Assembly (NCBI GenBank): GCA_947474635.1
Contig: CANJJB010000002.1
Span: 6,533-70,532, forward strand
DNA length: 64,000 nucleotides
Source of the DNA: Parachlamydiales bacterium
GTDB lineage: Bacteria; Chlamydiota; Chlamydiia; Chlamydiales; Rhabdochlamydiaceae
Direction of reading: 5' to 3'
Shown: piece by piece, positions 1-64,000 of the stretch
Position numbering within the stretch: position 1 is the first letter of the stretch
How the letters are laid out: each line of letters starts with the position of its first letter
Notes under the pieces: generated by a model
The model's input: the letters and a program-made list of their open reading frames with translations, nothing else
Told to the model about the DNA's origin: nothing
Databases searched by the model: none
Position numbers and translations under genes: made by a program

Positions 1-1
1 A

Positions 2-484
2 GGGGATAAAGAAGTGATTTTTCTTCTTCAGCGCATGGGAGCAAATATTGCAATTGATAGCGAGAAAAAAACCATCACCGTTTTGAAGGGACACAAGTTG
101 AAGGGAGCTTCTATCGATGTAAATGAATTTATCGATGCTTTGCCACTGCTTGCTGTCATCGGGTGTTTTGCGGAAGGCAAAACAACACTTGTCGGAGGTA
201 AAATTGCTCGTAAAAAAGAATCAGATCGCATTAGCTGCATTGTCTCAGAGCTAAAAAAAATGGGCGCGCATATCGATGAACAAGAAGATGGATTGACTGT
301 TGAGCGCTCCGATTTAAAAGGAGCTCTTTTACAGTCTCATGCCGATCACCGCATGGCAATGTCTCTTGCGGTAGCAAGTTTAGGCGCTAAAGGAGCCTCG
401 ATGATTGAAGGGTCGGAATGTGTTGCTAAAAGCTATAGAGGCTTTTTTGAGCAGCTAAAAGATCTAGGAGCGCAGATTGAATAA
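2..484 (+). CDS. aroA: 3-phosphoshikimate 1-carboxyvinyltransferase (EPSP synthase), C-terminal part; 5' end outside window
   Basis: Frame is open from the window edge to the stop at 482-484. The C-terminal sequence (KESDRI, HADHRMAMSLAVASL) matches the EPSP synthase C-terminal domain. aroK and aroC follow on the same strand. Confidence 0.9.
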   Translation, partial: GDKEVIFLLQRMGANIAIDSEKKTITVLKGHKLKGASIDVNEFIDALPLLAVIGCFAEGKTTLVGGKIARKKESDRISCIVSELKKMGAHIDEQEDGLTVERSDLKGALLQSHADHRMAMSLAVASLGAKGASMIEGSECVAKSYRGFFEQLKDLGAQIE

Positions 485-995
485 TCTCATACTGTGTGGG
501 TTCAAGGGCTGCGGTAAAACAACGCTCGGTAAAGAGCTTGCTAAAAAAATAGGCTATGATTTCATTGACACGGATGATCTTATCGCAGAGGATTGTAAGA
601 GCTTTTACAAAGAGGTAGGAGAAAGCGCTTTTAGGCTAGCTGAAAAAAAAGCAATTGTCACACTTCAGAATGTATCTTACTCCGTCATTGCAACAGGCGG
701 AGGAGCTCTACTTGATCCTGACAATAGAGAGATATTTAAAAAAATCGGCAAAATCATTTACCTCAAAGAAGAGAAAGAAGCCATCAAAGCGCGTCTCTTG
801 AAAAAGCCTTATCCTGCATTTTTTCCAGGAAAAGATATTGAAAGAGAATTTGAGGAGATGTACGCTTACAGGATAGCTATTTATGAGGGACTATGGGAAG
901 TAATTCATTTGGAACTCTCTTGCAGATCACCACATGGGGAGAATCCCATGGAAAGGCTATTGGCGTTGTTATCGATGGATGTCCTGCAGGGCTAG
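477..995 (+). CDS. aroK: shikimate kinase
   Basis: 172 aa with Walker A GFKGCGKTT and the FIDTDD and ATGGGA blocks of shikimate kinase. The ATG overlaps the aroA stop by 8 nt. The stop lies 103 nt inside aroC. Confidence 0.85.
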   Translation: MNNLILCGFKGCGKTTLGKELAKKIGYDFIDTDDLIAEDCKSFYKEVGESAFRLAEKKAIVTLQNVSYSVIATGGGALLDPDNREIFKKIGKIIYLKEEKEAIKARLLKKPYPAFFPGKDIEREFEEMYAYRIAIYEGLWEVIHLELSCRSPHGENPMERLLALLSMDVLQG

Positions 996-1978
996 AGATC
1001 TCTGATGAAGATATTCGAAAAGCACTGAAGAGAAGATCGCCCGGCAATCATCCTCTTACTTCCCCCAGACAAGAACCTGATCTTGCTGAAATCCTCTCAG
1101 GTGTGTTTGAAGGCAAAACAACAGGCGCTCCGATTTCTATTCTCATTCCCAACACCCATGCTGATTCTAGTAAATATGACCTCGTCAAGCATTTGCTAAA
1201 GCCTGGACACGCCAACTACACCTATCTAGAAAAGTACGGGATATTTGATCATAGGGGAGGGGGAAGAGCCTCTGCAAGAGAAACAGCATGCAGAGTGGCA
1301 GCAGGCGCAATTGCCCAAAAGCTTTTAAACCATTTTGGAGTCTCTTGTGTTGCTTATCTTGCGCAAGTTGAAAACATCCATGCAGATGTTGATCTATCTA
1401 ATCTGGATCACATTGCCTCTAGTTCCATTTTTTGCCCAGATCCCCTGAAAGAAGAAGAGATGAAACAAAAAATAGCAGAGGCACAAGAGTCTGGAGATTC
1501 TCTGGGAGCGGTAATTGGTTTTGTAGCGCTAGGGCTTCCAGCAGGACTTGGCGATCCTGTCTATGAAAAACTAGAAGCTAATTTAGCAAAAGCTATGCTC
1601 TCTATTCCAGCTACCAAAGGGTTTGAAATAGGCTCTGGTTTTGCATCTAGCTCCATGCAAGGCTCCTCTCACAATGATGCTTTTTTTTGTGAAGGGGGAA
1701 AGGTAATGACAAGAACCAATCATGCAGGGGGCGTTTTAGGAGGTATTTCTACGGGCATGCCTCTTTTGGGGTCTATCGCATTTAAGCCAACTTCTAGCAT
1801 ATACAAAGAAAAAGAGACGCTTTCTTTAGACAAGCAGCCCAGCGTATTCCATTTGCCTTCCGGATCAAAGCACGACCCCTGCGTGGCAATTAGAGCAGTT
1901 CCTGTTGTGGAAGCGATGCTTGCGCTTGTGCTAGCAGACGCGCTTTTACTCAATCGCTCTAGTAGGCTATTTATTTAA
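893..1978 (+). CDS. aroC: chorismate synthase
   Basis: 361 aa. N-terminal LQITTWGESHG and internal GGGRASARETA are chorismate synthase signatures. Confidence 0.95.
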   Translation: MGSNSFGTLLQITTWGESHGKAIGVVIDGCPAGLEISDEDIRKALKRRSPGNHPLTSPRQEPDLAEILSGVFEGKTTGAPISILIPNTHADSSKYDLVKHLLKPGHANYTYLEKYGIFDHRGGGRASARETACRVAAGAIAQKLLNHFGVSCVAYLAQVENIHADVDLSNLDHIASSSIFCPDPLKEEEMKQKIAEAQESGDSLGAVIGFVALGLPAGLGDPVYEKLEANLAKAMLSIPATKGFEIGSGFASSSMQGSSHNDAFFCEGGKVMTRTNHAGGVLGGISTGMPLLGSIAFKPTSSIYKEKETLSLDKQPSVFHLPSGSKHDPCVAIRAVPVVEAMLALVLADALLLNRSSRLFI

Positions 1979-1982
1979 AGCC

Positions 1983-2050
1983 TTCATCTCATTGACGGCA
2001 CGGAAACCCAGGTCTAAAGACCTGGGTTTCCGTGCCGTCAATGAGATGAA
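1983..2050. terminator. perfect 32-bp stem / 4-nt loop hairpin between convergent genes (probable bidirectional terminator)
   Basis: 1983-2014 is the exact reverse complement of 2019-2050, with loop TAAA. It sits between the stops at 1978 (+) and 2059 (-). Confidence 0.65.
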
Positions 2051-2058
2051 AAGAACTT

Positions 2059-3792
2059 TTATAATTTTTTTGTTAATTCGTATAGTTGTGTTCCTAGATC
2101 TCTTTTTTCTAGCTCTGTTAATCCTTTTATGTAGGCGTTGATCGTTAAGATTTTTTTTCCATTAATGTTGATTTTTTTTTGAAATTCGGGACCAAACTCT
2201 GTAGCTTCTTCTTCTGTACAATAATACTGTCCATCCGCTTTTTCATAATCTGCATAATGTTCAAAAACAAGTGTTTTTTCTTGCTCTAGGTTGATTATTC
2301 TTCTTGATAAATCACCTACTGTAATTTTATAGGTCGAGCAAAACCCATTGTCGTATAGTTTTTTGGCTAATTTGTTCATGATCTTGCTTTCTGCAACCTT
2401 GTATAGTTCGGTTGTCATGTTTAGTTCCCAAGTTTCTTGGTAATCAGCGTTTGTAATTGCTTGGTATGTGTTTAGAGGAAATAACCTTCTCATAGCGTTG
2501 AGCTCTTGATCGAAGACTGCAATGAAGAACTTATCTGTATCAGGTAGAGAGCGCTCAAGATCAGAGTCTCTAAAGGCTGGATGCTCCATGTCGATGATTC
2601 TTTCATAGAACTCATTTAAAAATTTTTTCATATCCTCATCCTTTTCCTCCTTCATGAGTTCTAAGACTCTATCTGAACATTGAATAAATGCTTTTCTCCA
2701 TTGCTCAGGGACACTATTAGCAAGTACGCTGTGATAAAAATCGTGGTAGATAAAATCGATAGCAAAGGGCGCTGACATTAAATCTGCCTTTTTAGGAAGT
2801 TTAACTCCAGGAAAGGGAAGAGCCATCTCCCGCGTGCTCTTAAGTCCATTTGCTCTAATATCTTCTCTTTCAGAGAGGCCAATGACAGGGGTAATTTGAA
2901 TGGTTGTCTTTTTTTCATGAGCCTCCAATAGGGCCTGCATCATGCCAAGAGAGGGGATCATCCGATATAACGCGCCCGAAGAAGAAAACTGGTGTAAAAC
3001 GTTAAAGTGCGCTAATTGGGTAATTACGCTACAAATGGTATCTTCATAATCTGCTAAAAACTCTTCTTTTGGCTTTCCGGTAGCATGAGCCTCCTCTTCT
3101 GCTCTTTTTTCGTCGAGCTTTGCTTTAGCATCAGAATAGGCATTTTGTGAAATATAGAGAAATGACTGTTCTGATTTAGGTTTTTTTCTCATTATGGCAA
3201 AAAATAGTTCTACCTGGGAATTCAGATTAGATATGTCACCCAGCTCATTTCCAATGGTTGCCATGATCCATTCTTTGACCTTTTGATTCGCTCTTCCATT
3301 TGCATCAAAAAGCGGCTGCACGACGATCTTGCCAGGAGGCAATTCGGAGAAGGCCGACCAATAGATCAAAAGCGTGCTAAATTGCTCGCCTGTTATCTTT
3401 AGATTGTCAGGAACTTCTTTAATTGTAGAATTGTGAAATGCTTGAAGAGCATATAGAGGAAGCATTTCCAAGGCATCTTTTTGCAATATTTTAGTCCAAT
3501 TTCCCTCAGAAAGATCTTGGCAGAGAGTTTCAATTTCTTTTTCTTTTCCTTCTGTCCGTTTTAATAATTCTTCACGCCCAGGCAAATAACGCGTAATGTG
3601 CTCAAAAGAATTGATATCGGTATTTTGCGAGGAGGCATTTAGGATCTCATGAGCGCTTGTTTCTATAGAATTTTGCAAAATAGGTAGTGCGACTGCATGA
3701 ATTTTATGGTCTTCGGGATTTAAATTAGAAGTGGGTGATGGCGTAGGAGTATGATTTTTTGCGAAATTAATATTAGGATCGAAATCTGACAT
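2059..3792 (-). CDS. hypothetical protein, 577 aa
   Basis: Long uninterrupted ORF. No signal peptide and no motif I recognise. Confidence 0.6.
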   Translation of the reverse strand: MSDFDPNINFAKNHTPTPSPTSNLNPEDHKIHAVALPILQNSIETSAHEILNASSQNTDINSFEHITRYLPGREELLKRTEGKEKEIETLCQDLSEGNWTKILQKDALEMLPLYALQAFHNSTIKEVPDNLKITGEQFSTLLIYWSAFSELPPGKIVVQPLFDANGRANQKVKEWIMATIGNELGDISNLNSQVELFFAIMRKKPKSEQSFLYISQNAYSDAKAKLDEKRAEEEAHATGKPKEEFLADYEDTICSVITQLAHFNVLHQFSSSGALYRMIPSLGMMQALLEAHEKKTTIQITPVIGLSEREDIRANGLKSTREMALPFPGVKLPKKADLMSAPFAIDFIYHDFYHSVLANSVPEQWRKAFIQCSDRVLELMKEEKDEDMKKFLNEFYERIIDMEHPAFRDSDLERSLPDTDKFFIAVFDQELNAMRRLFPLNTYQAITNADYQETWELNMTTELYKVAESKIMNKLAKKLYDNGFCSTYKITVGDLSRRIINLEQEKTLVFEHYADYEKADGQYYCTEEEATEFGPEFQKKININGKKILTINAYIKGLTELEKRDLGTQLYELTKKL

Positions 3793-3935
3793 ATAACAAC
3801 AATTAATAATAGTGATGTTAATTTCACATCTATCATTGCGCGTAATTATATGTACAATTATTTATAAACAAAAATAGATTGTCTCTATTTTTGTAAATGG
3901 TATAAAATGGAAATTAGGAGCATCTCTAACGGCTT

Positions 3936-4262
3936 TTAATCACAGTGAGCGAGCTTTAAGCCAATGATGCCAATGATGATCAAGAAAATAGAAATGAGTC
4001 TGATGATGTGATAAGAGTCTCCGAAGAGAAGTATGCCTGTTACAACAGTTCCTGCAGCTCCAATACCTGCCCATACAGCGTAAGCTGTTCCAATCGGGAT
4101 TGTTTTCATCGATTGGGACACGGCAAAGAAGCTAAGAACGATAAAGATAACCGTGATGATGCTGGGAATAAGTTTGCTAAATCCATGGCTGTACTTTAAA
4201 GCGATTGTAAAACAGATCTCAAAAAAACCAGCAAGCAAAAGAAATATCCAAGCAAGTGACAT
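3936..4262 (-). CDS. sugE: SMR-family small multidrug/guanidinium exporter (SugE-like)
   Basis: 108 aa with four TM helices and a membrane-embedded Glu in TM1 (GFFEICF). Length and layout are typical of the SMR family. Confidence 0.85.
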   Translation of the reverse strand: MSLAWIFLLLAGFFEICFTIALKYSHGFSKLIPSIITVIFIVLSFFAVSQSMKTIPIGTAYAVWAGIGAAGTVVTGILLFGDSYHIIRLISIFLIIIGIIGLKLAHCD

Positions 4263-4297
4263 AAACCCTCTCTTCTTCTGAATATACGGCTCTATTT

Positions 4298-5857
4298 TTA
4301 AATGTCAACGGTGTAATTTGTGATAAGTTTGGTGTAGGCAGAGACTTGGTTTTTTTGCCAAGCGGCGCTTTTTTTTAGTTCTTTAGCCATTAATTTAGCG
4401 ACAAGAGGAGCCGCCTTAAGGCTAGCTTTAGCATTGAGTAAAAGAGAGCGCGTGCGTCTTGCTAGCACATCTTCTACACTTCTTGCCATCTCATGTCTGA
4501 CAGACCATATGACTTCAGCTTGGTAATAAGGAAGAGAAGGATGGATTTTTTGTCTTAATGATTTAGATGTGCGCATCAAAGCTTTGATCTCTTTTGCATG
4601 GAAGCCATAAGTGGAAAAATGTGCAGTGGGCCTAAGCTTTTCTTGATAGCCATGTAGGGGAAGCGTTTTTGTCTCGCAGGGTCTATGGGAAAGGTGTCCT
4701 GTGTGAATGGCTTGATTGATGACGTCTTCTGCCATTTGTCTATACGTTGTCCACTTGCCTCCAGTGATCGTAATGAGTTTCGATTTAGAAACTAAAATCG
4801 TATGATCACGGGATATCTCTTTTGTATCATTGCTATCACCACTTTTAACAAGAGGGCGCAGGCCTGCAAAAACGCTCAGGATGTCTTTTCTAGTAGGCGC
4901 TTTTGAAAGGTATTTAGCTGCATGTTTAAGAAGAAAGTCGATCTCTTTTTTTTGCGCTTTAGGCTCAAGGGAAGGCTTTGATACTGCAGTATCAGTTGTT
5001 CCTAAGATCACGCGATTGTGCCAAGGAACAAAAAAGATCACCCGTCCGTCGTCTGTGTGGGGAATGAGCATGGCACTTTTGCCTGGCATGAAGGCTTTTG
5101 GTAAAACAATATGGATGCCTTGGCTGGGACTAATGATGTTTTTTACTTGGGGCTTATCCATTTGACAGAGGTGATCAGAAAAAACGCCTGTTGCGTTGAT
5201 CACAACTTTAGCTCTTAAGGTCAAATGCTTGCCTGTTTCTATATTTTTTGCTTTGATGCCACAGATCGTGCCGTTTTTTTTAATGAGGGATGTACACTGC
5301 ATGTAATTGAGTAGGGTAGCTTCGTGATCATGGGCTGTTTGTGCAAGAGCAATTGCTAGGCGAGAGTCATCAAATTGCCCATCGTAGTAAATGGTGCCGC
5401 CTCTTAGATCTTTTTTTTCTAAAGTAGGTATGGCTAAAAGGGTTTGTTTTCTTGTGAGGTGTTTTGATTTTTCTATTCCTAGTTTGCCAGCTAAGAGATC
5501 GTAGATCTTAAAGCCAACTCCATAAAAAGGGCCTTCCCACCATTTGTAGCTCGGAACAAGAAAGGGGAGGTGGTGGATCAGGTGGGGCGCATTTTCACAG
5601 AGGTAGCCCCTTTCATGGAGAGCTTCTGTTACAAGAGCAATATTGCCTTGCTGCAAGTATCTTACGCCGCCGTGGATGAGTTTTGTACTTCTGCTCGATG
5701 TTCCCTTAGCAAAATCTGATTGTTCTATGAGGAGAGTTTTAAAGCCTCTTGAGGCTGCATCAACAGCTGCTCCCAGGCCTGTAGCGCCGCCTCCAACGAT
5801 GAGGATGTCCCATTCTGCTTGTTTTTCTAAGGAAGAGAGCATTTCATCTCTTTTCAT
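4298..5857 (-). CDS. glpD: FAD-dependent glycerol-3-phosphate dehydrogenase
   Basis: 519 aa with N-terminal FAD fold [15 protein letters not shown] and similarity to GlpD along its length. Overlaps the glpK stop by 4 nt. Confidence 0.9.
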
Positions 5858-7347
5858 CTTTTATCTTCCCAAAGCTGCGCGCATCTTAAAGCTTTATTCC
5901 AGTCACGTCTAAGCTCTAGCACTTTGTCAGTTTTCATCTGAGGCTCAAATTTATTATCCTCTTGCCAGTAGGAAGTGATTTCTTCTTCATTTTTCCAAAA
6001 GCCGACCGCAAGACCTGCAAGGTAAGCTGCGCCGAGCGCTGTGAGCTCTGTAATTTTAGGGCGTATGACCGGCGCTCCTAAAAGATCTGCTTGAAACTGC
6101 ATCAAGAGATTATCGACAACAGCTCCTCCATCGACTCTGACTTCTGCAATCTTAATGCCCGCATCAGCTTCCATCGCTTTTAAGACATCGGTTACCTGAT
6201 AGGCAATTGCATCAAGAGCTGCCCTGGCAATATGGGCTTTTGTTGTACCTCTTGTCATGCCGACAATGGCGCCTCGTGCGTAAGGGTCCCAGTGGGGAGC
6301 GCCAAGACCTGTAAAAGCGGGAACAAAATAGACGCCCCCTGAATCTGGAACGCTTTTAGCAAGGGCTTCTACCTCGGCAGATGATTTGATGATTTTTAAT
6401 CCATCTCTTAGCCACTGAACGACAGCGCCTGCAATAAATACGCTACCTTCTAGGGCGTAGAAAGTTTCTCCGCGAATTTTGTAGGCAATGGTCGTTAAGA
6501 GCTTATTTTTTGACAGGACAGGACTTTTTCCTGTATTCATCAAAAGAAAGCTTCCAGTTCCATACGTTGCTTTAACCATGCCTGCTTTAAAGCATGTCTG
6601 ACCAAAAAGAGCTGCCTGCTGATCGCCTGCAACTCCTGAAATAGGAATAGAATGACGAAAAGCTGCAGGGCTTGTATGCCCAAAGACTTCACTTGAGCTT
6701 TTGACTTCTGGCAGAAGTGATTTGGGGATGTCTAATATTGTTAAAAGCTCTTCATCCCACATGCACGTATGAATATTGAACATGAGCGTTCTTGAAGCGT
6801 TTGTGACATCTGTGAGATGCTTTTCCCCGTTTGTTAATTTCCAGATGAGCCATGAGTCAACTGTGCCAAAAGCAAGTTCCCCTTTTTTAGCTCTATCCAT
6901 TGCACCTGGAACATTTTTCAAGATCCAGTGGAGTTTTGTTCCTGAAAAGTAAGGATCCAGAAGAAGACCCGTTCTTTCTCGAAAAAGCGACTCCATCCCT
7001 TTATTTTTCAGTTCTTGGCAGAGACTTGTTGTGCGTCTATCTTGCCAGACAATTGCGTTGTAAACAGGTTTACCTGTTTTTCTATCCCAGACAATGGTTG
7101 TCTCTCTTTGGTTTGTGATTCCAATTGCTGCAATTTCTTCCGGAGTAATAAAGCCTTTAGCGAGTACTTCTGCAATCACAGAGGCTTGAGAAGACCAGAT
7201 TTCATTAGGATCGTGTTCAACCCATCCTGGCTGAGGAAAAATTTGCTGAAACTCTTTTTGGGCAGAGGTGTGGATCAGTCCATTTTTATCCACCAAAACA
7301 GCGCGCGAGCTTGTCGTGCCTTGATCTAAAGCTAATATATAGTTCAT
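5854..7347 (-). CDS. glpK: glycerol kinase
   Basis: 497 aa with FGGY kinase blocks [20 protein letters not shown] and TYGTGSF. Confidence 0.95.
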
Positions 7348-7429
7348 AGCTATGTCCTTATCTTTTTATACTTTTGGATGTCAACAAATTTCTGATCTGG
7401 TATACATTTCTTTTAAAGGAGAAATATTT

Positions 7430-8161
7430 ATGGATATTTTTTGGGCAGAACTTATTGGCACGATGCTTTTAGTTTTACTAGGTAATGGAGCTGTTGCAAC
7501 CGTTCTATTAGGAAAAAGTAAGGGGCAACACGGCGGATGGATTGTGATTACAGCAGGCTGGGGCTTTGCCGTTGCTATTGCTGTCTATGTCACAGGTTGG
7601 GTCTCTGGCGGGCATCTTAATCCTGCGGTCACGCTCGGCTTTTGCCTTGCAAAAAAAACAGCGTGGAGCCTTTTTCCGATGTACCTATCAGGACAACTCC
7701 TCGGCGGCTTTATTGGAGCGCTTCTCGTCTTTTTTGCCTACTATCCTCACTGGCAAAAAACGCCCGATCCTCATACTAAATTACTCTGCTTTGCAACGCA
7801 TCCTGCGATCCGTTCTTACTTTTGGAACTTCATCTGCGAAGTGATTGGAACAGCAGTTTTGATCATCGGCGTTTTGGGGATATTCAACGCACATAACGGC
7901 ATCATGGCTGGTATGGGGCCTTACGCTGTAGGTATTCTGATCTTTAGTATTGGTCTTTCTTTAGGCGGTCCCACAGGTTATGCAATTAACCCAGCAAGGG
8001 ATTTTGCTCCCCGCATTGCCTACAGTCTTTTGCCGATTAGAGGTAAGGGGACATCTGACTGGGCGTATGCGTGGGTTCCTATTTGTGGTCCCTTAGTAGG
8101 ATCTGCGATAGGTGCATGGATATACACCTCTTTTATCAGCGGATTTTTGCCTTTGGGATAG
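7430..8161 (+). CDS. glpF: glycerol uptake facilitator (MIP/aquaglyceroporin)
   Basis: Two NPA boxes (HLNPAVT, INPARD). Start set at ATG 7430, preceded by AAGGAG at 7416-7421. The ORF-track start at 7352 adds a non-homologous extension. Confidence 0.9.
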   Translation: MDIFWAELIGTMLLVLLGNGAVATVLLGKSKGQHGGWIVITAGWGFAVAIAVYVTGWVSGGHLNPAVTLGFCLAKKTAWSLFPMYLSGQLLGGFIGALLVFFAYYPHWQKTPDPHTKLLCFATHPAIRSYFWNFICEVIGTAVLIIGVLGIFNAHNGIMAGMGPYAVGILIFSIGLSLGGPTGYAINPARDFAPRIAYSLLPIRGKGTSDWAYAWVPICGPLVGSAIGAWIYTSFISGFLPLG

Positions 8162-8165
8162 AGTT

Positions 8166-8765
8166 CTATTCTGAAAAAAGATGGCGAGCTACGACTTGCG
8201 TAACAACTCCTATGATGAGCAGTCCCACGACTCTCAATGAATCTTCTTCCATGACTATTGGGTAGAATGTTCTACTAAAAAAGGTTCGTTCCCTCTCTTC
8301 CCTAGGTGTTTTAGAATCTGGGTAAAAGTTTTTTAAAATTGGAAATTGTTCGATAATAGCACTGCCTAGATGCCCTTTAAATTGTGTGATAAGAGTATTG
8401 CCTACCAGGACTGTGCAGATAGTATATTTTAACAGGGGATTCAAAACGGAATTGAAAAAAGATTTTTCCGTTAACAACACGTCTGATATTGTGCAAAAAA
8501 AGCCGATAGCTACACCGGTGGTCTTGAAGACTTGATGCCGCGCCTCATTACTTTTTTGTGCCATAGACATATCGAATGCATAAGCTAGAAAGTAAGCAAC
8601 CGTTCCATGAAAAGCTCCTACCTTATAGAGAGTAGAGGTAGCAAGGCTAGCGCCTCTAATAGTGTTTAATGCTAAAAAATGTACTACGCTCCCAATACCA
8701 CTTATGACCTCAGCAGCTTGTGGAAGCCTCATTGCGCCCCCGGCATATATTGTCACATTTTCCAT
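8166..8765 (-). CDS. Gly/Ala-rich multi-pass membrane protein, paralog A
   Basis: 199 aa. Shares blocks with 8916-9566: MEN start, TTG[VL]AIG[FV]F..IS, and C-terminal G[IL]L[IL][IV]GVV[TA]Q. Confidence 0.6.
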   Translation of the reverse strand: MENVTIYAGGAMRLPQAAEVISGIGSVVHFLALNTIRGASLATSTLYKVGAFHGTVAYFLAYAFDMSMAQKSNEARHQVFKTTGVAIGFFCTISDVLLTEKSFFNSVLNPLLKYTICTVLVGNTLITQFKGHLGSAIIEQFPILKNFYPDSKTPREERERTFFSRTFYPIVMEEDSLRVVGLLIIGVVTQVVARHLFSE

Positions 8766-8797
8766 ACTAGTCCTTGTTGCTCTGTTAAATTAGGATA

Positions 8798-8828
8798 AAT
8801 TTTACTCTAGATAATAAGTTTTTTACAA
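8798..8828 (-). promoter_or_regulatory. putative sigma70-like promoter for paralog A
   Basis: The minus strand reads TTGTAA-N19-TAAAAT about 30 nt upstream of the ATG. It lies within a block duplicated upstream of paralog B. Confidence 0.3.
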
Positions 8829-8865
8829 CCATATTCCATCCGATATTTTTTTTATCAGCGCAGCA

Positions 8866-8900
8866 CTTGGGGCCACCACCTTGCAGGTGGTGGCCCCAAG
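8866..8900. other. GC-rich 15-bp stem / 5-nt loop hairpin
   Basis: CTTGGGGCCACCACC-TTGCA-GGTGGTGGCCCCAAG, just downstream of the stop at 8916. Confidence 0.5.
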
Positions 8901-8915
8901 CCTTTAGAAAGAGAT

Positions 8916-9566
8916 CTATTTTGAACAGATTGCGTAGTTTGCCATTTGAGCAACAACTCCTACTAAGAGTATTCCCAGTGCTTGTGCGGAAGCTTCATAA
9001 ATCTTTATGTTGTTAGCAAGCCCTATCGAAGGGCTTTTTCCCTCAGAGGCTGATTGCTGAGATCCTAGGTCCCTACTATGCCACACGGCTTTCACGTAAG
9101 CGACACCGTTTGGAAATTGGGAGATAGCTGCACTGCCTACTAGAGCTGCATAACCAAGAAGCGTGAATGGCATATTTAAAGAAGGTGCGTTTGTTGATAA
9201 CATTTTTGAGATTTGAGAAAACACTCCAATAGCTAGGCCTGTAGTTATGAAGACTTCATTCAGTTCATTAAAGCGTTTCGGAGAGTTTCCATTCGGGCCG
9301 TTTCCAGATATCAAATTGACTCCTATTCCCAAGGCTAACCCGCCTATTGTATAAGCAGAGCATTTTGCAAAAACAGTTAATATGCGTCCAGTCAACGCAA
9401 GACCCTCTGCTCCGAAAGCAATACCGCCTGCTGCTAAAGAACATGATTGGTTCCAAAGACCAGTTAAGCCTTGTCTAGTGAGCCTAAGACCGCTTGCTGT
9501 TAAAGAATATGCTCCATTTCCAAAAGCATGATACCCATTTCCTATAGATACTCTGATATTTTCCAT
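8916..9566 (-). CDS. Gly/Ala-rich multi-pass membrane protein, paralog B
   Basis: Start set at ATG 9566 (MENIRV, matching MENVTI of paralog A), with AGGAG at 9572-9576. See paralog A for the shared blocks. Confidence 0.6.
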   Translation of the reverse strand: MENIRVSIGNGYHAFGNGAYSLTASGLRLTRQGLTGLWNQSCSLAAGGIAFGAEGLALTGRILTVFAKCSAYTIGGLALGIGVNLISGNGPNGNSPKRFNELNEVFITTGLAIGVFSQISKMLSTNAPSLNMPFTLLGYAALVGSAAISQFPNGVAYVKAVWHSRDLGSQQSASEGKSPSIGLANNIKIYEASAQALGILLVGVVAQMANYAICSK

Positions 9567-9599
9567 AATAACTCCTATTTTTGTGTTCAATCAGGCTAA

Positions 9600-9629
9600 A
9601 TTTTACCCTAGGTAATAAGTTTTTTACAA
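9600..9629 (-). promoter_or_regulatory. putative sigma70-like promoter for paralog B
   Basis: The minus strand reads TTGTAA-N18-TAAAAT. The surrounding ~48 nt is about 80% identical to the region upstream of paralog A. Confidence 0.3.
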
Positions 9630-9700
9630 TAGAAAATGTATATTATATCGGGTATTTGGTATTATCTCTCCATTCAGCGTTGCATTAAAATATAGAGTAT

Positions 9701-10951
9701 ATGTTTATAGATAAATTGAGTGCTATCAAGCAAGAAATCTTCAGTTTCACAAGGTCAGAGCGGATTTTCATTCTCTGCGCCATGATCTGCGGTTTTTGCA
9801 TTAGCGCGGAATACGCCATCATCCGGCCCGTTAGCAATGCTGTTTTTATGACAGCCTATGGTAGTGGTTTTTTTCCATGGGTGTGGATGGCACTTGTTCC
9901 ACTTAACTTTCTAGCAGTCGAGCTCTATAACAGATTTCTACCAAGGCTTGGTTGTCGGAATATGTTTCTAATCATTGCAAGTCTTGTAATAGGGGTGAAT
10001 GCCATAGGTCCCTTGCTTTTAAAAACATGGTCTTTGTTTCCCTTTGTATTTTACTGCTGGAAAGAGATCTACGTGCTTTTGATGTTTCAGCAATTGTGGT
10101 CAGTGATCCATTCGATGATCAAGTTTGATCGGGCAAAATATCTCTATGGCCTTTTTTTTGCAGTGGGGGGCTTAGGGGGAATTGTAGGAAGTTTTCTTCC
10201 AGGATTTTTGGCTGTTAAACTAGGCTCTGAAAACTTTTTATATATGGGCATTCCTTTTTACTGCGCGTTAGTGGCAAGTTTTCTTATCCTGCTTACTCAT
10301 AGTCACGACTCGGTAAAAAATAAGTGGGAAGTGAAAAAAGGCTCTATACAAGAGGGTGTAAAACTGATTGTCAAGTCTAGGACTTTGATTTTTATTTTGC
10401 TCCTTGTTGTGTTCATGCAGCTAACATCTACCATTCTCTACTATCAAATTAATCAAACCGTTGAAACCACCATATTAGATAAAGACCTTAGAACAGAGTT
10501 TTTTGGAAAGATCTTGGGGCTAACCAATGTGATTACTGTTGCTCTCCAATGCCTCGGATCTTTTTTACTCGTCCATTTTATCGGCCTGCGCCTTAGTCAT
10601 TTTTGTATCCCTTGCATCCTTTGCGTTAACGCTCTGGGGTGCCTTGTCTTTCCTTTCTTTTCGATGTTTTCTTACGCATATGTCACAATTAAGGCTTTTG
10701 ACTTTTCGGTCTTTGGCATATTGAAAGAAATGCTTTATATTCCTCTTAGCAAGGAGGAGAAGTTTCAAGCAAAAGCATTTATCGATGTCTTTGCCTACAG
10801 ATCCTCTAAGGCTCTTGCCTCTTTTCTTATTTTAGCCTTTCAGTTTATCCAGGCACCTTTTTCTGCACTCAGCTGGATCTCGGCAATTGTCTGCCTCATC
10901 TGGTGCTTTGTTGCTACCAAGATGCCGCAAGAACAAAAAAAGCCTGCTTGA
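9701..10951 (+). CDS. multi-pass membrane carrier, TLC (ATP/ADP antiporter, NTT)-like or related MFS-like transporter
   Basis: 416 aa with about 11-12 hydrophobic segments. The N-terminal region (ERIFILCAMICGFCISAEYAIIRPVSNAV) resembles the first TM and loop of NTT-type carriers. It is shorter than classical NTTs. Confidence 0.55.
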   Translation: MFIDKLSAIKQEIFSFTRSERIFILCAMICGFCISAEYAIIRPVSNAVFMTAYGSGFFPWVWMALVPLNFLAVELYNRFLPRLGCRNMFLIIASLVIGVNAIGPLLLKTWSLFPFVFYCWKEIYVLLMFQQLWSVIHSMIKFDRAKYLYGLFFAVGGLGGIVGSFLPGFLAVKLGSENFLYMGIPFYCALVASFLILLTHSHDSVKNKWEVKKGSIQEGVKLIVKSRTLIFILLLVVFMQLTSTILYYQINQTVETTILDKDLRTEFFGKILGLTNVITVALQCLGSFLLVHFIGLRLSHFCIPCILCVNALGCLVFPFFSMFSYAYVTIKAFDFSVFGILKEMLYIPLSKEEKFQAKAFIDVFAYRSSKALASFLILAFQFIQAPFSALSWISAIVCLIWCFVATKMPQEQKKPA

Positions 10952-10984
10952 CGGCGTCTCAAAAAATCTGTATAGCTCATTTTA

Positions 10985-12619
10985 ATGAGCGACCTTCCTA
11001 TTTTAAACGATCCGCTGCGCAACAAGGGACTTGCCTTTACAGGGCTAGAAAGAGACTCTTTGGGGCTAAACGGCTTATTGCCTTATGCTACTTTAACATT
11101 AGAAGAGCAGGTGCTTCAGAAGTATAAGAGCTTTAAGTCTCAAGCGGGCGATCTTGCTAAGTACGTCTTTTTATCCTCTATTCAAAATCATAATGAAGTG
11201 CTTTTTTATAGGCTTGTCTCAGAGCACATAGCTGAGATGCTACCGTTAATTTATACGCCTAATATTGGGGATGTCTCGCTTCAATATAGTTTGCTCTATT
11301 CCCATCATAGAGGGCTTTACCTTTCCTATCCTCTGAAGGACAAAATTGAAAAGATGATCCACGATCTTCCTAATGAGAATATCGATGTGATTGTGATCAC
11401 AGATGGAGAAAGGATTTTAGGCTTAGGGGATTTGGGTGCAGGTGGTATGGCAATTCCTATTGGAAAGCTTGCTATTTATACACTCTTTGGGGGCATTCAC
11501 CCTTCAAAAACATTGCCTATCCTATTAGATGTGGGAACAAATAACCAGACACTTTTAGATGATCCTTTTTATATCGGTTGGCGGCATGAGAGAATATCCG
11601 GTAAAGAGTATGATGATTTTGTAGATCTCTGCATTCAGGCTCTTAAAAAGAAATACCCGACTGTGCTACTCCAATGGGAAGATTTTGGGCATGCTCATGC
11701 AAGGCCCCTTCTAGAAAAATATCAAGATCAGATCTGCTCTTTCAACGATGATATCCAGGGGACAGCGGCTGCTACTTTAGCTGCTATGATTGCCTCTGCA
11801 AAACTTACCCAGACCAAGATGCAAGACCAAAGGATTGTCATCTTAGGAGGGGGTTCTGCAGGTATGGGGATCATTCATCATATTCTAGGTGCCATGGTTC
11901 AACAAGGTATCAAACTAGAAGAGGCCAAAAAAGCCTTTTATATTGTCGATATCCAAGGCCTTGTTCATAAACAGCAAGAGGGGATACCTGCTCACCACCT
12001 TCCGTTTGCAAGAGAGGCAGATGAGATTGTCAAATGGGCCTTCGAGGATATCAAAAAAATCTCTCTTTTAGAAGTTGTCAAAGCTGCGCGCCCCACGATA
12101 CTCATTGGCGTTTCTGCGCAAGCAGGCGCTTTTACGGAAGAAGTGATCAAGACGATGGCTCAATATGTGGCGCGGCCTGTGATCATTCCTCTTTCCAATC
12201 CGACCTCTAAAAGTGAAGCGCACCCAGCAGATCTTATTGTCTGGACAAAAGGTAAAGCAATCATTGCAACAGGTAGTCCTTTTGATCCTGTACTCTACAA
12301 TGGAAACACCTACCATATTGCTCAATGCAATAACGTTAGCATTTTCCCCGGTATTGGTCTTGGTCTTGTTGCCTGTAAAAGTAAAAAAGTAACAGATGCG
12401 ATGTTTTATAAAGCAGCTGATATTCTAAGCCAGCACTCTCCTATGCTCCACGATCCCTTCGGGACTCTTTTTCCCCCTGTAGAAAGCGTTCGCAAAATTA
12501 GCCAGCAGATTGCCGAAGCAGTTGTTCAGATTGCGCAAGAGGAAGGCCTTGCCCCCAAGACTTCTCCTGAAGAGATCAAAGAGCTTGTGCGCAAGACCTT
12601 ATGGGCTGCTACTTATTAA
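10985..12619 (+). CDS. maeA: NAD(P)-dependent malic enzyme
   Basis: 544 aa with ITDGERILGLGDLG and dinucleotide fold ILGGGSAGMGI. Similar to malic enzyme along the full length. Confidence 0.93.
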   Translation: MSDLPILNDPLRNKGLAFTGLERDSLGLNGLLPYATLTLEEQVLQKYKSFKSQAGDLAKYVFLSSIQNHNEVLFYRLVSEHIAEMLPLIYTPNIGDVSLQYSLLYSHHRGLYLSYPLKDKIEKMIHDLPNENIDVIVITDGERILGLGDLGAGGMAIPIGKLAIYTLFGGIHPSKTLPILLDVGTNNQTLLDDPFYIGWRHERISGKEYDDFVDLCIQALKKKYPTVLLQWEDFGHAHARPLLEKYQDQICSFNDDIQGTAAATLAAMIASAKLTQTKMQDQRIVILGGGSAGMGIIHHILGAMVQQGIKLEEAKKAFYIVDIQGLVHKQQEGIPAHHLPFAREADEIVKWAFEDIKKISLLEVVKAARPTILIGVSAQAGAFTEEVIKTMAQYVARPVIIPLSNPTSKSEAHPADLIVWTKGKAIIATGSPFDPVLYNGNTYHIAQCNNVSIFPGIGLGLVACKSKKVTDAMFYKAADILSQHSPMLHDPFGTLFPPVESVRKISQQIAEAVVQIAQEEGLAPKTSPEEIKELVRKTLWAATY

Positions 12620-13702
12620 ATTAAGAAAGTAGCGCGTATGACGCAGCTCTCCCGTTTGTACTAAAGCGCCTTTTTGAACTAGATCCGCTAAATCACGCGT
12701 AGCGGTTGCTCTAGAAGTCTTTGTGATTTTAATGTAGTTTTCAGCACTTAAGCCGCCCTTAAAGCCGCTCGGGCCTTCTACAAATAATCTGAGAAGAATT
12801 TTTTCCTGGCGAGTATTGAGTTGTCCTGCAAGCTTTGTAAGCATCTTTGATTTTTCGATAAGAAAGTAGAGTAGGCTCATCGATTCTTCCTGTCCCTTCA
12901 AAATAACATCTGCAAAAAACTCTATCCAATGCTGTACATCTAATGTTCGGTTACATTTTTCTAGAGCGTGATAATAGTCCTTCTTTTGTTTTTCTAATAT
13001 TTTAGACACTGCAATCAATACAGGCCTGCCGACTGCCTGAGAGAGAATTTTTTCAACAAGGATACGCCCGATTCTTCCATTACCATCTTCAAAGGGATGG
13101 ATGCTTTCAAAATAGATATGCGCAATGGCAGCTTTTCCAAGAATGGTTTGAGAAACGCTTGTAGAGTTAAACCAAGTAATAAAAGCCTCCATCTCATCTG
13201 TTACTTGGGAAGAGGGAGGAGCTTCAAAGAAAACGTGTGGGAAGTCATAACGATTAGAAACAATCTGCATCGGTTCAGCATGCGTGCGGTATTTCCCGAT
13301 ATCTGTTATATGAGGTTGATCTTTAAAAAGGGTAGCGTGCCACTCCCACAGCATTGCATGCGTTAGTGGCTTACTAAAAGATTCATAGACACTGCAAAGC
13401 AGTTTAGCCATTTGAGCTTCTTTTCCTCGTTCTTTCTTAAGGGTGGGCTTTAGGCCAAAGTGCTGCTTGATTGATGACTGTAAACTTTCTCTATCTAGGA
13501 TTTCTCCTTCGATTCTAGAGCTTTCTAAGCCTTCTAAGCTTAAGATTTCAACGATGAATTGACTGCTTTCTTCCTGGTCGATATTTTTTAAAAAGGCAGA
13601 GGCACTACCAATGCTTACCAGGAAATCCCTTTCCTGTTTTATGATTTGGTCATAGCTACAGTTAAATTTAGGCCATTCAGGCAATTCCCAGTTCCACGGC
13701 AT
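12599..13702 (-). CDS. Fic-domain protein (AMPylase-type) with N-terminal inhibitory-type motif
   Basis: Fic motif HPFEDGNGRIGR, upstream S-x3-E-G motif (SSRIEG), and a winged-helix-like C-terminus. The 3' end overlaps the malic enzyme gene by 21 nt (convergent). Confidence 0.9.
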   Translation of the reverse strand: MPWNWELPEWPKFNCSYDQIIKQERDFLVSIGSASAFLKNIDQEESSQFIVEILSLEGLESSRIEGEILDRESLQSSIKQHFGLKPTLKKERGKEAQMAKLLCSVYESFSKPLTHAMLWEWHATLFKDQPHITDIGKYRTHAEPMQIVSNRYDFPHVFFEAPPSSQVTDEMEAFITWFNSTSVSQTILGKAAIAHIYFESIHPFEDGNGRIGRILVEKILSQAVGRPVLIAVSKILEKQKKDYYHALEKCNRTLDVQHWIEFFADVILKGQEESMSLLYFLIEKSKMLTKLAGQLNTRQEKILLRLFVEGPSGFKGGLSAENYIKITKTSRATATRDLADLVQKGALVQTGELRHTRYFLNLISSSP

Positions 13703-13776
13703 GAGTTATAGATCTCCTTTCTATAACTCACAATTGTGCCATTTTATGAGTTATAGAGCAAGATTCTATAGCTCAT
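13702..13776. promoter_or_regulatory. two copies of a TGAGTTATAG-N9-CTATAACTCA palindrome upstream of the Fic gene
   Basis: Palindrome 1 at 13702-13730 is a perfect 10-9-10 that spans the Fic start codon and has its AGGAG in the spacer. Palindrome 2 at 13746-13776 is 11-9-11 with one mismatch. The two are offset by 45 bp. Confidence 0.4.
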
Positions 13777-13858
13777 CGTGGTATTTTATTTTTTAAAATG
13801 CAGTGTATCAAGAACTTATAGATTGACCGAAATCGGGGAATTATCCGATCATGTCCCC

Positions 13859-14797
13859 ATGAAACTTTTACTTTCTAAACCACGTGGATTCTGTGCAGGA
13901 GTTGTTAGAGCTATAGACACGGTCGAAAAGGCTTTGGAACTGTGGGGTCCTCCTATCTATGTAAAGCATGGCATTGTGCATAACCGCCATGTGGTAGATG
14001 GATTAAAGAGCAAGGGCGCTGTTTTTGTAGAGGAGCTGCAAGATGTTCCGGCAGGCTCTCGGGTTATTTACTCTGCTCATGGCGTATCTCCAAAAGTTAG
14101 GGAAGAGGCTAAAGAGCGGGGACTCATTGAAATTGATGCTACCTGCGGACTTGTGACTAAAGTGCACTCAGCTGTCAAAAGATTTTCCCAGAAAGGGTAC
14201 CAGATCATTTTGATTGGGCATAAGAACCATGTCGAAGTGATTGGAACAGCAGGGGAGGCTCCAGATGTCACTACGATTGTTGAATCGGCAAAAGATGTCG
14301 ATAAACTTAGCTTTGCTCCGGGAACCAAGCTTTTTTATACCACCCAAACAACGCTTAGCCTAGATGATATTGAAGAGATTGTAAAAGCGCTTGTTGCAAA
14401 ATATCCCCACGTTGAAACACTTCCCTCATCCTCTATTTGCTATGCGACAACAAACCGTCAAATGGCGCTTAGAGAGATCACAGATCTTGCTGACCTGATT
14501 CTAGTTGTGGGAGATCCTTCTAGTTCTAATTCCAATCGCTTAAGAGAAGTTGCAGCCCTAAGAGGCGTGCCTTCCTATTTGATCAATGATGAATCTGAAA
14601 TCGATCTTAAATGGTTAGAAGGCGTTCTCACAATCGGGATGACAGCAGGAGCTTCCACTCCAGAAAATGTCGTCCAGCGCTGCATTGCCTATCTTAAAGA
14701 TCATGGAGTCAGTACTGTCGAAGATGTGCTGCTCATCGAAGAATCTGTCTTTTTTCAACTTCCTAGAGAAGTTATGTCTACTGTATCGCGCGGATGA
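13859..14797 (+). CDS. ispH: 4-hydroxy-3-methylbut-2-enyl diphosphate reductase
   Basis: Start at ATG 13859 (MKLLLSKPRGFCAGV). The three Cys blocks FCAGV, ATCGLV and ICYAT, plus VHNRHV, are present. Confidence 0.93.
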   Translation: MKLLLSKPRGFCAGVVRAIDTVEKALELWGPPIYVKHGIVHNRHVVDGLKSKGAVFVEELQDVPAGSRVIYSAHGVSPKVREEAKERGLIEIDATCGLVTKVHSAVKRFSQKGYQIILIGHKNHVEVIGTAGEAPDVTTIVESAKDVDKLSFAPGTKLFYTTQTTLSLDDIEEIVKALVAKYPHVETLPSSSICYATTNRQMALREITDLADLILVVGDPSSSNSNRLREVAALRGVPSYLINDESEIDLKWLEGVLTIGMTAGASTPENVVQRCIAYLKDHGVSTVEDVLLIEESVFFQLPREVMSTVSRG

Positions 14798-16469
14798 GAA
14801 GGCCTGCAAGGGTGTAGCGATTTTTGGGATGCCCTTCGCGTATTGCTTCGATGAGCATGTTAAGGCTTTTCTCATCATGACGGTCGGCAAGAGCTTGGTA
14901 AGCTTCGATGAGAAGGCGAGAGCTTTCTTCCGGCGCTAGCTCATAGTGAGTCTTTTCAGATTGGCGCATAGAAAAGGGTATGGCTGGCCTAAATCTAAAC
15001 ATTTCAACATCTTTGGCATTCCCAATCCATTTACGTATGACCTCTTCATAGCCTTGTTCTCGATATAGGCGATAAAGAGCAAGCGTGCAGTAAGCGCGTA
15101 TGTAAGGGGCTCCTGCTGTTTGAGCTTTTTTCTTGAGCATGGTAAGGGTTGCATCTGTTTGATGATTTTCTAAAAGAGAGACAAGTAGGGGCACTAGATC
15201 TATTTGCCTGCTATCAAATATGCGGTGAGCAAGGTGTAAAAAAGCATTTTCCGGTAGCTCTAAGGACTGTATTAAAAGCTGCTCTCTGACTTGAGCGGTG
15301 ATGCCAAAAAGATCCAGTGGGTAGTCTTGTTTCATGTGGCTGTGCACAGAGGGGATGACCTTCCAAGATAGAAGGGAGTGCCCAACGGAATAATTGGGCT
15401 GGAACCCGAGATCCCTTGAGTCTTTGATTAAAATCTCTTCGATAACAGGAAGCGCTCTAGGATCTCGTAACTTGAGAAGAGATATCGCTGCATTCCAGCG
15501 GATGTGCAAGCTTTCTTCTTGCAGGAGATCTGCTAGGATATCTCCTGATCCTGGTAAGTCTCCGAGTAGGGCAATTGCAAAAAGATTGCGTGCTTTGGCA
15601 GATTCTTCGACAAAGAAGCGCTGGGTGACATCTCCTAACATGTAGAGAGATTTAGCAGCAGCTAGCTGGATGTTGATTGAAGGAGCTTTTAAAAGCCTTT
15701 GGAGCTGCGGAATTGATTGTGAGTCTTTGAGAAGGCCAAGGGCTGCTCCGCACGCTTCTTGCTCATCTACACTTGAGTGAGTCGCATGGGCTCTAATTTT
15801 AGGTAATAAATCATCACGTCCAGATCTTGCAGCACTCAATATCGCTTCAATGCGTACAGAAGACGATGGATCTTCGATGAGCTGTTTTAGCACGATCATC
15901 GCATCTTTTGTTCCAATCAGAGCAAAAAACTGGGGGAAATAAGCCCTTAGGCCATCGGGCAGTCTATGCATGAGCGCTTCAATCTGACCTGTTGCCTTGG
16001 CGTGTTTACGAGCAGATAAATGATAGCCCGCTTCAAGTCTTGCCATTAAAAAGTTAGAAGACATCGCCTTTGTTAAAAGCTCATCACATCTGTCATCTTG
16101 CATGCTAGCTAAGAACTGGATCGAGGCCATCTGCGTTTCAGGATTTTGACTTTTTATCCCTTCTGCCAAAATATCAATCGTTGATGTTAGTCCTGCAATG
16201 CTTGCTCCATAAAGACTCATCAGCTGAATTTCAGGATCGCTGCTATGTATGCCACGCTCTAAAATGATCGTAGACATTTGCTGCAAGACTTCAAAATCGT
16301 GCCTGCCGAGCTCTCTTTTATACTCGTCATAGAGCGTAAAAGCAGGAATAAACTTATTGGATTGCATGAGATAAAAAATATGGTCAGAGTCAATTGGATG
16401 AGCAAGTTCTTCTCCCACAAGAGGACTGCACAGTAGGAGCGCTGCTAAAGCTCTTTTAAGAAATCCCAT
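14778..16469 (-). CDS. secreted HEAT-repeat protein
   Basis: Signal-peptide-like N-terminus (MGFLKRALAALLLCSPLVG). Repeated helical units follow: DPEIQLMSLYGA, NPETQMASIQFL, SSSVRIEAILSA, SINIQLAAAKSL, SLHIRWNAAISLLKLRDPRALP. Confidence 0.7.
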   Translation of the reverse strand: MGFLKRALAALLLCSPLVGEELAHPIDSDHIFYLMQSNKFIPAFTLYDEYKRELGRHDFEVLQQMSTIILERGIHSSDPEIQLMSLYGASIAGLTSTIDILAEGIKSQNPETQMASIQFLASMQDDRCDELLTKAMSSNFLMARLEAGYHLSARKHAKATGQIEALMHRLPDGLRAYFPQFFALIGTKDAMIVLKQLIEDPSSSVRIEAILSAARSGRDDLLPKIRAHATHSSVDEQEACGAALGLLKDSQSIPQLQRLLKAPSINIQLAAAKSLYMLGDVTQRFFVEESAKARNLFAIALLGDLPGSGDILADLLQEESLHIRWNAAISLLKLRDPRALPVIEEILIKDSRDLGFQPNYSVGHSLLSWKVIPSVHSHMKQDYPLDLFGITAQVREQLLIQSLELPENAFLHLAHRIFDSRQIDLVPLLVSLLENHQTDATLTMLKKKAQTAGAPYIRAYCTLALYRLYREQGYEEVIRKWIGNAKDVEMFRFRPAIPFSMRQSEKTHYELAPEESSRLLIEAYQALADRHDEKSLNMLIEAIREGHPKNRYTLAGLLIRAIQ

Positions 16470-17032
16470 AAATCAATCCCAACGTTAAGAAGTAGAAGAG
16501 CTGCTGTATTGATCGGAAGCCCCAGGACATTGTAGTAACATCCTTCAATTTTAGATATCACAAGCGCGCCTCCCTTTTCAATGGCAAATCCGCCTGCTTT
16601 ATCACAAGCATGGCATTTACTATGGAACTTTCTGATCTGGCTATCTGAGAGCTTGTTAAAGAGTAGCGTTGTTTCTTCGTGCTTTGAGAAGACTTCGCTA
16701 CCGCGTCTAACAGTCACTCCTGTGATCACTTGCTGAGACTTGCCTGAGAATGCTTTGAGAAAGGAAAAAGCTTCTTGTGCATCTAAAGGTTTGTTATAGA
16801 GCTTTCCATTAAAAAAGACAACTGTATCTGCGGTAAGGATGATCTCATTCGGAAACTTATGAGCTATCACCTCTGCTTTTTTCTGAGATAGGGTGATGGC
16901 ATGGAGAGCAGGATCGCCAGAAAAGGGAATACTATCCTCATCAAAATGCGCAGGGACTTGCTCAAAAGGCAGAGAAAAGAATTCCATGATTTCTTTTCTA
17001 CGGGGAGATTGAGACCCCAAAATGATTTTCAT
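16445..17032 (-). CDS. maf: Maf-like nucleoside triphosphate pyrophosphatase
   Basis: 195 aa with IILGSQSPRRKEI at the N-terminus and overall Maf similarity. Confidence 0.88.
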   Translation of the reverse strand: MKIILGSQSPRRKEIMEFFSLPFEQVPAHFDEDSIPFSGDPALHAITLSQKKAEVIAHKFPNEIILTADTVVFFNGKLYNKPLDAQEAFSFLKAFSGKSQQVITGVTVRRGSEVFSKHEETTLLFNKLSDSQIRKFHSKCHACDKAGGFAIEKGGALVISKIEGCYYNVLGLPINTAALLLLNVGIDLWDFLKEL

Positions 17033-18946
17033 TTAGCTTTTTTTCTTAGGTTTTTTTACAGCAGCTATTGTAGAAGACCCTTCAGAGTGGTCCACCCAAA
17101 TAGGAGAGCTCCAGGCCATATGCCCATCTGCTTGCGTTACGCGGAGATAATAAAAGATAAAGGGAGATTTATTTTCAGAGGCCGGCAGTGTAATTTTAGA
17201 GATGCTTTCAAGATCATCCACTGCAAAGTCAAAGAAATAGCTTTTTGCCTCCAGCTCTTTGAAAGGCTGGCCATTGCGGAAGATCATCACTTCTTTGAGA
17301 GGAGCTGTTCCTGCAACGTAGCCAGAGATATGGCGATTAATCGCAAGGCCTGGTTTTGCTTTGGTTGAGAGCTCAGATCCCATTGTGGCACCTGCAATGT
17401 TAAACCCTAGGATGATGCGCTTACCTGTTGTTGCATAACAACTTCTATTTTGCAAAGCAAGCATGAGAGCTTCTCTTGTCTGGGCAGTTGCTAAAATAGC
17501 TGTAAGACCGGGGCTGTATTGCTTTTGCTTTTCTTCATAGAAAGACTCGTAAATACCTCGATCATCAAGTCCACCTGCTACAAAGCCAAATCTGCAGTTA
17601 TTTCTAAGGGCTTTAACAATGGAGCCAGAGTCGATCGGTTGAACACCTGTTTTAGCAGGGGAGGAGATCGGGCGAGGGTTACCTTCTTTATCAGAACATT
17701 CTGATGAACCCCATGCATTGTAAATCTCAACTACGCGCTCAAAGTCCGGTTGAAAGTTAGTAAAATCTGTTTCAAAGCCTTTTCCCATGGTAAAGCAGGG
17801 TATAGACAAGAGATCTTTAGGACTTGTTGTCTGGTAAAGCTTTTTAAGAGTGTTTGTCTTGGCTTCTTTTTTACGTAGTATCGGCTTGTTTTCTTTAAAA
17901 TAAACAAGCTGCCTTAAGCCCTCATCGCTTCCCTTAGAGAAAAACTGAAAGCCTAGGAAAGTGTTGAAGCGCTGATCTTCGTTAAACTCTGTGATCTGCT
18001 GACCAATCAGCTTCCAATCTTCATTGGTTGTTTCTTCAATGCTTTCAAAGGGAGATGTAGCAAAAAATTGGAGCGCTTTTTCATCTCTAAAAAAGCGGAG
18101 GCTAGATTCGATATTTTCTGTCGAATCAAATTTCTCAGATTCTCCATGTAAGAGTCCCCAGAAAAGAGTAACAGGCGTTTCAACCAAGCATTTAATTGGA
18201 GCTGAGTAAAAGACATCTTCTGATTTCATATTACGCAGCTTGATTTTGTAAACACCTGGTTCATTGAAGTAGAGGTTAGGAAGGTTGATGAAACCCGTTT
18301 CAGGCACAAAGAGTTTCCAGTTGAGATTTTCTCTTAGATTTTCGTAGCTTAGCTCAATCAAAGTATTTTCAAGCGCGTTATTTGTAAGGTTGCCATAAGC
18401 ATCTTCGAAGCGGACAATAACATCAAAGCGTTTATTTTTTTCAACAATAGAAGGCGTGATGATACGGATATTGTTAAGAGTATTTCCTTTGATATCGATA
18501 TGGAATACTTCTTGCTCTTTGAAATCGTTTTTACCTCTTGGGTCGATATACAGATAGAAGGGTTTTCTTCTCTGTACGATTGTCTGCGCTCTATTGCCAT
18601 GCTCTTGGGTCTTTAAAGAAGATCCTAAAAAGATGGTAAAATTCTCACCCGATTTAACTTCAGAAAGAAGAATAAACTCAAACAAAGGAGCAAACTCCTC
18701 TGTTTTTTCAACAATTTTTGGCACTAGCGATTTACCATTTGGAAGCTCTGCCCAAATCAAGTTATCCTTGTTTTTTTCCTGGATTTTAGGGACTTCCCAG
18801 TCAATCGGCCTTCCTCTAGAAGCTATATCAAACCGAATTTTAGCCCCCTTCGGAAGGTTCGTAGCGGGTGTATAAATAAACTTAAAGGTTTGCACCTCGG
18901 CTGCTAAGCAATGGTTAGGTTCACATATACAAATAGATCTACGCAT
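17033..18946 (-). CDS. large conserved hypothetical protein (tentatively DUF3604/PHP-like with altered metal ligands)
   Basis: 637-aa ORF abutting the maf start. Segments FWGLLHGESEKFDS and VEIYNAWGSSE loosely resemble DUF3604 metal-site blocks. This comparison is from memory and is tentative. Confidence 0.6.
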   Translation of the reverse strand: MRRSICICEPNHCLAAEVQTFKFIYTPATNLPKGAKIRFDIASRGRPIDWEVPKIQEKNKDNLIWAELPNGKSLVPKIVEKTEEFAPLFEFILLSEVKSGENFTIFLGSSLKTQEHGNRAQTIVQRRKPFYLYIDPRGKNDFKEQEVFHIDIKGNTLNNIRIITPSIVEKNKRFDVIVRFEDAYGNLTNNALENTLIELSYENLRENLNWKLFVPETGFINLPNLYFNEPGVYKIKLRNMKSEDVFYSAPIKCLVETPVTLFWGLLHGESEKFDSTENIESSLRFFRDEKALQFFATSPFESIEETTNEDWKLIGQQITEFNEDQRFNTFLGFQFFSKGSDEGLRQLVYFKENKPILRKKEAKTNTLKKLYQTTSPKDLLSIPCFTMGKGFETDFTNFQPDFERVVEIYNAWGSSECSDKEGNPRPISSPAKTGVQPIDSGSIVKALRNNCRFGFVAGGLDDRGIYESFYEEKQKQYSPGLTAILATAQTREALMLALQNRSCYATTGKRIILGFNIAGATMGSELSTKAKPGLAINRHISGYVAGTAPLKEVMIFRNGQPFKELEAKSYFFDFAVDDLESISKITLPASENKSPFIFYYLRVTQADGHMAWSSPIWVDHSEGSSTIAAVKKPKKKS

Positions 18947-19030
18947 AGATTATATCTTATCTTTAAAGTTGAATGGCCGTATTCTGCCTGAAAACTTCTT
19001 TCTTGCGCAAGGAGTTATACTTCTAACAAT

Positions 19031-19879
19031 TCATTTTTGTCCGTATATCTTGCATTGAGGCAGTTGTGCTGTTAAGTCTGTTAATTGACAAGCATTGAGA
19101 GAATTGTTGAAAGAAAGATCAAGGTGCATTAATTGTTTTAACCCACCAAGAAACGGAGGAATAACCTGAATATCGTTATAGGCAAGACCAATACACATTA
19201 AACTTTTTAAATTTTTAAAAACTTCAGGAAAAACGGTAAATGAATTCTTAAAGAGCACAATGGTACGCAGATTTTCTAACTTTTCAAAAGATTCAGGAAG
19301 ACGTGTGATTTTATTGCCAGAGAAATCAAGATGCCTTAGCTCCGTTAACTTACTAAAAGATGCTCCAGCTGCCGTTAGGTTATTGTCTGAGAAGGTAAGA
19401 TCCGTTAAGGCGGTTAACTCATCAAGAGAATCAGGAAGAGCCTTAAATTGATTATGGCTAAGATCAAGGCTTTGTAAGCTTTTTAAAGTGCCAAAAAATG
19501 AAGGTAAAGTTGATAGGTGGTTGTGCGCAAGATTAAGAATTGTTATGCTTCTTAACCAGGCAAAAGGTTTTGGAATATCTCTGAGTTCTTTCCATGAAAG
19601 CTCCAGTGTGTCTAGCTTGGTTAAAAGGAGCTCATAAGGTCTTGCAACATCTGAATGCTTAGATAAACTTTGGCAGATAAGTTGAAAGGTCTTGTTTATT
19701 TTTATGGCCGTCTTTAATCCCTGAGAACACTCAGATAGATTTAAGATATCTCGAACTGAGAGAGTTTGTTCAAAAATGATGATCTGTAAAACCTCTGATG
19801 GTAAGAATTCAAATGTTTTTGGCTCGGTAAGTTCTAATCTTGGGGCTATAGCTGAAAATAAAGGGTTGATGCTATCCAT
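19031..19879 (-). CDS. F-box-like / leucine-rich-repeat protein (eukaryote-like effector candidate)
   Basis: N-terminal LPSEVLQIIIFEQTLSVRDILNLSECSQGLKTAI fits the F-box consensus. About 8 LRRs of the LxxLxLxxNxLxxLP type follow, for example LQSLDLSHNQFKALPDS. Confidence 0.75.
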   Translation of the reverse strand: MDSINPLFSAIAPRLELTEPKTFEFLPSEVLQIIIFEQTLSVRDILNLSECSQGLKTAIKINKTFQLICQSLSKHSDVARPYELLLTKLDTLELSWKELRDIPKPFAWLRSITILNLAHNHLSTLPSFFGTLKSLQSLDLSHNQFKALPDSLDELTALTDLTFSDNNLTAAGASFSKLTELRHLDFSGNKITRLPESFEKLENLRTIVLFKNSFTVFPEVFKNLKSLMCIGLAYNDIQVIPPFLGGLKQLMHLDLSFNNSLNACQLTDLTAQLPQCKIYGQK

Positions 19880-20153
19880 GTCGTTTTCCTGCTTGAGTTG
19901 TGTGCGAGAGGCGTGTTTTTACAGCTTTTTTATTTTTCTTGCAATAGACATCTTTCGTATTAAAAAATCTGATTTTTTTAAAAAAATGCCCCCTGTTATT
20001 TTCTTCCGACACCTTCCTGACAAAAAAACTATTTTTTTGGTTAGAAAATTACTATTCTTAAGCAACTTGCAACAAAGTTTTTATTGGTGAAAAACAAAGC
20101 TTTATTATATCATCGCGGAAAATAAATTTTATCTTTAAAAAAAGGAAGGAAAA

Positions 20154-22049
20154 ATGGACACATTAAGCAGAATAAAAGTATATCCCAAAATCTCATCGTT
20201 TGTCTCTGCAGTATATACACAAGGATGCCAGAGCCTTAGCAAAAAACAGACAGCTTTTTGTTTAGGAGTGATCACAGCTCTTGGAGCAGCTGTAGGAACT
20301 GCGCGCTATTTGCGCTCGAATGGTTATACTGATCTAGGCACAACATTATCTCATATAATGAACTTTGTTTGGAGAAGAAATGCAGCGACATCAAGTTCAT
20401 CAACGACTCCAAAGCAAGTAAAATCTGAAGCAGCTTCTACTCCGCAGCCTGTTCGAACAGGTACTGATGAAATAGATCAAGAAGTTTCAACTCCCGCTTT
20501 AACCCTTGTTCTCACAGATCGGCCCCAACCTAAAGCTTCTTTTATATTTGAGCAAGCAACAGATTCTGCTGTTCAAGCTAGCATTATGGAAGCTATAGAT
20601 AAAATTAAACTAACTGAGCGGGAGAGTTTTATCAATGCGGCAGCATCACTGTTTAACAAAGAAATGAGTAATGATGAAATACTGCGTATTGTCCAAGCTC
20701 TTGCAGCAGAGCCTAATCTGTACACAAGAAATAGGTTTATACAGGAAATTAAAAAGCTATTCTTAATGAATCTTACAAACGAAGATAGGGTATGTATAGC
20801 TGAACATATTGTAGCCGTAGGGATAGCTGGCGTATCACACATGCGATCCCTCATGAGAGCGCTTGGTGAGTGCGGTTTTAATATGACTCCTAGATTTCTT
20901 TGTCTTTTCTTAAGTGACTTAAAAGACAGTCAGAAAGACTGCATTTTGGTATGTCGGGAAATGCTTACGTGTATAGATCAACATACAGAGAGTCTTTATG
21001 ATTTATATAACGCAGTAAAAAATAAAACAGCACAGCCTGCAGTGAAAAACCCTGTGATCGATAGGGTAAAGAAAGAGGGATTTAGACCGCTTGCCTCGCC
21101 GACCAAAAGCCCTGTAGGAAATAGCCAAGAGACCGATAACAGAATGTCTGCTGATGAAATAAAAGGACAAATACTTGGTTCTTTTGGCTGGATATTAAAA
21201 GACGATGAGGAGACCGCTAAGTTAGCGGACCTCATGGCTCTGGATCAATTGTCTATAGATTATATCTTTGATCGCGTAAATGAATTTTTTTCAGGAATGC
21301 CTAAGAGTCAAGTAAGTGCGGCCAAAAATGTTTATGATATCTTTAAGATCGCTATCGAAGATGTAAAAGAATCTATTAAAAATAACAGAGTGTTTCAAAA
21401 TGCTGCTGATCTCTTTTTAAGTCATATGGATTTTGTTGATAAAAAGAATATTCTAGATCTTCTAAAAGAGATGAATCCAAGAGAGAGAGCTAATTTTACT
21501 AAACAAGCCCAGCCTCTCATTGAAGAAGGGCTAGAGAGCACTGAAGCATGGCAAATTGTTCACGCTCTTGCGCAAACACCTAAGGGAATAAGACATACAA
21601 TTGTAGAAGCACTTAAAGAGTTATTCAAACAAGATTTTAATGCTGAACAAAAAGTAATCATAATAGGAAATATCTTTGCTATAGGGCTGAAAGATCTAGC
21701 TTCAATGAATAAGTGTAAGGATTTAATGTTGTTCTGTGTAAAGGAGATCGATACTAAGAATTCCAACCTTTGTCTGTCCTCGAGATTTCTTACTGTATTC
21801 TTCGAAGACTTCATTGGAGCTCCCCAGGCTTGTGATGTAATATGTAAGGAAATGGTAAAAATGGTAGATGGCGAGACAGGCAGCCCTTATACCCTGTATG
21901 AACAAATAAAAAACGCTAAGGGCAAGGATGATCCCATACCTCTTTTACATATCGCAGCGCTGAGGAGAAACGTTAGTTTTAACAGGCTTGATCGTCAATC
22001 TCGACAACCTTTTCTTTCACCTGTTCAAGCGGGTGGGACTCCTAAGTAA
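20154..22049 (+). CDS. hypothetical membrane-anchored protein with internal domain duplication, 631 aa
   Basis: One N-terminal TM segment (FCLGVITALGAAVG). Residues ~155-300 and ~410-600 are homologous to each other. Confidence 0.7.
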   Translation: MDTLSRIKVYPKISSFVSAVYTQGCQSLSKKQTAFCLGVITALGAAVGTARYLRSNGYTDLGTTLSHIMNFVWRRNAATSSSSTTPKQVKSEAASTPQPVRTGTDEIDQEVSTPALTLVLTDRPQPKASFIFEQATDSAVQASIMEAIDKIKLTERESFINAAASLFNKEMSNDEILRIVQALAAEPNLYTRNRFIQEIKKLFLMNLTNEDRVCIAEHIVAVGIAGVSHMRSLMRALGECGFNMTPRFLCLFLSDLKDSQKDCILVCREMLTCIDQHTESLYDLYNAVKNKTAQPAVKNPVIDRVKKEGFRPLASPTKSPVGNSQETDNRMSADEIKGQILGSFGWILKDDEETAKLADLMALDQLSIDYIFDRVNEFFSGMPKSQVSAAKNVYDIFKIAIEDVKESIKNNRVFQNAADLFLSHMDFVDKKNILDLLKEMNPRERANFTKQAQPLIEEGLESTEAWQIVHALAQTPKGIRHTIVEALKELFKQDFNAEQKVIIIGNIFAIGLKDLASMNKCKDLMLFCVKEIDTKNSNLCLSSRFLTVFFEDFIGAPQACDVICKEMVKMVDGETGSPYTLYEQIKNAKGKDDPIPLLHIAALRRNVSFNRLDRQSRQPFLSPVQAGGTPK

Positions 22050-22100
22050 TGGTCCTTATATAACACCTTAGAAATAAAGGGGTTGTAGCTTACAGAACAT

Positions 22101-22140
22101 GCTCTTGCATAAGTACTTACGAGCTTATGCAAGAGCTTTT
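22101..22140 (+). terminator. rho-independent terminator
   Basis: 13-bp stem GCTCTTGCATAAG / CTTATGCAAGAGC with a 10-nt loop, followed by TTTT. It lies 50 nt after the stop at 22049. Confidence 0.65.
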
Positions 22141-22204
22141 AATGATTGTACTAATGACCCCATCCTGCTATAATTATGAAATAATTTTAATATAGGGTCT
22201 TTAT

Positions 22205-23083
22205 ATGAACTACTTCTGGAACAGGTTATTTGCCCGCTTTGTTGATTATGGGACGTTTTACCTATCGGGTATCCTTGTTTATCTGATGCTTCCCTTGGAA
22301 TGGGGAGAGTATTTCTATTGTTTCTTTGCTTTGGCTGTACCCTTCATTTGGCCTTTTATTGAAGCTATCCTGGTAAGCAGTAAGGGCAAGACCTTAGGTC
22401 AAAAAATGTTCGGCATGAAGATAGAAGATGGTAGGGGATCTACCCTTGCCTTCAAACAAGCTCTTCAGCGAGCTCTCTTTATAGGCAAGAGACCGGGTAT
22501 TATTAAGTTTAAACAGATTAACCGCTACCAGTACTTAGTCACTCTTTTTCTTGCAATAGCGTGCGTTTCTTCCTTGTTTTTAGGAGAAGAGATTTCAAAT
22601 GTTGCTGTTGAATATGAGCAAAATATGACAAAAGAAGGCTGGATTCAGTACTCTTCTAAAGATGAGCGCTTCACAGTGAACTTTCCTAAGAAGCCTGAGC
22701 ATGAAACCCTCTCATTTGATCTTCCTAACTCAGACAAATCTCTAGACTTGAAAGAAGTTAAAGCAGTAGCTGATGTTGAGTTTTCTGTAAGTTACGTAGA
22801 GCTTCCTAGAAAATGGCGTATCTTTAGCTCGACCACGCTTCTTAAAGGTGCTATGAATGTTGTCGTAGAGAACATGCCCGGTGCAAAAATCATGCAAAAA
22901 ACGCACATGAAGTATAAGAACTACCCTGGAATTGACTTCCACATGACCCAAAACGGCAATGAAATTGAAGGAAGATTGATCCTAGTGGGAAGCACTCTTT
23001 ATAAGCTCACTGTCACGCGCCCTCAAGAGATTGCACATGAGGTGCAGCACGAGGAGTTTCTTGATTCGTTTGATCTAAAGTAA
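22205..23083 (+). CDS. RDD-family membrane protein with unknown C-terminal domain
   Basis: N-terminal RDD-type TM domain (RLFARFVDY ... GKTLGQKMFGMKI). The C-terminal ~170 aa is soluble and unassigned. Confidence 0.65.
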   Translation: MNYFWNRLFARFVDYGTFYLSGILVYLMLPLEWGEYFYCFFALAVPFIWPFIEAILVSSKGKTLGQKMFGMKIEDGRGSTLAFKQALQRALFIGKRPGIIKFKQINRYQYLVTLFLAIACVSSLFLGEEISNVAVEYEQNMTKEGWIQYSSKDERFTVNFPKKPEHETLSFDLPNSDKSLDLKEVKAVADVEFSVSYVELPRKWRIFSSTTLLKGAMNVVVENMPGAKIMQKTHMKYKNYPGIDFHMTQNGNEIEGRLILVGSTLYKLTVTRPQEIAHEVQHEEFLDSFDLK

Positions 23084-23096
23084 GTCATTATTCTTG
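23069..23096. repeat. direct repeat, copy 1 (contains stop codons of the RDD gene and of hepT)
   Basis: TTTGATCTAAAGTAAGTCATTATTCTTG, identical to 23821-23848. Confidence 0.9.
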
Positions 23097-23435
23097 TTCT
23101 AGAACAGCAACAATTTGCTTGAGCTGCTCACATAAGGATGGCAGATAATCGCGGAGTGTTTTCCAAACAACATCATGATCAATATGGAAATAGGCATGGA
23201 TCAGGCGATTTCTCATTCCAGTGGTATCTTTCCATGGGATTTGAGGAAATCGCTTTTGTGTTTTGTTAGAAATTTTTCCAGCGGCTTCCCCTATAATTTC
23301 AAATTCCCTAACAACAGCTGACAGAAACTGCCTGTCTTTATCCAAATCGATTCTTTTTCTTCCTCGGGCAAAAGAAAGAATAGCTTGAGCAGAGTCAAGC
23401 ATATGTTTAAAGCGAATTAAATCTTTATTTTCCAT
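23088..23435 (-). CDS. hepT: HepT-like HEPN/DUF86 toxin
   Basis: 115 aa with HEPN motif R-x4-H-x-Y (RNRLIHAY). Confidence 0.85.
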   Translation of the reverse strand: MENKDLIRFKHMLDSAQAILSFARGRKRIDLDKDRQFLSAVVREFEIIGEAAGKISNKTQKRFPQIPWKDTTGMRNRLIHAYFHIDHDVVWKTLRDYLPSLCEQLKQIVAVLEQE

Positions 23436-23733
23436 AGATAGTGTATGCTTTTTCTAAGACGTCATTTCGGAAGAAAGGGCTTAAATCGTTCGGAGTTTTT
23501 AAATCGACTTTTCGCCCAATAATTTCGCCAAGTTCTGATTCAATACCTGCAAAGCTGAAAAGATGAGGAATGTGTTTTTTTTCAAATTTGACCAATATGT
23601 CTACGTCACTTTTCTCTGAAAAACTAGAAGTTAAAATAGATCCAAAAAGAGCCAAATAAACAATATGGTATCTTCTACAAAATTTTTCAATCTTACGCTT
23701 GTCCAAGCCGATGGGAATCTTTTTCACGAGCAT
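23425..23733 (-). CDS. mntA: MntA-like minimal nucleotidyltransferase antitoxin
   Basis: 102 aa with LFGS...SDVDILV nucleotidyltransferase motif. Overlaps the hepT start by 11 nt. Confidence 0.85.
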   Translation of the reverse strand: MLVKKIPIGLDKRKIEKFCRRYHIVYLALFGSILTSSFSEKSDVDILVKFEKKHIPHLFSFAGIESELGEIIGRKVDLKTPNDLSPFFRNDVLEKAYTIYGK

Positions 23734-23820
23734 ACCTCTTTTTTCATTTTAATGGTCCCTCCTTGACTAAGTCAAGAAGTTTGACGTTAGTTCCAAAGGC
23801 GGATGCATTGCTTTCTTAAC

Positions 23821-23848
23821 TTTGATCTAAAGTAAGTCATTATTCTTG
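23821..23848. repeat. direct repeat, copy 2 (relic of the RDD gene 3' end)
   Basis: Identical 28-mer. The preceding bases CTTTCTTAAC resemble TTTCTTGATTCG before copy 1, apart from a 3-nt indel. Confidence 0.9.
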
Positions 23849-23905
23849 CCTTCTTCAGAGCTGATTGTTAAAATAGACGCACATTAAATATTTGGATGGC
23901 TACCT

Positions 23906-24907
23906 GTGCATAATAAAACTGCTACTTTTATTGCTGTGCTTCTGCCTTTTTTTAGTTTGACTGGCTCTGCAGGGGAGTCGCCTGTGTTTGTTTACCAAGA
24001 TGAAGTAGCTCATATAAAACTTGAAAATTTTGATGATCTCTTTGTTGGTAATCCTGTAGACATAGAAAAAAATCTTCAAGCGCTTCTTCCACAGGCAGAG
24101 GCGTTGACAGATAAGTCCATCTACCTCCAAATTTTATCCCAGATAGCTCTTACTCAAGCTCTCCAAAAAAACTTTCAAGCCGCACATGAAACCCTTGATG
24201 CGGCAGAAGGGTTATTAGTTCCCGAATATACTCTTGCTAGAGTGCGGATTTTATGCGAGCGGGGCAGGGTATTTATGCAGTCGGGGAATAATTTAGCTGC
24301 CAGAACATGTTTCGAGCAGTCATTTGAGCTCAGCTCAAGACATCAGTTTGATGCTCATACTATTAATGCAGCTCACATGATCCCATTTGTAATTGTGCCA
24401 GTGGAAGAAAAAATTAAGTGGAATGAACGTGCTATTGAGATGGCTGAAGGCTCGCAACTTGCAAAAGCGCGTCTTTGGAAAGGCTCTCTTTATAATAATT
24501 TAGGCCAAGCTTATCTCGAGTCAAAACAATACGAAAAAGCGCTGCCTGTTTTTAAAAAAGCGCAGGCCTTCCGTGAAGAAGAAGGCTACATTCCCAACAT
24601 TCGGGTGGCTAAGTGGGCTGTAGCACGCACATTGCGGTTTCTTAATTCTACTGAAGAGGCATTAGATATCTTGCTAGCGCTAAATGAGGAATACGATGTC
24701 TTGATAAAATCAGGTAAACTAGATATGCCAGAAGAGATGCTTCTTTATGCCCATGGCCTTCTGCAAGAAGAAATCGCAGAAATCTATTCTACAAAAGCAA
24801 AGACGTTTTCAGGACGTGCCTATGAAGCGCTTTCTCAAAATGAATGGATCAAGAAACTGGATCCTAAGAAGTTGGAGCGTTTAAAACAGCTCAAGGAATC
24901 GGACTGA
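23906..24907 (+). CDS. secreted TPR-repeat protein
   Basis: GTG start, signal-like N-terminus (TATFIAVLLPFFSLTGSAG), and TPR-like helical pairs (for example GSLYNNLGQAYLESKQYEKALPVFKKA). Confidence 0.65.
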   Translation: MHNKTATFIAVLLPFFSLTGSAGESPVFVYQDEVAHIKLENFDDLFVGNPVDIEKNLQALLPQAEALTDKSIYLQILSQIALTQALQKNFQAAHETLDAAEGLLVPEYTLARVRILCERGRVFMQSGNNLAARTCFEQSFELSSRHQFDAHTINAAHMIPFVIVPVEEKIKWNERAIEMAEGSQLAKARLWKGSLYNNLGQAYLESKQYEKALPVFKKAQAFREEEGYIPNIRVAKWAVARTLRFLNSTEEALDILLALNEEYDVLIKSGKLDMPEEMLLYAHGLLQEEIAEIYSTKAKTFSGRAYEALSQNEWIKKLDPKKLERLKQLKESD

Positions 24908-25039
24908 TGAAAAAAATATTCAAAGAGCTAAAAAAAAGGACTTCTAGAAATTGTTGCGCACAAAGAAGGCAAGATAACTCTGAAGTCGGAATCTATTGCG
25001 GTTTCTAACTGCTCAAAAAAATCAAAAAAAGCAAATTAA

Positions 25040-25636
25040 CTAGATCTCTTTCGTCCAAAAGACCAATGTTTTCGGAGTTGGTTTTTCTGCTGTGCTATCT
25101 TTCCAAGATTGTACACATGTCAGATCAGTGCGCTTAATGTAACCACTTTTTTCCCATAGATTGACAAGCGAGGAGTGCTCCTTTGGAGCTGCGGGGGAAA
25201 AACTTGTTCTTACGATAGAAACAAAACAGATCCTTGTAAACCTTTTCAAGTGTTTTGCGTGCTGCTCTCTCATATCAAAAAAGTGGTGCCCTAGGCCCCT
25301 TCCTCTATAAGGCTCTAAAAGAACCGATTGTCCAAAATAAAAGTAGCTTGCAGGGTTCAGGCCCTTGTCTTGGAAGAGTTTTATAAACTCAGGTTCCTGG
25401 CTTTCTAGGGGAGCTCCAATCGCAGCGCCTACTATTTTAGGGCCATCGAACACAAGAACTGCAATGGAATCTTTATTTTGAGCAAATCTTCTTAGGTAGG
25501 CAAGCTCCTCTTCTAGCGTAATCTTGCACAAAAAGGGGTAATCTTTGAAGACAGCAAGTCTTAATTTAGCAATGCTTGAAAGGTAAATCTTTATTCCGCC
25601 ACCCATGAAAGTACGAATATTTATGTTAGATGCCAT
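25040..25636 (-). CDS. GNAT-family N-acetyltransferase
   Basis: 198 aa with an acetyl-CoA loop-like block, YRGRGLGHHFF. Confidence 0.65.
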   Translation of the reverse strand: MASNINIRTFMGGGIKIYLSSIAKLRLAVFKDYPFLCKITLEEELAYLRRFAQNKDSIAVLVFDGPKIVGAAIGAPLESQEPEFIKLFQDKGLNPASYFYFGQSVLLEPYRGRGLGHHFFDMREQHAKHLKRFTRICFVSIVRTSFSPAAPKEHSSLVNLWEKSGYIKRTDLTCVQSWKDSTAEKPTPKTLVFWTKEI

Positions 25637-25775
25637 TTTCCTCCCATATCTACTTTACAAAAGATCCTACAATCGGTAATTTAAGGCTCACAAAGAAATG
25701 AACAGGGCGCTTGATATCGCACAAAGCCCCAAGTTATTTCCTTACGAGTTCTTAAGATTAATCTGAGGAGGAGAT

Positions 25776-26372
25776 ATGGCCAAGCTTTATTTTAGATATG
25801 GAACGATGGGAAGTGCAAAAACATTGAATTTACTAGCTGTCGCTCATAATTACCGCCAGCAAGGCAAAAGGGTTTTACTCCTAAAACCTAGTATGGATGC
25901 TAGATTTGGCTCAAATACTATTACATCGCGTGCAGGACTTGAAATGGAAGCAGATGTTTTAGTAGCAGATGCTACAGATCTTTTTGATATAGACTTTAGC
26001 TGCATTAACTGCATTTTGGTCGATGAAGCTCAATTTTTTTCCATACATCATATACAACAGCTGCGTGATATTGCTCTTATAAAAGATGTTCCTGTTATCT
26101 GTTACGGCCTTAGAACCGACTTCAAAGGAAAGCTATTTCCAGGCTCCATGAGACTCATGGAACTTGCTGACTCTATCGAAGAGATCAAAGCAACTTGCTT
26201 TTTCTGTAACAAGAAGTCGACAATGAACTTAAGACATATCGATGGAAGAGCAGCAATCGACGGCCCCACCATCCAACTCGGCGCAGAAGAGAGTTATTTC
26301 CCTGCTTGCTACCGTTGCTACTATGATCAGATTAAAAATGCTGAGGAAGCTCTAGTCAGCTGCCAAACTTAA
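25776..26372 (+). CDS. tdk: thymidine kinase
   Basis: P-loop GTMGSAKT, DEAQFF, and a C-terminal Zn ribbon CFFC...CYRCY. Confidence 0.93.
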   Translation: MAKLYFRYGTMGSAKTLNLLAVAHNYRQQGKRVLLLKPSMDARFGSNTITSRAGLEMEADVLVADATDLFDIDFSCINCILVDEAQFFSIHHIQQLRDIALIKDVPVICYGLRTDFKGKLFPGSMRLMELADSIEEIKATCFFCNKKSTMNLRHIDGRAAIDGPTIQLGAEESYFPACYRCYYDQIKNAEEALVSCQT

Positions 26373-27520
26373 ATCTCATCATTGAGAATTTTTGCTCTAT
26401 AATCATTCATGAGCTGTACCATAAAGTATAGGTTGTGAATGGTTGTCAGGGTGAGTGCTGTCACTTCTTTGGCTTTAAAAAGATGGTGGATGTAGGCAAC
26501 GCTGAACTGTCTACATGTAGGGCAGAGGCATTCTTTGTCAATCGGCTCGAAGTTTCTAGCATTTTCACCTTTAGTGATGTTAAGATTGCCTTGAGGAGTG
26601 AGTGCCGTTCCATGTCTTGCAGATCTTGTGGGATAAGAGCTATCGAATGTATCAATACCAAGGGGGATGGAGGCTTCAATCGAACTTAAATCTCCAATAC
26701 CGAGTAGGTGATTAGGCTTATCAGAAGGAATAAGGGGAAGAAGGGTTGAGAGCATCTCGATCATTTCTGTTTTATTTTTCCCCACGCTTCCACCAATTGC
26801 AAATCCATCAAAGGGAAGATCTGCTAAAAACTCGCAGCTTTTACGGCGAAGAGCTGCGCTTACTCCGCCGTGAATGACAGCGTACATCGCTTGATCTTGG
26901 GGATTTTGCAAATGAGCATCAAGTGATCTTTTTTCCCAGCGGTGCGTGCGCTCAAGAGACTCTTCGAGAAGCTTAGAGCAGATGTGATACGGCGGCAATT
27001 CATCAAAGGGGATGATGATGTCAGCGCCTAAATCTTTTTGCGCGGCAATTGAGCTTTCCGGTGTCAGCATTACTTTCGAGCCATCTCTATAGGAGCGGAA
27101 GAGCACGCCTTCTTCTGTGATTTTTAAAACAGACCCATCAGTTTTTTTTGTTCCTTTGCTTTTTAACTCATTTGCAACAGAGCCGTAGGCTAAGCTAAAA
27201 ACTTGAAAGCCTCCAGAGTCTGTAATGATGGGGAGCTTTCTATTGATGAACTGGTGGAGGCCGCCTGCTTCTTTGACAACTTGTGTCCCCGGCTGCAAGA
27301 GAAGATGGTAGGTGTTGCAGAACATGAGCTGCAGCCCTAGCTGCTCAACTAAGATGCTATCTAACGCTTTGATCGTGCCATTTGTTCCAACAGCTACAAA
27401 GTTAGGGGTATCAATGACTCCATGGGGAGTTGTGATCTTGCCTACTCTTGCGCGCGATTTTGTAGAGGTATGAATGATTTCAAACTTCATGGCGGACAAA
27501 CCTTTTAGAAAATTGCGCAA
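26369..27520 (-). CDS. tgt: tRNA-guanine transglycosylase
   Basis: Blocks FVAVGT, DSGGFQV and LLGIGD, plus Zn site CLCPTC...H. Confidence 0.93.
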   Translation of the reverse strand: MRNFLKGLSAMKFEIIHTSTKSRARVGKITTPHGVIDTPNFVAVGTNGTIKALDSILVEQLGLQLMFCNTYHLLLQPGTQVVKEAGGLHQFINRKLPIITDSGGFQVFSLAYGSVANELKSKGTKKTDGSVLKITEEGVLFRSYRDGSKVMLTPESSIAAQKDLGADIIIPFDELPPYHICSKLLEESLERTHRWEKRSLDAHLQNPQDQAMYAVIHGGVSAALRRKSCEFLADLPFDGFAIGGSVGKNKTEMIEMLSTLLPLIPSDKPNHLLGIGDLSSIEASIPLGIDTFDSSYPTRSARHGTALTPQGNLNITKGENARNFEPIDKECLCPTCRQFSVAYIHHLFKAKEVTALTLTTIHNLYFMVQLMNDYRAKILNDEI

Positions 27521-28145
27521 AAAACGTCATGCTTAAAATGATGACCATTTTGATGAGAAAGCTAAAGATAATAATATCTAAAATAGAAGAGACGAGGCCA
27601 TAGAGTCCAAGTACGCTAAAAAGTAGCGTATCTAGCAGTTGAGAGTTAAAAAGCGCAATCAGGTTCCTTTTATTCCAACTCCATCTCGGGAACTTATCTT
27701 TTAACAGCGCAAAAAACCTAATGTCAACTTGCTGCACTAGAAAAAAAGAGATTAAAGAGGCAATGAGTAGCCGGGGAGTCGGGCTTAGCAGCGCAAGGTA
27801 ATGTAGGTGGGAGGAGTCTTCCAAGCTAGGACTATACATCAGATGCAGCTGGGACATCAGCCCAAAAAAGAGCATCGAAAAGAAGCACAGCCATATCGTT
27901 TGACGGGCGCTTTCTTTCCCAAAATATTCTTGAAGGAGATTTAAGTTAAGCGTAATGCCGACAGCAAAGACATCAGAGCAGGTGATATTCCATCCAAAGA
28001 GCAGCATCTGCTTGAGCACAAAAAAATTAGCCAAAACGGCCATGAGGGCAGCCATTACGATGAGTGCCTGTTGCCCAAGGCGCAAGGCCCCAAAAGATAG
28101 GACCACCACTAAAAGAATGTGAACTACAAAAATCAATTCATTCAT
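27480..28145 (-). CDS. yhhQ: YhhQ/DUF165 queuosine-precursor (or queuine) transporter
   Basis: 221 aa with 6 TM segments. C-terminal blocks (QVDIRFF, NSQLLDTLLF) resemble YhhQ. Overlaps the tgt start by 41 nt. Confidence 0.75.
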   Translation of the reverse strand: MNELIFVVHILLVVVLSFGALRLGQQALIVMAALMAVLANFFVLKQMLLFGWNITCSDVFAVGITLNLNLLQEYFGKESARQTIWLCFFSMLFFGLMSQLHLMYSPSLEDSSHLHYLALLSPTPRLLIASLISFFLVQQVDIRFFALLKDKFPRWSWNKRNLIALFNSQLLDTLLFSVLGLYGLVSSILDIIIFSFLIKMVIILSMTFFAQFSKRFVRHEV

Positions 28146-28198
28146 AGAGAAAAAAGGATACCTGGAAAAGATTTTTTAGGGTACTCTTTTTGCCAATT

Positions 28199-29185
28199 AT
28201 GGCGCTATTAAAGCAAGATTCTCACGGCTGCCCCTACCTGATACTAGCTCCTATGGAAGGAGTGGGGGATGCCTCTTTTCGCAAGGCAATGGCCTCCATT
28301 GGAGGCTTCGATGAGGCTGTTACAGAATTTTTAAGAGTTCCCATGAACGCCCATATTCCAAGTCTATCTAAGCACTACAACGCGCAAGAACTAGGCTCAC
28401 TACCACTAGCCGTTCAACTCATGGGCTCAGATCCTTTACTTATGGCTCTTATGGCGCGTGAAATGGAGCGCAAGGGCGCCCACCGCATTGATATTAACTG
28501 TGGATGTCCTTCCAATACAGTGACAGGCAAAGGCGCTGGATCGAGTTTATTAAAAGATCCTAACTTTCTCTACCAAGTAGCAGAATCTGTTGTAAAAGCT
28601 GTAAAAACGCCTGTTACCATCAAGATGCGCTCAGGGTATGAAGACATTTCTTTATTTAAAGAGAACCTCTTAGCTGCTCAGGAAAGTGGAGTAGCCTTCA
28701 TTACACTCCACCCCCGCACCAAAGTTGATGGTTATGGGCCTCCTGCTAGATGGGACCTGATTGCTGAGGCAAAGTCTATCTTAAAAATACCCCTTGTTGG
28801 CAACGGCGACATCTTGAACGTAAATGATGCTTTAAGAATGCTCAAAGAGACGAGCTGCGATGCTCTTATGATTGGGCGGGGTAGTATCATCAACCCTTTT
28901 GTTTTTCAACAAATCCGAGCCCATTTTTCAAAAACAGACTACGTTGTTGATCCGGAAAAGCTTGAGACTTATTTCACAGCCTTTATTTCTAAAATGCCAC
29001 CTGACATGACCCCTAGAGGAAAACTTGGTAAAATCAAACAGCTCATGAGCTTTTTCTTCAAAGGATCGCCCGAGCTTTTGGCTAAGCGTCAGGAGGTACT
29101 AGCCTCTAAGCATGAGACGATGGAGTCTCTACTTGCGTATACTTTGCCTGTTCTAAAAAATGCATTGCGTCATCTACTTGCTTAG
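28199..29185 (+). CDS. tRNA-dihydrouridine synthase
   Basis: Blocks LAPMEGVGD, DINCGCP and LHPRT. ATG at 28199 chosen over the upstream TTG. Confidence 0.88.
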   Translation: MALLKQDSHGCPYLILAPMEGVGDASFRKAMASIGGFDEAVTEFLRVPMNAHIPSLSKHYNAQELGSLPLAVQLMGSDPLLMALMAREMERKGAHRIDINCGCPSNTVTGKGAGSSLLKDPNFLYQVAESVVKAVKTPVTIKMRSGYEDISLFKENLLAAQESGVAFITLHPRTKVDGYGPPARWDLIAEAKSILKIPLVGNGDILNVNDALRMLKETSCDALMIGRGSIINPFVFQQIRAHFSKTDYVVDPEKLETYFTAFISKMPPDMTPRGKLGKIKQLMSFFFKGSPELLAKRQEVLASKHETMESLLAYTLPVLKNALRHLLA

Positions 29186-29378
29186 CGAAGATTTTATCAA
29201 TACGTAGCAGAAGTTGTGAGATTTTTGCCTTGGTATCTTCCATTTCTTTAGAGCTAATTTCTTTTAATAGCAGAGCATCCAGGCGTCCTATTTGCCCGAT
29301 AGCCTGGTAACTGTCATCGAGATTGAGGGGAACCATGTTTTCTAGGGCTGCTAGCTCTTGTCTAATTGCTGTTCCCAT
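29106..29378 (-). CDS. small helical (coiled-coil-like) protein closing the paralog array
   Basis: 90 aa from ATG 29378, with AGGAG at 29385-29389. Overlaps the 3' end of paralog P1 by 17 nt and the dus 3' end by 80 nt on the opposite strand. Confidence 0.35.
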   Translation of the reverse strand: MGTAIRQELAALENMVPLNLDDSYQAIGQIGRLDALLLKEISSKEMEDTKAKISQLLLRIDKIFAKQVDDAMHFLEQAKYTQVETPSSHA

Positions 29379-30261
29379 ATACTGCTCCTTGCTCATTGAA
29401 GTAGGGCACAAGTTCAGGGTGATTATCTGCTAACCACTGGCCTAGCTGCTTTGTTTTGCGCTCAAGCTCCATCTGAGCTGTGAGAGGCTCTTTGAGAGAA
29501 TCATCCAAGACAAAAGATCCGACATCAAGAGATACAGCTTTATTATCTTGGCACCCATAATTTCTTCTAAGGCCGTTGTCATTATCACGTATGCCTTGTG
29601 CTGAGCGCTTTTGGATGTATTCAAAGACGCTATGAATAAGCTTTTTGGCACCTTCTACATCATTATTTGCAAGTTGCTCTTCCATCTTAGTAAAAATGCG
29701 CTCTGCATATTTTTGCACAATGAAGGAAGTTGTATTGAGATCAACTAGGTAGTGGATTCCTAGATTGTCAATGACTTCAAGAGGGGAGAGGTCTTTTGTG
29801 GGATTGAAGTGGAGGTAGCACACGCCGGTTTCTTCTTGAAGATGCTCTCTTGCAATTTTGCAGCTCTCAAAGATGGGATAAAATCTCTCATTACGCGTTT
29901 TTAAAAATTCAAAGCGGCGCTCTTTAAGAAACCCTGGTAAAGAAGAGTCTAGCGCATGAATCAAAGCATCAGGAATATGGTACTGCTTTTTGAAAAACTT
30001 AATCACGAGGGTTTTGTCCTCGCTTACAAAGACATAGGATTGTCCGCCGCGGTCTAGAAAACGGAAGGGTTGGGCAAGGACTTTAGGATCAAAGTTAGAA
30101 TGTGTAGTAAGAGATGCATCATAGGGTATGTTCTGATCAATAGCTGTAAAAGTAAAACCCTTGGTTTTATCTTCGCAAAATGACTTTGCCAGCATAAAAC
30201 CTACGATAAAAAGGGATAATTTAAAGAGCTTTTTGTATTTGCGTATCAAAGTAGGCCACAT
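29362..30261 (-). CDS. signal-anchored protein-kinase-like paralog P1
   Basis: 299 aa. Blocks in order: anchor ..SFC..GF, DRGGQSYVFVSEDKTLVIKF, A.EHLQEETG, DNLGIHY, FIVQK, DNGLRRNYG, LDVG. Confidence 0.7.
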   Translation of the reverse strand: MWPTLIRKYKKLFKLSLFIVGFMLAKSFCEDKTKGFTFTAIDQNIPYDASLTTHSNFDPKVLAQPFRFLDRGGQSYVFVSEDKTLVIKFFKKQYHIPDALIHALDSSLPGFLKERRFEFLKTRNERFYPIFESCKIAREHLQEETGVCYLHFNPTKDLSPLEVIDNLGIHYLVDLNTTSFIVQKYAERIFTKMEEQLANNDVEGAKKLIHSVFEYIQKRSAQGIRDNDNGLRRNYGCQDNKAVSLDVGSFVLDDSLKEPLTAQMELERKTKQLGQWLADNHPELVPYFNEQGAVYGNSN

Positions 30262-31024
30262 ATTCTGGTTGGTTATTTTGGAGGTATTCTCTTAGAGATA
30301 AAAGTTGTAAAAAGAGCGCTCTTTGAAAGTAGGGATGGAAAGCAACTCTTGGATCTTTTTTGAGTGATCCACAGTCAATGAGGAGCATCTTACCATCCAT
30401 CATTCCAAAGTTAGCTTTAAGCCTTGGATCTAAGTTAACAATCCCTTTCAAGGAGATGGCAGAAATAAGCTCTATCATCCCATCTATCTGCCCCTCAGAA
30501 ATAGAAGAGGTGAGAAGATCTGCTTTTTTTTGGATGAGGAACTGCGTTTGTGCAATATTGATAGTGTGAGCAATGCCTAGTTTGTCAATCAGCGTTACCA
30601 CCCTACTTTCTGATGTTCTTTCAAGGTGATCTGCTATGATGCCGGTTTCTTCCCTAAGTTCTTCTGAGGCTAGCTTGCAGCATGCAAGTAATTCACTTAA
30701 CCTTTTTCCCCGCTTTTGCAAGTAAGAATCTCTCATGTGGCTTAAAGGGGAGGGAAGGGGTAGCTTTGCTAGCCAAGGTAGTGGTTTACGTCTACTTTGC
30801 TTGATGAATTTGATGACAGCTTTGCCATCTTCACTTTCAAAAGCATAAAACTGCTTACCTGATCCCAAAAAATAAAAAGACTCTTGAGGCTTTAAAGCGC
30901 TGTCTAGTTGCATCTTGCTACTTATGATTTTAGAAGGAGTAAACCCTTCTGTCTGGGAGTAGCAGAACCTCTCAGCAAGCACAAAAAATAAGAAAAAAAG
31001 AGCCCACTTTTTCCAGACTTTCAC
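30221..31024 (-). CDS. signal-anchored protein-kinase-like paralog P2
   Basis: 267 aa. Blocks in order: anchor ..RFC..GF, LGSGKQFYAFESEDGKAVIKF, EELREETG, DKLGIAH, FLIQK, DPRLKANFG, IDCG. Confidence 0.7.
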   Translation of the reverse strand: MKVWKKWALFFLFFVLAERFCYSQTEGFTPSKIISSKMQLDSALKPQESFYFLGSGKQFYAFESEDGKAVIKFIKQSRRKPLPWLAKLPLPSPLSHMRDSYLQKRGKRLSELLACCKLASEELREETGIIADHLERTSESRVVTLIDKLGIAHTINIAQTQFLIQKKADLLTSSISEGQIDGMIELISAISLKGIVNLDPRLKANFGMMDGKMLLIDCGSLKKDPRVAFHPYFQRALFLQLLSLREYLQNNQPEYVAYFDTQIQKAL

Positions 31025-31776
31025 AGATGAGCCTCTGGGTAGTTTATTTTAACCCAGGTGACAAATTTTTCTGGGTACTCTCTGTTTTGAATAGGGGCAT
31101 TCACAAATTTACCGGGATCTAAGAAGCAAGGTCTGCCATCGATGAAGCCTAAGTTTTGCGCAAGGTGGCTATCTGTATCATCAATTGCATGGCTTCTTCT
31201 GATTTCCATAAGATGCCCGAGAGCATCAAATACGGACTGGACATCATTTGAGTGTGCAAGGTAGGAATTAAGAGGCTCTCCTTTTTTCTGCACTACAAAA
31301 AGAGTCTTTTGAAGAGATAGCTCATGCTGAATGCCTAATTTATCTACAATCGTTACTGTTTGATCAAAAGGTGTTTCTGTATCCAATTTCAAAAAGATGA
31401 GGCCTGATTCTTCAGGAAGCCTTTCAAAAGCAAGCAGGTAACCTTCGATGTCACGCATCAGCTTACCTATTTTTTTTGTATGATATTTTTTAAGCGGAAC
31501 AAAAGCATTGGGGCTGTTTTTAAAAAACTTAAGAACATATTTTTGATCTTCAGATACAAAGACAAATGTTTGTCCTCCTCTTGCTAGATAATGAAACGGC
31601 TGTTTCAAAATCTCTTGAGTGGCAAGTGTCTCTCCCTGGTTTGTAAAGGGAAGAGTAGGGGCCGCGCTAATTCTTCTTATAGAAAAGCCTGCTGTTTCTT
31701 TTTCACAAAATAAAGAAATGGCATAAAACAAAATAAGAAAGGCTGAAAGTTTAATAGTCTTTATAAGCATTTGCAT
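31021..31776 (-). CDS. signal-anchored protein-kinase-like paralog P3
   Basis: Start set at ATG 31776 by comparison with the paralog N-termini (the ORF track gives 31818). Blocks in order: ARGGQTFVFVSEDQKYVLKF, ERLPEESG, DKLGIQH, FVVQK, DSHLAQNLG, LDPG. Confidence 0.65.
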   Translation of the reverse strand: MQMLIKTIKLSAFLILFYAISLFCEKETAGFSIRRISAAPTLPFTNQGETLATQEILKQPFHYLARGGQTFVFVSEDQKYVLKFFKNSPNAFVPLKKYHTKKIGKLMRDIEGYLLAFERLPEESGLIFLKLDTETPFDQTVTIVDKLGIQHELSLQKTLFVVQKKGEPLNSYLAHSNDVQSVFDALGHLMEIRRSHAIDDTDSHLAQNLGFIDGRPCFLDPGKFVNAPIQNREYPEKFVTWVKINYPEAHL

Positions 31777-31801
31777 AGAATAGCAGAGATGGGAAAGATT
31801 T

Positions 31802-31942
31802 TCAAAGTTTTTTATCAATAAAGCGGCAAGCAGTTTTCTTTAAATCTTTATACTCTTTTAATATTCTTTCTTTGTGCATAAAAAAAAGAACAGCGAGGAC
31901 TATGGCAGCTAGCAAAAATATTTTAAATAGTAGTTTGATCAT
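31802..31942 (-). CDS. 46-aa single-TM mini-ORF within the array
   Basis: MIKLLFKIFLLAAIVLAVLFFMHKERILKEYKDLKKTACRFIDKKL. Its ATG overlaps the P4 stop as ATGA. It falls below the ORF-track length cutoff. Confidence 0.3.
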   Translation of the reverse strand: MIKLLFKIFLLAAIVLAVLFFMHKERILKEYKDLKKTACRFIDKKL

Positions 31943-32772
31943 GAAAGCTCCTTAAGAAGATGGCTATCTAAAGAGGGGTAATCCTCGGAGAGTCTATTGT
32001 GCAGGCACTCTGTCACCCTCCGGATTTCTTCCCTTTGGGTACTTAAGCTGCCTTTTTTTAAACTGCCTACATCTAGTTCAATAGCGCTGCCTTCCAGACA
32101 CCCAAAATTTTTAAAAAGATCGACATCGGTGTTGATAATCCCTTTTTTATATTGGCTTGTAAGAAGAGCTACCAAATGAGAAATAACGCGTTTTGCCTCT
32201 TCTTCCTTATCCTCATCCATTAAATTTTTTAAATGGGGGTAAAGGGGATCTACACGTTTTTGCAGTATGAAGTCTGTCTTATCAAGGTCAAGTGTATGGC
32301 AAATACCAATTTTGTCTACAATCACAAGATTTTGATGAAAAAGATCCGTCTTATTGAGATGGAGAAAAAGAAGGCCTGTTTCTGCTTTCAAGTCTTCATA
32401 GGCAATCTTATAGCTTGTAAAGTCTCTGGCAAGTTTTGCCTCTAGCTCGCTGCACTTAGCAGGGGATGTAAGCTCTTCCCAGAAAGAGGGCCTAATATGA
32501 CTATAGCGGATGAGCTTCAGCACATACTTTTGATCTTCAGACACAAAAACAAAGGCTTGAGAGCCTTTACTCAAATAAGAAAAAGGTTGATCTAGCACTT
32601 TTTTAATGGAAGCAAGCTCTGTATCTTCTACAGCTGCTACTTCCCACACAGGGTTGAAAGGAAGGTCAGATGAGATCTTACAGATCTGAAAGCCATCCAT
32701 CTCTTTTCTGCAAAAGACAGACATCCCTATAAAGGCAGCTACAAAAAGAAGGGTCTTAAGTAGGTATTTCAT
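31939..32772 (-). CDS. signal-anchored protein-kinase-like paralog P4
   Basis: 277 aa. Blocks in order: SKGSQAFVFVSEDQKYVLKL, EDLKAETG, DKIGICH, FILQK, DVDLFKNFG, LDVG. Confidence 0.7.
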   Translation of the reverse strand: MKYLLKTLLFVAAFIGMSVFCRKEMDGFQICKISSDLPFNPVWEVAAVEDTELASIKKVLDQPFSYLSKGSQAFVFVSEDQKYVLKLIRYSHIRPSFWEELTSPAKCSELEAKLARDFTSYKIAYEDLKAETGLLFLHLNKTDLFHQNLVIVDKIGICHTLDLDKTDFILQKRVDPLYPHLKNLMDEDKEEEAKRVISHLVALLTSQYKKGIINTDVDLFKNFGCLEGSAIELDVGSLKKGSLSTQREEIRRVTECLHNRLSEDYPSLDSHLLKELS

Positions 32773-33613
32773 GTACTAGCCTTTGAAGTTCTTTATCCAA
32801 TGTTTTGTATTCTTTTTCTAGTCTTAAGTGGAGCTTATCTGTAATCCGGATGATTTCACCCTTATATTTTTGAGGATTACTCTCAGAGGCATCTTTTTTA
32901 AATCTACCTGGATCGATTTGGATGGGCCTTCCACTCATCACTCCAAAGTTGGTAAAGAGATCAGGGTCTTTGTCAAAGATCTCTTTTTGACAACGTGTTA
33001 CAATAAGAGCAACTAAACGAGATAAAAGCTCCTCTGCCTCTTTTTCTTTTCCCTCATTCATTAACTTTTGAAGAGCTGGATAAAAAGGCTCAGCCCTTTT
33101 TTGCACCACAAACTCAAGCTCATCTAAAGAAAGGAAATGGGAAATACCCAGCTTATCAATGAGTTCTATCTTTTGCTTTAGCCTATCCGTCTTATTTAGA
33201 TGGAGATACACAAGTCCTGTCTCTTCCTTCATTTCATCATACGCCAATTTGTAGCTTGTAAAGTCTTGGCAAAGCTTTGCCCTAAGCCTTACTACACGTC
33301 TTTGTACCCTTTCAAAGGGCAGCTTTTTTAAAAACGGCGCCTCTCCCATATGGTCATATCTAAAGAACTTGATCACGTAGCGCCCATCTTGCGAGGCAAA
33401 GACAAAGGCTTGAGCTCCCTTTCCTAAATAGCTAAAAGGCTGATCCAACACCTCTTTCACTTCAGCAAGATCTTGCGCCCCTACTTCCCACTCAGGATGA
33501 AAGGTCAAGGAAGAAGAAATCTTATCAATCCGAAAGCCATCTGTTTGCTTTTTACAAAACAAAGCAACTGCTATGAATCCACCAATAAAAAGAACCGATT
33601 TAAGCCACATCAT
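32756..33613 (-). CDS. signal-anchored protein-kinase-like paralog P5
   Basis: 285 aa. Blocks in order: LGKGAQAFVFASQDGRYVIKF, DEMKEETG, DKLGISH, FVVQK, DPDLFTNFG, IDPG. Confidence 0.7.
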   Translation of the reverse strand: MMWLKSVLFIGGFIAVALFCKKQTDGFRIDKISSSLTFHPEWEVGAQDLAEVKEVLDQPFSYLGKGAQAFVFASQDGRYVIKFFRYDHMGEAPFLKKLPFERVQRRVVRLRAKLCQDFTSYKLAYDEMKEETGLVYLHLNKTDRLKQKIELIDKLGISHFLSLDELEFVVQKRAEPFYPALQKLMNEGKEKEAEELLSRLVALIVTRCQKEIFDKDPDLFTNFGVMSGRPIQIDPGRFKKDASESNPQKYKGEIIRITDKLHLRLEKEYKTLDKELQRLVHEIPT

Positions 33614-33662
33614 AGGGGGTAGTATAGCTCAAGGAAGCGGTTTTTTCAGAGTGTTAATTTTA

Positions 33663-33725
33663 CAAGGCAGCCTTAACACCTTAAGTATTTGACGTTAAAC
33701 TGGTTAAAGTAAATGTTTTGTAAAA
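33663..33725 (+). repeat. 63-nt intergenic repeat, copy 1
   Basis: AAGGCAG..CTTAAGTATTTGA..AAAC..GTTAA..TTGTAAAAA. About 45 of 63 positions are identical to 36276-36338 in the same orientation. Confidence 0.55.
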
Positions 33726-33913
33726 AGCAATAAGGCTTTATTCACCTTTTTGGTCAAGATCGTGACATGAGATCAATCCGCCCCGGAGAGGACATCTTGC
33801 CTCACAAGTTAACAGCCTAATTATCAATATGATAAGAGTAAATAAATAACTTTACATACTGTACCTCCTATGTTATAATTAAGATTATAATAATAAATAA
33901 TTGAGGATTTTAT

Positions 33914-34864
33914 ATGTTTTCTTACTTAACATCATTAGCTGCGTCTCTTTATTACGGAAATAATATTTATCAAAGTTTGAAATCAGCAGCGTCCGGTCTT
34001 CAAAAAAACAAGGACCTTTCTCATGTAGCAACAGTAGAGAAAATTAAGACTGCTCTAGAGCCACTCCTATCTAAATATCATCTGGAAAATAATTTGGAGA
34101 TTGATCTAGTTAAAGGAGTTGGACCTGCTGCTGCAATAGGAATAAATCTTCCTGGATTAAGAAAGAACGTGATGGCTTTTTCTCCCCAATTCTACAATCT
34201 GGATCCAGCAGCTGCTCTTTGGGTTGCAAAACATGAGCTAGGACATATCAAAAATAACGATACTCTTACGATGGGGCTTCTTATTCCCGCAATCACTTCG
34301 TGTGCGATTGCAGCAGGCATTCAATCTAAAATAAGCAATGCCTATCTAGCTATTCCGGCAGCGTTGCTCGGTTCTTTTGTGGGAGGAGAAGTTTTTAGAA
34401 TCTTATTTACAAGATGGCGAGAAGGAAAAGCTGATGACCATGCTAATGAACATAGTTCCTCTGAAGAGTTAAAAGGAGGGAGAAGATGTTTACTTGCTAT
34501 GCAAAGACAACAAGTGAAAGAAAGAGAGCACGATTTTCTGCTAGGACATGGTTTATCTCTTTCAGGAGAAGTCGTCTATGCACCCAATGGCGATGATAAC
34601 ACGGATCTAGAGCATCCTGCCCTTTCAAGTCGCATCGAGAAAATAGAGAAAGAATTGGAAAGAAGAGGTGTCTCCTTTGACCAAGAAAAAGAAAAAGAGG
34701 AAGAGCAGATCAGTCGATTAATGGACTTTTGTGAAGATGAGATATACGAAAGTAAAAAAGCTGCCGGTCTTACTGTTCCAATAATGAAACCTAAAGGGGC
34801 AAGAGAAATAAAGAAATGGGAAGAAGAAAAAAAACAGAAAGCCTTGTCGCATGAGGCTTTGTAA
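33914..34864 (+). CDS. membrane HExxH metallopeptidase (M48/M56-like)
   Basis: HELGH is followed by two TM helices and an acidic block (REGKADDHANEH). The C-terminal tail is highly charged. Confidence 0.6.
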   Translation: MFSYLTSLAASLYYGNNIYQSLKSAASGLQKNKDLSHVATVEKIKTALEPLLSKYHLENNLEIDLVKGVGPAAAIGINLPGLRKNVMAFSPQFYNLDPAAALWVAKHELGHIKNNDTLTMGLLIPAITSCAIAAGIQSKISNAYLAIPAALLGSFVGGEVFRILFTRWREGKADDHANEHSSSEELKGGRRCLLAMQRQQVKEREHDFLLGHGLSLSGEVVYAPNGDDNTDLEHPALSSRIEKIEKELERRGVSFDQEKEKEEEQISRLMDFCEDEIYESKKAAGLTVPIMKPKGAREIKKWEEEKKQKALSHEAL

Positions 34865-34897
34865 CTATACTCAAATAACTTGAAGAATGTTGATATT

Positions 34898-36157
34898 TCA
34901 ATCTTCAGATTTGATTAGCCATTGATAGAGGGGGATGAGGTGAATTGTTTTTCCCTCTATCAAGAGCTCATCTTCCAAGGAAAGTGTTAAAATTTTCCCT
35001 GAAGGAAGTTCTAGACTTTGGAGACATTCTAGCATAGCATTAACCTCGCGATCCCGCGTTTCTTTGCTTTCAAAATCGCAGTAGCATACTTGTATGGCAT
35101 CTACAGGTTTCCCCAATTCTGTAATTACAAAATCGACTTCTTGTTTTTGTTTATAATAAAACACTTGTTTGTTGTTTCTTCTTAATTCTAAATATACAGC
35201 ATTTTCTGCTAAACGGCCCCAGTCTTCTCGATCAGATTGTAGGGATACTGTACGTAGCCCTGTATCAATCACATAAATTTTCTTAGGATCGCGCGCTTGG
35301 ACTTTGAGGTTGGCGTGGTAACGGCTCATTTCAAAAACAAGAAAAGCTTGTGCCAAATAACCTGTTAGCGTTGAGGCTAGTTCAATCGAAATTGCAAAAG
35401 CCTTTCGTAGAGAATTATAGGAATGCAAACAACTTAAGCCGGTCCAATAAAAATTGACCACTTGATGCAGAGCTTGCTGATTTTTAATGGAGTGTCTTGC
35501 AACAACATCTCGCAGCACAATATCGCTAAGATACTGTTTTAATAAAATGATCCGATCATTTTCGTTCGGGGTTAAGATGATTTTTGGAAAGCCTCCCCAA
35601 CGCAAGTAGTTTTCTAGTGCGCGTAGCCAAGCACTCTTTGAAGATGGAGCCTCACCTAAAAATGTCAAACATTCGGCAAACGAAAGCGGCCAGATAGTTT
35701 GTTCAATAACTCGTCCAGAAATAGCTGTAGCAATCTCAGAACTCAATAAATGAGAGGAAGAGCCTGTTACAACGACTTGGTAATGTCCTAGATCAATTGC
35801 TTTTCGTACCCACCTCTCCCATCCTTGGATATTTTGGATCTCATCTAAAATCACAAGCTTGGGAGCTTTTCCTGTTTCTTCTTCATATAGAGAAATCAGT
35901 TGGTCGATGACTTCAACGCCAGCTCCTGGGAAAAAAATTGGATCCTCAAAATTAAAAAAGAAAGTCTCCTCCAATCGCCCCATAGCCAATTGGACGGTCA
36001 TGGAAGATTTTCCGGAGCGCCTCACACCTGTAAGTGCTAGGCATAGATCTTTTTGTTGGTTAAGAAGAGAGCTTCTAGGAATAACTAAATGACTGTTTTT
36101 TCTCAGCCATTGCTGCCAATCCTGTAAAGCTTTCTTTAATTCGCCTCGTGTTGTCAT
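34898..36157 (-). CDS. AAA_14/DUF4143-type ATPase
   Basis: Walker A GVRRSGKSS and Walker B LVILDEIQ, with a C-terminal region of DUF4143 type. Confidence 0.78.
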   Translation of the reverse strand: MTTRGELKKALQDWQQWLRKNSHLVIPRSSLLNQQKDLCLALTGVRRSGKSSMTVQLAMGRLEETFFFNFEDPIFFPGAGVEVIDQLISLYEEETGKAPKLVILDEIQNIQGWERWVRKAIDLGHYQVVVTGSSSHLLSSEIATAISGRVIEQTIWPLSFAECLTFLGEAPSSKSAWLRALENYLRWGGFPKIILTPNENDRIILLKQYLSDIVLRDVVARHSIKNQQALHQVVNFYWTGLSCLHSYNSLRKAFAISIELASTLTGYLAQAFLVFEMSRYHANLKVQARDPKKIYVIDTGLRTVSLQSDREDWGRLAENAVYLELRRNNKQVFYYKQKQEVDFVITELGKPVDAIQVCYCDFESKETRDREVNAMLECLQSLELPSGKILTLSLEDELLIEGKTIHLIPLYQWLIKSED

Positions 36158-36166
36158 ACCCTCATT

Positions 36167-36218
36167 TTAATCGGTCAGTCGATTAAAAAATAGAAAAATT
36201 AATCGGTTCATCGATTGA
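36167..36218. promoter_or_regulatory. two TTAATCG-N6-CGATTAA palindromes 32 bp apart, upstream of the ATPase gene
   Basis: 36167-36186 is a perfect 7-6-7 palindrome. 36199-36218 has one mismatch. The first begins 10 nt upstream of the start codon at 36157. Confidence 0.35.
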
Positions 36219-36275
36219 TGTTTGCATCTACCTAATCATTAATAGGTTATATATACCCCCCCCACAAATTGTGGT

Positions 36276-36338
36276 AAGGCAGTTTTGACTACTTAAGTAT
36301 TTGATATCAAACATGTTAACTCTGCTGCCTTGTAAAAA
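36276..36338 (+). repeat. 63-nt intergenic repeat, copy 2
   Basis: Homologous to 33663-33725. Its terminal GCCTTGTAAAAAC recurs at 36360-36372 and, inverted, at 36385-36398. Confidence 0.55.
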
Positions 36339-36359
36339 CAGTAGCTGATAGCAAAAAAT

Positions 36360-36398
36360 GCCTTGTAAAAACGATAGCAGCTTTGTTTTTTACAAGGC
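36360..36398 (-). terminator. rho-independent terminator of gene 36407-37216
   Basis: Stem GCCTTGTAAAAA / TTTTTACAAGGC. On the minus strand it is followed by ATTTTTTG. It begins 9 nt after the stop. Confidence 0.6.
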
Positions 36399-36406
36399 AG
36401 ATATAC

Positions 36407-37216
36407 CTACTTAACCAAAATCGTGCGCTGCGTCTCTCTGAAAAAACCTGTCATGACATGGTTTTGAGGATCTAAGAGCTCGAGCTTGATTTTGTGCGAG
36501 CCGCTCTTTAGACCATAGATGTAATAAGGAGCCCACTCTGTTAAGAGGCGCTTATCCTTACCATCAATCGTAAGACGGACTTTATATCCATCTTTAGATA
36601 GCTGGGTGTTGGAAATATAGAAGTCGAGAAGGATCGGCTGATTTCCTTTAAACTCACCTTCAGGTTGGTTGTAGGTTAAGTAAGGTTTAGAAAGATCAAA
36701 GGGATTATCTTGCTTGGGTCCTACAAAGAAATAAGAAGCTGCGTAGCATGAATTTCCTTTGAGGCTCTCTCCATAAGATCTTACTAGGAACATCCGAATT
36801 AAATGCGGCCCTGGCTTTAAGTTGAAGGGGATTTTAGTTTCTAAGGTTGAGTTGAAATCGGCCTCTTCTGAATCCGTAAAAGAATCGATTGCATCATTGA
36901 CTTCCATGTAAGACTCGTTATCGATCAAGATGCGGATTGCCTGACCTTCTCTACTATTGCGGATTTCTTTTGCTCTTGGTATGTAACTATCATAGCCGAT
37001 GGGGTAGCCTTGGAGGCGCATTTGAATGCTCACGGGATTTTTCTGATTATCCGCGCCCCTTTCAGGAAAAGCAAGATGGATTTCAACGGAATCTGGTTGA
37101 GGTGTTGCTTCCACGGGAACTACACGTACATCTCCTGTTCCATGATTATCTTCAACAACAGCTGCGCAAAGAGAAGTAGAAATCAATAATCCCAAACAAA
37201 CAATTGCTTTTTTCAT
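36407..37216 (-). CDS. secreted hypothetical protein, 269 aa
   Basis: Signal peptide MKKAIVCLGLLISTSLCAA. The composition is beta-rich and no family is recognised. Confidence 0.65.
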   Translation of the reverse strand: MKKAIVCLGLLISTSLCAAVVEDNHGTGDVRVVPVEATPQPDSVEIHLAFPERGADNQKNPVSIQMRLQGYPIGYDSYIPRAKEIRNSREGQAIRILIDNESYMEVNDAIDSFTDSEEADFNSTLETKIPFNLKPGPHLIRMFLVRSYGESLKGNSCYAASYFFVGPKQDNPFDLSKPYLTYNQPEGEFKGNQPILLDFYISNTQLSKDGYKVRLTIDGKDKRLLTEWAPYYIYGLKSGSHKIKLELLDPQNHVMTGFFRETQRTILVK

Positions 37217-37279
37217 AATGCCCCCAAAAGGAAAGAACGGATCTTTTCTTTTTCTTTACCCGATTGCTCCGATAAATGT

Positions 37280-38620
37280 CTAGTTTTTATCCATTAGGCT
37301 AAGCAACGCCGGCTGTTGCTCTGGGTGCGCAAGTGTTACAACTGCATAGAGCGGCCTTGAATCGATTTTATCTGTTTTCTGATAACTTTTAGCCCAAAAA
37401 CGCATGCCAACAGGTGATTGTTTATGCTCTTCTAGAAATTGATGCATACTTCGCAGGGTAGACCCATGACCACTTTTGACTTCGATTGGAAGAATTTTGT
37501 GCTGAAAATCATATACATAATCAATTTCTGCTTGAGCCCCATTAGATTCTCTTTTCCAAAAAAATAGATCAGGCTTTGATGTAGGAGAGGCATAGGTAAG
37601 AAGCTCTTGTCCGACAAAAGCCTCTACAATAGTACCTCGATTAATCAGGTCTTTATCGGGGTTCAAAAACCAAGCTGCTAAGTCTAGCCCTAAAAGCGTT
37701 TGGGCAATGCCAACATCTAGAAAAATGAGCTTAAACCAGTTAAGATTGACTTCTCCTCCGAGAGGCGCTCCATTTGCGGCGCTGTGGGTAATTTGGTGAA
37801 CTACATTAGCTCTACGTAAAAGATCAAGAGCAGGGGCAAGTTCTCTTTTTTTGTAGTCTCCATGAATTTCAGAATATTTAAACTGCTTTCCAATAAAATG
37901 GGGGATTTGATTAAAAAGAATACCCAGGTAGGGTAGCTGGTGTCTTTCAGCATATTTATAAAAATCTTGCTGGTAAATTTGCACCAGATCTTTTTGCACT
38001 TCATGGCAGGCTCTAGGATCTTGAGTTTCTACCCAAGCGCTTATGGCCTCCGGCATCCCTCCAATTGCCAGATAATGGTTCACAAGATCAAGAAGTTTAT
38101 CATGAAGGATTTTAGAAAAGGGCTGCTTGCTTAATAGGGCATCAATGAATTGAGCATTGCCTGTTGCAGCAAGAAATTCTACAAACGAAAGGGGATATAC
38201 ATAGAGCACGTGTATCCGTCCGACAGGCAGCCCTACATTTTCGACAGCAAAGTCAACCAAAGATCCTGCAGCAATAACATGCAGCTCTGGCATTTTTTCA
38301 TAAAAATAGCGTAAAGCTATAATAGCTTGGGGAGCTGCTTGTATTTCATCTAGAAAAAGCAGCGTCTTTCCAGGAACAATGGTTGTCTGTGTAAGTAGGC
38401 CGAGCTCCCACAGAATTCTTATGGGCTCCAAATCCTTTTCAAAAATGGTCTTGGCCGCAGGAGTAAGTTCAAAGTTGATCTCCAGCATAGATTCGAACTG
38501 TTTGCCAAGCTGTCTTACAGAATGCGTCTTCCCAATTTGTCTTGCTCCCTTGAGAAGAAGGGGCTTGCGGTTCCTTTCATCTTTCCAAGTCTTTAAGTGC
38601 CAGTCAATTAGTCTTTTCAT
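37280..38620 (-). CDS. AAA_14/DUF4143-type ATPase
   Basis: Walker A GARQIGKTH and Walker B LLFLDEIQ. Distant paralog of 34898-36157. Confidence 0.82.
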   Translation of the reverse strand: MKRLIDWHLKTWKDERNRKPLLLKGARQIGKTHSVRQLGKQFESMLEINFELTPAAKTIFEKDLEPIRILWELGLLTQTTIVPGKTLLFLDEIQAAPQAIIALRYFYEKMPELHVIAAGSLVDFAVENVGLPVGRIHVLYVYPLSFVEFLAATGNAQFIDALLSKQPFSKILHDKLLDLVNHYLAIGGMPEAISAWVETQDPRACHEVQKDLVQIYQQDFYKYAERHQLPYLGILFNQIPHFIGKQFKYSEIHGDYKKRELAPALDLLRRANVVHQITHSAANGAPLGGEVNLNWFKLIFLDVGIAQTLLGLDLAAWFLNPDKDLINRGTIVEAFVGQELLTYASPTSKPDLFFWKRESNGAQAEIDYVYDFQHKILPIEVKSGHGSTLRSMHQFLEEHKQSPVGMRFWAKSYQKTDKIDSRPLYAVVTLAHPEQQPALLSLMDKN

Positions 38621-38630
38621 GTTGAAAATT

Positions 38631-38734
38631 TAAACCAAATATAGGTGTTCATGTCTGAAATATAAACCAAAAACCTATTTTAATGCTCAAAAAATAAACC
38701 AAAAATGCAAAACCATGTTCGAAATATAAACCAA
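38631..38734. promoter_or_regulatory. four TAAACCAA boxes at exact 32-bp spacing upstream of the ATPase gene
   Basis: Boxes at 38631, 38663, 38695 and 38727. Copies 2 and 4 share a 14-mer, GAAATATAAACCAA. Confidence 0.4.
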
Positions 38735-38750
38735 GTCTTCAATGACACGG

Positions 38751-39641
38751 TTATTTTACGCTTTTAAGCTCTGCGATCTTTTTGTGGATTTCAGGAAGCC
38801 TATTGCGGGCCTGTTTTTGCCCTTCTTTGAACATCTCATAATTGAGATGCTCACTGAACATGCCGATATCTTGAAAGCTCATCTTAATAGCAACATCTGC
38901 TTTTTCTAGAGAGTGAGCAAGGAGTTTTCGATAGGAGATTTCTATTCCACGTTTAGCAACGCCAAACATGTGCTTTGGTTTTGCAGAAGGTAATTCTTCA
39001 CTCACATCGATTGCTATGACAATTTGAGCGCCATATCTTCTTGCAACTTCAACAGGAAGGGGACTTGTGATCCCTCCGTCAATGAGATGCTTACCATGCA
39101 GCACGACAGGCTTAAAAAGACCTGGAAGCGCAGAAGAAGCATGCACAGCACTAGAGAGTTCTCCTTGTGAGAGCTCTACTGTCTCTCCATTAAAAAGATC
39201 AGTCGCTACCACAATCAGCGGAATTTTCAAATCTGTAAATGTTTGTGCAGAGAGATTCTTATCCATGAAGCTGCGCAGTTTCTTACCTTGGACAACGCCA
39301 AAGCGAGAGCCAAAAAAAGAGGTGTCTAGCAAGTCTGATTTTTTAAGATCAAGAAAGAGCTTTTCTGCATGAGATAAATCAGGACTATCAGCATAAAAAG
39401 CTCCAATGATAGCACCTGCACTGCACCCCACAATCAAATCAGGTCTTATACCCGCTTTTTCAAGCTCTTGGATAGCACCTAAATGCGCAAGCCCTTTAGA
39501 GCCGCCTCCTCCTAATACAAGAGCTATTCGGACAGGCTCTTTTGCCTCAAACTGCATAACGTGGGAGCTTCCCTGATCAGGGGAGTGAAGGGCAGCGCAC
39601 CCTGCAAGAAGTAAACAAGCAAGAAGAAAATGTAAGATCAT
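38751..39641 (-). CDS. patatin-like phospholipase, probable lipoprotein
   Basis: Lipobox LLAGC, oxyanion GGGGSKG, nucleophile GCSAG, and catalytic DGG. Confidence 0.88.
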   Translation of the reverse strand: MILHFLLACLLLAGCAALHSPDQGSSHVMQFEAKEPVRIALVLGGGGSKGLAHLGAIQELEKAGIRPDLIVGCSAGAIIGAFYADSPDLSHAEKLFLDLKKSDLLDTSFFGSRFGVVQGKKLRSFMDKNLSAQTFTDLKIPLIVVATDLFNGETVELSQGELSSAVHASSALPGLFKPVVLHGKHLIDGGITSPLPVEVARRYGAQIVIAIDVSEELPSAKPKHMFGVAKRGIEISYRKLLAHSLEKADVAIKMSFQDIGMFSEHLNYEMFKEGQKQARNRLPEIHKKIAELKSVK

Positions 39642-40486
39642 GTCTCTGCTTTCCCTTTTGTAAGATCAACACAGTGAATGAAAAGCTGGCAGCTCATATA
39701 GCTCTTTTTTTCTTGTTCTTGATTTATAAGATGTTTAATTGCCCGAGAGAACAAAGAGGTCAAGCTGGCATAAGAAGTTGCTTTTACTATATTGAAGGGA
39801 TTTCCACTGAGATTCCATAACAATCTGCCTGTGCCAAGTAGGCTAATCCTTCTAGAAAAGTTTTTAACGCCGGTAGGAAAAGCTCTAGAGTATTGTAGTA
39901 CGGCAAGCCCACACAATAGCGCAATTTTGTGCGAGGTGGCATAATCCATAGCATTAAACACACGATTCCCGAATCGTATAACAGCAATGGGAGTATGGTT
40001 GATCAGTGGAGGCAGAAAGTGAAAGAGCGCGCTTGCAGTAACACGTCTCTTTAGATGGTCAAATAAAGGAGAATAACACATTTTATAGATCATCTGGCTA
40101 ACAATCAATGAGACCACGTTATGTATATATGGGTTTTGGAAATAGGATTGCAAAGTGTCGATCTTTGAAAGGACCCTATCCTTCCAAAGGGGATATAGAG
40201 AAGCAGAAGAGTCTGGGACTTGACGTGCTGCTTTAGTGATAGCCTGCTTATTAGCTGAAAACTTTTCAGAGAAGACATACCTAAGAAGTAACGACTGGGG
40301 GTCAGGGGATTTGATAGAAAGCTTCCAGTTTCCTATTATTGTTTCTGCTCTTTCTTTGAGGGTATGTTCATTTGGTTGATTGACATAATCCTTAAACCAA
40401 TTATTTTCATCTGCGGAAAGCGCCTTGTTTTGCGCCTGAAAAACAGCATCAATGTATTGCTGATGATTAGAAACTGGAGAAGACAT
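39638..40486 (-). CDS. hypothetical protein, 282 aa, co-transcribed with the patatin gene
   Basis: 4-nt overlap with the patatin start. No recognised motif. Confidence 0.55.
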   Translation of the reverse strand: MSSPVSNHQQYIDAVFQAQNKALSADENNWFKDYVNQPNEHTLKERAETIIGNWKLSIKSPDPQSLLLRYVFSEKFSANKQAITKAARQVPDSSASLYPLWKDRVLSKIDTLQSYFQNPYIHNVVSLIVSQMIYKMCYSPLFDHLKRRVTASALFHFLPPLINHTPIAVIRFGNRVFNAMDYATSHKIALLCGLAVLQYSRAFPTGVKNFSRRISLLGTGRLLWNLSGNPFNIVKATSYASLTSLFSRAIKHLINQEQEKKSYMSCQLFIHCVDLTKGKAET

Positions 40487-40612
40487 CTGGCCTCGTTTGG
40501 TTAAATTAATGCCACCAGTTATACACCAGAATAGTTTTTTCTAACAGGGGATTAGCATCCCTTTTTCACTTTTGATCTATCAAGAAATATTTACTATGAC
40601 TATAAGAAAACC

Positions 40613-41605
40613 ATGAGCATAGAAATTGTTTTTTTTATTGTCTTGCTGGGTTTCATCTTTGACTATACAAACGGCTTTCATGATGCAGCAAACGTCGTCT
40701 CAACTGTCATTGCCACAAAAGCGATGCGGCCCCTTGCCGCCATCTTAATGGCAGCTGCTTTAAATATCATCGGAGCCACCCAGATTGGGGGAGTTGCTCA
40801 CACAATCAGCGCAGGGCTGGTGCAGGCGGGCATCGTCACAGAAGTTCTTGTCTTATCTGCTGTTGCAGGCGCAATTGTCTGGAATATCATCACATGGTAC
40901 TTTGGCATACCCGGTAGCTCCTCTTATGCTCTCATCGGAGGACTTTTGGGATCGGCCTTTTTTCAAGGGGGCCTCAAGATCATTTTATGGAACGGCGTTA
41001 TCTTTAAAGTGTTAATTCCCATGCTGATATCGCCGCTTTTAGGCTTTGTTTTAGCCTTTAGCTTCATGAAGGGGCTTACATTTTTTTTCACCCTAAGAGA
41101 AAAAAAATCACATGAACAACTATTTAGACGTCTACAAATAGGATCAGCAGGGTGCGTGGCTCTTGCCCACGGCCTTAACGATGCACAAAAAAGCATGGGT
41201 ATCATCACCCTAGGCCTTTTTGCCGGCCACCCCATTCCGTCCTTACATATCCCTTTATGGGTTATCTTCTCCTGTGCCGTAGTCATGGGTCTTGGAATGG
41301 CTTCCGGAGGTATTAGGATCATTAAAACCGTTGCCTATTCGATCACCGATCTAAAACCCATCCAAGGGTTTGCAGCTGAGATGAGCTCTTCCATTGTTAT
41401 TTTAGGCGCTAGCTTATGGGGCATGCCCATTAGTTCAACCCACATGATCGTAGGTAGCATCACAGGTGTGGGCTCTGAGAAAGGTCTTAAAGGTGTTCGC
41501 TGGAAAACAATGCAAAAATTAGGCTTTGCATGGCTCATGACCCTTCCTGTGGCAGGTTTTATTTCTTATTTAATTTACAGCTTAGTTTTAACTATCTTTT
41601 ATTAA
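40613..41605 (+). CDS. pitA: PiT-family inorganic phosphate transporter
   Basis: NGFHDAANVVST and GLNDAQKSMG signature pair, with about 10 TM segments. Confidence 0.88.
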   Translation: MSIEIVFFIVLLGFIFDYTNGFHDAANVVSTVIATKAMRPLAAILMAAALNIIGATQIGGVAHTISAGLVQAGIVTEVLVLSAVAGAIVWNIITWYFGIPGSSSYALIGGLLGSAFFQGGLKIILWNGVIFKVLIPMLISPLLGFVLAFSFMKGLTFFFTLREKKSHEQLFRRLQIGSAGCVALAHGLNDAQKSMGIITLGLFAGHPIPSLHIPLWVIFSCAVVMGLGMASGGIRIIKTVAYSITDLKPIQGFAAEMSSSIVILGASLWGMPISSTHMIVGSITGVGSEKGLKGVRWKTMQKLGFAWLMTLPVAGFISYLIYSLVLTIFY

Positions 41606-41678
41606 GATAGTTAATTTAATTACACTAATTAATTCAAATATTTACTATAATGTGATTAATGTTGCAAATAGGAGCCCC

Positions 41679-43745
41679 ATGTCTAATTCTCTCCCTCCAG
41701 AAGAGTCCAAGAAAAGACACCCGCTCACTATATTAGAAGCAGTCGATCATCTCTCTAATCTTGCCGAGCTAGATGTCTCTTCTCAAGGCAGCAAAGCGCT
41801 CAATCAAAAAAAAATCCAAGAAGCTTTTGGAACTCTCAACACTTATCTTCACCACCTCTACCAAAAAGAAAGGCCCCAGCTAAGAGACTTGCATGTCCAA
41901 ATCGGTCTCCAAGCGATGATGCAACTAGCAGGTGAGGCTGCAACCCAAATAGAGAAGTTCACAGAGATCTTTCAAGATACTGCAGGTAAAGAGATCCCCG
42001 AGTACGAGAAGCTCCAGCAATTTTATCAATCCAAAATCGTAACCAAGCTCCAAAAAACAGAAGGGGAAGAGTCGACCCCTGGAGCAGGCCATATCTTAGC
42101 GCACACCCATGAAATCGCCTTAGAAAAACAAGCAATTAAAGACCTAGAAACTGTCCGCCAAGATAGAGATTATGAACTCTTTTACCTACATAAGGAAGAT
42201 GGTATGCCTTTTTTCAATGAGAACCTAGAAAGACATATCCGCCTAGTCGGACGTTTTGATAAGAGCGTAGCTTCCCCTGATAGAGAAGATCTTCTTACAC
42301 GCATGCAAATTGCGCTTGATAGAGACTACCACGTATCTGCCATAGAAATACTCAAAAACATAGAGCCCCAGCTAGGAACTTTCTATAAAGAATCCCTTAA
42401 ATACAAACACAATGACCTTGTTGCAGCCATTAACAAATCCCTCATGGCGCTCATGCTGGCTGCCAACCCCAGAAACCTCATTCATAATGTAACCTCTCAA
42501 AAAAGCTGTCTCCACTACTTTATAGATTTTCAGAGGTATTTAAGAGAGGCGCTCTCATCAGATGAGTATTTCCAGATGCTCTATGTTGAGCTGCAAAAAG
42601 ATCCACCCTTTTTCCTTCACACAAAAAAACTAGCTCATCTCTTAGCAAGCCTCCTCTTCTTAAGAGTAGGCTCCCAGCATGACAACCTCGACTTAATTAA
42701 ATCCCTCTTTAACAAAGAAGAGATCAAATTTTCTTCTTTTACCACAACACTTACAGCCACTGATGAAGCAATACGACAGGAGCTTTTGAATTATCCCAGC
42801 GGCCCTCTCCTTGAAATCTTAGACAGTCTAGATAGTGGAAGAAAAAAAGAAGAGTTCGATCCTATTTTACAAAAAAATGCTCCCTTCCAGCTTTTTTCCA
42901 TCGCATCAGAAAACATCCATACAACCTTTATCCATCTTCCCAGCCCCACTCACCAAGAATTGATCGATAAAGCGCATGTCATACCAGAGTTTCTTGGCTA
43001 CCTACGCTCACTAGATGAAAAAAAGCACCTCCTTATCAACATGCAAGATCTCACATCTTGGAAAGATCATGCCCGTAGCCATGCTTTAGAAGAAATCTCC
43101 AAAGAAAAAGACTTTGAGAAAAATCTTCTCCTCATCACATTTCCGAAAGACACCGACTTTTACCACCAGCAAAGTGATTATGCCGAGTTAAAAAACAGCA
43201 TATCTTTCAAAGATGCACTCAAAGAACAAATCCTATCAGGCAAGCAGTGTGGATTTTATTTTCCCCCAAGCTTTGATGTAACCCAAGAGCTTTTTCCCTT
43301 CATCGATTTTATCCACGAACATTTCTATGCAAATGCTATAGAGCTTTCTCAAAAAGAAAGACAAGATTTTATCGAAATTTTCTACTTCTTTTCTTTCCTT
43401 CTCATCATAGAAAAACAAGCTCCTGACACAGTCAGTTTTACTTCCAAAGACAGCATAGATACAGGATCTACAGCCTCTAGCTCTTTCTTTGGTTTCATCC
43501 GCCTTCTTGGCTCAAGTGCTCCCTGGACAGATCAAGAAAGAGACTTCTTTCTCTTTACCTTCTATAAATCAGCAGCTTTTGTCCGCCATAGAGCGCCTTT
43601 CATACATCGCATCCAAAGAACGCTCTCTTCCCTTGAGCACTTTGAAAAAGTACTCAAATCCCAAAGAGAGACCCTCTTAAAAGCCTGCAACAAGTTGCTT
43701 CCTAACTTTCCTCTCCACAAGCTCACCCTCAGCAAAGTTGCCTAA
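41679..43745 (+). CDS. hypothetical protein, 688 aa
   Basis: ATG 41679 preceded by GGAG at 41671-41674. Helical, with no signal peptide and no recognised motif. Confidence 0.6.
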   Translation: MSNSLPPEESKKRHPLTILEAVDHLSNLAELDVSSQGSKALNQKKIQEAFGTLNTYLHHLYQKERPQLRDLHVQIGLQAMMQLAGEAATQIEKFTEIFQDTAGKEIPEYEKLQQFYQSKIVTKLQKTEGEESTPGAGHILAHTHEIALEKQAIKDLETVRQDRDYELFYLHKEDGMPFFNENLERHIRLVGRFDKSVASPDREDLLTRMQIALDRDYHVSAIEILKNIEPQLGTFYKESLKYKHNDLVAAINKSLMALMLAANPRNLIHNVTSQKSCLHYFIDFQRYLREALSSDEYFQMLYVELQKDPPFFLHTKKLAHLLASLLFLRVGSQHDNLDLIKSLFNKEEIKFSSFTTTLTATDEAIRQELLNYPSGPLLEILDSLDSGRKKEEFDPILQKNAPFQLFSIASENIHTTFIHLPSPTHQELIDKAHVIPEFLGYLRSLDEKKHLLINMQDLTSWKDHARSHALEEISKEKDFEKNLLLITFPKDTDFYHQQSDYAELKNSISFKDALKEQILSGKQCGFYFPPSFDVTQELFPFIDFIHEHFYANAIELSQKERQDFIEIFYFFSFLLIIEKQAPDTVSFTSKDSIDTGSTASSSFFGFIRLLGSSAPWTDQERDFFLFTFYKSAAFVRHRAPFIHRIQRTLSSLEHFEKVLKSQRETLLKACNKLLPNFPLHKLTLSKVA

Positions 43746-43804
43746 AGTTTTGTAGTTGCCACACAAATACAATTTATTTATTGTCTGGTAAAATGGAGCC
43801 TTCC

Positions 43805-45694
43805 ATGAACTACAAGCGCTTGAGCTATCTTCTTCTGACATCACCACTCCTACTCCATGCAAATGAACCTTGCGTAAGTACTCACGATCTAAATCACGTG
43901 TCCATCCGCCACATAGAATCCAAAGGTCTTGGTTATACAGATGGCTACACAACTCTTGAAGGATTCTTTGTGCCCCTATCAGCTTTAAACACCCGTTGGG
44001 TTCCGTTCTTAGATGTCAGAGGGCATATCTTTAACAACAGCAAGCCCGCTGCGAATACAGGCGTAGGTCTTCGTTACATCGAGTCAAGAGTATGGGGTGG
44101 CAATGTTTATTACGATTACCGCAAAACTCGTGAGCGTAACTACAACCAAGTCTCTTTTGGATTTGAGTCTCTTGGTAGATATCTTGATTACCGCATCAAT
44201 GGTTATTTCCCTGTAGGTAAACACAAGGGATCTCTTTCGGATGCAACCTTTGCTCATTTTTCTGGCAACTCTCTTTACCTCTCTCGCAAGCAGGAGCTTG
44301 CTCTGAAAGGCACCAATGCAGAAGTAGGTGTTCACATTGCTAAAGTCAAAGGGATCGACTTCTATAGCGCGCTCGGCCCCTACTATTTTGCAAATGATAC
44401 GAAGCACACCTTCGGTGGTGAGTTTAGAATAGGCATGGATGTACTGAACATCTTGCGCATCGAAGGCAACACTTCTTACGATCACCTCTTCAAATGGATC
44501 GGACAAGGGCAGATTAGCCTCTCTTATGCATTCACTCCTAAAAAAATGAGCCGCAAAGAGAAAAAAGGTAGCTGCTCATTCCACGGGCTGGTGCGCGATA
44601 GAGCCTTTCAGCGTGTAGATAAACAGGAGATCATTGTTGTAACAACTCAGAAGAAAAAGAGCGTAGCGATTAACCCTGCAACAGGACTTCCTTATACCTT
44701 CTGGTTTGTGGATAATACAAGCCACTCTGCTGGAACGTATGAGTCGCCTTTTAATACTCTGCTAGATGCTCACAATCATTCTGGGCCTAATGACATCATT
44801 GCGGTGCTGCCTGGGGATGGGACAGATAAAGGGATGAATGCAGGGATTATATTACAAAATGGCCAGAAGCTGTGGGGGATGAGTGTTGTGCATGCACTAC
44901 CAACAACTCTGGGGACAATTAAGATTAAGCCTCTAGCAACCACGATGCCGACTTTGAGTAATAGTGGTGACAGTGTTGTAACTGGTGCCAATAATAATGA
45001 TATTGTAGGACTAAAGATCGTGAGCGGTGAAAATTCGGTGGGTATTTTATTGAATCAAGCTGGAAAATTCAACATTGAAAACAATATTATTTTTTGCAGA
45101 AGTAATTTTGGGGTATATCTGCATAATATATCAACAAATACTAATATCGCAAATAATACATTCACAGGCACTACTGGAACCACAGGAATTGCATTACTTG
45201 GTTGTTCTGGAAATTGCACCATTAGCAACAATTTCTTAACAGGAATGAGCTACGGTATCACCATCGGATATATTAATAAGCTTTTAGACTGCTCCGTTGT
45301 TGGCAACAAAATAGACTTTGTTCCTAGCGCCTCACAGATCAATACTGCAGGCATCAGTTGTAATGTGGGTGATTGGATAGAGCTTACTTGTAATTCTGCA
45401 CGTATATACAATTCAGGCGTCAGACTATCCTTTGATACTCTGCTGGCAAATACTAGAGTCCTAATCTCAGATAATCAGATCAACAATTTGAATCTTGCTC
45501 AAAACCAATCCCCTTCCGGGATATTGATTCAGCTCAATGGCAACCTATCTGCAACCTTAAGAAACAATCAATCCACAACTCCAGATCTAGTAGGCGCGCC
45601 AGCTTATCTCTTTCAGAACCTAGGCGGAGCCACTAAATCCCAAATCAACTTCACACCTGACAACATCGGAAACGCTAAGTATACAGGCTTCTAG
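43805..45694 (+). CDS. inverse autotransporter (intimin/invasin-type beta-barrel) with right-handed beta-helix passenger
   Basis: Signal peptide [19 protein letters not shown]. The barrel region ([43 protein letters not shown] ... ISLSYAF) aligns by eye with the intimin beta-domain. The C-terminal half has PbH1-like repeats ([33 protein letters not shown]). Confidence 0.68.
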
Positions 45695-46260
45695 TTAAGA
45701 CTTAAATCTTCAGGGATCATCGAGAGCGTAGCATACTTGCCGCCCATCTCGCGCAGTATCGTCTGCCAGGCCTTTTCGGGAGGCGTCTCAAAGACGTGCT
45801 TAGCTGAAGCAGGATGGAGAAACCAGAGACCTGAGAGGAATTCTTTTTCTAGCTCCCCGGGGCCCCAGCCAGAATAGCCAAAACAGAGTCTGACGTGAGG
45901 GCCGTGGCTATCCATGATCGCATCTTGGAGGAACTGAAGATCGCCGCCAAGAAAAACGCCTTCACAGACTTCGAGGGTTTGGTCGGGGACCTTGGGCGAG
46001 GAGTGAAGGAGCATCATCTGGCTCGGTTGAAGGGGGCCGCCTGTTCTAATTTGGACATTGGGATTTTCTATGTCTTGGAGGTTGATAACTTCTTCGGGAA
46101 GTTCAGCATCGAGTATTTTGTTGATCATGATGCCAAATGAGCCGCTCGGGCTGTGCTCGCAGATGAGAATCACGCCGCGGAAATAAATACCTGAGTCAGT
46201 GTCAGGACTTGCAATGAGGAAAGTGCCTTTAGTGAGATGAGAATAGGGGGCTGTTTCCAT
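45691..46260 (-). CDS. yqgE: YqgE/AlgH family protein (UPF0301)
   Basis: Blocks [22 protein letters not shown] and [11 protein letters not shown]. Start set at ATG 46260, immediately after the mlaD stop. Confidence 0.82.
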
Positions 46261-46261
46261 A

Positions 46262-47470
46262 TTAAGGGCTCGTAAGGGCTTCAGAGAAGCGTTCATTGTA
46301 GAGTTTCAAGTTGTCTGATAGTTCACCCACTTGACGGAGGAGTTCAGCAAAGTCTTTTTTAAACATCGGGGTGTCTAATATCTTCTCAGATTCTGTTGTT
46401 GACTCTGCTTTTTGAATGAGGAGGCCAATGCGTGACATCGCGGTATTGATGTCATCGACTTCTGTTTGGAAATAGGTTCTGAAGGAGTCGGGTGTGTCTA
46501 GAGCATTGAGGACGTTTATGCGTTTTGTGCGTTGTCTCTGCCAGCCTTTATTGAGGTGGAAAAGAAGGCCATAGTGGTTCATGTCATTCATGAGGGTGTC
46601 AATTTTACTCATGACCCCATTGATGCGAAGGTAGAAGTCATCGCTTTCAATGAGCTTGCCAATCGTTCCCTTGCCTTCTGATATCGTTTGGGTAATCTGT
46701 GCAAGAGAGCCGCCGGTTGCTGTGAAATTAGCAACAAGGGGCCCCATGTTGGTGAAGACATCATCTGCGTCCATTTGAGCAAGAGCTGCGTTGATCTTAT
46801 CCATCGAGCCGGTAAAGCTTGTTGCTCCGAGTTTGATCTGATGGATGAGCTCTTCATCGTTGACAGATTTGGTAGCAATTTCTATCTGATCCATGGCAGA
46901 GCCAAAGGAGGAGACGGCATGGGAGAGGTTCTCAGAGTTATTTTTGAACCACTCTTTGATGAGGTCGATCGTTTCTTCAATTTTATGGCTGATCACGGAG
47001 ATCTGGCTGAAGGTATTTTCAATGGGGTCGATAGACTCTGCATAGAAAGGGGTTTTTTCTGTGATGCGCTCGGGGATAAAACCTTTAGGAGGGGATCTGG
47101 GTACGATGGAAATCGATTTTTCTCCTAATAGGCCCGAGGTTTGGATTTCAATTTGGTCGGTGTTGAAGACTTTGACGTTGGAGTCAATTTTTAGGGTGAG
47201 CTGATAGAAATAAAGTCTTCCTAAGGTGTCAGAGGGCTGAGTTTCACGGGCATGGAAGATCTCATTGACTTCTGTCACTTCTCCAATTGCTTTTCCAGCA
47301 AAGAGAACGCGCGTTCCGACATTGATCTTGTTGATGTCTGAGAATCTTACATACAGTATTTGTTTTTCATCGCCAACAGAGGGGCGCAAGAAAAATATGA
47401 ACCCAACAAAAAGAACAATACCACCAATCAGAAATAATCCTATAAGTAAGTTCTTAATCTGATTAGACAT
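46262..47470 (-). CDS. mlaD: MlaD-like MCE-domain protein
   Basis: N-terminal TM segment, MCE domain ([25 protein letters not shown]), and a long helical C-terminus. Overlaps mlaF by 8 nt. Confidence 0.78.
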
Positions 47471-48281
47471 TTAGTCCTTTGTTATTATTTGCGTTATTAA
47501 AACAGCTGTCCCTAAATTTTCGGGGATCTTCAGAAATCATCTTCCTTAAGAATTCAATTACAGGATCGTCGATTTTTAGGAAAGAGTCAGGATCAGCAAT
47601 ATATGCAATCTTACCATCTTTTATCAGCGCAAGTCTATTCCCAACACTTAAAGCAGATAAAATATCATGGGTCACAACGATGCTTGTTCCTTTTAATTCT
47701 TTTTGCGTTTTTACAATGAGTTGATTGATTTGCATAGCGGTGATGGGATCAAGACCGGTTGTTGGCTCATCATAAAGAAGGAGTGAGGGGCGGTAGACAA
47801 TCAGCCTGGCAAGGCCTGCGCGTTTACGCATGCCTCCTGATAACTCAGAGGGCATTTTTTTTTGTGTGCCTGCAAGGCCTACCATCTCTAACGCGTGGTC
47901 GACAAGATCTTGCACTTCATTATCTGTATATTTTTTTCCTTCTTTGAGATTGCCGTGTTCCTTCAGAAAAAAGGCTGTGTTTTCTTCGACGTTCATCGAA
48001 TCAAAAAGAGCTGCTCCCTGAAAAAGCATGCCCATATCGATGATTGCTTTATAAAGCTCTTGTCCTGATAGTCCAGATACGTCTGTTCCATTCACCTCAA
48101 TTGAGCCTTCATCTGGCTTGGATATGCCGATGATGTGTTTGAGGAGCACGCTTTTCCCCATGCCAGATCTTCCCAAGATGACAAGGGTCTCTCCATTCTG
48201 GACATCGAGATCAAGTCCTGCTAGGACTTGAAGCTTGCCATATTTTTTCCAGAGGTTTCTTATTTTAATCATATATACCAA
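47463..48281 (-). CDS. mlaF: ABC transporter ATPase, MlaF-like
   Basis: Walker A GRSGMGKS, signature LSGGMRKR, and Walker B LLLYDEP. Confidence 0.9.
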   Translation of the reverse strand: MVYMIKIRNLWKKYGKLQVLAGLDLDVQNGETLVILGRSGMGKSVLLKHIIGISKPDEGSIEVNGTDVSGLSGQELYKAIIDMGMLFQGAALFDSMNVEENTAFFLKEHGNLKEGKKYTDNEVQDLVDHALEMVGLAGTQKKMPSELSGGMRKRAGLARLIVYRPSLLLYDEPTTGLDPITAMQINQLIVKTQKELKGTSIVVTHDILSALSVGNRLALIKDGKIAYIADPDSFLKIDDPVIEFLRKMISEDPRKFRDSCFNNANNNKGLNV

Positions 48282-48293
48282 ATATCACAAAAG

Positions 48294-48421
48294 CCCTTTA
48301 TTGGGAAAGCAGCGAAAGTTCCCAGGGTTCAATGATTACAGACGGGGCCATATTAATTTAATATTGACTGCCTCTATAATCATTGAACCGCAAGAACTTT
48401 GGCTACTTTCCCAACAAAGGG
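48294..48421. repeat. long imperfect inverted repeat (45-nt arms, 38-nt loop) in the mlaE-mlaF spacer
   Basis: 48294-48338 pairs with 48377-48421. There are 3 transition mismatches (G-U compatible) and one 4-nt internal loop. Confidence 0.55.
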
Positions 48422-48442
48422 TATTTACGATATCCGGTATAA

Positions 48443-49264
48443 TTAATCTAAAAAGTTGGAGATTTTTTCGCGGAGCACATTCAGAATCACGGTCAGAAAA
48501 AAGTTGCTAAACAAAATACAGCAATACGAAATCACAACGCTATTGGTGGTAGATTTTCCGACACCTTCCGCACCGCCGGATGTCTTCATTCCTTTGTAAC
48601 AAGAGATGGTCATAATAAGAAACCCAAAGACAAAAGCTTTTACCATCCCTGTCAGCACATCAAACATCGTAATATGGGTGGGCATTGGATCAAAGTAACT
48701 CGTAGGAGCCATACCGAAATAAAAGACAGAAATTAGATATCCCCCAAATATCCCCATGATGATGCCAAATAGTGTCAAAAGGGGCATGATGCCGGTTCCT
48801 GCAAGGCATCTAGGCGCTAGGAGGTAGCGGTGAGGATTGACAGCCATGGTCTCTAGTGCATCGACCTGCTCTGTCACGCACATTGTTCCTAGCTCTGCGC
48901 ACATCGAAGCGCCGACTCTTCCTGTCACCATGAAAGCTGTCAAAACAGGACCAAGTTCTGTGATCATAGCTTTAGCAACCATAAGTCCTGTAACACCCGA
49001 TAGACCTTTATCAGATAGTTGGTAAAAAGATTGCGCAGCAAGTACAAGGCCTGTGAAAAAGCCAGTGATAGCTACAACAGGTAAAGAGGCAACTCCAATG
49101 TCATAGAGCTGTTTAAGCACGAGTTTCAAATGGGGAGGGCGGACAATCGTTGCTTTGCAGATATCAACAAGAAGGCGCATGTATTCGCCCACTCCTGAGG
49201 CAAAGCGGAGCCGACTCATGACAAACTGCAGGGTGGGGCTAAGGTGTTTTTCTTGATGTTCCAT
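48443..49264 (-). CDS. mlaE: ABC transporter permease, MlaE-like
   Basis: 273 aa, multi-TM, with conserved VTGRVGASMCAELGTM..EQVDAL block. Confidence 0.88.
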   Translation of the reverse strand: MEHQEKHLSPTLQFVMSRLRFASGVGEYMRLLVDICKATIVRPPHLKLVLKQLYDIGVASLPVVAITGFFTGLVLAAQSFYQLSDKGLSGVTGLMVAKAMITELGPVLTAFMVTGRVGASMCAELGTMCVTEQVDALETMAVNPHRYLLAPRCLAGTGIMPLLTLFGIIMGIFGGYLISVFYFGMAPTSYFDPMPTHITMFDVLTGMVKAFVFGFLIMTISCYKGMKTSGGAEGVGKSTTNSVVISYCCILFSNFFLTVILNVLREKISNFLD

Positions 49265-49314
49265 CTTACACTAAATAGCATAAATAATCTTTATTGGGAA
49301 GAACTTGACATAAC

Positions 49315-49331
49315 GTAACCAAATTGGTTAC
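49315..49331. promoter_or_regulatory. 17-bp palindrome GTAACCAA-A-TTGGTTAC upstream of mlaE
   Basis: Perfect 8-1-8 palindrome, about 50 nt upstream of the mlaE start. Confidence 0.25.
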
Positions 49332-49542
49332 AACGCCTACAAATGAGAGTTTTGTGGCGATCAGGACGTTTAAGGCATAAGGGTCTGAGAAGGCTTTTGA
49401 ATCTGGAAGCAAAGCTGGTGTACAGACAGCCCATGCGAGAAAGATAGAAGTTAAAGATATGAATTTTCCAGGATCTGATTTTCATCCATTGAAAGGATTT
49501 TATTCAGTGCAAAAGTAGCTCTTTTTTAGACCACCTTTGATA

Positions 49543-49706
49543 TATACTCGTTACAGCTGAATCTGAGATTTTTGACGACGTCGGCTTTGCGTCGAAATTT
49601 TAGTCTTCTCTCGCGCCTTGCCCTTGGCAATGGTCGCTCGTTCCAGACAGAAAATTTTGAGCAACCTCCTTGTCAAAAAATCTCAGATTCAGCTGTAACG
49701 AGTATA
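49543..49706. repeat. 164-bp element bounded by 34/35-nt near-perfect terminal inverted repeats (MITE-like element or structured RNA)
   Basis: TATACTCGTTACAGCTGAATCTGAGATTTTTGAC at 49543-49576 matches its reverse complement at 49672-49706 with one extra T. The two arms flank 95 nt of non-coding sequence. Confidence 0.6.
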
Positions 49707-49717
49707 GAAGCTGGTCA

Positions 49718-49747
49718 GCCACTTTCAGTTTTAAAACTGAAAGTGGC
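49718..49747. terminator. 30-nt perfect palindrome hairpin after the type III operon
   Basis: GCCACTTTCAGTT-TTAA-AACTGAAAGTGGC, 12 nt downstream of the stop at 49760. Confidence 0.5.
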
Positions 49748-49759
49748 ATGAGCTTATTT

Positions 49760-50344
49760 TTAAGAGTGGCTAGCGATTTGTTTGACTAGGGTTGTGAGCG
49801 TGTCTTGCGCGCTTCTTGTGCTAGTTAGGCAAGCAGCATTCTCTTTGTGAAATTTGTCTAATTCTTCTGAACTAAATTTATACGTTTCTGCATTACCTTG
49901 CAAGAAAGCGATGGCAGTTTGAGAAATCCCTTGAACAAGGCTAGAACTCATATCCGCATACCCTTTTTGAGTATCGTATTTTGTCTTAAGTTTTGCCAGC
50001 GCGGCATATCCCGCTCTGCTAGTATCTATTGGCGCTAGAGTAGCAGCTAGATTGGCTGAAAGAGAACCTAGACCGATAGATCTCATCTGTAAACAACCAG
50101 AACCTATGGTAGCTGCTAATTGAAAGACTGTCTGCATCGAGCCATTATTGAAAGATCCATCAAGTGAAATTTTATTAGCCATAATTTTTCTGACTCTCTC
50201 TAATAAATCTCTGGAGAGATCTTGCAAGTTTTCGCTTAGACGAACAGATAAAGCTGTCTGCGTTCTTAAAAAATCCACAATTAAATCTTGAGGGCGCACA
50301 TTTGAAAGGGTAGGAGTGGTTGATTGTACTTCTTGGATTGCCAT
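49760..50344 (-). CDS. small type III translocator-like protein (one hydrophobic segment; CopD/YopD-class candidate)
   Basis: 194 aa with a single central hydrophobic stretch (VFQLAATIGSGCLQMRSIGLGSL). Last gene of the chaperone operon. Confidence 0.45.
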   Translation of the reverse strand: MAIQEVQSTTPTLSNVRPQDLIVDFLRTQTALSVRLSENLQDLSRDLLERVRKIMANKISLDGSFNNGSMQTVFQLAATIGSGCLQMRSIGLGSLSANLAATLAPIDTSRAGYAALAKLKTKYDTQKGYADMSSSLVQGISQTAIAFLQGNAETYKFSSEELDKFHKENAACLTSTRSAQDTLTTLVKQIASHS

Positions 50345-50348
50345 AAAA

Positions 50349-51134
50349 TTACCTTGTTATAAAATTTGTTTTTGTAGCTATGTATTGACTCATAACATCA
50401 TTTAAAAATGAAACATTTGTTGCAACACTTTTGATGTTGTCTGCCATCGAGCCTGTCATCTCTTGGAGTTTTTGTTGCATTGCTTCTGTTAGGAATTGCA
50501 AAGCTTCTAGTTCTCCCTCTTTCCAGGTAAGACGGGCCTCATATATGCCGCCAGCAACACCTGAAATGACTTCCGTTATTTTTACGCCTGATTTAAGGAA
50601 TTCCACTATATCCGTAGGAGAGATCTGTACTTGGAAATAAGAGAAAAATAGAGCAGTTGCTAAGAGAGGACCCAGATACCGGCCTGCTTTGCTTAAGTCT
50701 TTTTGCTCTACTCCTGTGGAAAGAGCATTATAAATAAAGGGAAGAAGCCCAAGGGCTATTCCTATAAGAGAAGCTGTAGGACTTGGTGAGGACATCCCTG
50801 CAAAAAGAGCAAATGCAGAGCCTACTAAAGAGCAGATACTTAGGACAGCAGACCACACTCTACTTGACGCAAGAAGAGAGGCTCTACTTTCTAGTTTTTT
50901 TAGATGCTCATTGCTAAAGCTACTTAAATTCTCCATGAGAGCATTACAAACATTTACGGCAATCTTTATGTAATTAGCGTTATTGAAGTCAATTTTATTA
51001 GCAAGCTCAACCATAGCAAATCCAAGACACTGGGTTGGAGCCTCTAATTTGGGCTCAACAGTAAAAGGGGATACAACAGGAGCTTGCTCTGTAGAAGGAA
51101 ATAATCGAGCGGCTTCAGTAACATGTAAAATCAT
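50349..51134 (-). CDS. small type III translocator-like protein (2-3 hydrophobic segments; CopB/YopB-class candidate)
   Basis: 261 aa with central TM hairpin (VWSAVLSICSLVGSAFALFAG, LIGIALGLLPFIY, LGPLLATALFF) and a helical C-terminus. 4-nt overlap with the chaperone gene. Confidence 0.5.
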   Translation of the reverse strand: MILHVTEAARLFPSTEQAPVVSPFTVEPKLEAPTQCLGFAMVELANKIDFNNANYIKIAVNVCNALMENLSSFSNEHLKKLESRASLLASSRVWSAVLSICSLVGSAFALFAGMSSPSPTASLIGIALGLLPFIYNALSTGVEQKDLSKAGRYLGPLLATALFFSYFQVQISPTDIVEFLKSGVKITEVISGVAGGIYEARLTWKEGELEALQFLTEAMQQKLQEMTGSMADNIKSVATNVSFLNDVMSQYIATKTNFITR

Positions 51135-51526
51135 AGAAGTTTCCTCAACTGTTGGAGATTACTTTGGAGCTCTTTATTAAAGGATGCCATCTCTTCAGCA
51201 AGAACAATTGCTTTTAGGGCATCTTCTTTATTGCCAAGAGCGATTAAACACTGCGCTGCATGAAAATGCGCCATAGGATCATGCTCATCTAGGAGAACAA
51301 CCATTGCCCAAGAAGAAATTGCTTCTTCCAGGTTGCCGCTTAGTTGGAGGCACGAGGCAAGGCCTTTCCAATACTTACACTTTAAAGCGGAAACAGCTAC
51401 CAGCCGCTTAAATAACTTCACAGCTTCTGCATAGTTTTTACAAGTATAGGCGTCATAAGCAAGGGCGTAGAGTCTCTCTTTTTCTGCCTCTGACAAAGTA
51501 CTGATGTTCTTTGAAGTAGAGATCAT
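51131..51526 (-). CDS. class II type III secretion chaperone (LcrH/SycD/Scc2-like TPR protein)
   Basis: 131 aa with three TPR-like units (YALAYDAYTCKNYAEAVKLFKRL, YWKGLASCLQLSGNLEEAISSW, HFHAAQCLIALGNKEDALKA). Confidence 0.8.
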   Translation of the reverse strand: MISTSKNISTLSEAEKERLYALAYDAYTCKNYAEAVKLFKRLVAVSALKCKYWKGLASCLQLSGNLEEAISSWAMVVLLDEHDPMAHFHAAQCLIALGNKEDALKAIVLAEEMASFNKELQSNLQQLRKLL

Positions 51527-52038
51527 GCTCTTTGGTTCCGTGTCATGGTTTTTCCAGACTCTGCGTAACTATTGACTATCTTTCCCATGATATCACTGAT
51601 CTCTTTGAGGGTTTTTAAGAGGTTGTCTAATTGGGCTGTCTCTGGGCTCATCTTCATGTTGCGGTTATTAACTTGATCACGCGCGCACTGAATGAGAGTA
51701 TCGTATTTACCGTTTGCTTCTTTGAGCTTGTCAACAAGAGCATGTTCATCGTAATGGCCAGGCTCTCCATTTTTTAGAGCAAAAGGCATGAGTTCTGTCA
51801 CTTTTTTAAAGAGCTCTGTGTGCTGCGTAACATCGATTTCTTTTCCTTCATTTGTATGGAGAAGAGCAATAAAATCGGTGATCGTCTGAATTTCCGTTTG
51901 AATTTCTTTAAGCACTTCTATGCGCTCAACACTTTTAGCGTGACTTTCCGCTTCAATTCTTATAAAGGCATCTACAGCGTCACGGGCTGGATTTTGGAAT
52001 AGAACATCAGGCATAAAATCTCCTTTTTTATCACTCAA
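51523..52038 (-). CDS. hypothetical helical protein, first gene of the chaperone operon
   Basis: 171 aa, all-helical in composition. 4-nt overlap with the chaperone gene. Confidence 0.55.
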   Translation of the reverse strand: MSDKKGDFMPDVLFQNPARDAVDAFIRIEAESHAKSVERIEVLKEIQTEIQTITDFIALLHTNEGKEIDVTQHTELFKKVTELMPFALKNGEPGHYDEHALVDKLKEANGKYDTLIQCARDQVNNRNMKMSPETAQLDNLLKTLKEISDIMGKIVNSYAESGKTMTRNQRA

Positions 52039-52130
52039 GTAATGAATTGTTCTGCCTAAAATAACATAAGAGACATTTTATGTGTTAAAAAAAATAAATT
52101 TCCAATATATCAATAATTTGTCTATGGAGC

Positions 52131-52222
52131 TCCTCACGGAATTGAAAAAACACGATTCCGTGAGGAATATTTGGGGTGCAATTGCTCCTCATGGAAATGC
52201 ATTTTTGCAATTCCGTGAGGAG
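52131..52222. repeat. two tandem hairpins built from four copies of one 12-13-mer (CTCCTCACGGAAT)
   Basis: Copies at 52131-52142 (+), 52155-52166 (inverted), 52185-52198 (+, variant) and 52210-52222 (inverted). Confidence 0.55.
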
Positions 52223-52248
52223 GCCTATAGATAAAATTCTGCTCAATC

Positions 52249-52281
52249 AGTGATTCTTATTCCATTTGAAAGAGAGCTTGG
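52249..52281. repeat. direct repeat copy A: relic of the tamB 3' end (encodes ..KLSFKWNKNH-stop on the minus strand)
   Basis: 30 of 33 positions are identical to 53452-53484. All three differences are transitions. Confidence 0.85.
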
Positions 52282-52289
52282 GGAAAAAA

Positions 52290-53336
52290 TCAGGCCAGGC
52301 GCTTCAGCCTGTAATGGGCAGCTTTTTTAATTCCTTCTTGCGTAATGATCCCTTTTTCTATGAGATCTGCAAGATCTCTTTGTAAAGAACGTCTATTTAT
52401 TCCTGGGCAAAGTGCTTCATAGTCTTGAATGTTAAAATCTTTTTCTTTTGTCATCAGGCTTTCTAATACCTGTTTTTGCCTTTTAGAAAGCTTGTGCTGA
52501 AGCACTAGAACATCTAGTTGCATAGCTTGTGATCCTTTGAGTTGGATTTCATGCATTTGGGTTTCTAACGCTTTGCAGAAATATTCAAGCCAGCTTGTCA
52601 TATCCATGTTGCTGTTTCTAACGGATTGGAGCGCATGGTAGTAATCTTGTCTATTCCGGTCATAGTATTGGCTAATGGTGAAAAGCTTTTTAAAATCATA
52701 GCCTGAACGATAAAGACACAAGGTGGAAAGAAGACGGGAGGTCCTGCCGTTTCCATCGACAAAGGGGTGGATGTGGACGAGCTGAAACTGCGCTATTCCA
52801 GCAGCAAGAACGGGAGGAATTGTTTGTTCATTTTGGAGCCAATCCGTGAGTTCAGTCATCAGAAGAGGTACGTCATAAGGTGCGGGCGGGGTGTAGATGA
52901 TTTCTTTGGTTTTTGAGTTAGCGACATAATTTTGAATCGTTCTGTATTGCCCTGGCTGCGCTGTATTACCCCTTACTCCTTCCACTAAGCGTCTATGAAT
53001 TTCCCTAATCAAGCCTTCGGTGATCGTCCCCCTAGAGAAGACATAGTCCGCAACAAAATCAAAAGCCTTTTTATAGTTGAGTAGTTCTTTTACATCTTCA
53101 GAATCAACATCTGACATTTTTTCGCCTGAAATGAGTCTTTCAGACTGGTCCAGGCTTAACTGCGTGCCTTCTATGTGTGTTGTGTGATGGGCTTCCAAAA
53201 TTAATGCACGAGCTTGCATTTTGGATATCCAGTCTTTTGAAAGGGTTGCTGCTTCCAAAAAACCACGTGTGCGCTCAATGGCAGTAAGGGCCGATGCTAT
53301 GGGGATAGAAATAGTGAATTTAGGCTCAAAAGACAT
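52290..53336 (-). CDS. Fic-domain protein (AMPylase-type) with N-terminal inhibitory-type motif
   Basis: Fic motif [12 protein letters not shown], upstream T-x3-E-G motif (TTHIEG), and a winged-helix-like C-terminus. Confidence 0.9.
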
Positions 53337-53340
53337 GGTT

Positions 53341-53446
53341 TTACGACACTTTTTTCTTTATTATGTCATAAAAGGCTATATCGAGCAATTTTTTTACGAC
53401 ATTTTATGACATTTTTTACGACAAAATTTCTGGAAATGTGTCGTAA
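53341..53446. promoter_or_regulatory. array of six TTA[CT]GACA boxes upstream of the Fic gene
   Basis: TTACGACA at 53341, 53394 and 53416. TTATGACA at 53404. Inverted copies TGTCATAA at 53364 and TGTCGTAA at 53439. Confidence 0.4.
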
Positions 53447-53449
53447 AAG

Positions 53450-56400
53450 CTAGTAATTCTTATTCCATTTGAGAGAGAACTTGGCTTGCTCATCTTCTTG
53501 GGTTTCTGCTTGGAGAACAAAGCCATTTTTGAGTTCGACTTCGACGAGGACATGGCTGGTTTCTGTGCCTTGTGAAAGAGTGATCATGACGCCTTTGGTG
53601 AGGTACTTACCGATTTGGACGGTAAACTGATTCGAGTCGCCAGAAGGGGAGCTGATGTTGAGGCGGTCAACGCCGATGCTTTTACGGATCATCTCAAAGA
53701 CGTTGGGGCCTGAGTTGCCAGAGAGTGAGACAATGGAGTAGGCAAGCTGCGCTGCTTGGAGGGCGCTGAGTTCTGAGACGTCTTTATTAAAGAGGATTCT
53801 AGCTAGTATAGAGCTTGTTGGCATAGAGGGGCTAGATTGGAGTGTGAGTAGGGGAGCGTTTAGCGGACCGCGGAGGAGTGCTGTGACAGTCATTTCGGGA
53901 AGTACTAGCGTGCCAGATAAGTTCAGGTAGGCGCTGGGTGTAGGGGAGTTTATAAAACTTAAGGCGCCCTGGTTTAAGGTAAAATCTTTGCCTGAAAAAG
54001 AAAATGTTCCCTTGATGAGGTTAAGACTACCTTCTCCTTCTATAGAGAGGTTTTTCCCTTTGATGATGAGATCACCCTGGAGCTCTGCATTTAAACCTCT
54101 TCCTGAGAGAAAGATGTGTCCGGGGGCGTGGAAAATGAGATCGTAATAGAAGGGGTAATCACGTTGAGATGTGGGCCTGATTTTACTGACATGAGGAGGC
54201 TTATTGATGTACTCAAAAGGAAGAACGGGAAGATCGATAGGGAGTTCATCAGGTATTTCAATCTGAGCTTTTTTCAAAGTGACTTCCCCTTTAGCAAGTG
54301 TGCTCTCTGTGCTACCGGAAAGAGAAACAGGTCCTGAAAATAAACCAGAGAGCCAGTTCAGATGTAAGACGTTTAAATGGTCGATGTTGAAATCAAAGGA
54401 GAAGGGTATTTTTGGAGCGCAGGCAACAGTTCCTGTACCAGTAAGAGTTCCTTTATCTTGATCGGTTGCTGTAATGGAGGTGATTTTAATGTCGCTACCT
54501 TGTGCTATTCCTTCTAAATAGATCTCTTTTAAGAACATGCCTGTGAAATAGTTTTCATAGGAGCCATTTTGAATGTTGAGAGTGCCTTGGGTGAGGGGGG
54601 TGTTGAAGTTATTGGATAAAAGGAGGTGGCAAGAGAGAAGGCCTGTTGTTGAGTGACTTCCAATGTTGATGAAATCAAAAATTTCTTCCAAGTGCCCTTC
54701 CATGGTAAGCTCTGCCCAGAGGGGTTTTATCCGGTCAATACCAAAACGGAGGGGATAAAAGTTGTACACGATGGGAGCTGTCCCGGTAATTTCAAAAAAC
54801 TGATCGCCCGAGGCTTTAAAATTGCCATGCACTTGCATGATATTCTGATCGATGTTGATTTGCAAAGCGCCTTTGCTGTGTATGGGCACTTTTTTGCCGG
54901 ACTGCAATATGTCTGCTTTTTCCAGAAGGATGTTAGCTCTTCCGGTAAGAGCCTCTTGCGAGCCGTCGATAGAAATGTCTAGAGAGGAGTTGCCTTGGAG
55001 CGTAAATTTGGAAGTCGTAAGGGTTAAGAGGTCGATGGGGAAGTGCTCTGCTTTGACTCTGATTTTTGAGACTGTAGGATTTAAATCAAGTGAAGCTAAA
55101 AAATAACCCCCTTTTAGCTTTAGATCAAACTCTGACATGACAAGCGCTTTGTCACTTAGCTGAATAGAAAAAGGTTTTTGTAGCTCAAAGGATTTTTTCA
55201 GGATGGTGCCCTTGAGGTAATCACATTGGACATCAAAAAAGGGTCTTGCGATATAGAAAGATCCAGAAGATACGCACTCAAAAGGCTCTTTCCATAGGCC
55301 CTTTGCAGAAAAGTCAAAGGTTGATCTCTCTTGCGTTAGATGCGTGGAAAACTCAAATTGATCAAATAAAAACTGTTTAAAGTAGGTATTTTGCCCCTCT
55401 AAGGTAAGCTCTCCACGGGGGTTGTTGAAAAGATCTATAGCTGTAGCTGTTATATTCATTTGAGAAGAGAGAAGATCGTAGCATCGGAGGTTTTGAGTAA
55501 GGCCATAAAAAGAGGTGCTAGGGCCTGTAAAAGAAAGCGATCCTGCTAAAGAGCCTTGGAGCTGAGAGTCTGGAAAAAATAGCTCTAAAGGGGAGAGGTC
55601 TTGTGCTCTTACAAAAAAAGAGCCTTCTACCGACTTATCAGATATTAACAAAGTAGCGTCGCCGGCTATTTGAGATGTCGCAACCATTAATGAGAGGTCC
55701 TTGACTTGGAAACTACTGTCTTGCGCAAAAGAAAAGAGCGTATTTAGTTTGATAGGAGCAGATGTATGAGGCGCATCCCAGTCAAGTTCTCCATTCCACA
55801 TATTATCATTAAGAAGTGCCTGCAGTTTTCCTTTGGGGAGGTGATAAGAAGCTGAGGAGATTTTCAGTTCATTGCTTTCAAATGTGCAAGAGAGGTTGCT
55901 TTTTGTATACGCAACTTCTCCTGTTAAAATCCCGCCAAGTAGCGGAGAAAAATAAGAGAGGTGGGGAAGAAGAAAAGAGGCGGAAGCGCTCTTAGGCGCA
56001 AAATGCTCATTAAAACTTCCCTCTCCTTTGAAACAAACAAGATCACTTTTCAAAGAGATGTGGTGGACATCCAGAGCTCTGCCAGGAAAAAAAGAGAGCC
56101 ATGCTTCAAAAGTTCCTGCCAAGTCTCTACCGTCTATGGAGCGCAGCTGAGATTTAATAGAGGCTTTAATAGGAAGAGAGGAAAAGCTCTGCCAAGGTCC
56201 TTCAAATGCTATATCCACGGCAAAAGAGGCTTCGAAAGGAAAAACATAGAAAGGAGATAAGGCTTCTTTTGATTTTACATCTGCTTTGATAAATCCGGAG
56301 AGAGTATCTGCTCTCTTTTGCCCTTCGATATGGGATGTGAGCATAAGTTCTGATGAGGTAAGACCTGCTTCTATGGAAAAAGCCTTCCCTTTCTTTTTAA

Positions 56401-56875
56401 AGAAAGCTTTTCCCTGAAAAGAACACTCCATTTGGCTCCCTGTATCTATATCATGGAGGGATAGGTGATTTATTTTTGCAGATTTTACTGAAAAGGCCCA
56501 TGGAGATGCAAAAGAGACGCTGGCCTCTCTATCTTTTTTTCTGAAAAAGAGATCTGCATTTTCTATATGAAAATAGCTAATTGCTATCTGCTTTCTTAAT
56601 AAGGGAAGCATGGAAAATCTAACACGCATCGTGTCGATGTGAAGAGTATCTGTGTCATTAAATTCTACCCGGATATCTTTAAGCGTCCACTTGAAGGGAA
56701 GCTCTCCTTGGATAGATCCTATTTTAAGAGAGTAGCCCTGTTCTTTAGCTGCTTCAAACATTTTTTTGCTAAGCGCATTACGTACCCACTCTGTTTGAAA
56801 GGTTGCAAGTAGGATCACGGTAAGAGTTAAACAGCTAATTGCTAATGTAATGAGGTACTTAAGTAATCTGCTCAT
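53450..56875 (-). CDS. tamB: translocation and assembly module subunit TamB-like protein
   Basis: 1141 aa with an N-terminal signal anchor, a long beta-rich body and a DUF490-like C-terminus. Its start immediately follows the Omp85-family gene (stop at 56876). Confidence 0.82.
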   Translation of the reverse strand: MSRLLKYLITLAISCLTLTVILLATFQTEWVRNALSKKMFEAAKEQGYSLKIGSIQGELPFKWTLKDIRVEFNDTDTLHIDTMRVRFSMLPLLRKQIAISYFHIENADLFFRKKDREASVSFASPWAFSVKSAKINHLSLHDIDTGSQMECSFQGKAFFKKKGKAFSIEAGLTSSELMLTSHIEGQKRADTLSGFIKADVKSKEALSPFYVFPFEASFAVDIAFEGPWQSFSSLPIKASIKSQLRSIDGRDLAGTFEAWLSFFPGRALDVHHISLKSDLVCFKGEGSFNEHFAPKSASASFLLPHLSYFSPLLGGILTGEVAYTKSNLSCTFESNELKISSASYHLPKGKLQALLNDNMWNGELDWDAPHTSAPIKLNTLFSFAQDSSFQVKDLSLMVATSQIAGDATLLISDKSVEGSFFVRAQDLSPLELFFPDSQLQGSLAGSLSFTGPSTSFYGLTQNLRCYDLLSSQMNITATAIDLFNNPRGELTLEGQNTYFKQFLFDQFEFSTHLTQERSTFDFSAKGLWKEPFECVSSGSFYIARPFFDVQCDYLKGTILKKSFELQKPFSIQLSDKALVMSEFDLKLKGGYFLASLDLNPTVSKIRVKAEHFPIDLLTLTTSKFTLQGNSSLDISIDGSQEALTGRANILLEKADILQSGKKVPIHSKGALQINIDQNIMQVHGNFKASGDQFFEITGTAPIVYNFYPLRFGIDRIKPLWAELTMEGHLEEIFDFINIGSHSTTGLLSCHLLLSNNFNTPLTQGTLNIQNGSYENYFTGMFLKEIYLEGIAQGSDIKITSITATDQDKGTLTGTGTVACAPKIPFSFDFNIDHLNVLHLNWLSGLFSGPVSLSGSTESTLAKGEVTLKKAQIEIPDELPIDLPVLPFEYINKPPHVSKIRPTSQRDYPFYYDLIFHAPGHIFLSGRGLNAELQGDLIIKGKNLSIEGEGSLNLIKGTFSFSGKDFTLNQGALSFINSPTPSAYLNLSGTLVLPEMTVTALLRGPLNAPLLTLQSSPSMPTSSILARILFNKDVSELSALQAAQLAYSIVSLSGNSGPNVFEMIRKSIGVDRLNISSPSGDSNQFTVQIGKYLTKGVMITLSQGTETSHVLVEVELKNGFVLQAETQEDEQAKFSLKWNKNY
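53452..53484. repeat. direct repeat copy B: functional 3' end of tamB (..KFSLKWNKNY-stop)
   Basis: See copy A at 52249-52281. Confidence 0.85.

Positions 56876-64000: not shown

Follow-up and report, generated by a model that had tools for sequence, protein, structure and literature searches.

A HepT-MntA Gene Pair Lies Between Direct Repeats at the End of an RDD Gene

The window that we analyzed comprises 64,000 nucleotides from a metagenome-assembled genome (MAG) of a member of the Rhabdochlamydiaceae. An open reading frame on its plus strand (positions 22205–23083) encodes a 292-amino-acid membrane protein of the RDD family (PF06271, E = 1.4e-11), whose orthologues are 86–74% identical. 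It is followed on the minus strand by hepT (23088–23435), which encodes a HEPN RNase toxin of 115 amino acids, and by mntA (23425–23733), the gene for an MNT nucleotidyltransferase antitoxin of 102 amino acids that is encoded just upstream of hepT and overlaps it by 11 nt. HepT possesses both the HEPN domain (PF01934, E = 4.8e-24) and the Rx4-6H RNase motif (RNRLIH), and the residues R75-N-R-L-I-H80 were invariant in an alignment of 27 HepT homologues. MntA has the features of a minimal nucleotidyltransferase (PF18765, E = 1.6e-13; PF01909, E = 8.3e-13) with a GSx10DxD motif of the form GS..DVD, reading FGSILTSSFSEKSDVD. A promoter-like site with 10/12 matches is present on the minus strand at 23746–23775, with a -35 box (TTGACT) at 23775–23770, a spacer of 18 nt, and a -10 box (TAAAAT) that ends at 23746. 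With respect to domain pair, overlapping mntA-first gene order, Rx4-6H and GSx10DxD motifs, and size, the pair resembles the type VII HepT-MntA systems, in which HepT is toxic alone and is neutralized by MntA through AMPylation (Yao et al., 2020; PMC7641770). Judged from their sequences, the two proteins appear not to be unusual; what seems new is their genomic footprint.

The gene pair is bracketed by a perfect direct repeat of 28 nt (TTTGATCTAAAGTAAGTCATTATTCTTG) that occurs on the plus strand at 23069–23096 and again, 752 bp further on, at 23821–23848. Our analysis reproduced these coordinates, which had been reported in an initial sequence-only reading of the window, and also its description of the two copies. 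Copy 1 contains the last four codons of the RDD gene (FDLK) and its stop codon (23081–23083), as well as the last two codons and the stop codon of hepT (23088–23096, minus strand). Copy 2 is non-coding and is preceded by a degraded version of the same gene tail, so that the two tails read FLN-FDLK-stop (copy 2, preceded by TTTCTTAAC at 23812–23820) and FLDSFDLK-stop (copy 1, preceded by TTTCTTGATTCG). The repeat is thus a mosaic in which a perfect core adjoins a diverged extension of 9–12 nt; its length is 28 nt when only the perfect part is counted and about 37–43 nt with the degenerate extension. No third match to the 28-mer was present in the window, even when up to 3 mismatches were allowed, and it occurs in exactly two copies in the entire genome (1.64 Mb, 82 contigs). 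The reading as a common dispersed repeat, against which the genome search had been proposed, can therefore be dismissed. In 100 shuffles the chance expectation for a repeat of 28 nt was 0.

The insert between the two repeat copies amounts to 724 nt and has a GC content of 36.9%, compared with 41.4% for the window. As had been claimed, it holds exactly the two toxin–antitoxin (TA) genes, an intact pair accompanied by its promoter only. The mobile unit proper (AACTTCTTGACT to ...CTAGAACAAGA; 23092–23781, minus strand) was delimited by comparison with four cassettes of about 85% identity (at loci L048, L051, L052, and L053). Its last 5 nt (23092–23096) overlap repeat copy 1, which creates a junction microhomology (CAAGA) on the hepT side. 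On the other side, a filler of 39 nt (23782–23820) separates the unit from copy 2, and its last 9 nt (23812–23820; TTTCTTAAC) are a degenerate version of the RDD codons located just before copy 1. Neither terminal inverted repeats nor an attC-like palindrome were found at either boundary of the insert.

The arrangement of the RDD gene, the TA pair, and both repeats recurs in five other assemblies (ENA MEGAHIT contigs, a Logan contig, and an NCBI MAG), and both junctions are spanned by contigs of four metagenome runs from lakes. Since all of these assemblies match the window at 99.96% identity or more, they rule out a one-off misassembly without representing independent strains; every assembly that holds the exact HepT stems from the same population. 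Joints indicative of excision or deletion were not present among the Logan contigs of the lake metagenomes, whose depth is only 3–10x. Further downstream, a plus-strand gene for a TPR protein of 333 amino acids (23906–24907) was gained separately, and probably earlier, since it is missing at this locus in relatives and lacks a flanking repeat.

Related Lineages Carry the RDD Gene Without the Gene Pair

In a sister species of the same genus (G001), the RDD gene is convergent with, and abuts or overlaps, a gene for a protein of 198 amino acids; the TA pair is absent. The same RDD/198-amino-acid arrangement, again without the TA pair, is found in two further lineages (L026 and L054) whose RDD proteins are 77 and 75% identical. 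Since the pair is missing at the RDD gene in three related lineages of the Rhabdochlamydiaceae, its presence is the derived state and the pair is an insertion. This supports the earlier proposal that a cassette-type insertion took place at the terminus of a gene and duplicated its target. The empty-site comparison that had been suggested along with it succeeded in part: RDD genes without the TA pair exist in relatives, but an RDD gene joined directly to the sequence from 23849 onward, the exact pre-insertion site, was not found in any genome searched because the downstream TPR gene is itself absent from all relatives. Homologues of the TPR gene did not lead to an RDD–TPR site either; the best of them is 71% identical and resides in other bacteria. 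The relatives have a single RDD tail, and the alignment of the repeat with G001 is limited to its first 11 nt. From the RDD tail, and by analogy with the cases described below, we infer that the target was duplicated at this locus.

The cassette itself is mobile. The cassettes with about 85% identity occupy four other, unrelated sites, and the homology among them ends at the promoter (-35 box) on one side and at the last codon of hepT on the other; the -35 box is kept in all four relatives. With more distant cassettes, the alignment is confined to the coding region. A shared att site was not detected among the related cassettes that we compared, and neither the four closest cassettes nor six RDD lineages showed a copy of the cassette next to an RDD gene. 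tRNA-like sequence beside two of the relatives (L048 and L052) was not recognized as a tRNA by ARAGORN. A search for further copies of the 752-bp unit, as had been proposed, failed to reveal a second one in this genome; only a distant orphan mntA (contig C38) was recovered.

The perfect identity of the two repeats had been taken to argue for a recent event. The identity stands, but 28 nt is a short clock, and since the repeat is a mosaic of a perfect core and a diverged extension, the perfect block need not date the event; it may instead mark a recombination or conversion tract.

The Same Architecture Recurs at Other Loci

The sequence-only reading had also pointed to a Fic gene in the same window as a second instance of this architecture, and our data bear this out. 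The minus-strand Fic gene (52290–53336; 348 amino acids; PF02661, E = 1.6e-21), which has its own operator repeats, is flanked by a repeat of 33 nt (33–35 nt) at 91% identity. One copy (53452–53484, minus strand) is the functional tail of a TamB-family gene (KFSLKWNKNY-stop), and the other (52249–52281, minus strand), downstream of Fic, is a displaced remnant of that tail (KLSFKWNKNH-stop). Relatives of the Fic cassette with nucleotide identities of 77 and 74% are located at other sites in two other genera, and the slot behind tamB carries different cargo in three species.

Further HepT-MntA pairs are also repeat-flanked. That of G001, with an insert of 726 nt, lies between the copies of a perfect 46-nt repeat and has its empty site in the genome studied here, to which the locus yields two alignments that overlap by 51 nt. 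In G011 a repeat matching at 26 of 29 nt lies in the tails of convergent genes, and in L052 the repeat matches at about 25 of 29 nt. Three additional cassettes of the genome studied here, which carry a MYND gene, a Bro-N gene, or lie adjacent to tRNA-Pro, possess repeats of 25, 29, and 20 nt, respectively, and have empty sites in G001. At the empty sites of these three cassettes and of the G001 TA pair the repeat is present once. What is duplicated at tRNA-Pro is precisely the part of the tRNA that extends from the T-loop to its 3' end, and this 20-nt repeat has the full appearance of a classical att core of an integrase. Across all cases the repeats range from 15 to about 100 nt in length. 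In two of them the differences between the copies are clustered: all 7 differences of the 54-nt Bro-N repeat fall within one 25-nt half, and at least 9 differences of the MYND repeat fall within 21 of its 46 nt. Uniform decay of a longer duplication fits such a mosaic poorly, with the small numbers to be kept in mind.

Exact flanking repeats of at least 18 nt were present at 12 of 74 HepT loci, spread over many phyla, in comparison with 4 of 275 shifted windows (p = 3e-6) and 2 of 94 neighboring gene units (p = 0.001). Between the genome studied here and G001, such repeats flank only about 10–15% of the indels; insertion of this type is therefore a minority route of gene gain.

No Dedicated Recombinase Accompanies the Cassette

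As had been stated before, no recombinase is encoded within the window, and neither an integrase, nor a transposase, nor any other mobile-element gene is present in or beside the insert. Genome-wide, tyrosine recombinases were represented by just two Xer-like genes, and serine recombinases were absent. Given that the MAG is 87% complete and that mobile DNA is lost during binning, a recombinase that acts in trans is conceivable.

Several known types of mobile DNA do not account for the insert. An insertion sequence or MITE does not fit, as inverted repeats are missing from the ends and the repeat lengths vary from case to case. An insertion sequence of G001 that generates long target duplications was considered as a mobilizer and rejected, because it is absent here and its duplication is fixed at 18–19 nt. 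An integron cassette should have a palindromic element at its boundaries, and none is present, nor is there an additional tyrosine recombinase. The attC sites of integron cassettes are imperfect palindromes, and the pdif modules of Acinetobacter, which depend on XerC/D, are bounded by inverted dif-like sites of 28 bp; both types of element often carry TA pairs. The cassettes described here resemble them as single-operon units, often with TA genes, that are bounded by short repeats, but differ in that their repeats are direct, locus-specific copies of the target and in that intI is missing. Phage 21 and e14 in icd, as well as islands that target tRNA genes, bring along an integrase and restore the 3' end of the gene into which they insert, and CIMEs are integrase-less derivatives of such islands. 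As in these elements, the insert lies between two copies of a gene tail, of which the one on the gene side is functional and the other is a displaced remnant. In contrast to them, the cassettes have no integrase, share no common att site, and have an insert of less than 1 kb; the differing repeats, the lack of shared ends, and the absence of an integrase from the 87% complete MAG do not correspond to an integrase-mediated island or a CIME.

Origin of the Insertion

We consider it the best explanation, with a probability of roughly 60%, that a HepT-MntA cassette was inserted here with a long duplication of its target, a footprint known from restriction–modification (RM) systems. A self-contained type VII cassette of about 690 bp, together with the 39-nt filler, would have entered between the RDD gene and its downstream sequence, in this freshwater lineage of the Rhabdochlamydiaceae and after its split from the sister species. 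The event would have duplicated 28 nt perfectly, or about 37–43 nt if the degenerate extension is included, and the RDD gene stayed intact because the duplicated stretch spans its stop codon. Since the cassette lacks a recombinase, terminal inverted repeats, and a conserved att site, the joining was presumably carried out by DNA repair or recombination functions of the host. This could have proceeded through microhomology-mediated joining or template switching, through filling in the ends of a long staggered break, or through one crossover with a circular form of the cassette that contained a target-like stretch. The combination of a perfect core and a diverged extension calls for an extra step, either recombination with a diverged copy of the target or gene conversion, since simple duplication followed by uniform decay does not predict a mosaic. 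Inserts flanked by repeats are intrinsically deletable through recombination between the repeats; that the repeats are seen preferentially around addiction modules might reflect the fact that loss of such a module kills or harms the cell.

A possible, though distinctly less probable, alternative is that this copy arrived by Campbell-type integration. A circle excised elsewhere by recombination between its own flanking repeats, with one repeat from a related lineage that resembled the RDD tail, would have integrated by a single homologous crossover within the 28 identical bases. The structure of the inserts speaks for such an event: moving outward from the insert, each side shows a degenerate inner edge (target-like on the first side), then a perfect core, then the native flank. 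The RDD locus, with FLDS before copy 1 and FLN before copy 2, shows this structure, as do both inner edges of the G001 TA insert and the cassettes with MYND and Bro-N. For MYND, it is the outer copy that is orthologous to G001, whereas the gene itself now ends in the inner copy, which is more diverged; at the RDD locus, the remnant reads N, like most RDD orthologues, where this genus has D. However, no lineage was found with the cassette beside RDD, and the four closest cassettes reside elsewhere. The diverged stretches are just 9–25 nt long and thus provide small counts, and central gene conversion between two older repeats would produce the same mosaic. Moreover, 28 nt lies at the lower limit of the homology needed for RecA-dependent exchange in E. 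coli. Campbell-type spread is compatible with insertion by long target duplication as a later step in the life cycle of the cassette; the two differ in how this particular copy arrived.

It appears improbable that a tyrosine integrase acted in trans, with the 28-mer as its att core and the TA pair as a cis-mobilizable remnant of a larger island. The 3' ends of genes and tRNAs are classical targets of integrases, the tRNA-Pro duplication runs exactly from T-loop to 3' end, the varied cargo behind tamB resembles an integration hotspot, and the MAG is incomplete. Against this stand the lack of any integrase besides the two Xer-like genes, the wholly different repeats and targets of homologous cassettes that have no sequence in common outside their genes, and the wide spread of repeat lengths; in addition, two islands would have had to decay independently, and by coincidence, to about 725 nt (724 nt here and 726 nt in G001).

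A local rearrangement, in which a segment that already held the TA pair was duplicated in tandem and then suffered complementary losses, with the repeats as its boundaries, is very unlikely. The repeat-flanked TA pair of G001 lies about 450 bp from the site at which the genome studied here has a 107-nt mntA remnant, on the far side of one gene, an arrangement that fits a local move or a duplication with loss, but no relative has a TA pair anywhere near RDD and the genome has no second copy of the unit. An assembly artefact or a chance repeat has a negligible probability: the genome is a metagenome-assembled bin and 28 equals k-1 for k = 29, yet MEGAHIT (k141), Logan, and scaffold assemblies agree on the arrangement, the contigs of four runs span both junctions, older examples of the architecture are imperfect in a manner that assemblers do not produce, and the chance expectation is 0.

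Relation to Restriction–Modification Systems and Implications for Gene Movement

Insertion with long target duplication has so far been described for RM systems (Nobusato et al., 2000, Gene 259:99; Furuta, Abe & Kobayashi, 2010, PMC2853133). The repeats of these systems may overlap the 3' ends of genes, as exemplified by a 46-bp repeat that covers 15 bp of HI0105 (PMC2853133). The cassettes studied here share with them the small addiction-type gene unit without a recombinase, direct repeats that are unique in the genome (of which, in the RM cases, a relative has a single copy at its empty site), and a repeat length that varies from case to case, often with an overlap of the 3' end of a neighboring gene. 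Unlike the RM cases, the perfect repeat at the RDD locus is 28 nt long and falls just under the cut-off of Furuta et al., who considered repeats longer than 30 bp (PMC2853133); furthermore, the chlamydial repeats are mosaic and the host is an obligate intracellular bacterium. The cargo differs as well, since it is a TA pair whose toxin is an RNase and not a DNA-cutting enzyme. For RM systems, the footprint has tentatively been ascribed in the literature to their own cutting of DNA. DNA cleavage by the cargo cannot be the cause here, because HepT is an RNase and because the footprint also surrounds MYND, Bro-N, and Fic genes; the process should therefore be one of the host. Our literature search yielded no published account of repeat-flanked HepT-MntA cassettes.

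More speculatively, HepT-MntA modules, and probably other addiction modules such as Fic, might be a class of recombinase-less mobile elements of bacteria and archaea with a cycle of three steps. They would insert with a long target duplication, leave as circles when the two repeats recombine with each other, and enter the matching site of related genomes through a single crossover. Mosaic repeats would then be the footprint of the third step, re-insertion, and the addiction phenotype would keep the unstable, repeat-flanked state in genomes. We consider this wider proposal doubtful at present.

How TA modules move when they are not carried by plasmids, phages, or transposons has long been asked. 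Roughly one in six HepT loci, from many phyla, is repeat-flanked, so that the arrangement is common for this toxin family; if this enrichment is borne out, laboratory strains could be used to test the idea, and annotation pipelines could better recognize small islands that have no recombinase. Selection against the loss of addiction modules may explain why the footprint appears around them. The HepT-MntA pair at the RDD gene probably represents a further case of recombinase-less insertion with target duplication, a poorly understood form of gene movement. Together with its relatives, this locus offers clean natural instances of it, in which the cassette ends are defined and empty sites as well as junction microhomology are present.

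Direct Repeats Enclose a HepT-MntA Pair at the End of an RDD Gene

The 28-mer TTTGATCTAAAGTAAGTCATTATTCTTG occurs at 23069-23096 (copy 1) and, without a single difference, at 23821-23848 (copy 2). No third copy with up to three mismatches is present elsewhere in the window, where none is expected by chance, and no further copy exists across the whole source genome (1.64 Mb, 82 contigs); hence, it is not a dispersed repeat. Copy 1 takes in the final four codons plus stop codon of a plus-strand gene for an RDD-family membrane protein (22205-23083) and, on the other strand, the final two codons plus stop codon of hepT (23088-23435, opposite strand to RDD; PF01934, E 4.8e-24). Copy 2 is non-coding and is preceded by TTTCTTAAC, compared with TTTCTTGATTCG before copy 1. 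Besides hepT, only mntA (23425-23733; PF18765 and PF01909) and a promoter-like site (TTGACT-18-TAAAAT) lie between the repeats. The sequence-only reading had described perfect repeats, a coding copy 1, a non-coding copy 2 behind a degraded RDD tail, and an interval with just two toxin-antitoxin (TA) genes; our searches and the analysis of the open reading frames bore this out and added the promoter-like site.

In type VII TA systems, the RNase HepT is AMPylated by MntA (PMC7641770). With the catalytic motifs intact in both proteins (RNRLIH in HepT, GSx10DVD in MntA), the pair looks like a working system of this type. The insert has a GC content of 36.9%, compared with 41.4% for the window. We found the same arrangement in other assemblies and in contigs from four lake metagenome runs, all representing one population (at least 99.96% identity); the runs that contain this genome are freshwater lake metagenomes. 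By the named sources of its nearest RDD proteins, the genome belongs to Rhabdochlamydiaceae.

In the genome of a sister species of the same genus (G001), the RDD gene is directly followed by a convergent gene for a 198-aa protein and then by tdk and tgt, and two further lineages (RDD proteins 75% and 77% identical) possess the same order, with overlapping tails of the RDD and 198-aa genes. Judged from this insert-free order, this lineage gained both the TA pair and, downstream of copy 2, the TPR gene (23906-24907), and the relatives devoid of the TA pair support the earlier proposal of a cassette-type insertion at a gene terminus with target duplication. No repeat flanks the TPR gene. Its best homologues reach only 71% identity and are scattered across other intracellular bacteria (Parachlamydiaceae, Wolbachia, Babeliales, Dependentiae), and it looks like a gene exchanged among such organisms. 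Since this gene is lineage-specific as well and its homologues are distant, the exact pre-insertion junction could be recovered neither from the relatives nor from the TPR homologues. The C-terminal part of the RDD protein reads FLDSFDLK in this genome and in G001, and mostly FLNSFDLK plus one to five extra residues in other relatives; the remnant upstream of copy 2 reads FLN-FDLK-stop.

Ends and Mobility of the Cassette

HepT proteins 86-87% identical, each with its own MntA, are encoded at four unrelated sites on other metagenome contigs. Alignment with these four relatives places the beginning of the cassette homology at AACTTCTTGACT, the -35 box (about 23781), and its end at ...CTAGA(A/G)CAAGA, where hepT has its last codon. 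Outside those ends all copies diverge, and the last residues of HepT vary accordingly. CAAGA (23092-23096) forms both the final five bases of the shared stretch and the first five of the repeat on that strand, and is a junction microhomology; a 39-nt filler (23782-23820) separates the promoter end from copy 2. Five related genomes contain more distant cassettes, which have only coding sequence in common. These alignments show a mobile cassette with defined ends. In two of the close relatives, sequence resembling a tRNA 3' end (GTTCGAATCTCTCCACCTCCA) adjoins the cassette (contigs L048:100-315 and L052:1-60, 820-860); no tRNA was called there, and the flanking repeat of L052 consists of this very sequence.

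No terminal inverted repeats were found at the cassette. The genome encodes two PF00589 proteins, which we take to be XerC and XerD, and no PF00239 protein, a count that is not final for a bin 87% complete; it agrees with the earlier remark that the window shows no recombinase. G001 harbors an insertion sequence that encodes a 288-aa integrase-core-like transposase, has clear terminal inverted repeats (GTTAGCCCAAAATGATAATGTCC...), and lies between unusually long target duplications (19 and 18 nt). It is present in at least five copies (C1:581315-582814, C1:701898-703395, and near 58400, 339725, and 560842) and is missing from this genome.

The Same Footprint at Other HepT-MntA Pairs

A homologous pair in another genus (G011) is enclosed by 29-nt repeats (26/29 identical) that belong to the tails of two converging genes, and the L052 pair by repeats about 29 nt long with 16 perfect nt. 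In G001, a different pair makes up an insert of 726 nt bounded by perfect 46-nt repeats, the first one overlapping a gene's 3' end (C1:493491-494308; loci L081-L082); this genome has the empty site, where the two alignments overlap by 51 nt (C35:3149-3199). Every repeat sequence differs, and every one is local. On the far side of an adjacent 151-aa gene, this genome retains a 107-nt mntA remnant (C35:3591-3697; 77.6% identical), which suggests a local move of the pair by about 450 bp, or a duplication followed by differential loss. A second, distant mntA gene of this genome has no hepT partner (C38:7683-7976); the partner is still present at the orthologous place in G001 (C1:91630-92182), and the gene is that of an antitoxin orphaned by deletion of its toxin.

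A wider survey drew on 80 HepT loci in contigs of one genome per species; about 20 belonged to Chlamydiota and the remainder to many phyla. Scored on flanking repeats alone, exact direct repeats of at least 18 nt bracket the pair in 12 of the 74 testable loci, including one or two tandem paralogues or duplicated terminators that are not target duplications (L150, L169). Several of the 12 reach 50-100 nt or more and take in the tail of the upstream gene, and one is from the archaeon Methanoperedens. Such repeats were found in 4/275 shifted windows of the same loci (odds ratio 13, p = 3e-6) and in 2/94 neighboring gene units anchored at ORF ends (odds ratio 8.9, p = 0.001).

The Same Footprint Around Other Cargo

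Self-comparison of the genome revealed numerous units of a single gene enclosed by direct repeats (20-95 nt). For three of them, G001 has the empty site. A MYND-finger gene that follows a 350-aa gene has repeats with 25 perfect nt and a diverged extension, the repeats of an intergenic Bro-N gene comprise 29 perfect nt and a diverged extension of 25 nt, and those of a 373-aa gene beside tRNA-Pro measure 20 nt (T-loop to 3' end). The recurrence of the architecture at the Fic gene, pointed out before, was confirmed: Fic follows a TamB-family gene whose functional tail (KFSLKWNKNY-stop) is kept in all relatives, and a displaced tail remnant beyond Fic differs from it by five transitions. The terminator hairpin behind this remnant directly follows the TamB-family gene in G001. 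The slot after the tamB stop (52039-53449; G001 L037:1150-3406; L038:934-2554 in the further relative G002) is a recurrent landing site. Here it is occupied by Fic, in G001 by three different ORFs, and in G002 by a 472-aa ORF; among the three genomes, only this one has the tail remnant.

A 46-nt direct repeat (89% identical; 8783-8828 and 9584-9629) around a 224-aa ORF (8916-9590, minus strand) may be another case inside the window; in G001, unrelated sequence takes the place of this region. The same scan yielded other kinds of local repeat at C16:23204-24030, C13:2734-3671, C22:8742-9780, and C60:1403-2930. One is a duplicated terminator hairpin flanking a flavin-reductase-like gene, and the others are adjacent effector-like paralogues that have the 5' leader and the initial codons in common (MTDK, MASPINP, MQPIN). 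When 752 kb of G001 were compared without bias, 49 and 30 lineage-specific indels of at least 300 bp emerged; only about a tenth are flanked by exact repeats of at least 18 nt, so repeat-flanked insertion is a minority route of gene gain.

Mosaic Repeats and Relation to Known Insertions

At the TA, MYND, Bro-N, and G001 TA inserts, the perfect block adjoins a clearly homologous stretch that is 25-40% diverged and, in all four cases, faces the insert. At MYND, the outer repeat copy is orthologous to G001, and the inner copy, the more diverged of the two, now forms the end of the gene. This pattern would be expected from a single crossover in which the resident target recombined with a diverged copy of the target on an incoming circle, but central gene conversion of older repeats would give an identical mosaic. 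Since the diverged stretches are short, we treat the crossover as a lead.

Restriction-modification systems insert with long, variable target duplications and no other mobile element, and some of their repeats overlap gene 3' ends (PMC2853133). The authors suggested dependence on a property common to these systems, such as DNA breakage, and a cycle of insertion, amplification, and release was proposed, the release step being without evidence (PMC2853133; review PMC3874152). We found no paper reporting such a footprint for HepT-MntA or other TA pairs. The TA locus best fits this known kind of insertion, and its joining mechanism is one that we infer. The footprint is the same, but the cargo here is unable to cut DNA. 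The present cases thus widen long-target-duplication insertion to cargo that does not cut DNA, which points to a host process together with selection against the loss of addiction modules.

Follow-up and report, generated by a model that had tools for sequence, protein, structure and literature searches.

What do five tandem genes that resemble one another, and no catalogued protein family, encode in an obligate intracellular chlamydia? The genes lie in a window of 64,000 nucleotides from a Rhabdochlamydiaceae genome, where a preliminary description made from the DNA letters proposed a tightly coupled array of signal-anchored, protein-kinase-like paralogs and a chlamydial source. The array is confirmed, and the assignment to Chlamydiota was correct. 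P1-P5 are co-directional, overlapping minus-strand genes spanning positions 29362-33613, and an independent gene caller run on the source contig returns the same five genes together with two accompanying open reading frames (ORFs) of 46 and 90 aa.

The first array gene is P5 (32756-33613; 285 aa). It is followed by P4 (31939-32772; 277 aa), which overlaps it by 17 nt, and by P3 (31021-31776; 251 aa from its ATG). The fourth paralog, P2 (30221-31024; 267 aa), has a GTG start and a 4-nt overlap with P3, and the last, P1 (29362-30261; 299 aa), overlaps P2 by 41 nt. Pairwise identities among the five are 29-36% over full-length alignments. A multiple alignment reproduces the series of shared blocks originally listed, including a D-x2-L-x2-N-x-G motif with an Asp-to-Asn spacing of six. 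Residues K88, E144, D165, Q183, K184, D228, L231, N234, G236, D246 and G248 (P1 numbering) are invariant, so that every copy, P3 included, keeps the K/D/N/D set.

Family size and gene order

The homology lies well outside chance. A profile built from P1-P5 detects 651 relatives, the best at an E-value of 1e-124, and a profile of 74 sequences extends the family to 2,544 cluster representatives at 50% identity. Records that name a lineage are all chlamydial or show chlamydial synteny, and every relative carries the database name 'hypothetical protein'. Neither P1-P5 nor 74 family members scanned singly match any model in Pfam, NCBIfam or PADLOC, even at E<=10. A PDB sequence search gave no match to P1-P5, and a literature search for the kinase-fold family found no paper. 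The proposal that the family is unrecognised therefore holds.

Arrays of five to eight copies are the rule among the related chlamydial loci surveyed. The nearest relative lies within the same array for only 4 of 264 array members, and the best identity is 0.38 within arrays versus 0.62 between genomes. Orthogroups recur in strings such as ADBCF, AGBCFHN, AJDBCKME and ADOL. Type A, which is the best conserved, leads related arrays; P5 belongs to it and P4 clusters with it, while P2 and P1 are assigned to orthogroups L and W. The copies are thus ancient orthogroups in conserved order and not recent expansions, and the array is this genome's version of an ancient operon, found throughout Chlamydiota, whose gene order is fixed across environmental chlamydiae. 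It is not a battery specific to one lineage.

Predicted fold and catalytic residues

The kinase-like interpretation is supported by a template-free AF2 model of P5 (pLDDT 96.1, pTM 0.90), and it is on predicted structure that the assignment of the family is based. Foldseek comparison of this model with the PDB yields 37 matches at E<=1e-3, all of them protein-kinase-like folds. They include MSMEG_1954/Rv3197 (ABC1 family), WbdD, AceK, Bud32, RIO2, PknB and MAPKs, with ABC1/UbiB-like proteins, WbdD, AceK, Bud32 and RIO2 at the top. TM-scores are modest (0.31-0.45), with E-values of 1e-5 to 1e-3. Essentially all of 58 matches in a viral library are also kinases.

The conserved motifs fall on canonical elements of the P5 model. 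The segment from the G-loop to the β3 Lys (GKGAQ...VIK; minus strand, 33368-33424, verified by translation) places the loop between β1 and β2 (strands 60-65 and 69-74) and K82 within β3 (79-84). D216 and N222 follow αE (helix 190-209) and β6 (212-214), and the D-x-G Asp, D234, follows β8 (229-232). The corresponding stretch, DPDLFTNFG...IDPG, starts at 32968 on the minus strand with the D234 codon at 32912-32914, also verified by translation. D216 and D234 are separated by 18 residues, as are D166 and D184 of PKA. Judged from these positions on secondary-structure elements, the invariant residues would share one pocket. The core of about 225 residues consists of a G-x-G-x-Q loop, the β3 Lys, a long αC-like helix, a D-x5-N catalytic loop and the D-x-G metal-binding Asp. 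It is predicted to lack both an activation segment and a large substrate-binding subdomain.

Conservation was counted over 313 near-full-length family members. G66 and K82 are retained in all 313; D216, N222, D234 and Q171 in 312; and D153 in 308. The αC Glu is not invariant, with E131 present in 263 members and position 126 acidic in 223. Because 311 members keep all four K/D/N/D residues and only two lack any one of them, all array copies look active as predicted from their sequences. The same count effectively refutes the notion that the paralogs are catalytically dead scaffolds (pseudokinases) or spurious ORFs, for which nothing specific speaks beyond the uniform 'hypothetical protein' names. 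The P5 model is confident, and the 2,544 representatives are under clear purifying selection, which leaves this reading with almost no probability.

Among known minimal kinases, RIO and Bud32 proteins are similar in size, with a truncated C-lobe and no activation segment. Both appear among the Foldseek matches, and Bud32 has the best target-normalised TM-score (0.52). However, these proteins are cytoplasmic, single-copy factors of ribosome biogenesis or tRNA modification. They carry HGDLxxxN loops in which the Asn stands at the canonical +5 from the catalytic Asp rather than at +6 as in the chlamydial family, and they have no sequence match to P1-P5.

The best structural matches to P5 are ABC1/UbiB/COQ8 proteins (PF03109; Rv3197, 5yjz; MSMEG_1954, 7cz2) at E-values of 1.7e-5 to 1e-4. 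These are likewise membrane-associated, and they share a Gln after the nucleotide-binding loop (G-A-Q-A-F in the chlamydial family versus S-I-A-Q-V-H), a V-[IV]-K β3 strand (V-I-K in P5), a D-P start to the catalytic loop and an [IL]-D-x-G metal site. ABC1/UbiB members are described as ATPases that act on lipid intermediates (PMC13418538), and newly found protein-kinase-like (PKL) families are reported to have repeatedly proved to be non-kinases (PMC6858067, PMC8017715). The array proteins might accordingly use a PKL scaffold for other chemistry, either as UbiB/COQ8-like ATPases or lipid chaperones or as SelO/SidJ/NiRAN-like AMPylases, glutamylases or nucleotidyl-transferases. The non-canonical Asp-to-Asn spacing and the extra invariant residues Q68, D153 and Q171 would suit such a function. 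We consider it improbable, since the full phosphotransfer set of Lys, catalytic Asp, Asn and D-x-G Asp is invariant. In addition, the UbiB-type KxGQ N-terminal domain is missing, and profile-profile comparison with UbiB and with a four-sequence ABC1 profile is not significant. Phosphotransfer would thus be the likelier chemistry. The chlamydial family further differs from ABC1/UbiB proteins in its smaller size (about 230 aa versus 400-550 aa), in lacking their Ala-rich loop, in its Asp-to-Asn spacing of six instead of five, and in bearing a Sec-type signal at the N-terminus, whereas the transmembrane helices of UbiB are C-terminal.

Predicted export, the SP269 partner and a proposed envelope function

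The N-termini of the paralogs suggest export. A K/R-rich n-region precedes a hydrophobic h-region of 11-16 residues, often ending in 'FC', which is followed by a conserved 35-residue linker (QTDGF...PEWE) and the kinase core. In P5 the Sec-type segment comprises residues 1-20 (minus strand, 33554-33613, verified by translation). K/R residues occur in the n-region of 243 of 246 members, and the uncharged stretch has a median length of 12 residues (16 or fewer in 216 of 246). Of the two flanks of the segment, the N-terminal one carries more positive charge in 67% of members and the C-terminal one in 13%. Natural two-domain fusions have lost the hydrophobic segment from the second domain, and in one family member, P0127, the signal peptide is of the classic kind (...AHA|VSS). 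On the other hand, a clean AxA cleavage site is missing from many members, and the P5 model begins with one continuous helix (residues 2-24). The hydrophobic segment originally described is real and behaves as a targeting signal. Because the segment is short, a Sec signal peptide is a better match for it than the stable anchor that had been proposed.

A membrane tether facing the other way has also to be weighed. The helix might hold the domain at the inner leaflet of the inner membrane. There, each paralog would add phosphate to the next position along a lipid-linked glycan, an LPS/LOS core or another membrane lipid, in the manner of WaaP, WaaY, KdkA and WbdD. WbdD (4azs) is the second-best structural match to P5, and the minimal C-lobe modelled for P5 has no activation segment, as is typical of non-protein kinases. 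The LPS/glycan kinases (PF06293, PF06176) likewise have small, minimal cores. They act on non-protein acceptors at the membrane, several paralogs may occur per operon, as in the E. coli waa cluster, and the cytoplasm poses no problem of ATP supply. The sole local hhalign alignment to WaaY pairs GDPHRGNF...IDLS with DKDPDLxTNFG...IDxG, that is, the catalytic loop and the metal-binding Asp, but profile comparisons with WaaP and WaaY are not significant, and Pfam gives not even a weak Kdo/WaaY match. These kinases work in the cytoplasm and carry no signal peptide, whereas most members of the chlamydial family have an h-region too short to span a membrane, a charge bias that points to an N-in/C-out orientation and, in at least one case, a canonical cleavable signal peptide. 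Genes for LPS, lipid A or glycosyltransferases are absent from the conserved neighbourhood of the array, whose conserved partner is predicted to be exported. A cytoplasmic location is consequently unlikely, even if it is the strongest of the alternatives.

This partner, SP269 (36407-37216, minus strand), lies upstream and beyond the limits of the array as first delineated. In this protein a predicted signal peptide is followed by two β-sandwich domains that are Ig/Fn3-like. Its AF2 model (pLDDT 85.7) matches Fn3 modules, RbmA and SGBP-B best in Foldseek, a fold typical of extracytoplasmic proteins. The resemblance to RbmA of Vibrio cholerae and other tandem Fn3/Ig proteins (E-values of 1e-6 to 1e-7) is generic, with identities of only 10-13% and TM-scores near 0.25, and does not imply functional equivalence. 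None of 777 SP269 relatives carries a Pfam domain. SP269 is found in 47 of 75 loci, upstream of the array on the same strand in 45, whereas it is missing from the vicinity of single-copy loci of the Parachlamydiaceae type. The distance to the first array gene is no more than 100 bp in 11 loci but exceeds 500 bp in 27 of the 45, so co-transcription with the array is not general. In the window, an insertion that is not part of the system (33914-36157, mixed strands) interrupts the ancestral junction between SP269 and the array. It encodes an M48-like peptidase (33914-34864, plus strand; Pfam M48) and an AAA_14/DUF4143 ATPase (34898-36157, minus strand; PADLOC PDC-S01 at 4e-98), neither of which is found at this position in the other loci compared.

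Sec-type signals in an intracellular bacterium would also suit effectors that leave the cell by Sec and then type II secretion or outer-membrane vesicles, as proposed for CPAF, to phosphorylate targets in the host or the inclusion lumen. The kinase-fold genes diverge faster than their neighbours (30-50% identity between genomes versus 50-60% for SP269), and minimal kinases are described as a recurrent effector type (PMC9758233). Nevertheless, ancient duplications in fixed order do not resemble effector repertoires with rapid turnover, and the same orthogroups persist in chlamydiae whose hosts are presumably very different. Eukaryote-like domains are absent, and the proteins nearest in structure are atypical kinases with ancient housekeeping roles rather than eukaryotic signalling kinases. 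A host-directed effector role is therefore unlikely, somewhat more so than a cytoplasmic location.

The explanation that we favour, and regard as probable when taken as a whole, is that P1-P5 are differentiated members of a minimal PKL enzyme family not curated before, encoded in an ancient chlamydial operon of Sec-exported envelope phosphotransferases with SP269 as partner. Sec would carry each paralog across the inner membrane, to be released or to remain tethered at the periplasmic face. Mg-ATP would be bound through the Lys, the Asn and the D-x-G Asp, and the γ-phosphate would pass to the paralog's own acceptor with D216 as catalytic base. Acceptors may be molecules of the envelope or close to it, for instance a glycan, lipid or protein, and SP269 could serve as a shared scaffold, substrate presenter or substrate. 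The presence of ATP in the periplasm is plausible, since in these energy parasites the ATP taken from the host must pass through it to reach inner-membrane ATP/ADP translocases. Eukaryotic secretory-pathway kinases such as Fam20, Four-jointed and POMK are PKL enzymes with a signal peptide or signal anchor that draw on ATP in a compartment outside the cytoplasm, and glycans are the acceptors of several of them. They are much larger and do not appear in the top 50 structural matches to P5, and the likeness is one of functional analogy without a claim of homology. The predicted exported kinase-fold operon raises the possibility that ATP-dependent reactions take place in the chlamydial cell envelope.

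Small ORFs and an alternative start

The 90-aa ORF (29106-29378, minus strand), which overlaps the 3' end of P1 and, convergently, that of dus, was thought to close the array. Its strong ribosome binding site is present, an AAGGAG Shine-Dalgarno sequence located 6 nt before the ORF. None of 75 related loci, not even that of the closest relative, contains a homolog, and the ORF is probably not part of the kinase-fold system. The hydrophobic 46-aa mini-ORF (31802-31942, minus strand) is also a doubtful component. It matches no Pfam or NCBIfam family and, of the 75 loci, only that of the closest relative (L021) contains a homolog, yet its ATG does overlap the P4 stop codon as ATGA. P3 has an alternative TTG start at 31818, which would lengthen its product to 265 aa.

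A predicted protein-kinase-like fold in an uncurated family

Five minus-strand open reading frames, in transcription order P5 (32756-33613, 285 aa), P4 (31939-32772, 277 aa), P3 (31021-31776, 251 aa), P2 (30221-31024, 267 aa, with a GTG start) and P1 (29362-30261, 299 aa), are all present where a preliminary description of this DNA had placed them. So are the overlaps it gave for P5/P4 (17 nt), P3/P2 (4 nt) and P2/P1 (41 nt). An independent gene caller applied to the source contig predicts the same five genes, as well as a 46-aa and a 90-aa ORF associated with them. Full-length alignment of the five proteins gives 29-36% mutual identity, and the motif blocks they had been said to share, namely the Lys of V[IL]K, EETG, D[KN][LI]GI, QK, D-x2-L-x2-N-x-G and D-x-G, are invariant in this alignment.

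A profile search with P1-P5 finds 651 relatives. A profile of 74 sequences recovers 2,544 representatives of clusters formed at 50% identity, 2,380 of them with E below 1e-10. These numbers define a family that is real, large and sharply bounded. Its description as unrecognised holds, since no paralog matches a curated family in Pfam, NCBIfam or PADLOC, and scans of P1-P5 against these collections return zero kinase-clan matches even at E<=10. Individual Pfam scans of 74 members uncover no recurrent family; the sole clan member is FTA2, found in four of them with a best E of 0.052. Sequence-profile searches of the PDB detect no kinase and return only a chance match to the isomerase KduI (E 0.05-0.9). 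Database records and cluster look-ups use the name 'hypothetical protein' throughout.

Profile-profile comparisons were also negative. A 313-sequence family profile aligns by hhalign to a four-sequence ABC1 profile (from PDB alignments) with a probability of 0.25% and to E. coli UbiB alone with a probability of 0.2%; neither alignment is significant, nor are those to E. coli WaaP and WaaY. The non-significant local alignments land on the expected β3 and catalytic-loop motifs. The best of them, within overall alignments that are not significant, pair VVIKV of UbiB with YVIKF of the family, and GDPHRGNF...IDLS of WaaY with DKDPDLxTNFG...IDxG. Gathering thresholds are not reached for any named sequence family of the protein-kinase-like (PKL) superfamily (in Pfam, among others, Pkinase, ABC1, RIO1, Kdo, WaaY, APH and YrbL; also NCBIfam). 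In view of this lack of significant curated-family or profile-profile matches, membership in any named PKL sequence family is rejected. For ABC1/UbiB there is the further objection that the KxGQ N-terminal domain is absent; the family instead has a signal segment and a 35-residue linker.

The kinase relationship appears at the level of predicted structure. Template-free AlphaFold2 modelling of P5 from the 74-sequence alignment (mean pLDDT 96.1, pTM 0.90) yields a bilobal fold, with an N-lobe sheet and αC helix followed by a helical C-lobe (strands 60-65, 69-74 and 79-84, helix 101-127, strand 134-138, helices 177-209 and 247-281). Foldseek comparison of this model with the PDB gives 37 matches at E<=1e-3, and all 37 are protein-kinase-like folds. 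The ABC1/UbiB-type proteins MSMEG_1954 and Rv3197 come first, followed by WbdD, AceK, Bud32, RIO2, PknB and MAP kinases. Matches in the viral library BFVD are kinases as well, including RIO-like, ABC1-like and giant-virus Ser/Thr kinases. The earlier assignment as protein-kinase-like is upheld by this comparison, and the model supports placing the family in the PKL fold superfamily. The TM-scores are modest (0.31-0.45, that is, below 0.5), so that no known family is a close neighbour.

The conserved motifs occupy the positions expected of a kinase in the P5 model. GKGAQ (residues 64-68, P5 numbering throughout) is flanked by the first two strands, K82 is in the third strand (β3), D216 and N222 come after helix 190-209 and strand 212-214 (αE/β6), and D234 comes after strand 229-232 (β8). 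These secondary-structure positions suggest that the invariant residues are grouped in one pocket. The spacing from D216 to N222 is 6 rather than the canonical 5. D216 and D234 are 18 residues apart, the same distance as between D166 and D184 of PKA. Only about 50 residues remain beyond D-x-G, most of them in a pair of long helices (247-268 and 270-281), and the model lacks both an activation segment ending in APE and the αF-αI substrate-binding subdomains. An eukaryotic-type (ePK/Hanks) kinase is rejected for this short C-terminal region and for the lack of a Pkinase match. The minimal cores of RIO, Bud32 and LPS kinases are likewise without an activation segment.

Conservation of the catalytic positions extends beyond the window. 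A multiple alignment of 313 near-full-length members, drawn from 75 related loci, shows G66 and K82 in every sequence, D216, N222, D234 and Q171 in 312 each, and D153 in 308. Only two members miss any of the K/D/N/D residues, and P1-P5 retain the full set. Neither candidate for the αC Glu is invariant: Glu occupies position 131 in 263 of 313 members, and position 126 has an acidic residue (D or E) in 223. Retention of the catalytic residues rules out a pseudokinase reading, and all copies appear to be enzymes, most simply kinases. A rival reading is that the kinase scaffold carries some non-kinase chemistry. Kinase-fold families without sequence matches to known kinases, such as SelO, SidJ, NiRAN, Fam20 and CotH, have repeatedly revealed new chemistry; the near-universal K/D/N/D set speaks against this rival here.

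Differentiated paralogs and an exported partner

A scan of one genome per species finds 189 relatives. The 75 loci retained carry the titles Chlamydiota, Rhabdochlamydiaceae or Parachlamydiales, or belong to metagenome-assembled genomes (MAGs) labelled Verrucomicrobia, Acidobacteria or proteobacterium. Those checked among the loci with non-chlamydial labels (L007, L038 and L040) have the same chlamydial synteny. As far as named records show, the family occurs only in a single phylum, whose members are obligate intracellular bacteria. A copy-number survey of these loci finds tandem arrays to be the rule, with five copies in 25, six to eight in 24 and a single copy in 12. The single-copy loci are mostly of Parachlamydiaceae type, and this subtype occurs in cultured Neochlamydia as two proteins named 'hypothetical protein' (WP_052436051.1 and WP_197725085.1).

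The paralogs within an array are not each other's closest kin. In arrays of four or more copies, only 4 of 264 members have their nearest relative in their own array, and mean best identity is 0.38 within an array versus 0.62 between genomes. Orthogroups, designated by letters, recur in the same order from genome to genome when the sequences are clustered (A-D-B-C-F, A-G-B-C-F-H-N, A-J-D-B-C-K-M-E and A-D-O-L). Wherever type A, the orthogroup of P5, is part of an array, it almost always takes the first place. The array in the window reads A-A-(P3)-L-W and falls in the A-D-O-L(-W) group. By these sequence comparisons, the array appears to be an ancient operon of differentiated paralogs. A recent lineage-specific expansion or arms-race battery is ruled out because the nearest relatives lie in other genomes.

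Upstream of the array is SP269 (36407-37216, minus strand), its conserved partner, which encodes an exported protein with tandem Ig/Fn3-like domains. This gene is found in 47 of the 75 loci; 45 have it upstream on the same strand, and in 11 no more than 100 bp separate it from the leading gene of the array. No Pfam domain is present in any of its 777 relatives, and at ~50-60% identity it has diverged less than the kinase-like genes have. An AlphaFold2 model of SP269 (pLDDT 85.7) consists of a signal helix and two β-sandwich domains; its closest structural matches are Fn3 modules, RbmA (a biofilm scaffold of Vibrio) and SGBP-B, which binds glycans. The MAG Chlamydiae bacterium Ga0074140 carries two loci on separate contigs (L017 and L020). 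One is an array of 8 copies downstream of SP269 and the other a solitary type-A copy that lacks this neighbour, so solitary and arrayed copies can coexist in one genome.

While the fold of these proteins is a known one, Pfam, NCBIfam and the searchable literature contain no description of the family or of its D-x5-N catalytic loop, its putative export signal and the fixed operon of several paralogs with an Ig-like partner.

Cellular location and possible function

Members of the family begin with a short hydrophobic segment, which has a median of 12 uncharged residues, is no longer than 16 in 216 of 246 members, and measures 11 or 15 in P1-P5. K or R precedes it (the n-region) in 243 of 246 members. 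Positive charge is higher on the N-flank than on the C-flank in 67% of members, as against 13% with the opposite bias. This composition has the look of a Sec signal peptide, not of a standard membrane span. A small-x-small motif near the end of the h-region is found in 146 of 246 members, and plausible signal-peptidase sites (marked by a slash) occur in P5 (AVA/LFC), P3 (AIS/LFC) and the fused protein P0127 (AHA/VSS). Many other members are without a plausible site, and some may therefore stay tethered. The five proteins had been called signal-anchored. The hydrophobic N-terminal signal stands, and its short length suits a Sec signal peptide more than a stable anchor.

Some members (P0001, P0004, P0005, P0123 and P0127) are fusions of ~500 aa with two kinase-fold domains per polypeptide, and the hydrophobic signal is kept in the first domain only. 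Its loss from the second domain is expected if the segment targets the membrane and both domains share the same side. P0127 misses the FC/TDGF motif and has a classic AHA/V signal-peptidase site. Two other kinds of protein were considered and rejected. The conserved Cys (220 of 313 members) is preceded by Phe in 218 of 313 or Leu in 50 of 313, and Phe at -1 does not match the lipobox [LVI][ASTVI][GAS]C, which rules out a bacterial lipoprotein. A chlamydial Inc protein is ruled out by the single stretch of 11-16 residues, compared with a bilobed domain of ~40-60 residues.

The N-terminal architecture, with topology read from composition, and the exported partner SP269 together lead us to favour, with reasonable though not strong confidence, an extracytoplasmic location. 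We propose that P1-P5 would be ATP-dependent transferases, most simply kinases, that are Sec-exported to the periplasmic side. Each paralog would have its own acceptor specificity, fixed long ago, and SP269 would be a common scaffold, substrate presenter or substrate. In chlamydiae, host ATP passes through the periplasm to reach inner-membrane nucleotide transporters, which makes periplasmic ATP credible in these bacteria. The C-lobe is minimal, and WbdD, ABC1 and LPS-kinase-like loops are the structural neighbours; both features would point to an acceptor that is not a protein, such as a glycan or a lipid. The same neighbours would suit lipid or LPS kinases on the cytoplasmic face, a rival reading; the signal-peptide character of the N-terminus and the export of SP269 speak for the other side of the membrane. 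A second rival holds that the proteins are secreted, host-targeted effectors. An export signal is compatible with such a role; the ancient, fixed paralog order speaks against it.

Taken further, and with a probability that we put well short of even, environmental chlamydiae might deploy five to eight kinase-fold enzymes outside the cytoplasm, with SP269, to phosphorylate an envelope polymer or protein at several sites in order, or to modify it in another nucleotide-dependent way. Such an enzyme set would be feasible only because these energy parasites have host ATP crossing that compartment. Should this tentative reading be right, the secretory-pathway kinases of eukaryotes would have a counterpart in bacteria, and chlamydial envelope biology a layer not known before. 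Extracytoplasmic activity of the domains would in itself represent rare ATP-dependent enzymology in a bacterial periplasm, and would connect the energy parasitism of chlamydiae with envelope biogenesis or with their interaction with the host. The organisation is in any case unusual for kinases: five to eight differentiated paralogs in fixed order, each with a putative export signal of its own, beside an exported Ig-like protein. Because Neochlamydia is cultivable, topology and activity are directly testable with its homologs.

Genes and signals around the array

The conserved neighbourhood has AlgH/YqgE, X697 and PiT on one strand and SP269, the array, Vut1 (YhhQ-like) and TGT on the other. 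In the window, a PiT (PHO4) phosphate transporter gene (40613-41605, plus strand) and the gene for X697, an uncharacterised conserved chlamydial protein of 697 aa with no Pfam domain (41652-43745, plus strand), are divergent from SP269, and an AlgH/YqgE-like gene lies at 45691-46296 (minus strand). These three genes adjoin SP269 in 15-31 of the 75 loci. Vut_1, of the YhhQ-like queuosine-precursor transporter family, and TGT (tRNA-guanine transglycosylase; together 26369-28145, minus strand) come after the array on the same strand in ~20 of 75 loci; in the window dus (28190-29185, opposite strand) lies between. A functional link of the array to queuosine salvage by Vut1/TGT or to PiT/X697 was rejected: the synteny is conserved with no mechanistic connection apparent, and these genes are treated as neighbours only.

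The junction between SP269 and the array looks like an insertion hotspot. In the window it holds two unconserved genes, one for an M48-like peptidase (33914-34864, plus strand) and one for an AAA_14/DUF4143 ATPase (34898-36157, minus strand), whose match to PDC-S01, a candidate defence family in PADLOC, is at 4e-98. The latter gene and a second one for an AAA_14/DUF4143 ATPase (37280-38620, minus strand) flank SP269. Other genomes have different inserts at this junction, or SP269 directly abuts the array.

Two small ORFs had been counted as parts of the array. The 90-aa ORF at the 3' end of P1 (29106-29378, minus strand) does have the strong RBS ascribed to it, and has zero homologs across the 75 related loci. 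The 46-aa ORF overlapping the P4 stop codon (31802-31942, minus strand) has a homolog only in L021. Both are therefore unconserved and were rejected as system components. L021, from the Rhabdochlamydiaceae MAG LVE1205-5, is the closest relative of the window. Its orthologous array (L021 5980-10293) exists as 10 ORF fragments, P5, P3 and P1 being split; the cause is either frameshift errors in the assembly or genuine decay of the array.

Scans for promoters (17 found, 17.5 expected) and terminators (6 found, 8.5 expected) perform at chance level and are thus uninformative on the transcription unit. The P5 start region (33613-33650, minus strand) is without a Shine-Dalgarno sequence, and a TATACT hexamer resembling a -10 element ends 7 nt ahead of the ATG. 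A leaderless transcript, or one with a very short leader, would fit this position.

Farther out, GC skew is -0.25 at 42-44 kb. The gene at 43781-45694 (plus strand) encodes 637 aa that include an inverse-autotransporter β-domain and a right-handed β-helix region, and its product is probably a surface adhesin. Precomputed Pfam matches on the source contig identify an NTP_transf_2 nucleotidyltransferase and HepT-like (HEPN) pair at ~23088-23727 (minus strand), which looks like an MNT/HEPN toxin-antitoxin module.

Follow-up and report, generated by a model that had tools for sequence, protein, structure and literature searches.

A self-contained fic cassette behind tamB in a chlamydial genome is bracketed by a 33-nt copy of the tamB tail: a probable target-duplicating insertion

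The window analysed here is a 64-kb stretch of DNA from a Parachlamydiales bacterium, in which a gene for a TamB/AsmA-like protein of 1141 aa (tamB, 53450..56875, minus strand; Pfam TamB, 4.5e-46, and AsmA) is preceded by a tamA-like Omp85 gene (56876-58699; Pfam Omp85/POTRA). Behind tamB on the same strand lies a gene for a Fic protein of 348 aa (fic, 52290..53336; Pfam Fic PF02661, 1.6e-21), and beyond it twin 38-nt hairpins with a 55-nt period (52129..52222; fold z = -6.0), which represent the ancestral 3′ flank of tamB and were found nowhere else in the window. The far border of this variable gap is a 163-aa gene (51523..52014, minus strand), the first of a conserved downstream block in which it is followed by a TPR chaperone-like gene (51131-51526). 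The GC content of the fic region is 39-44% against 36-49% around it, and no compositional anomaly was found by this measure.

A repeat search of the window returned a 33-nt direct repeat on either side of fic, at 52249-52281 and 53452-53484, with a spacing of 1203 and 91% identity. Pairwise alignment agreed with the initial annotation that 30 of the 33 positions are identical and that the three mismatches are all transitions (T/C). The upstream copy (copy A, minus strand) is the functional tamB tail, encoding KFSLKWNKNY plus the T of the TAG stop, while the downstream copy (copy B, minus strand; 52247..52281 with the rest of its stop) is a decaying pseudo-tail that reads KLSFKWNKNH followed by TGA. 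The repeat had been annotated as the last 10 tamB codons with the stop; the 10 codons hold, but only the first base of the stop is part of it (TAG versus TGA). With up to three mismatches allowed, the 33-mer occurs at two sites in the 64 kb, both flanking fic, and was never matched in 100 dinucleotide-preserving shuffles of the sequence. An assembly artefact was discarded since four independent samples assembled the identical structure and the assemblers' k exceeds the length of the repeat.

The peptide of copy A matches all four relatives compared (L081, L094, L097 and L102). Both copies carry the synonymous states TCT, AAA and xAC, a set that is specific to this lineage: the relatives' tamB tails combine TCC, AAG and TAT in different ways, and none of them has xAC. 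The three differences in copy B are all nonsynonymous and affect F, L and Y, residues that are invariant among the relatives. Since copy B shares its lineage-specific synonymous states with copy A, it would have been formed in situ, and judged by these codons the downstream repeat descends from the lineage's own tamB tail and is decaying.

The TamB C-terminus had only four genome matches (87, 75, 59 and 54% aa), and a single metagenome scan with it added one relative at 53%. The synteny comparison of the tamB downstream region that had been suggested was run on these relatives and confirmed an insertion. The closest relative (L081, 87% aa) has no fic; its tamB tail is single and a homologous hairpin lies 6 nt beyond it, an arrangement that matches the annotated ancestral junction of tamB stop and twin hairpins. 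In L094, Phd-ParE separates the tamB stop from the same twin hairpins. The gap in other relatives is occupied by DarTG, Phd-ParE, a 262-aa ORF or a 605-aa ORF; no tail copy was found behind any of these occupants, and the tamB tail is single in each of L081, L094, L097 and L102. The conserved downstream block follows the gap in L081, L092, L094, L097 and L102. To judge from these genomes, the gap between the tamB stop and the hairpins is a variable hotspot, and the earlier placing of Fic as an insertion at the tamB terminus is borne out by the empty site in L081 and by Phd-ParE in L094. Two contrary outcomes had been named, a fic gene at tamB without a tail copy and a common terminator; neither was found. 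Exact-protein look-ups with the flanking 163-aa protein, Fic and an RDD-domain protein returned only insertion-bearing contigs, so that all contigs with identical flanking proteins already carry the insertion. With no conspecific empty site among them, the pre-insertion sequence is deduced from the relative at 87% aa.

Between the two copies lie a 115-nt box region, the fic ORF and 8 nt, and nothing else, so that the ORF list and box count agree with the claim that only the Fic gene and its box array separate them. The cassette so delimited is 1170 nt long (1.17 kb; 52282-53451) and contains a box array, a putative promoter, fic and a terminator T-run. Six copies of the motif TTA[CT]GACA lie in 53341-53446, and the remainder of the window has a single one. 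The distal array (53394..53446, minus strand) starts 3 nt past the tamB stop and consists, in fic orientation, of one TTACGACA box, a 15-nt gap and three inverted boxes (TGTCGTAA, TGTCATAA, TGTCGTAA) spaced 10-12 nt, an architecture that recurs in about 30 chlamydial loci. The putative fic promoter (53360..53388, minus strand) comprises TTGCTC (53383-53388), 17 nt and CATAAT (53360-53365); it was read from the sequence, its position is conserved at other loci, and a simple consensus promoter scan made no call there. A proximal palindromic box pair, TTATGACA-N15-TGTCGTAA (53341..53371, minus strand), overlaps the -10 and ends 5 nt before the ATG. This pair is found in nearly every chlamydial locus, including loci without the distal array, and by analogy is presumed to be the operator of an autorepressor. 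The right end of the cassette is a terminator-like hairpin with a T-run (52282..52311, minus strand; stem 52311-52291, then TTTTTT and CC), the hairpin overlapping the last fic codons. The window cassette has no downstream box array, where other loci read TGAttttttGCGACA....

Across 80 loci the density of boxes next to fic is 19/kb upstream and 14/kb downstream versus 1.6/kb elsewhere, an approximately 10-fold enrichment. At least three boxes stand on one side of fic in 72 of the 80 homologue loci and on both sides in only 6; neither the orientation of the arrays nor the side on which they stand is fixed, and the boxes track the protein across phyla. This recurrence fits self-repression and, together with the precedent of CccR described below, upholds the annotation of the array as the gene's own, putative, operator.

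The active-site motif and the N-terminal T-x3-E-G motif that had been ascribed to the Fic protein were both found in the ORF. The first is a 12-residue match of the HxFx(D/E)GNGRxxR type (residues 190-201; 52734-52769, minus strand). The second is TTHIEG (residues 52-57; 53166-53183, minus strand), which aligns with TVAIEG of FICD, the motif that holds the inhibitory glutamate; it sits at the end of helix 34-54 in the AF2 model, and T52, T53, H54, E56 and G57 are invariant among 25 homologues. The model places a winged helix at the C-terminus (residues 285-344; 52305-52484, minus strand), with helices at 285-297, 303-309 and 315-327 and strands at 331-334 and 341-344 (block-mean pLDDT 76-91). 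In the third of these helices R315, R316, Q319, R320 and D321 are invariant among the 25 homologues. Foldseek returned full-length matches to 4rgl, 8cil, 3eqx and 7xux, with a probability of 1.00 to many Fic structures, and the sequence was aligned with FICD, CccR and SoFic. On sequence and predicted structure, the protein stands with CccR, SoFic and CbFic2 among the class II Fic proteins that end in a winged helix, and belongs to a Fic-wHTH subfamily of more than 5,800 database proteins at E <= 1e-20. In the ORF list, neither the interval from tamB to fic nor that from fic to the pseudo-tail holds a separate antitoxin ORF. A class I FicT/FicA pair was rejected for want of a small antitoxin gene in the insert, and the annotated class II, self-inhibited type is supported by the TTHIEG/FICD alignment, the fold and the single ORF between the repeats. 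FicT-FicA (VbhT-VbhA) and 'mobile mystery protein B' (TIGR02613) are likewise Fic-domain toxins that spread horizontally, but here the Fic polypeptide itself contains the inhibitory helix and has no partner gene; the match to TIGR02613 is weak (39.7 bits, below the cutoff of 124.4).

CccR of Yersinia pseudotuberculosis (PDB 7XUX) represses itself via an inverted repeat at its own promoter, near the -35/-10 (PMC9755527). It is likewise a class II Fic with an N-terminal inhibitory helix, a C-terminal HTH and no separate antitoxin, and it matches the present protein over its full length in sequence and fold, although at about 21% identity. CccR has one 10-bp inverted repeat with 26-bp spacing, whereas here there are six 8-bp boxes, which form two palindromic pairs with centres about 23 nt apart, along with phased direct boxes; other fic loci, unlike CccR, have a second array behind the gene. 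CccR is also a T6SS effector, whereas this Fic shows no sign of secretion. SoFic (3EQX) and Coxiella burnetii CbFic2 (8CIL) share the domain architecture and fold, and CbFic2 is switched by DNA binding (PMC10628234); no specific operator is known for either, whereas this Fic has box arrays. By analogy, autorepression via its own boxes is most likely: a Fic dimer would bind the boxes and shut off its own promoter, and the inhibitory glutamate E56 would keep the enzyme catalytically quiet. Self-repression together with E56 would explain why this Fic has no partner gene.

The stretch from 53451 to 52284, which is exactly that between the repeats, is similar to other fic loci (L001-L040) at 74-86% nt. 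Similarity to other chlamydial fic loci (about 85% nt) begins directly behind the tamB stop and breaks off 3 nt short of the second repeat, while the flanks of these loci are mutually unrelated and the targets differ in every genome. Since the flanks are unrelated, the 1.17-kb cassette is the transferred unit. The Fic protein is 92% aa identical in MAGs of several chlamydial families, and relatives 57-64% identical in MAGs labelled Coxiellaceae, Legionellaceae and Gammaproteobacteria carry CTTGCGACA-type arrays. Such comparisons show that the fic cassette moves horizontally between environmental chlamydiae. A vehicle was sought on known plasmids, where no close Fic relative was found (best about 35% aa), and in phages, again with no close relative. 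None of the other genomes among the 80 loci has fic behind tamB.

Flanking repeats well above a cross-locus null were found at 6 of 67 testable fic loci, plus L002, with lengths of 33, 36, about 40, 53-68, 106-126, at least 108 and 153 nt; the pair in L040 is 13 nt long. Besides the locus behind tamB, seven other fic loci (range for fic, 13-153 nt) and two MntA-HepT loci carry flanking duplications; of the latter two, the one in the window is a perfect pair of 28 nt and that in L109 a pair of 72 nt. No transposase or integrase was found inside any of these duplicated-flank units. The initial annotation had proposed a recurrent mechanism that acts at gene 3′ ends. Duplications do recur at fic and MntA-HepT, but most are intergenic rather than gene tails, and targeting of 3′ ends is therefore doubtful; it is more likely that it reflects survivorship, a duplication that spans a stop codon being one that keeps the gene intact. 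Since about 90% of fic loci have no detectable flanking repeat, the duplication is either short-lived or the product of only one of several routes.

We propose that the arrangement behind tamB is probably the result of a target-duplicating insertion, by host recombination or replication, of a self-contained, transferred fic cassette. In this lineage the cassette would have entered the interval that separates the tamB stop codon from the conserved hairpins, duplicating a target of at least 33 bp that comprises the final 10 codons of tamB and the first base of its stop. By this process tamB would have stayed intact, while the downstream copy became a non-coding pseudo-tail and then drifted. The predicted empty site would read ...AAT(T/C)AC-stop-TTGAGCAG... 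once. Such an event is of the type called 'insertion with long target duplication', here also of variable length. The duplication would have been made by illegitimate recombination or replication of the host, either at a staggered break with fill-in or by microhomology-guided template switching. A 9-nt overlap at the hepT end in the window (23088-23096) is one candidate for such microhomology. We do not think that a transposase or integrase of the element made it, and duplication lengths of 13-153 nt match no defined enzyme. The inverted box arrays at both ends of many loci have a transposon-like look and count against our proposal. Since the window cassette is without a downstream array, its right junction may be secondary and the 33 nt would then be a minimum.

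Insertion with long target duplication is rare and has until now been reported mostly for restriction-modification genes (Nobusato et al. 2000; Furuta et al. 2010, PMC2853133), whose entry creates duplications of 30 to >400 bp, often across a stop codon. The fic insertion is likewise a small addiction-type unit with no mobility gene, bounded by variable direct repeats of more than 30 bp that are single at the empty site, and the neighbouring gene survives. Set against the definition of Furuta et al., the insert is 1170 nt (<20 kb) with 33-nt repeats (>30 bp), the repeat occurs once in L081, L094, L097 and L102, which are all different species, only fic is present in the insert, and the 33-mer is not multicopy within the 64 kb. 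The cargo, however, is a Fic AMPylase (and elsewhere MntA-HepT), not a restriction-modification system, and we therefore call the insertion a variant of the class rather than a member. Since the cargo is not a nuclease, the DNA breaks by restriction enzymes that have been proposed cannot apply. The hosts differ as well, being obligate intracellular chlamydiae, and here the empty site comes from a different species.

An alternative, which we consider unlikely, is that the cassette already lay behind tamB in a close relative and was acquired with the assistance of homology, one tail copy being donor DNA. This could have occurred by a homologous crossover in tamB with an illegitimate join 33 nt before the recipient stop, or by a circle that integrated through a single crossover in the tail. 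A repeat of 28-33 nt is close to the shortest that RecA-type pairing can use. At other loci, 0-170 nt of unrelated DNA separates the upstream copy from the array, and the spacer in L008 is partly common to L005 and L006, as if donor flank had travelled along. The L011 and L109 repeats diverge unevenly along their length, which is unexpected under simple in-situ duplication, and the differences in L059 are rich in synonymous changes. At L109, however, it is the functional copy and not the pseudo-copy that resembles the ComM tails of relatives, which fits only the circle version (the ComM tails are from a protein search; a genome scan with the L109 ComM C-terminus was dominated by universal ComM motifs and gave no chlamydiae). 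At tamB, the lineage-specific synonymous states in both copies would demand a donor of nearly the same lineage, the 80 loci offer no other genome with fic behind tamB, and the first insertion would still be unexplained.

It is improbable that the cassette is a non-autonomous transposon, in which a transposase encoded elsewhere, or Fic itself, would recognise the box arrays as terminal inverted repeats and the flanking repeat would be the target-site duplication. Inverted arrays of about 58 nt do stand at both ends in L001-L008, L040 and the Parachlamydia locus L225, those at the two ends agreeing at 27-43 of 31-49 aligned positions in 6 of 8, and in L040 no more than about 8 nt separate the 13-nt repeat from the left array, and on the right it directly abuts a truncated array. 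Yet flanking-repeat lengths vary more than 10-fold, and in the window and L022 the right-hand array is missing although flanking repeats are present. Loci with arrays on both sides are scarce and the arrays vary in orientation, the boxes accompany the protein across phyla in the manner of an operator, the window has no solo arrays, and most loci have no transposase nearby. A classical DNA transposon, IS or MITE was rejected for the missing right-hand array in the window and for repeats of 13-153 nt rather than of fixed length.

Less probable still, and in our opinion very unlikely, is a remnant of an integrase-borne island that entered the tamB 3′ end with a replacement tail and later lost the rest by deletion. 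A gene-tail duplication with preserved frame and stop is a hallmark of integrase-type integration at 3′ ends, and phages 21 and e14 integrate at icd with a replacement gene tail. As in those phages and in tRNA/ssrA islands, the gene here is intact and paired with a pseudo-tail in which frame and stop are kept; L059 lies at the ssrA 3′ end, and the Parachlamydia fic adjoins tyrosine recombinase genes. However, no tyrosine or serine recombinase ORF lies between or beside the repeats, the cassette limits are the repeats themselves, the target is different in every genome, and the pseudo-tail is not foreign but of this lineage, differing solely at nonsynonymous sites. A chance match or a common terminator/REP element unrelated to the insertion can be given almost no credence and is refuted for the window: a hairpin within the duplicated segments of L011 and L022 could be such an element, but the 33-mer is coding sequence, is confined to its two sites in the 64 kb and to none in the shuffles, and is absent downstream of the other hotspot inserts.

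To return to target-duplicating insertion, a tentative and rather doubtful extension by analogy with CbFic2 is that fic acts as a one-gene addiction element with its own DNA as antidote. Bound to the multi-box arrays, Fic dimers would keep the promoter silent and themselves inactive or deAMPylating, as DNA does for CbFic2, and loss of the cassette would free monomeric, AMPylating Fic to harm the cell. If so, selfish retention and not an element-encoded recombinase would explain the persistence and recurrence of rare, host-made insertions of Fic and MntA-HepT in chlamydiae and beyond, and insertion with long target duplication would be independent of DNA breaks by restriction enzymes.

The tamB locus offers a clean, datable case in which a small, presumably toxic gene has entered the compact genome of an obligate intracellular bacterium without transposase or integrase, leaving a neighbouring essential-type gene unbroken. 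It would add non-nuclease toxins to the restriction-modification systems for which insertion with long target duplication is known, which argues against restriction-enzyme DNA breaks as its cause. It also defines a very widespread Fic-wHTH subfamily that travels with a conserved multi-box DNA array, and this presumed natural cognate site makes the control of class II Fic enzymes by DNA binding directly testable.

On the minus strand, ORF and domain searches placed a tamA-like Omp85 gene (56876-58699), tamB (53450-56875) and a fic gene for a 348-aa protein (52290-53336), past which lies a conserved block on the same strand, with a gene for a 163-aa protein first and then a TPR chaperone-like gene. 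A repeat search recovered the true tamB end (copy A, 53452-53484, minus strand) and a second copy of it (copy B, 52249-52281, minus strand), identical in alignment at 30 of 33 positions with every mismatch a T/C transition. Since copy A translates as KFSLKWNKNY followed by TAG, and copy B as KLSFKWNKNH followed by TGA, the repeat takes in ten codons plus just the first stop-codon base, not the entire stop as the initial annotation had it. Otherwise its description of the locus is accurate: copy B still reads to a stop on the minus strand, and the interval separating the two copies is made up of 115 nt carrying six TTA[CT]GACA boxes, followed by the fic ORF and a further 8 nt (TTTTTTCC), the remainder of the window containing only one more such box. 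Allowing up to three mismatches, the 33-mer was found in the 64 kb only at copies A and B, and never in 100 shuffles; together with the single tails of relatives, this excludes a chance match or a common terminator as the source of the repeat.

The nearest genome match to the TamB C-terminus is L081, a Rhabdochlamydiaceae MAG (87% aa), in which the tamB stop is followed by 6 nt and then, without fic, by a hairpin homologous to the twin hairpins of the window (52129-52222). This arrangement matches the ancestral junction that had been predicted, and the same hairpins recur in a further relative, L094. In these Rhabdochlamydiaceae-like genomes, the further ones retrieved via the downstream 163-aa protein, the cargo between tamB and the 163-aa gene differs: DarT-DarG (DarT with a macro-domain partner) in L081 (7361-9378), L092 (1-1516) and L093, PhdYeFM-ParE in L094 (4200-4708, between the tamB stop and the twin hairpins), and unrelated ORFs with no Pfam match in L097 (262 aa, 4080-4868) and L102 (605 aa, 3056-4873). 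No second tamB tail was found in the relatives carrying these other cargoes. The twin hairpins, downstream of copy B, are 38 nt each and in tandem with a 55-nt period (twin in L094, single in L081); no T-run follows them, and they may be a terminator, an RNA element or a recombination site. A search of the window for further copies showed that they are not a dispersed repeat there. Since the relatives have no second tail and the hairpins are not dispersed, copy B and the hairpins represent the old tamB 3' flank, and the tamB-adjacent fic is an insertion into a hotspot. Four independent samples yielded assemblies with this repeat-flanked structure, which rules out an assembly artefact and means that the structure is fixed in the sampled population.

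KFSLKWNKNY is encoded by all four relatives compared. Copies A and B agree in having TCT, AAA and a third-position C in the Tyr/His codon; none of the four relatives has this C, and none has the combination of all three states. The three changes in copy B fall on F, L and Y, residues that do not vary among the relatives, and TAG has become TGA at its stop. Because of the joint codon states and the changes at invariant residues, copy B is a duplicate of this lineage's own tail, drifted without selection; the same two observations rule out a functional tail acquired from a distant donor. Dating from the repeats, as had been proposed, gives 3-5 changes per 33-36 neutral sites between copies A and B against 3 synonymous differences per ~10 synonymous sites between copy A and L081, which suggests, as a very rough estimate, that the insertion is younger than the split from the L081 lineage, yet of the same order.

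A Fic genome scan gave 80 loci, the best matches (89-92% aa) being in MAGs labelled, unreliably, Parachlamydiaceae, Waddliaceae, Rhabdochlamydiaceae and others, whereas the TamB C-terminus reached 87, 75, 59 and 54% in its only four genome matches. Nucleotide similarity between the window and fic loci (74-86%) runs from 53451, directly adjoining the tamB stop, to 52284, 3 nt before copy B, and the flanks of the loci are mutually unrelated except in three Rhabdochlamydia loci at one common site. Judged from these limits, the transferred unit coincides exactly with the inter-repeat stretch. Of 39 chlamydial loci, at least 12 have a co-oriented ORF whose end is no more than ~10 nt from the left edge of this cassette, and at several loci a neighbouring ORF lies 1-14 nt from the fic stop. 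No close Fic relative was found on known plasmids or phages, and no base-composition anomaly over the cassette. At L005 (~2890-3110) the fic 3' end is broken by a ~200-nt element with terminal inverted repeats ccccacattccgcatgttgcacggg ... cccgtaacatgcggaatgtggg, which lengthens the ORF to 362 aa. In Parachlamydia loci L223-L225 (e.g. L225 718-3173), the cassette has arrays at both ends and lies ~60 nt downstream of a tyrosine-recombinase gene, one of two mutually inverted copies (528 nt, 88%).

The Fic active-site motif lies at residues 190-201, and HMMER aligned TTHIEG (residues 52-57) with the TVAIEG inhibitory helix of human FICD. The AlphaFold model (mean pLDDT 73) ends in a helix-helix-helix-strand-strand winged helix at residues 285-344 (block-mean pLDDT 76-91), and Foldseek aligned the whole chain with Dde_2494 (4rgl), CbFic2 (8cil), SoFic (3eqx) and CccR (7xux). 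On the strength of this alignment, fold and set of matches, the protein is predicted to be a self-inhibited class II Fic, as first proposed, with a DNA-binding tail. The cassette contains no second ORF, in keeping with the proposal that the protein needs no separate antitoxin.

The distal array (53394-53446, fic orientation) begins 3 nt past the tamB stop and consists of a forward box, a 15-nt gap and three reverse boxes at 10-12 nt spacing. Between it and the proximal pair is a putative promoter in fic orientation (TTGCTC, 17 nt, CATAAT), whose -10 element is overlapped by the second palindromic pair, TTATGACA-N15-TGTCGTAA (53341-53371), ending 5 nt before the ATG. This layout is repeated across chlamydial loci, and remoter homologues (53-64% aa; MAGs labelled Legionellales, Coxiellaceae, archaea and others) have CTTGCGACA-type arrays. 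Over the 80 loci the density of [AG][CT]GACA is 19/kb in the 180 nt upstream of fic and 14/kb in the 120 nt downstream, against 1.6/kb elsewhere, and at 72 of them one side of the gene carries three or more boxes. In many loci a second array directly past the fic stop is an inverted copy of the upstream one; the window is without it, its TGAttttttCC being followed by copy B, whereas TGAttttttGCGACA... stands at this place in other loci. In a few loci the upstream array has been turned round; L012, L023 and L033 have the distal array upstream but in the opposite orientation (three forward boxes, gap, one reverse), which suggests that the array was inverted or the cassette circularly permuted. 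The closest experimentally studied precedents are CccR, which represses its own promoter via a 10-bp inverted repeat (PMC9755527), and CbFic2, in which DNA binding drives the dimeric deAMPylating state (PMC10628234). Given these precedents and the conservation of the boxes, self-repression through them would be the best-supported function.

We compared 310 nt upstream with 350 nt downstream of fic at 67 loci, with boxes masked and a cross-locus null. Six loci exceeded this null by a wide margin: the window (33 nt), L022 (36), L015 (~40), L011 (53-68), L008 (106-126) and L059 (153). L002 has a repeat of at least 108 nt that runs up to the contig end, and in L040 a 13-nt pair tightly brackets the cassette. 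In the repeat-flanked loci the downstream copy adjoins the right end of the cassette, and 0-170 nt of other DNA separates the upstream copy from the array, part of this spacer in L008 being common to L005 and L006. A gene tail is part of the duplication in just two loci, the window and L059. L059 comes from a gammaproteobacterial MAG; its fic cassette has a CTTGCGACA-type array and lies at the tmRNA gene 3' end, and the flanking repeats (1261-1413 and 2852-3004, 95% identical), with no integrase between them, hold a neighbour gene's last codons and 29 nt of the ssrA 3' end.

The MntA-HepT case of the initial annotation was confirmed in the window: hepT (23088-23435) and mntA (23425-23733), both minus strand, are flanked by a perfect 28-nt direct repeat (23069-23096 and 23821-23848) holding the last four codons and stop of an RDD-domain gene (22205-23083) together with the final two codons and stop of hepT. 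The hepT end thus overlaps the target by 9 nt, which looks like junction microhomology. On every contig that reaches past the identical RDD gene the module is already in place, and hence no empty site was found. In another chlamydial genome, L109, a related module is flanked by a 72-nt repeat (2814-2884 and 3649-3720) that reproduces the final 21 codons, with the stop, of a comM/yifB-like gene, with 7 differences in the first 24 nt and 1 in the other 48; the functional copy agrees with relatives' ComM tails. Elsewhere in the window, mlaE (48443-49264) is bracketed by a 34-nt direct repeat (48274-48307 and 49267-49300, 76% identical), and an 82-nt repeat (8747-8828 and 9548-9629, 78% identical) covers the 5' regions of tandem membrane-protein paralogues (8166-8765 and 8916-9590), an ordinary tandem gene duplication.

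Insertion with long target duplication is known from restriction-modification systems of Helicobacter, Haemophilus, Neisseria and others; the repeats there measure ~30 to >400 bp and in many cases cover a start or stop codon, so that the target gene is spared. The authors suspected DNA breaks made by the restriction enzyme (PMC2853133). The fic insertion in the window matches this in every structural respect and differs in its cargo, so that it represents the same insertion type with a different load. Since Fic and MntA-HepT are not DNA nucleases, the restriction-enzyme explanation cannot be general, and we favour a host process, which could be fill-in at a staggered break or template switching guided by microhomology, the latter suggested by the 9-nt hepT overlap. 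Homology-assisted entry from a near-identical donor is a less likely alternative, and would account for the spacers travelling along and for the uneven divergence in the L011 and L109 repeats. The inverted arrays suggest a transposon mobilised in trans, but this is contradicted in that the repeats vary in length, some repeat-flanked copies are without one array, and the arrays track the protein across phyla. No transposase or integrase was found inside any repeat-flanked fic or MntA-HepT unit. Neither the limits of the cassette nor a pseudo-tail native to the lineage fits an eroded integrase island.

The insertion is real and the initial reading essentially right. Flanking repeats do recur, but the position at gene 3' ends is better explained as a side effect of variable target duplication together with selection than as targeting. 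Under the favoured host process, rare insertions would be kept through addictive or regulatory cargo and duplications that leave the neighbour gene intact. A self-regulating Fic of the CccR kind is known, and what is new here is the unusually elaborate, conserved box array; likewise, insertion with long target duplication is known, and what is new is its non-nuclease cargo and its occurrence in chlamydiae.
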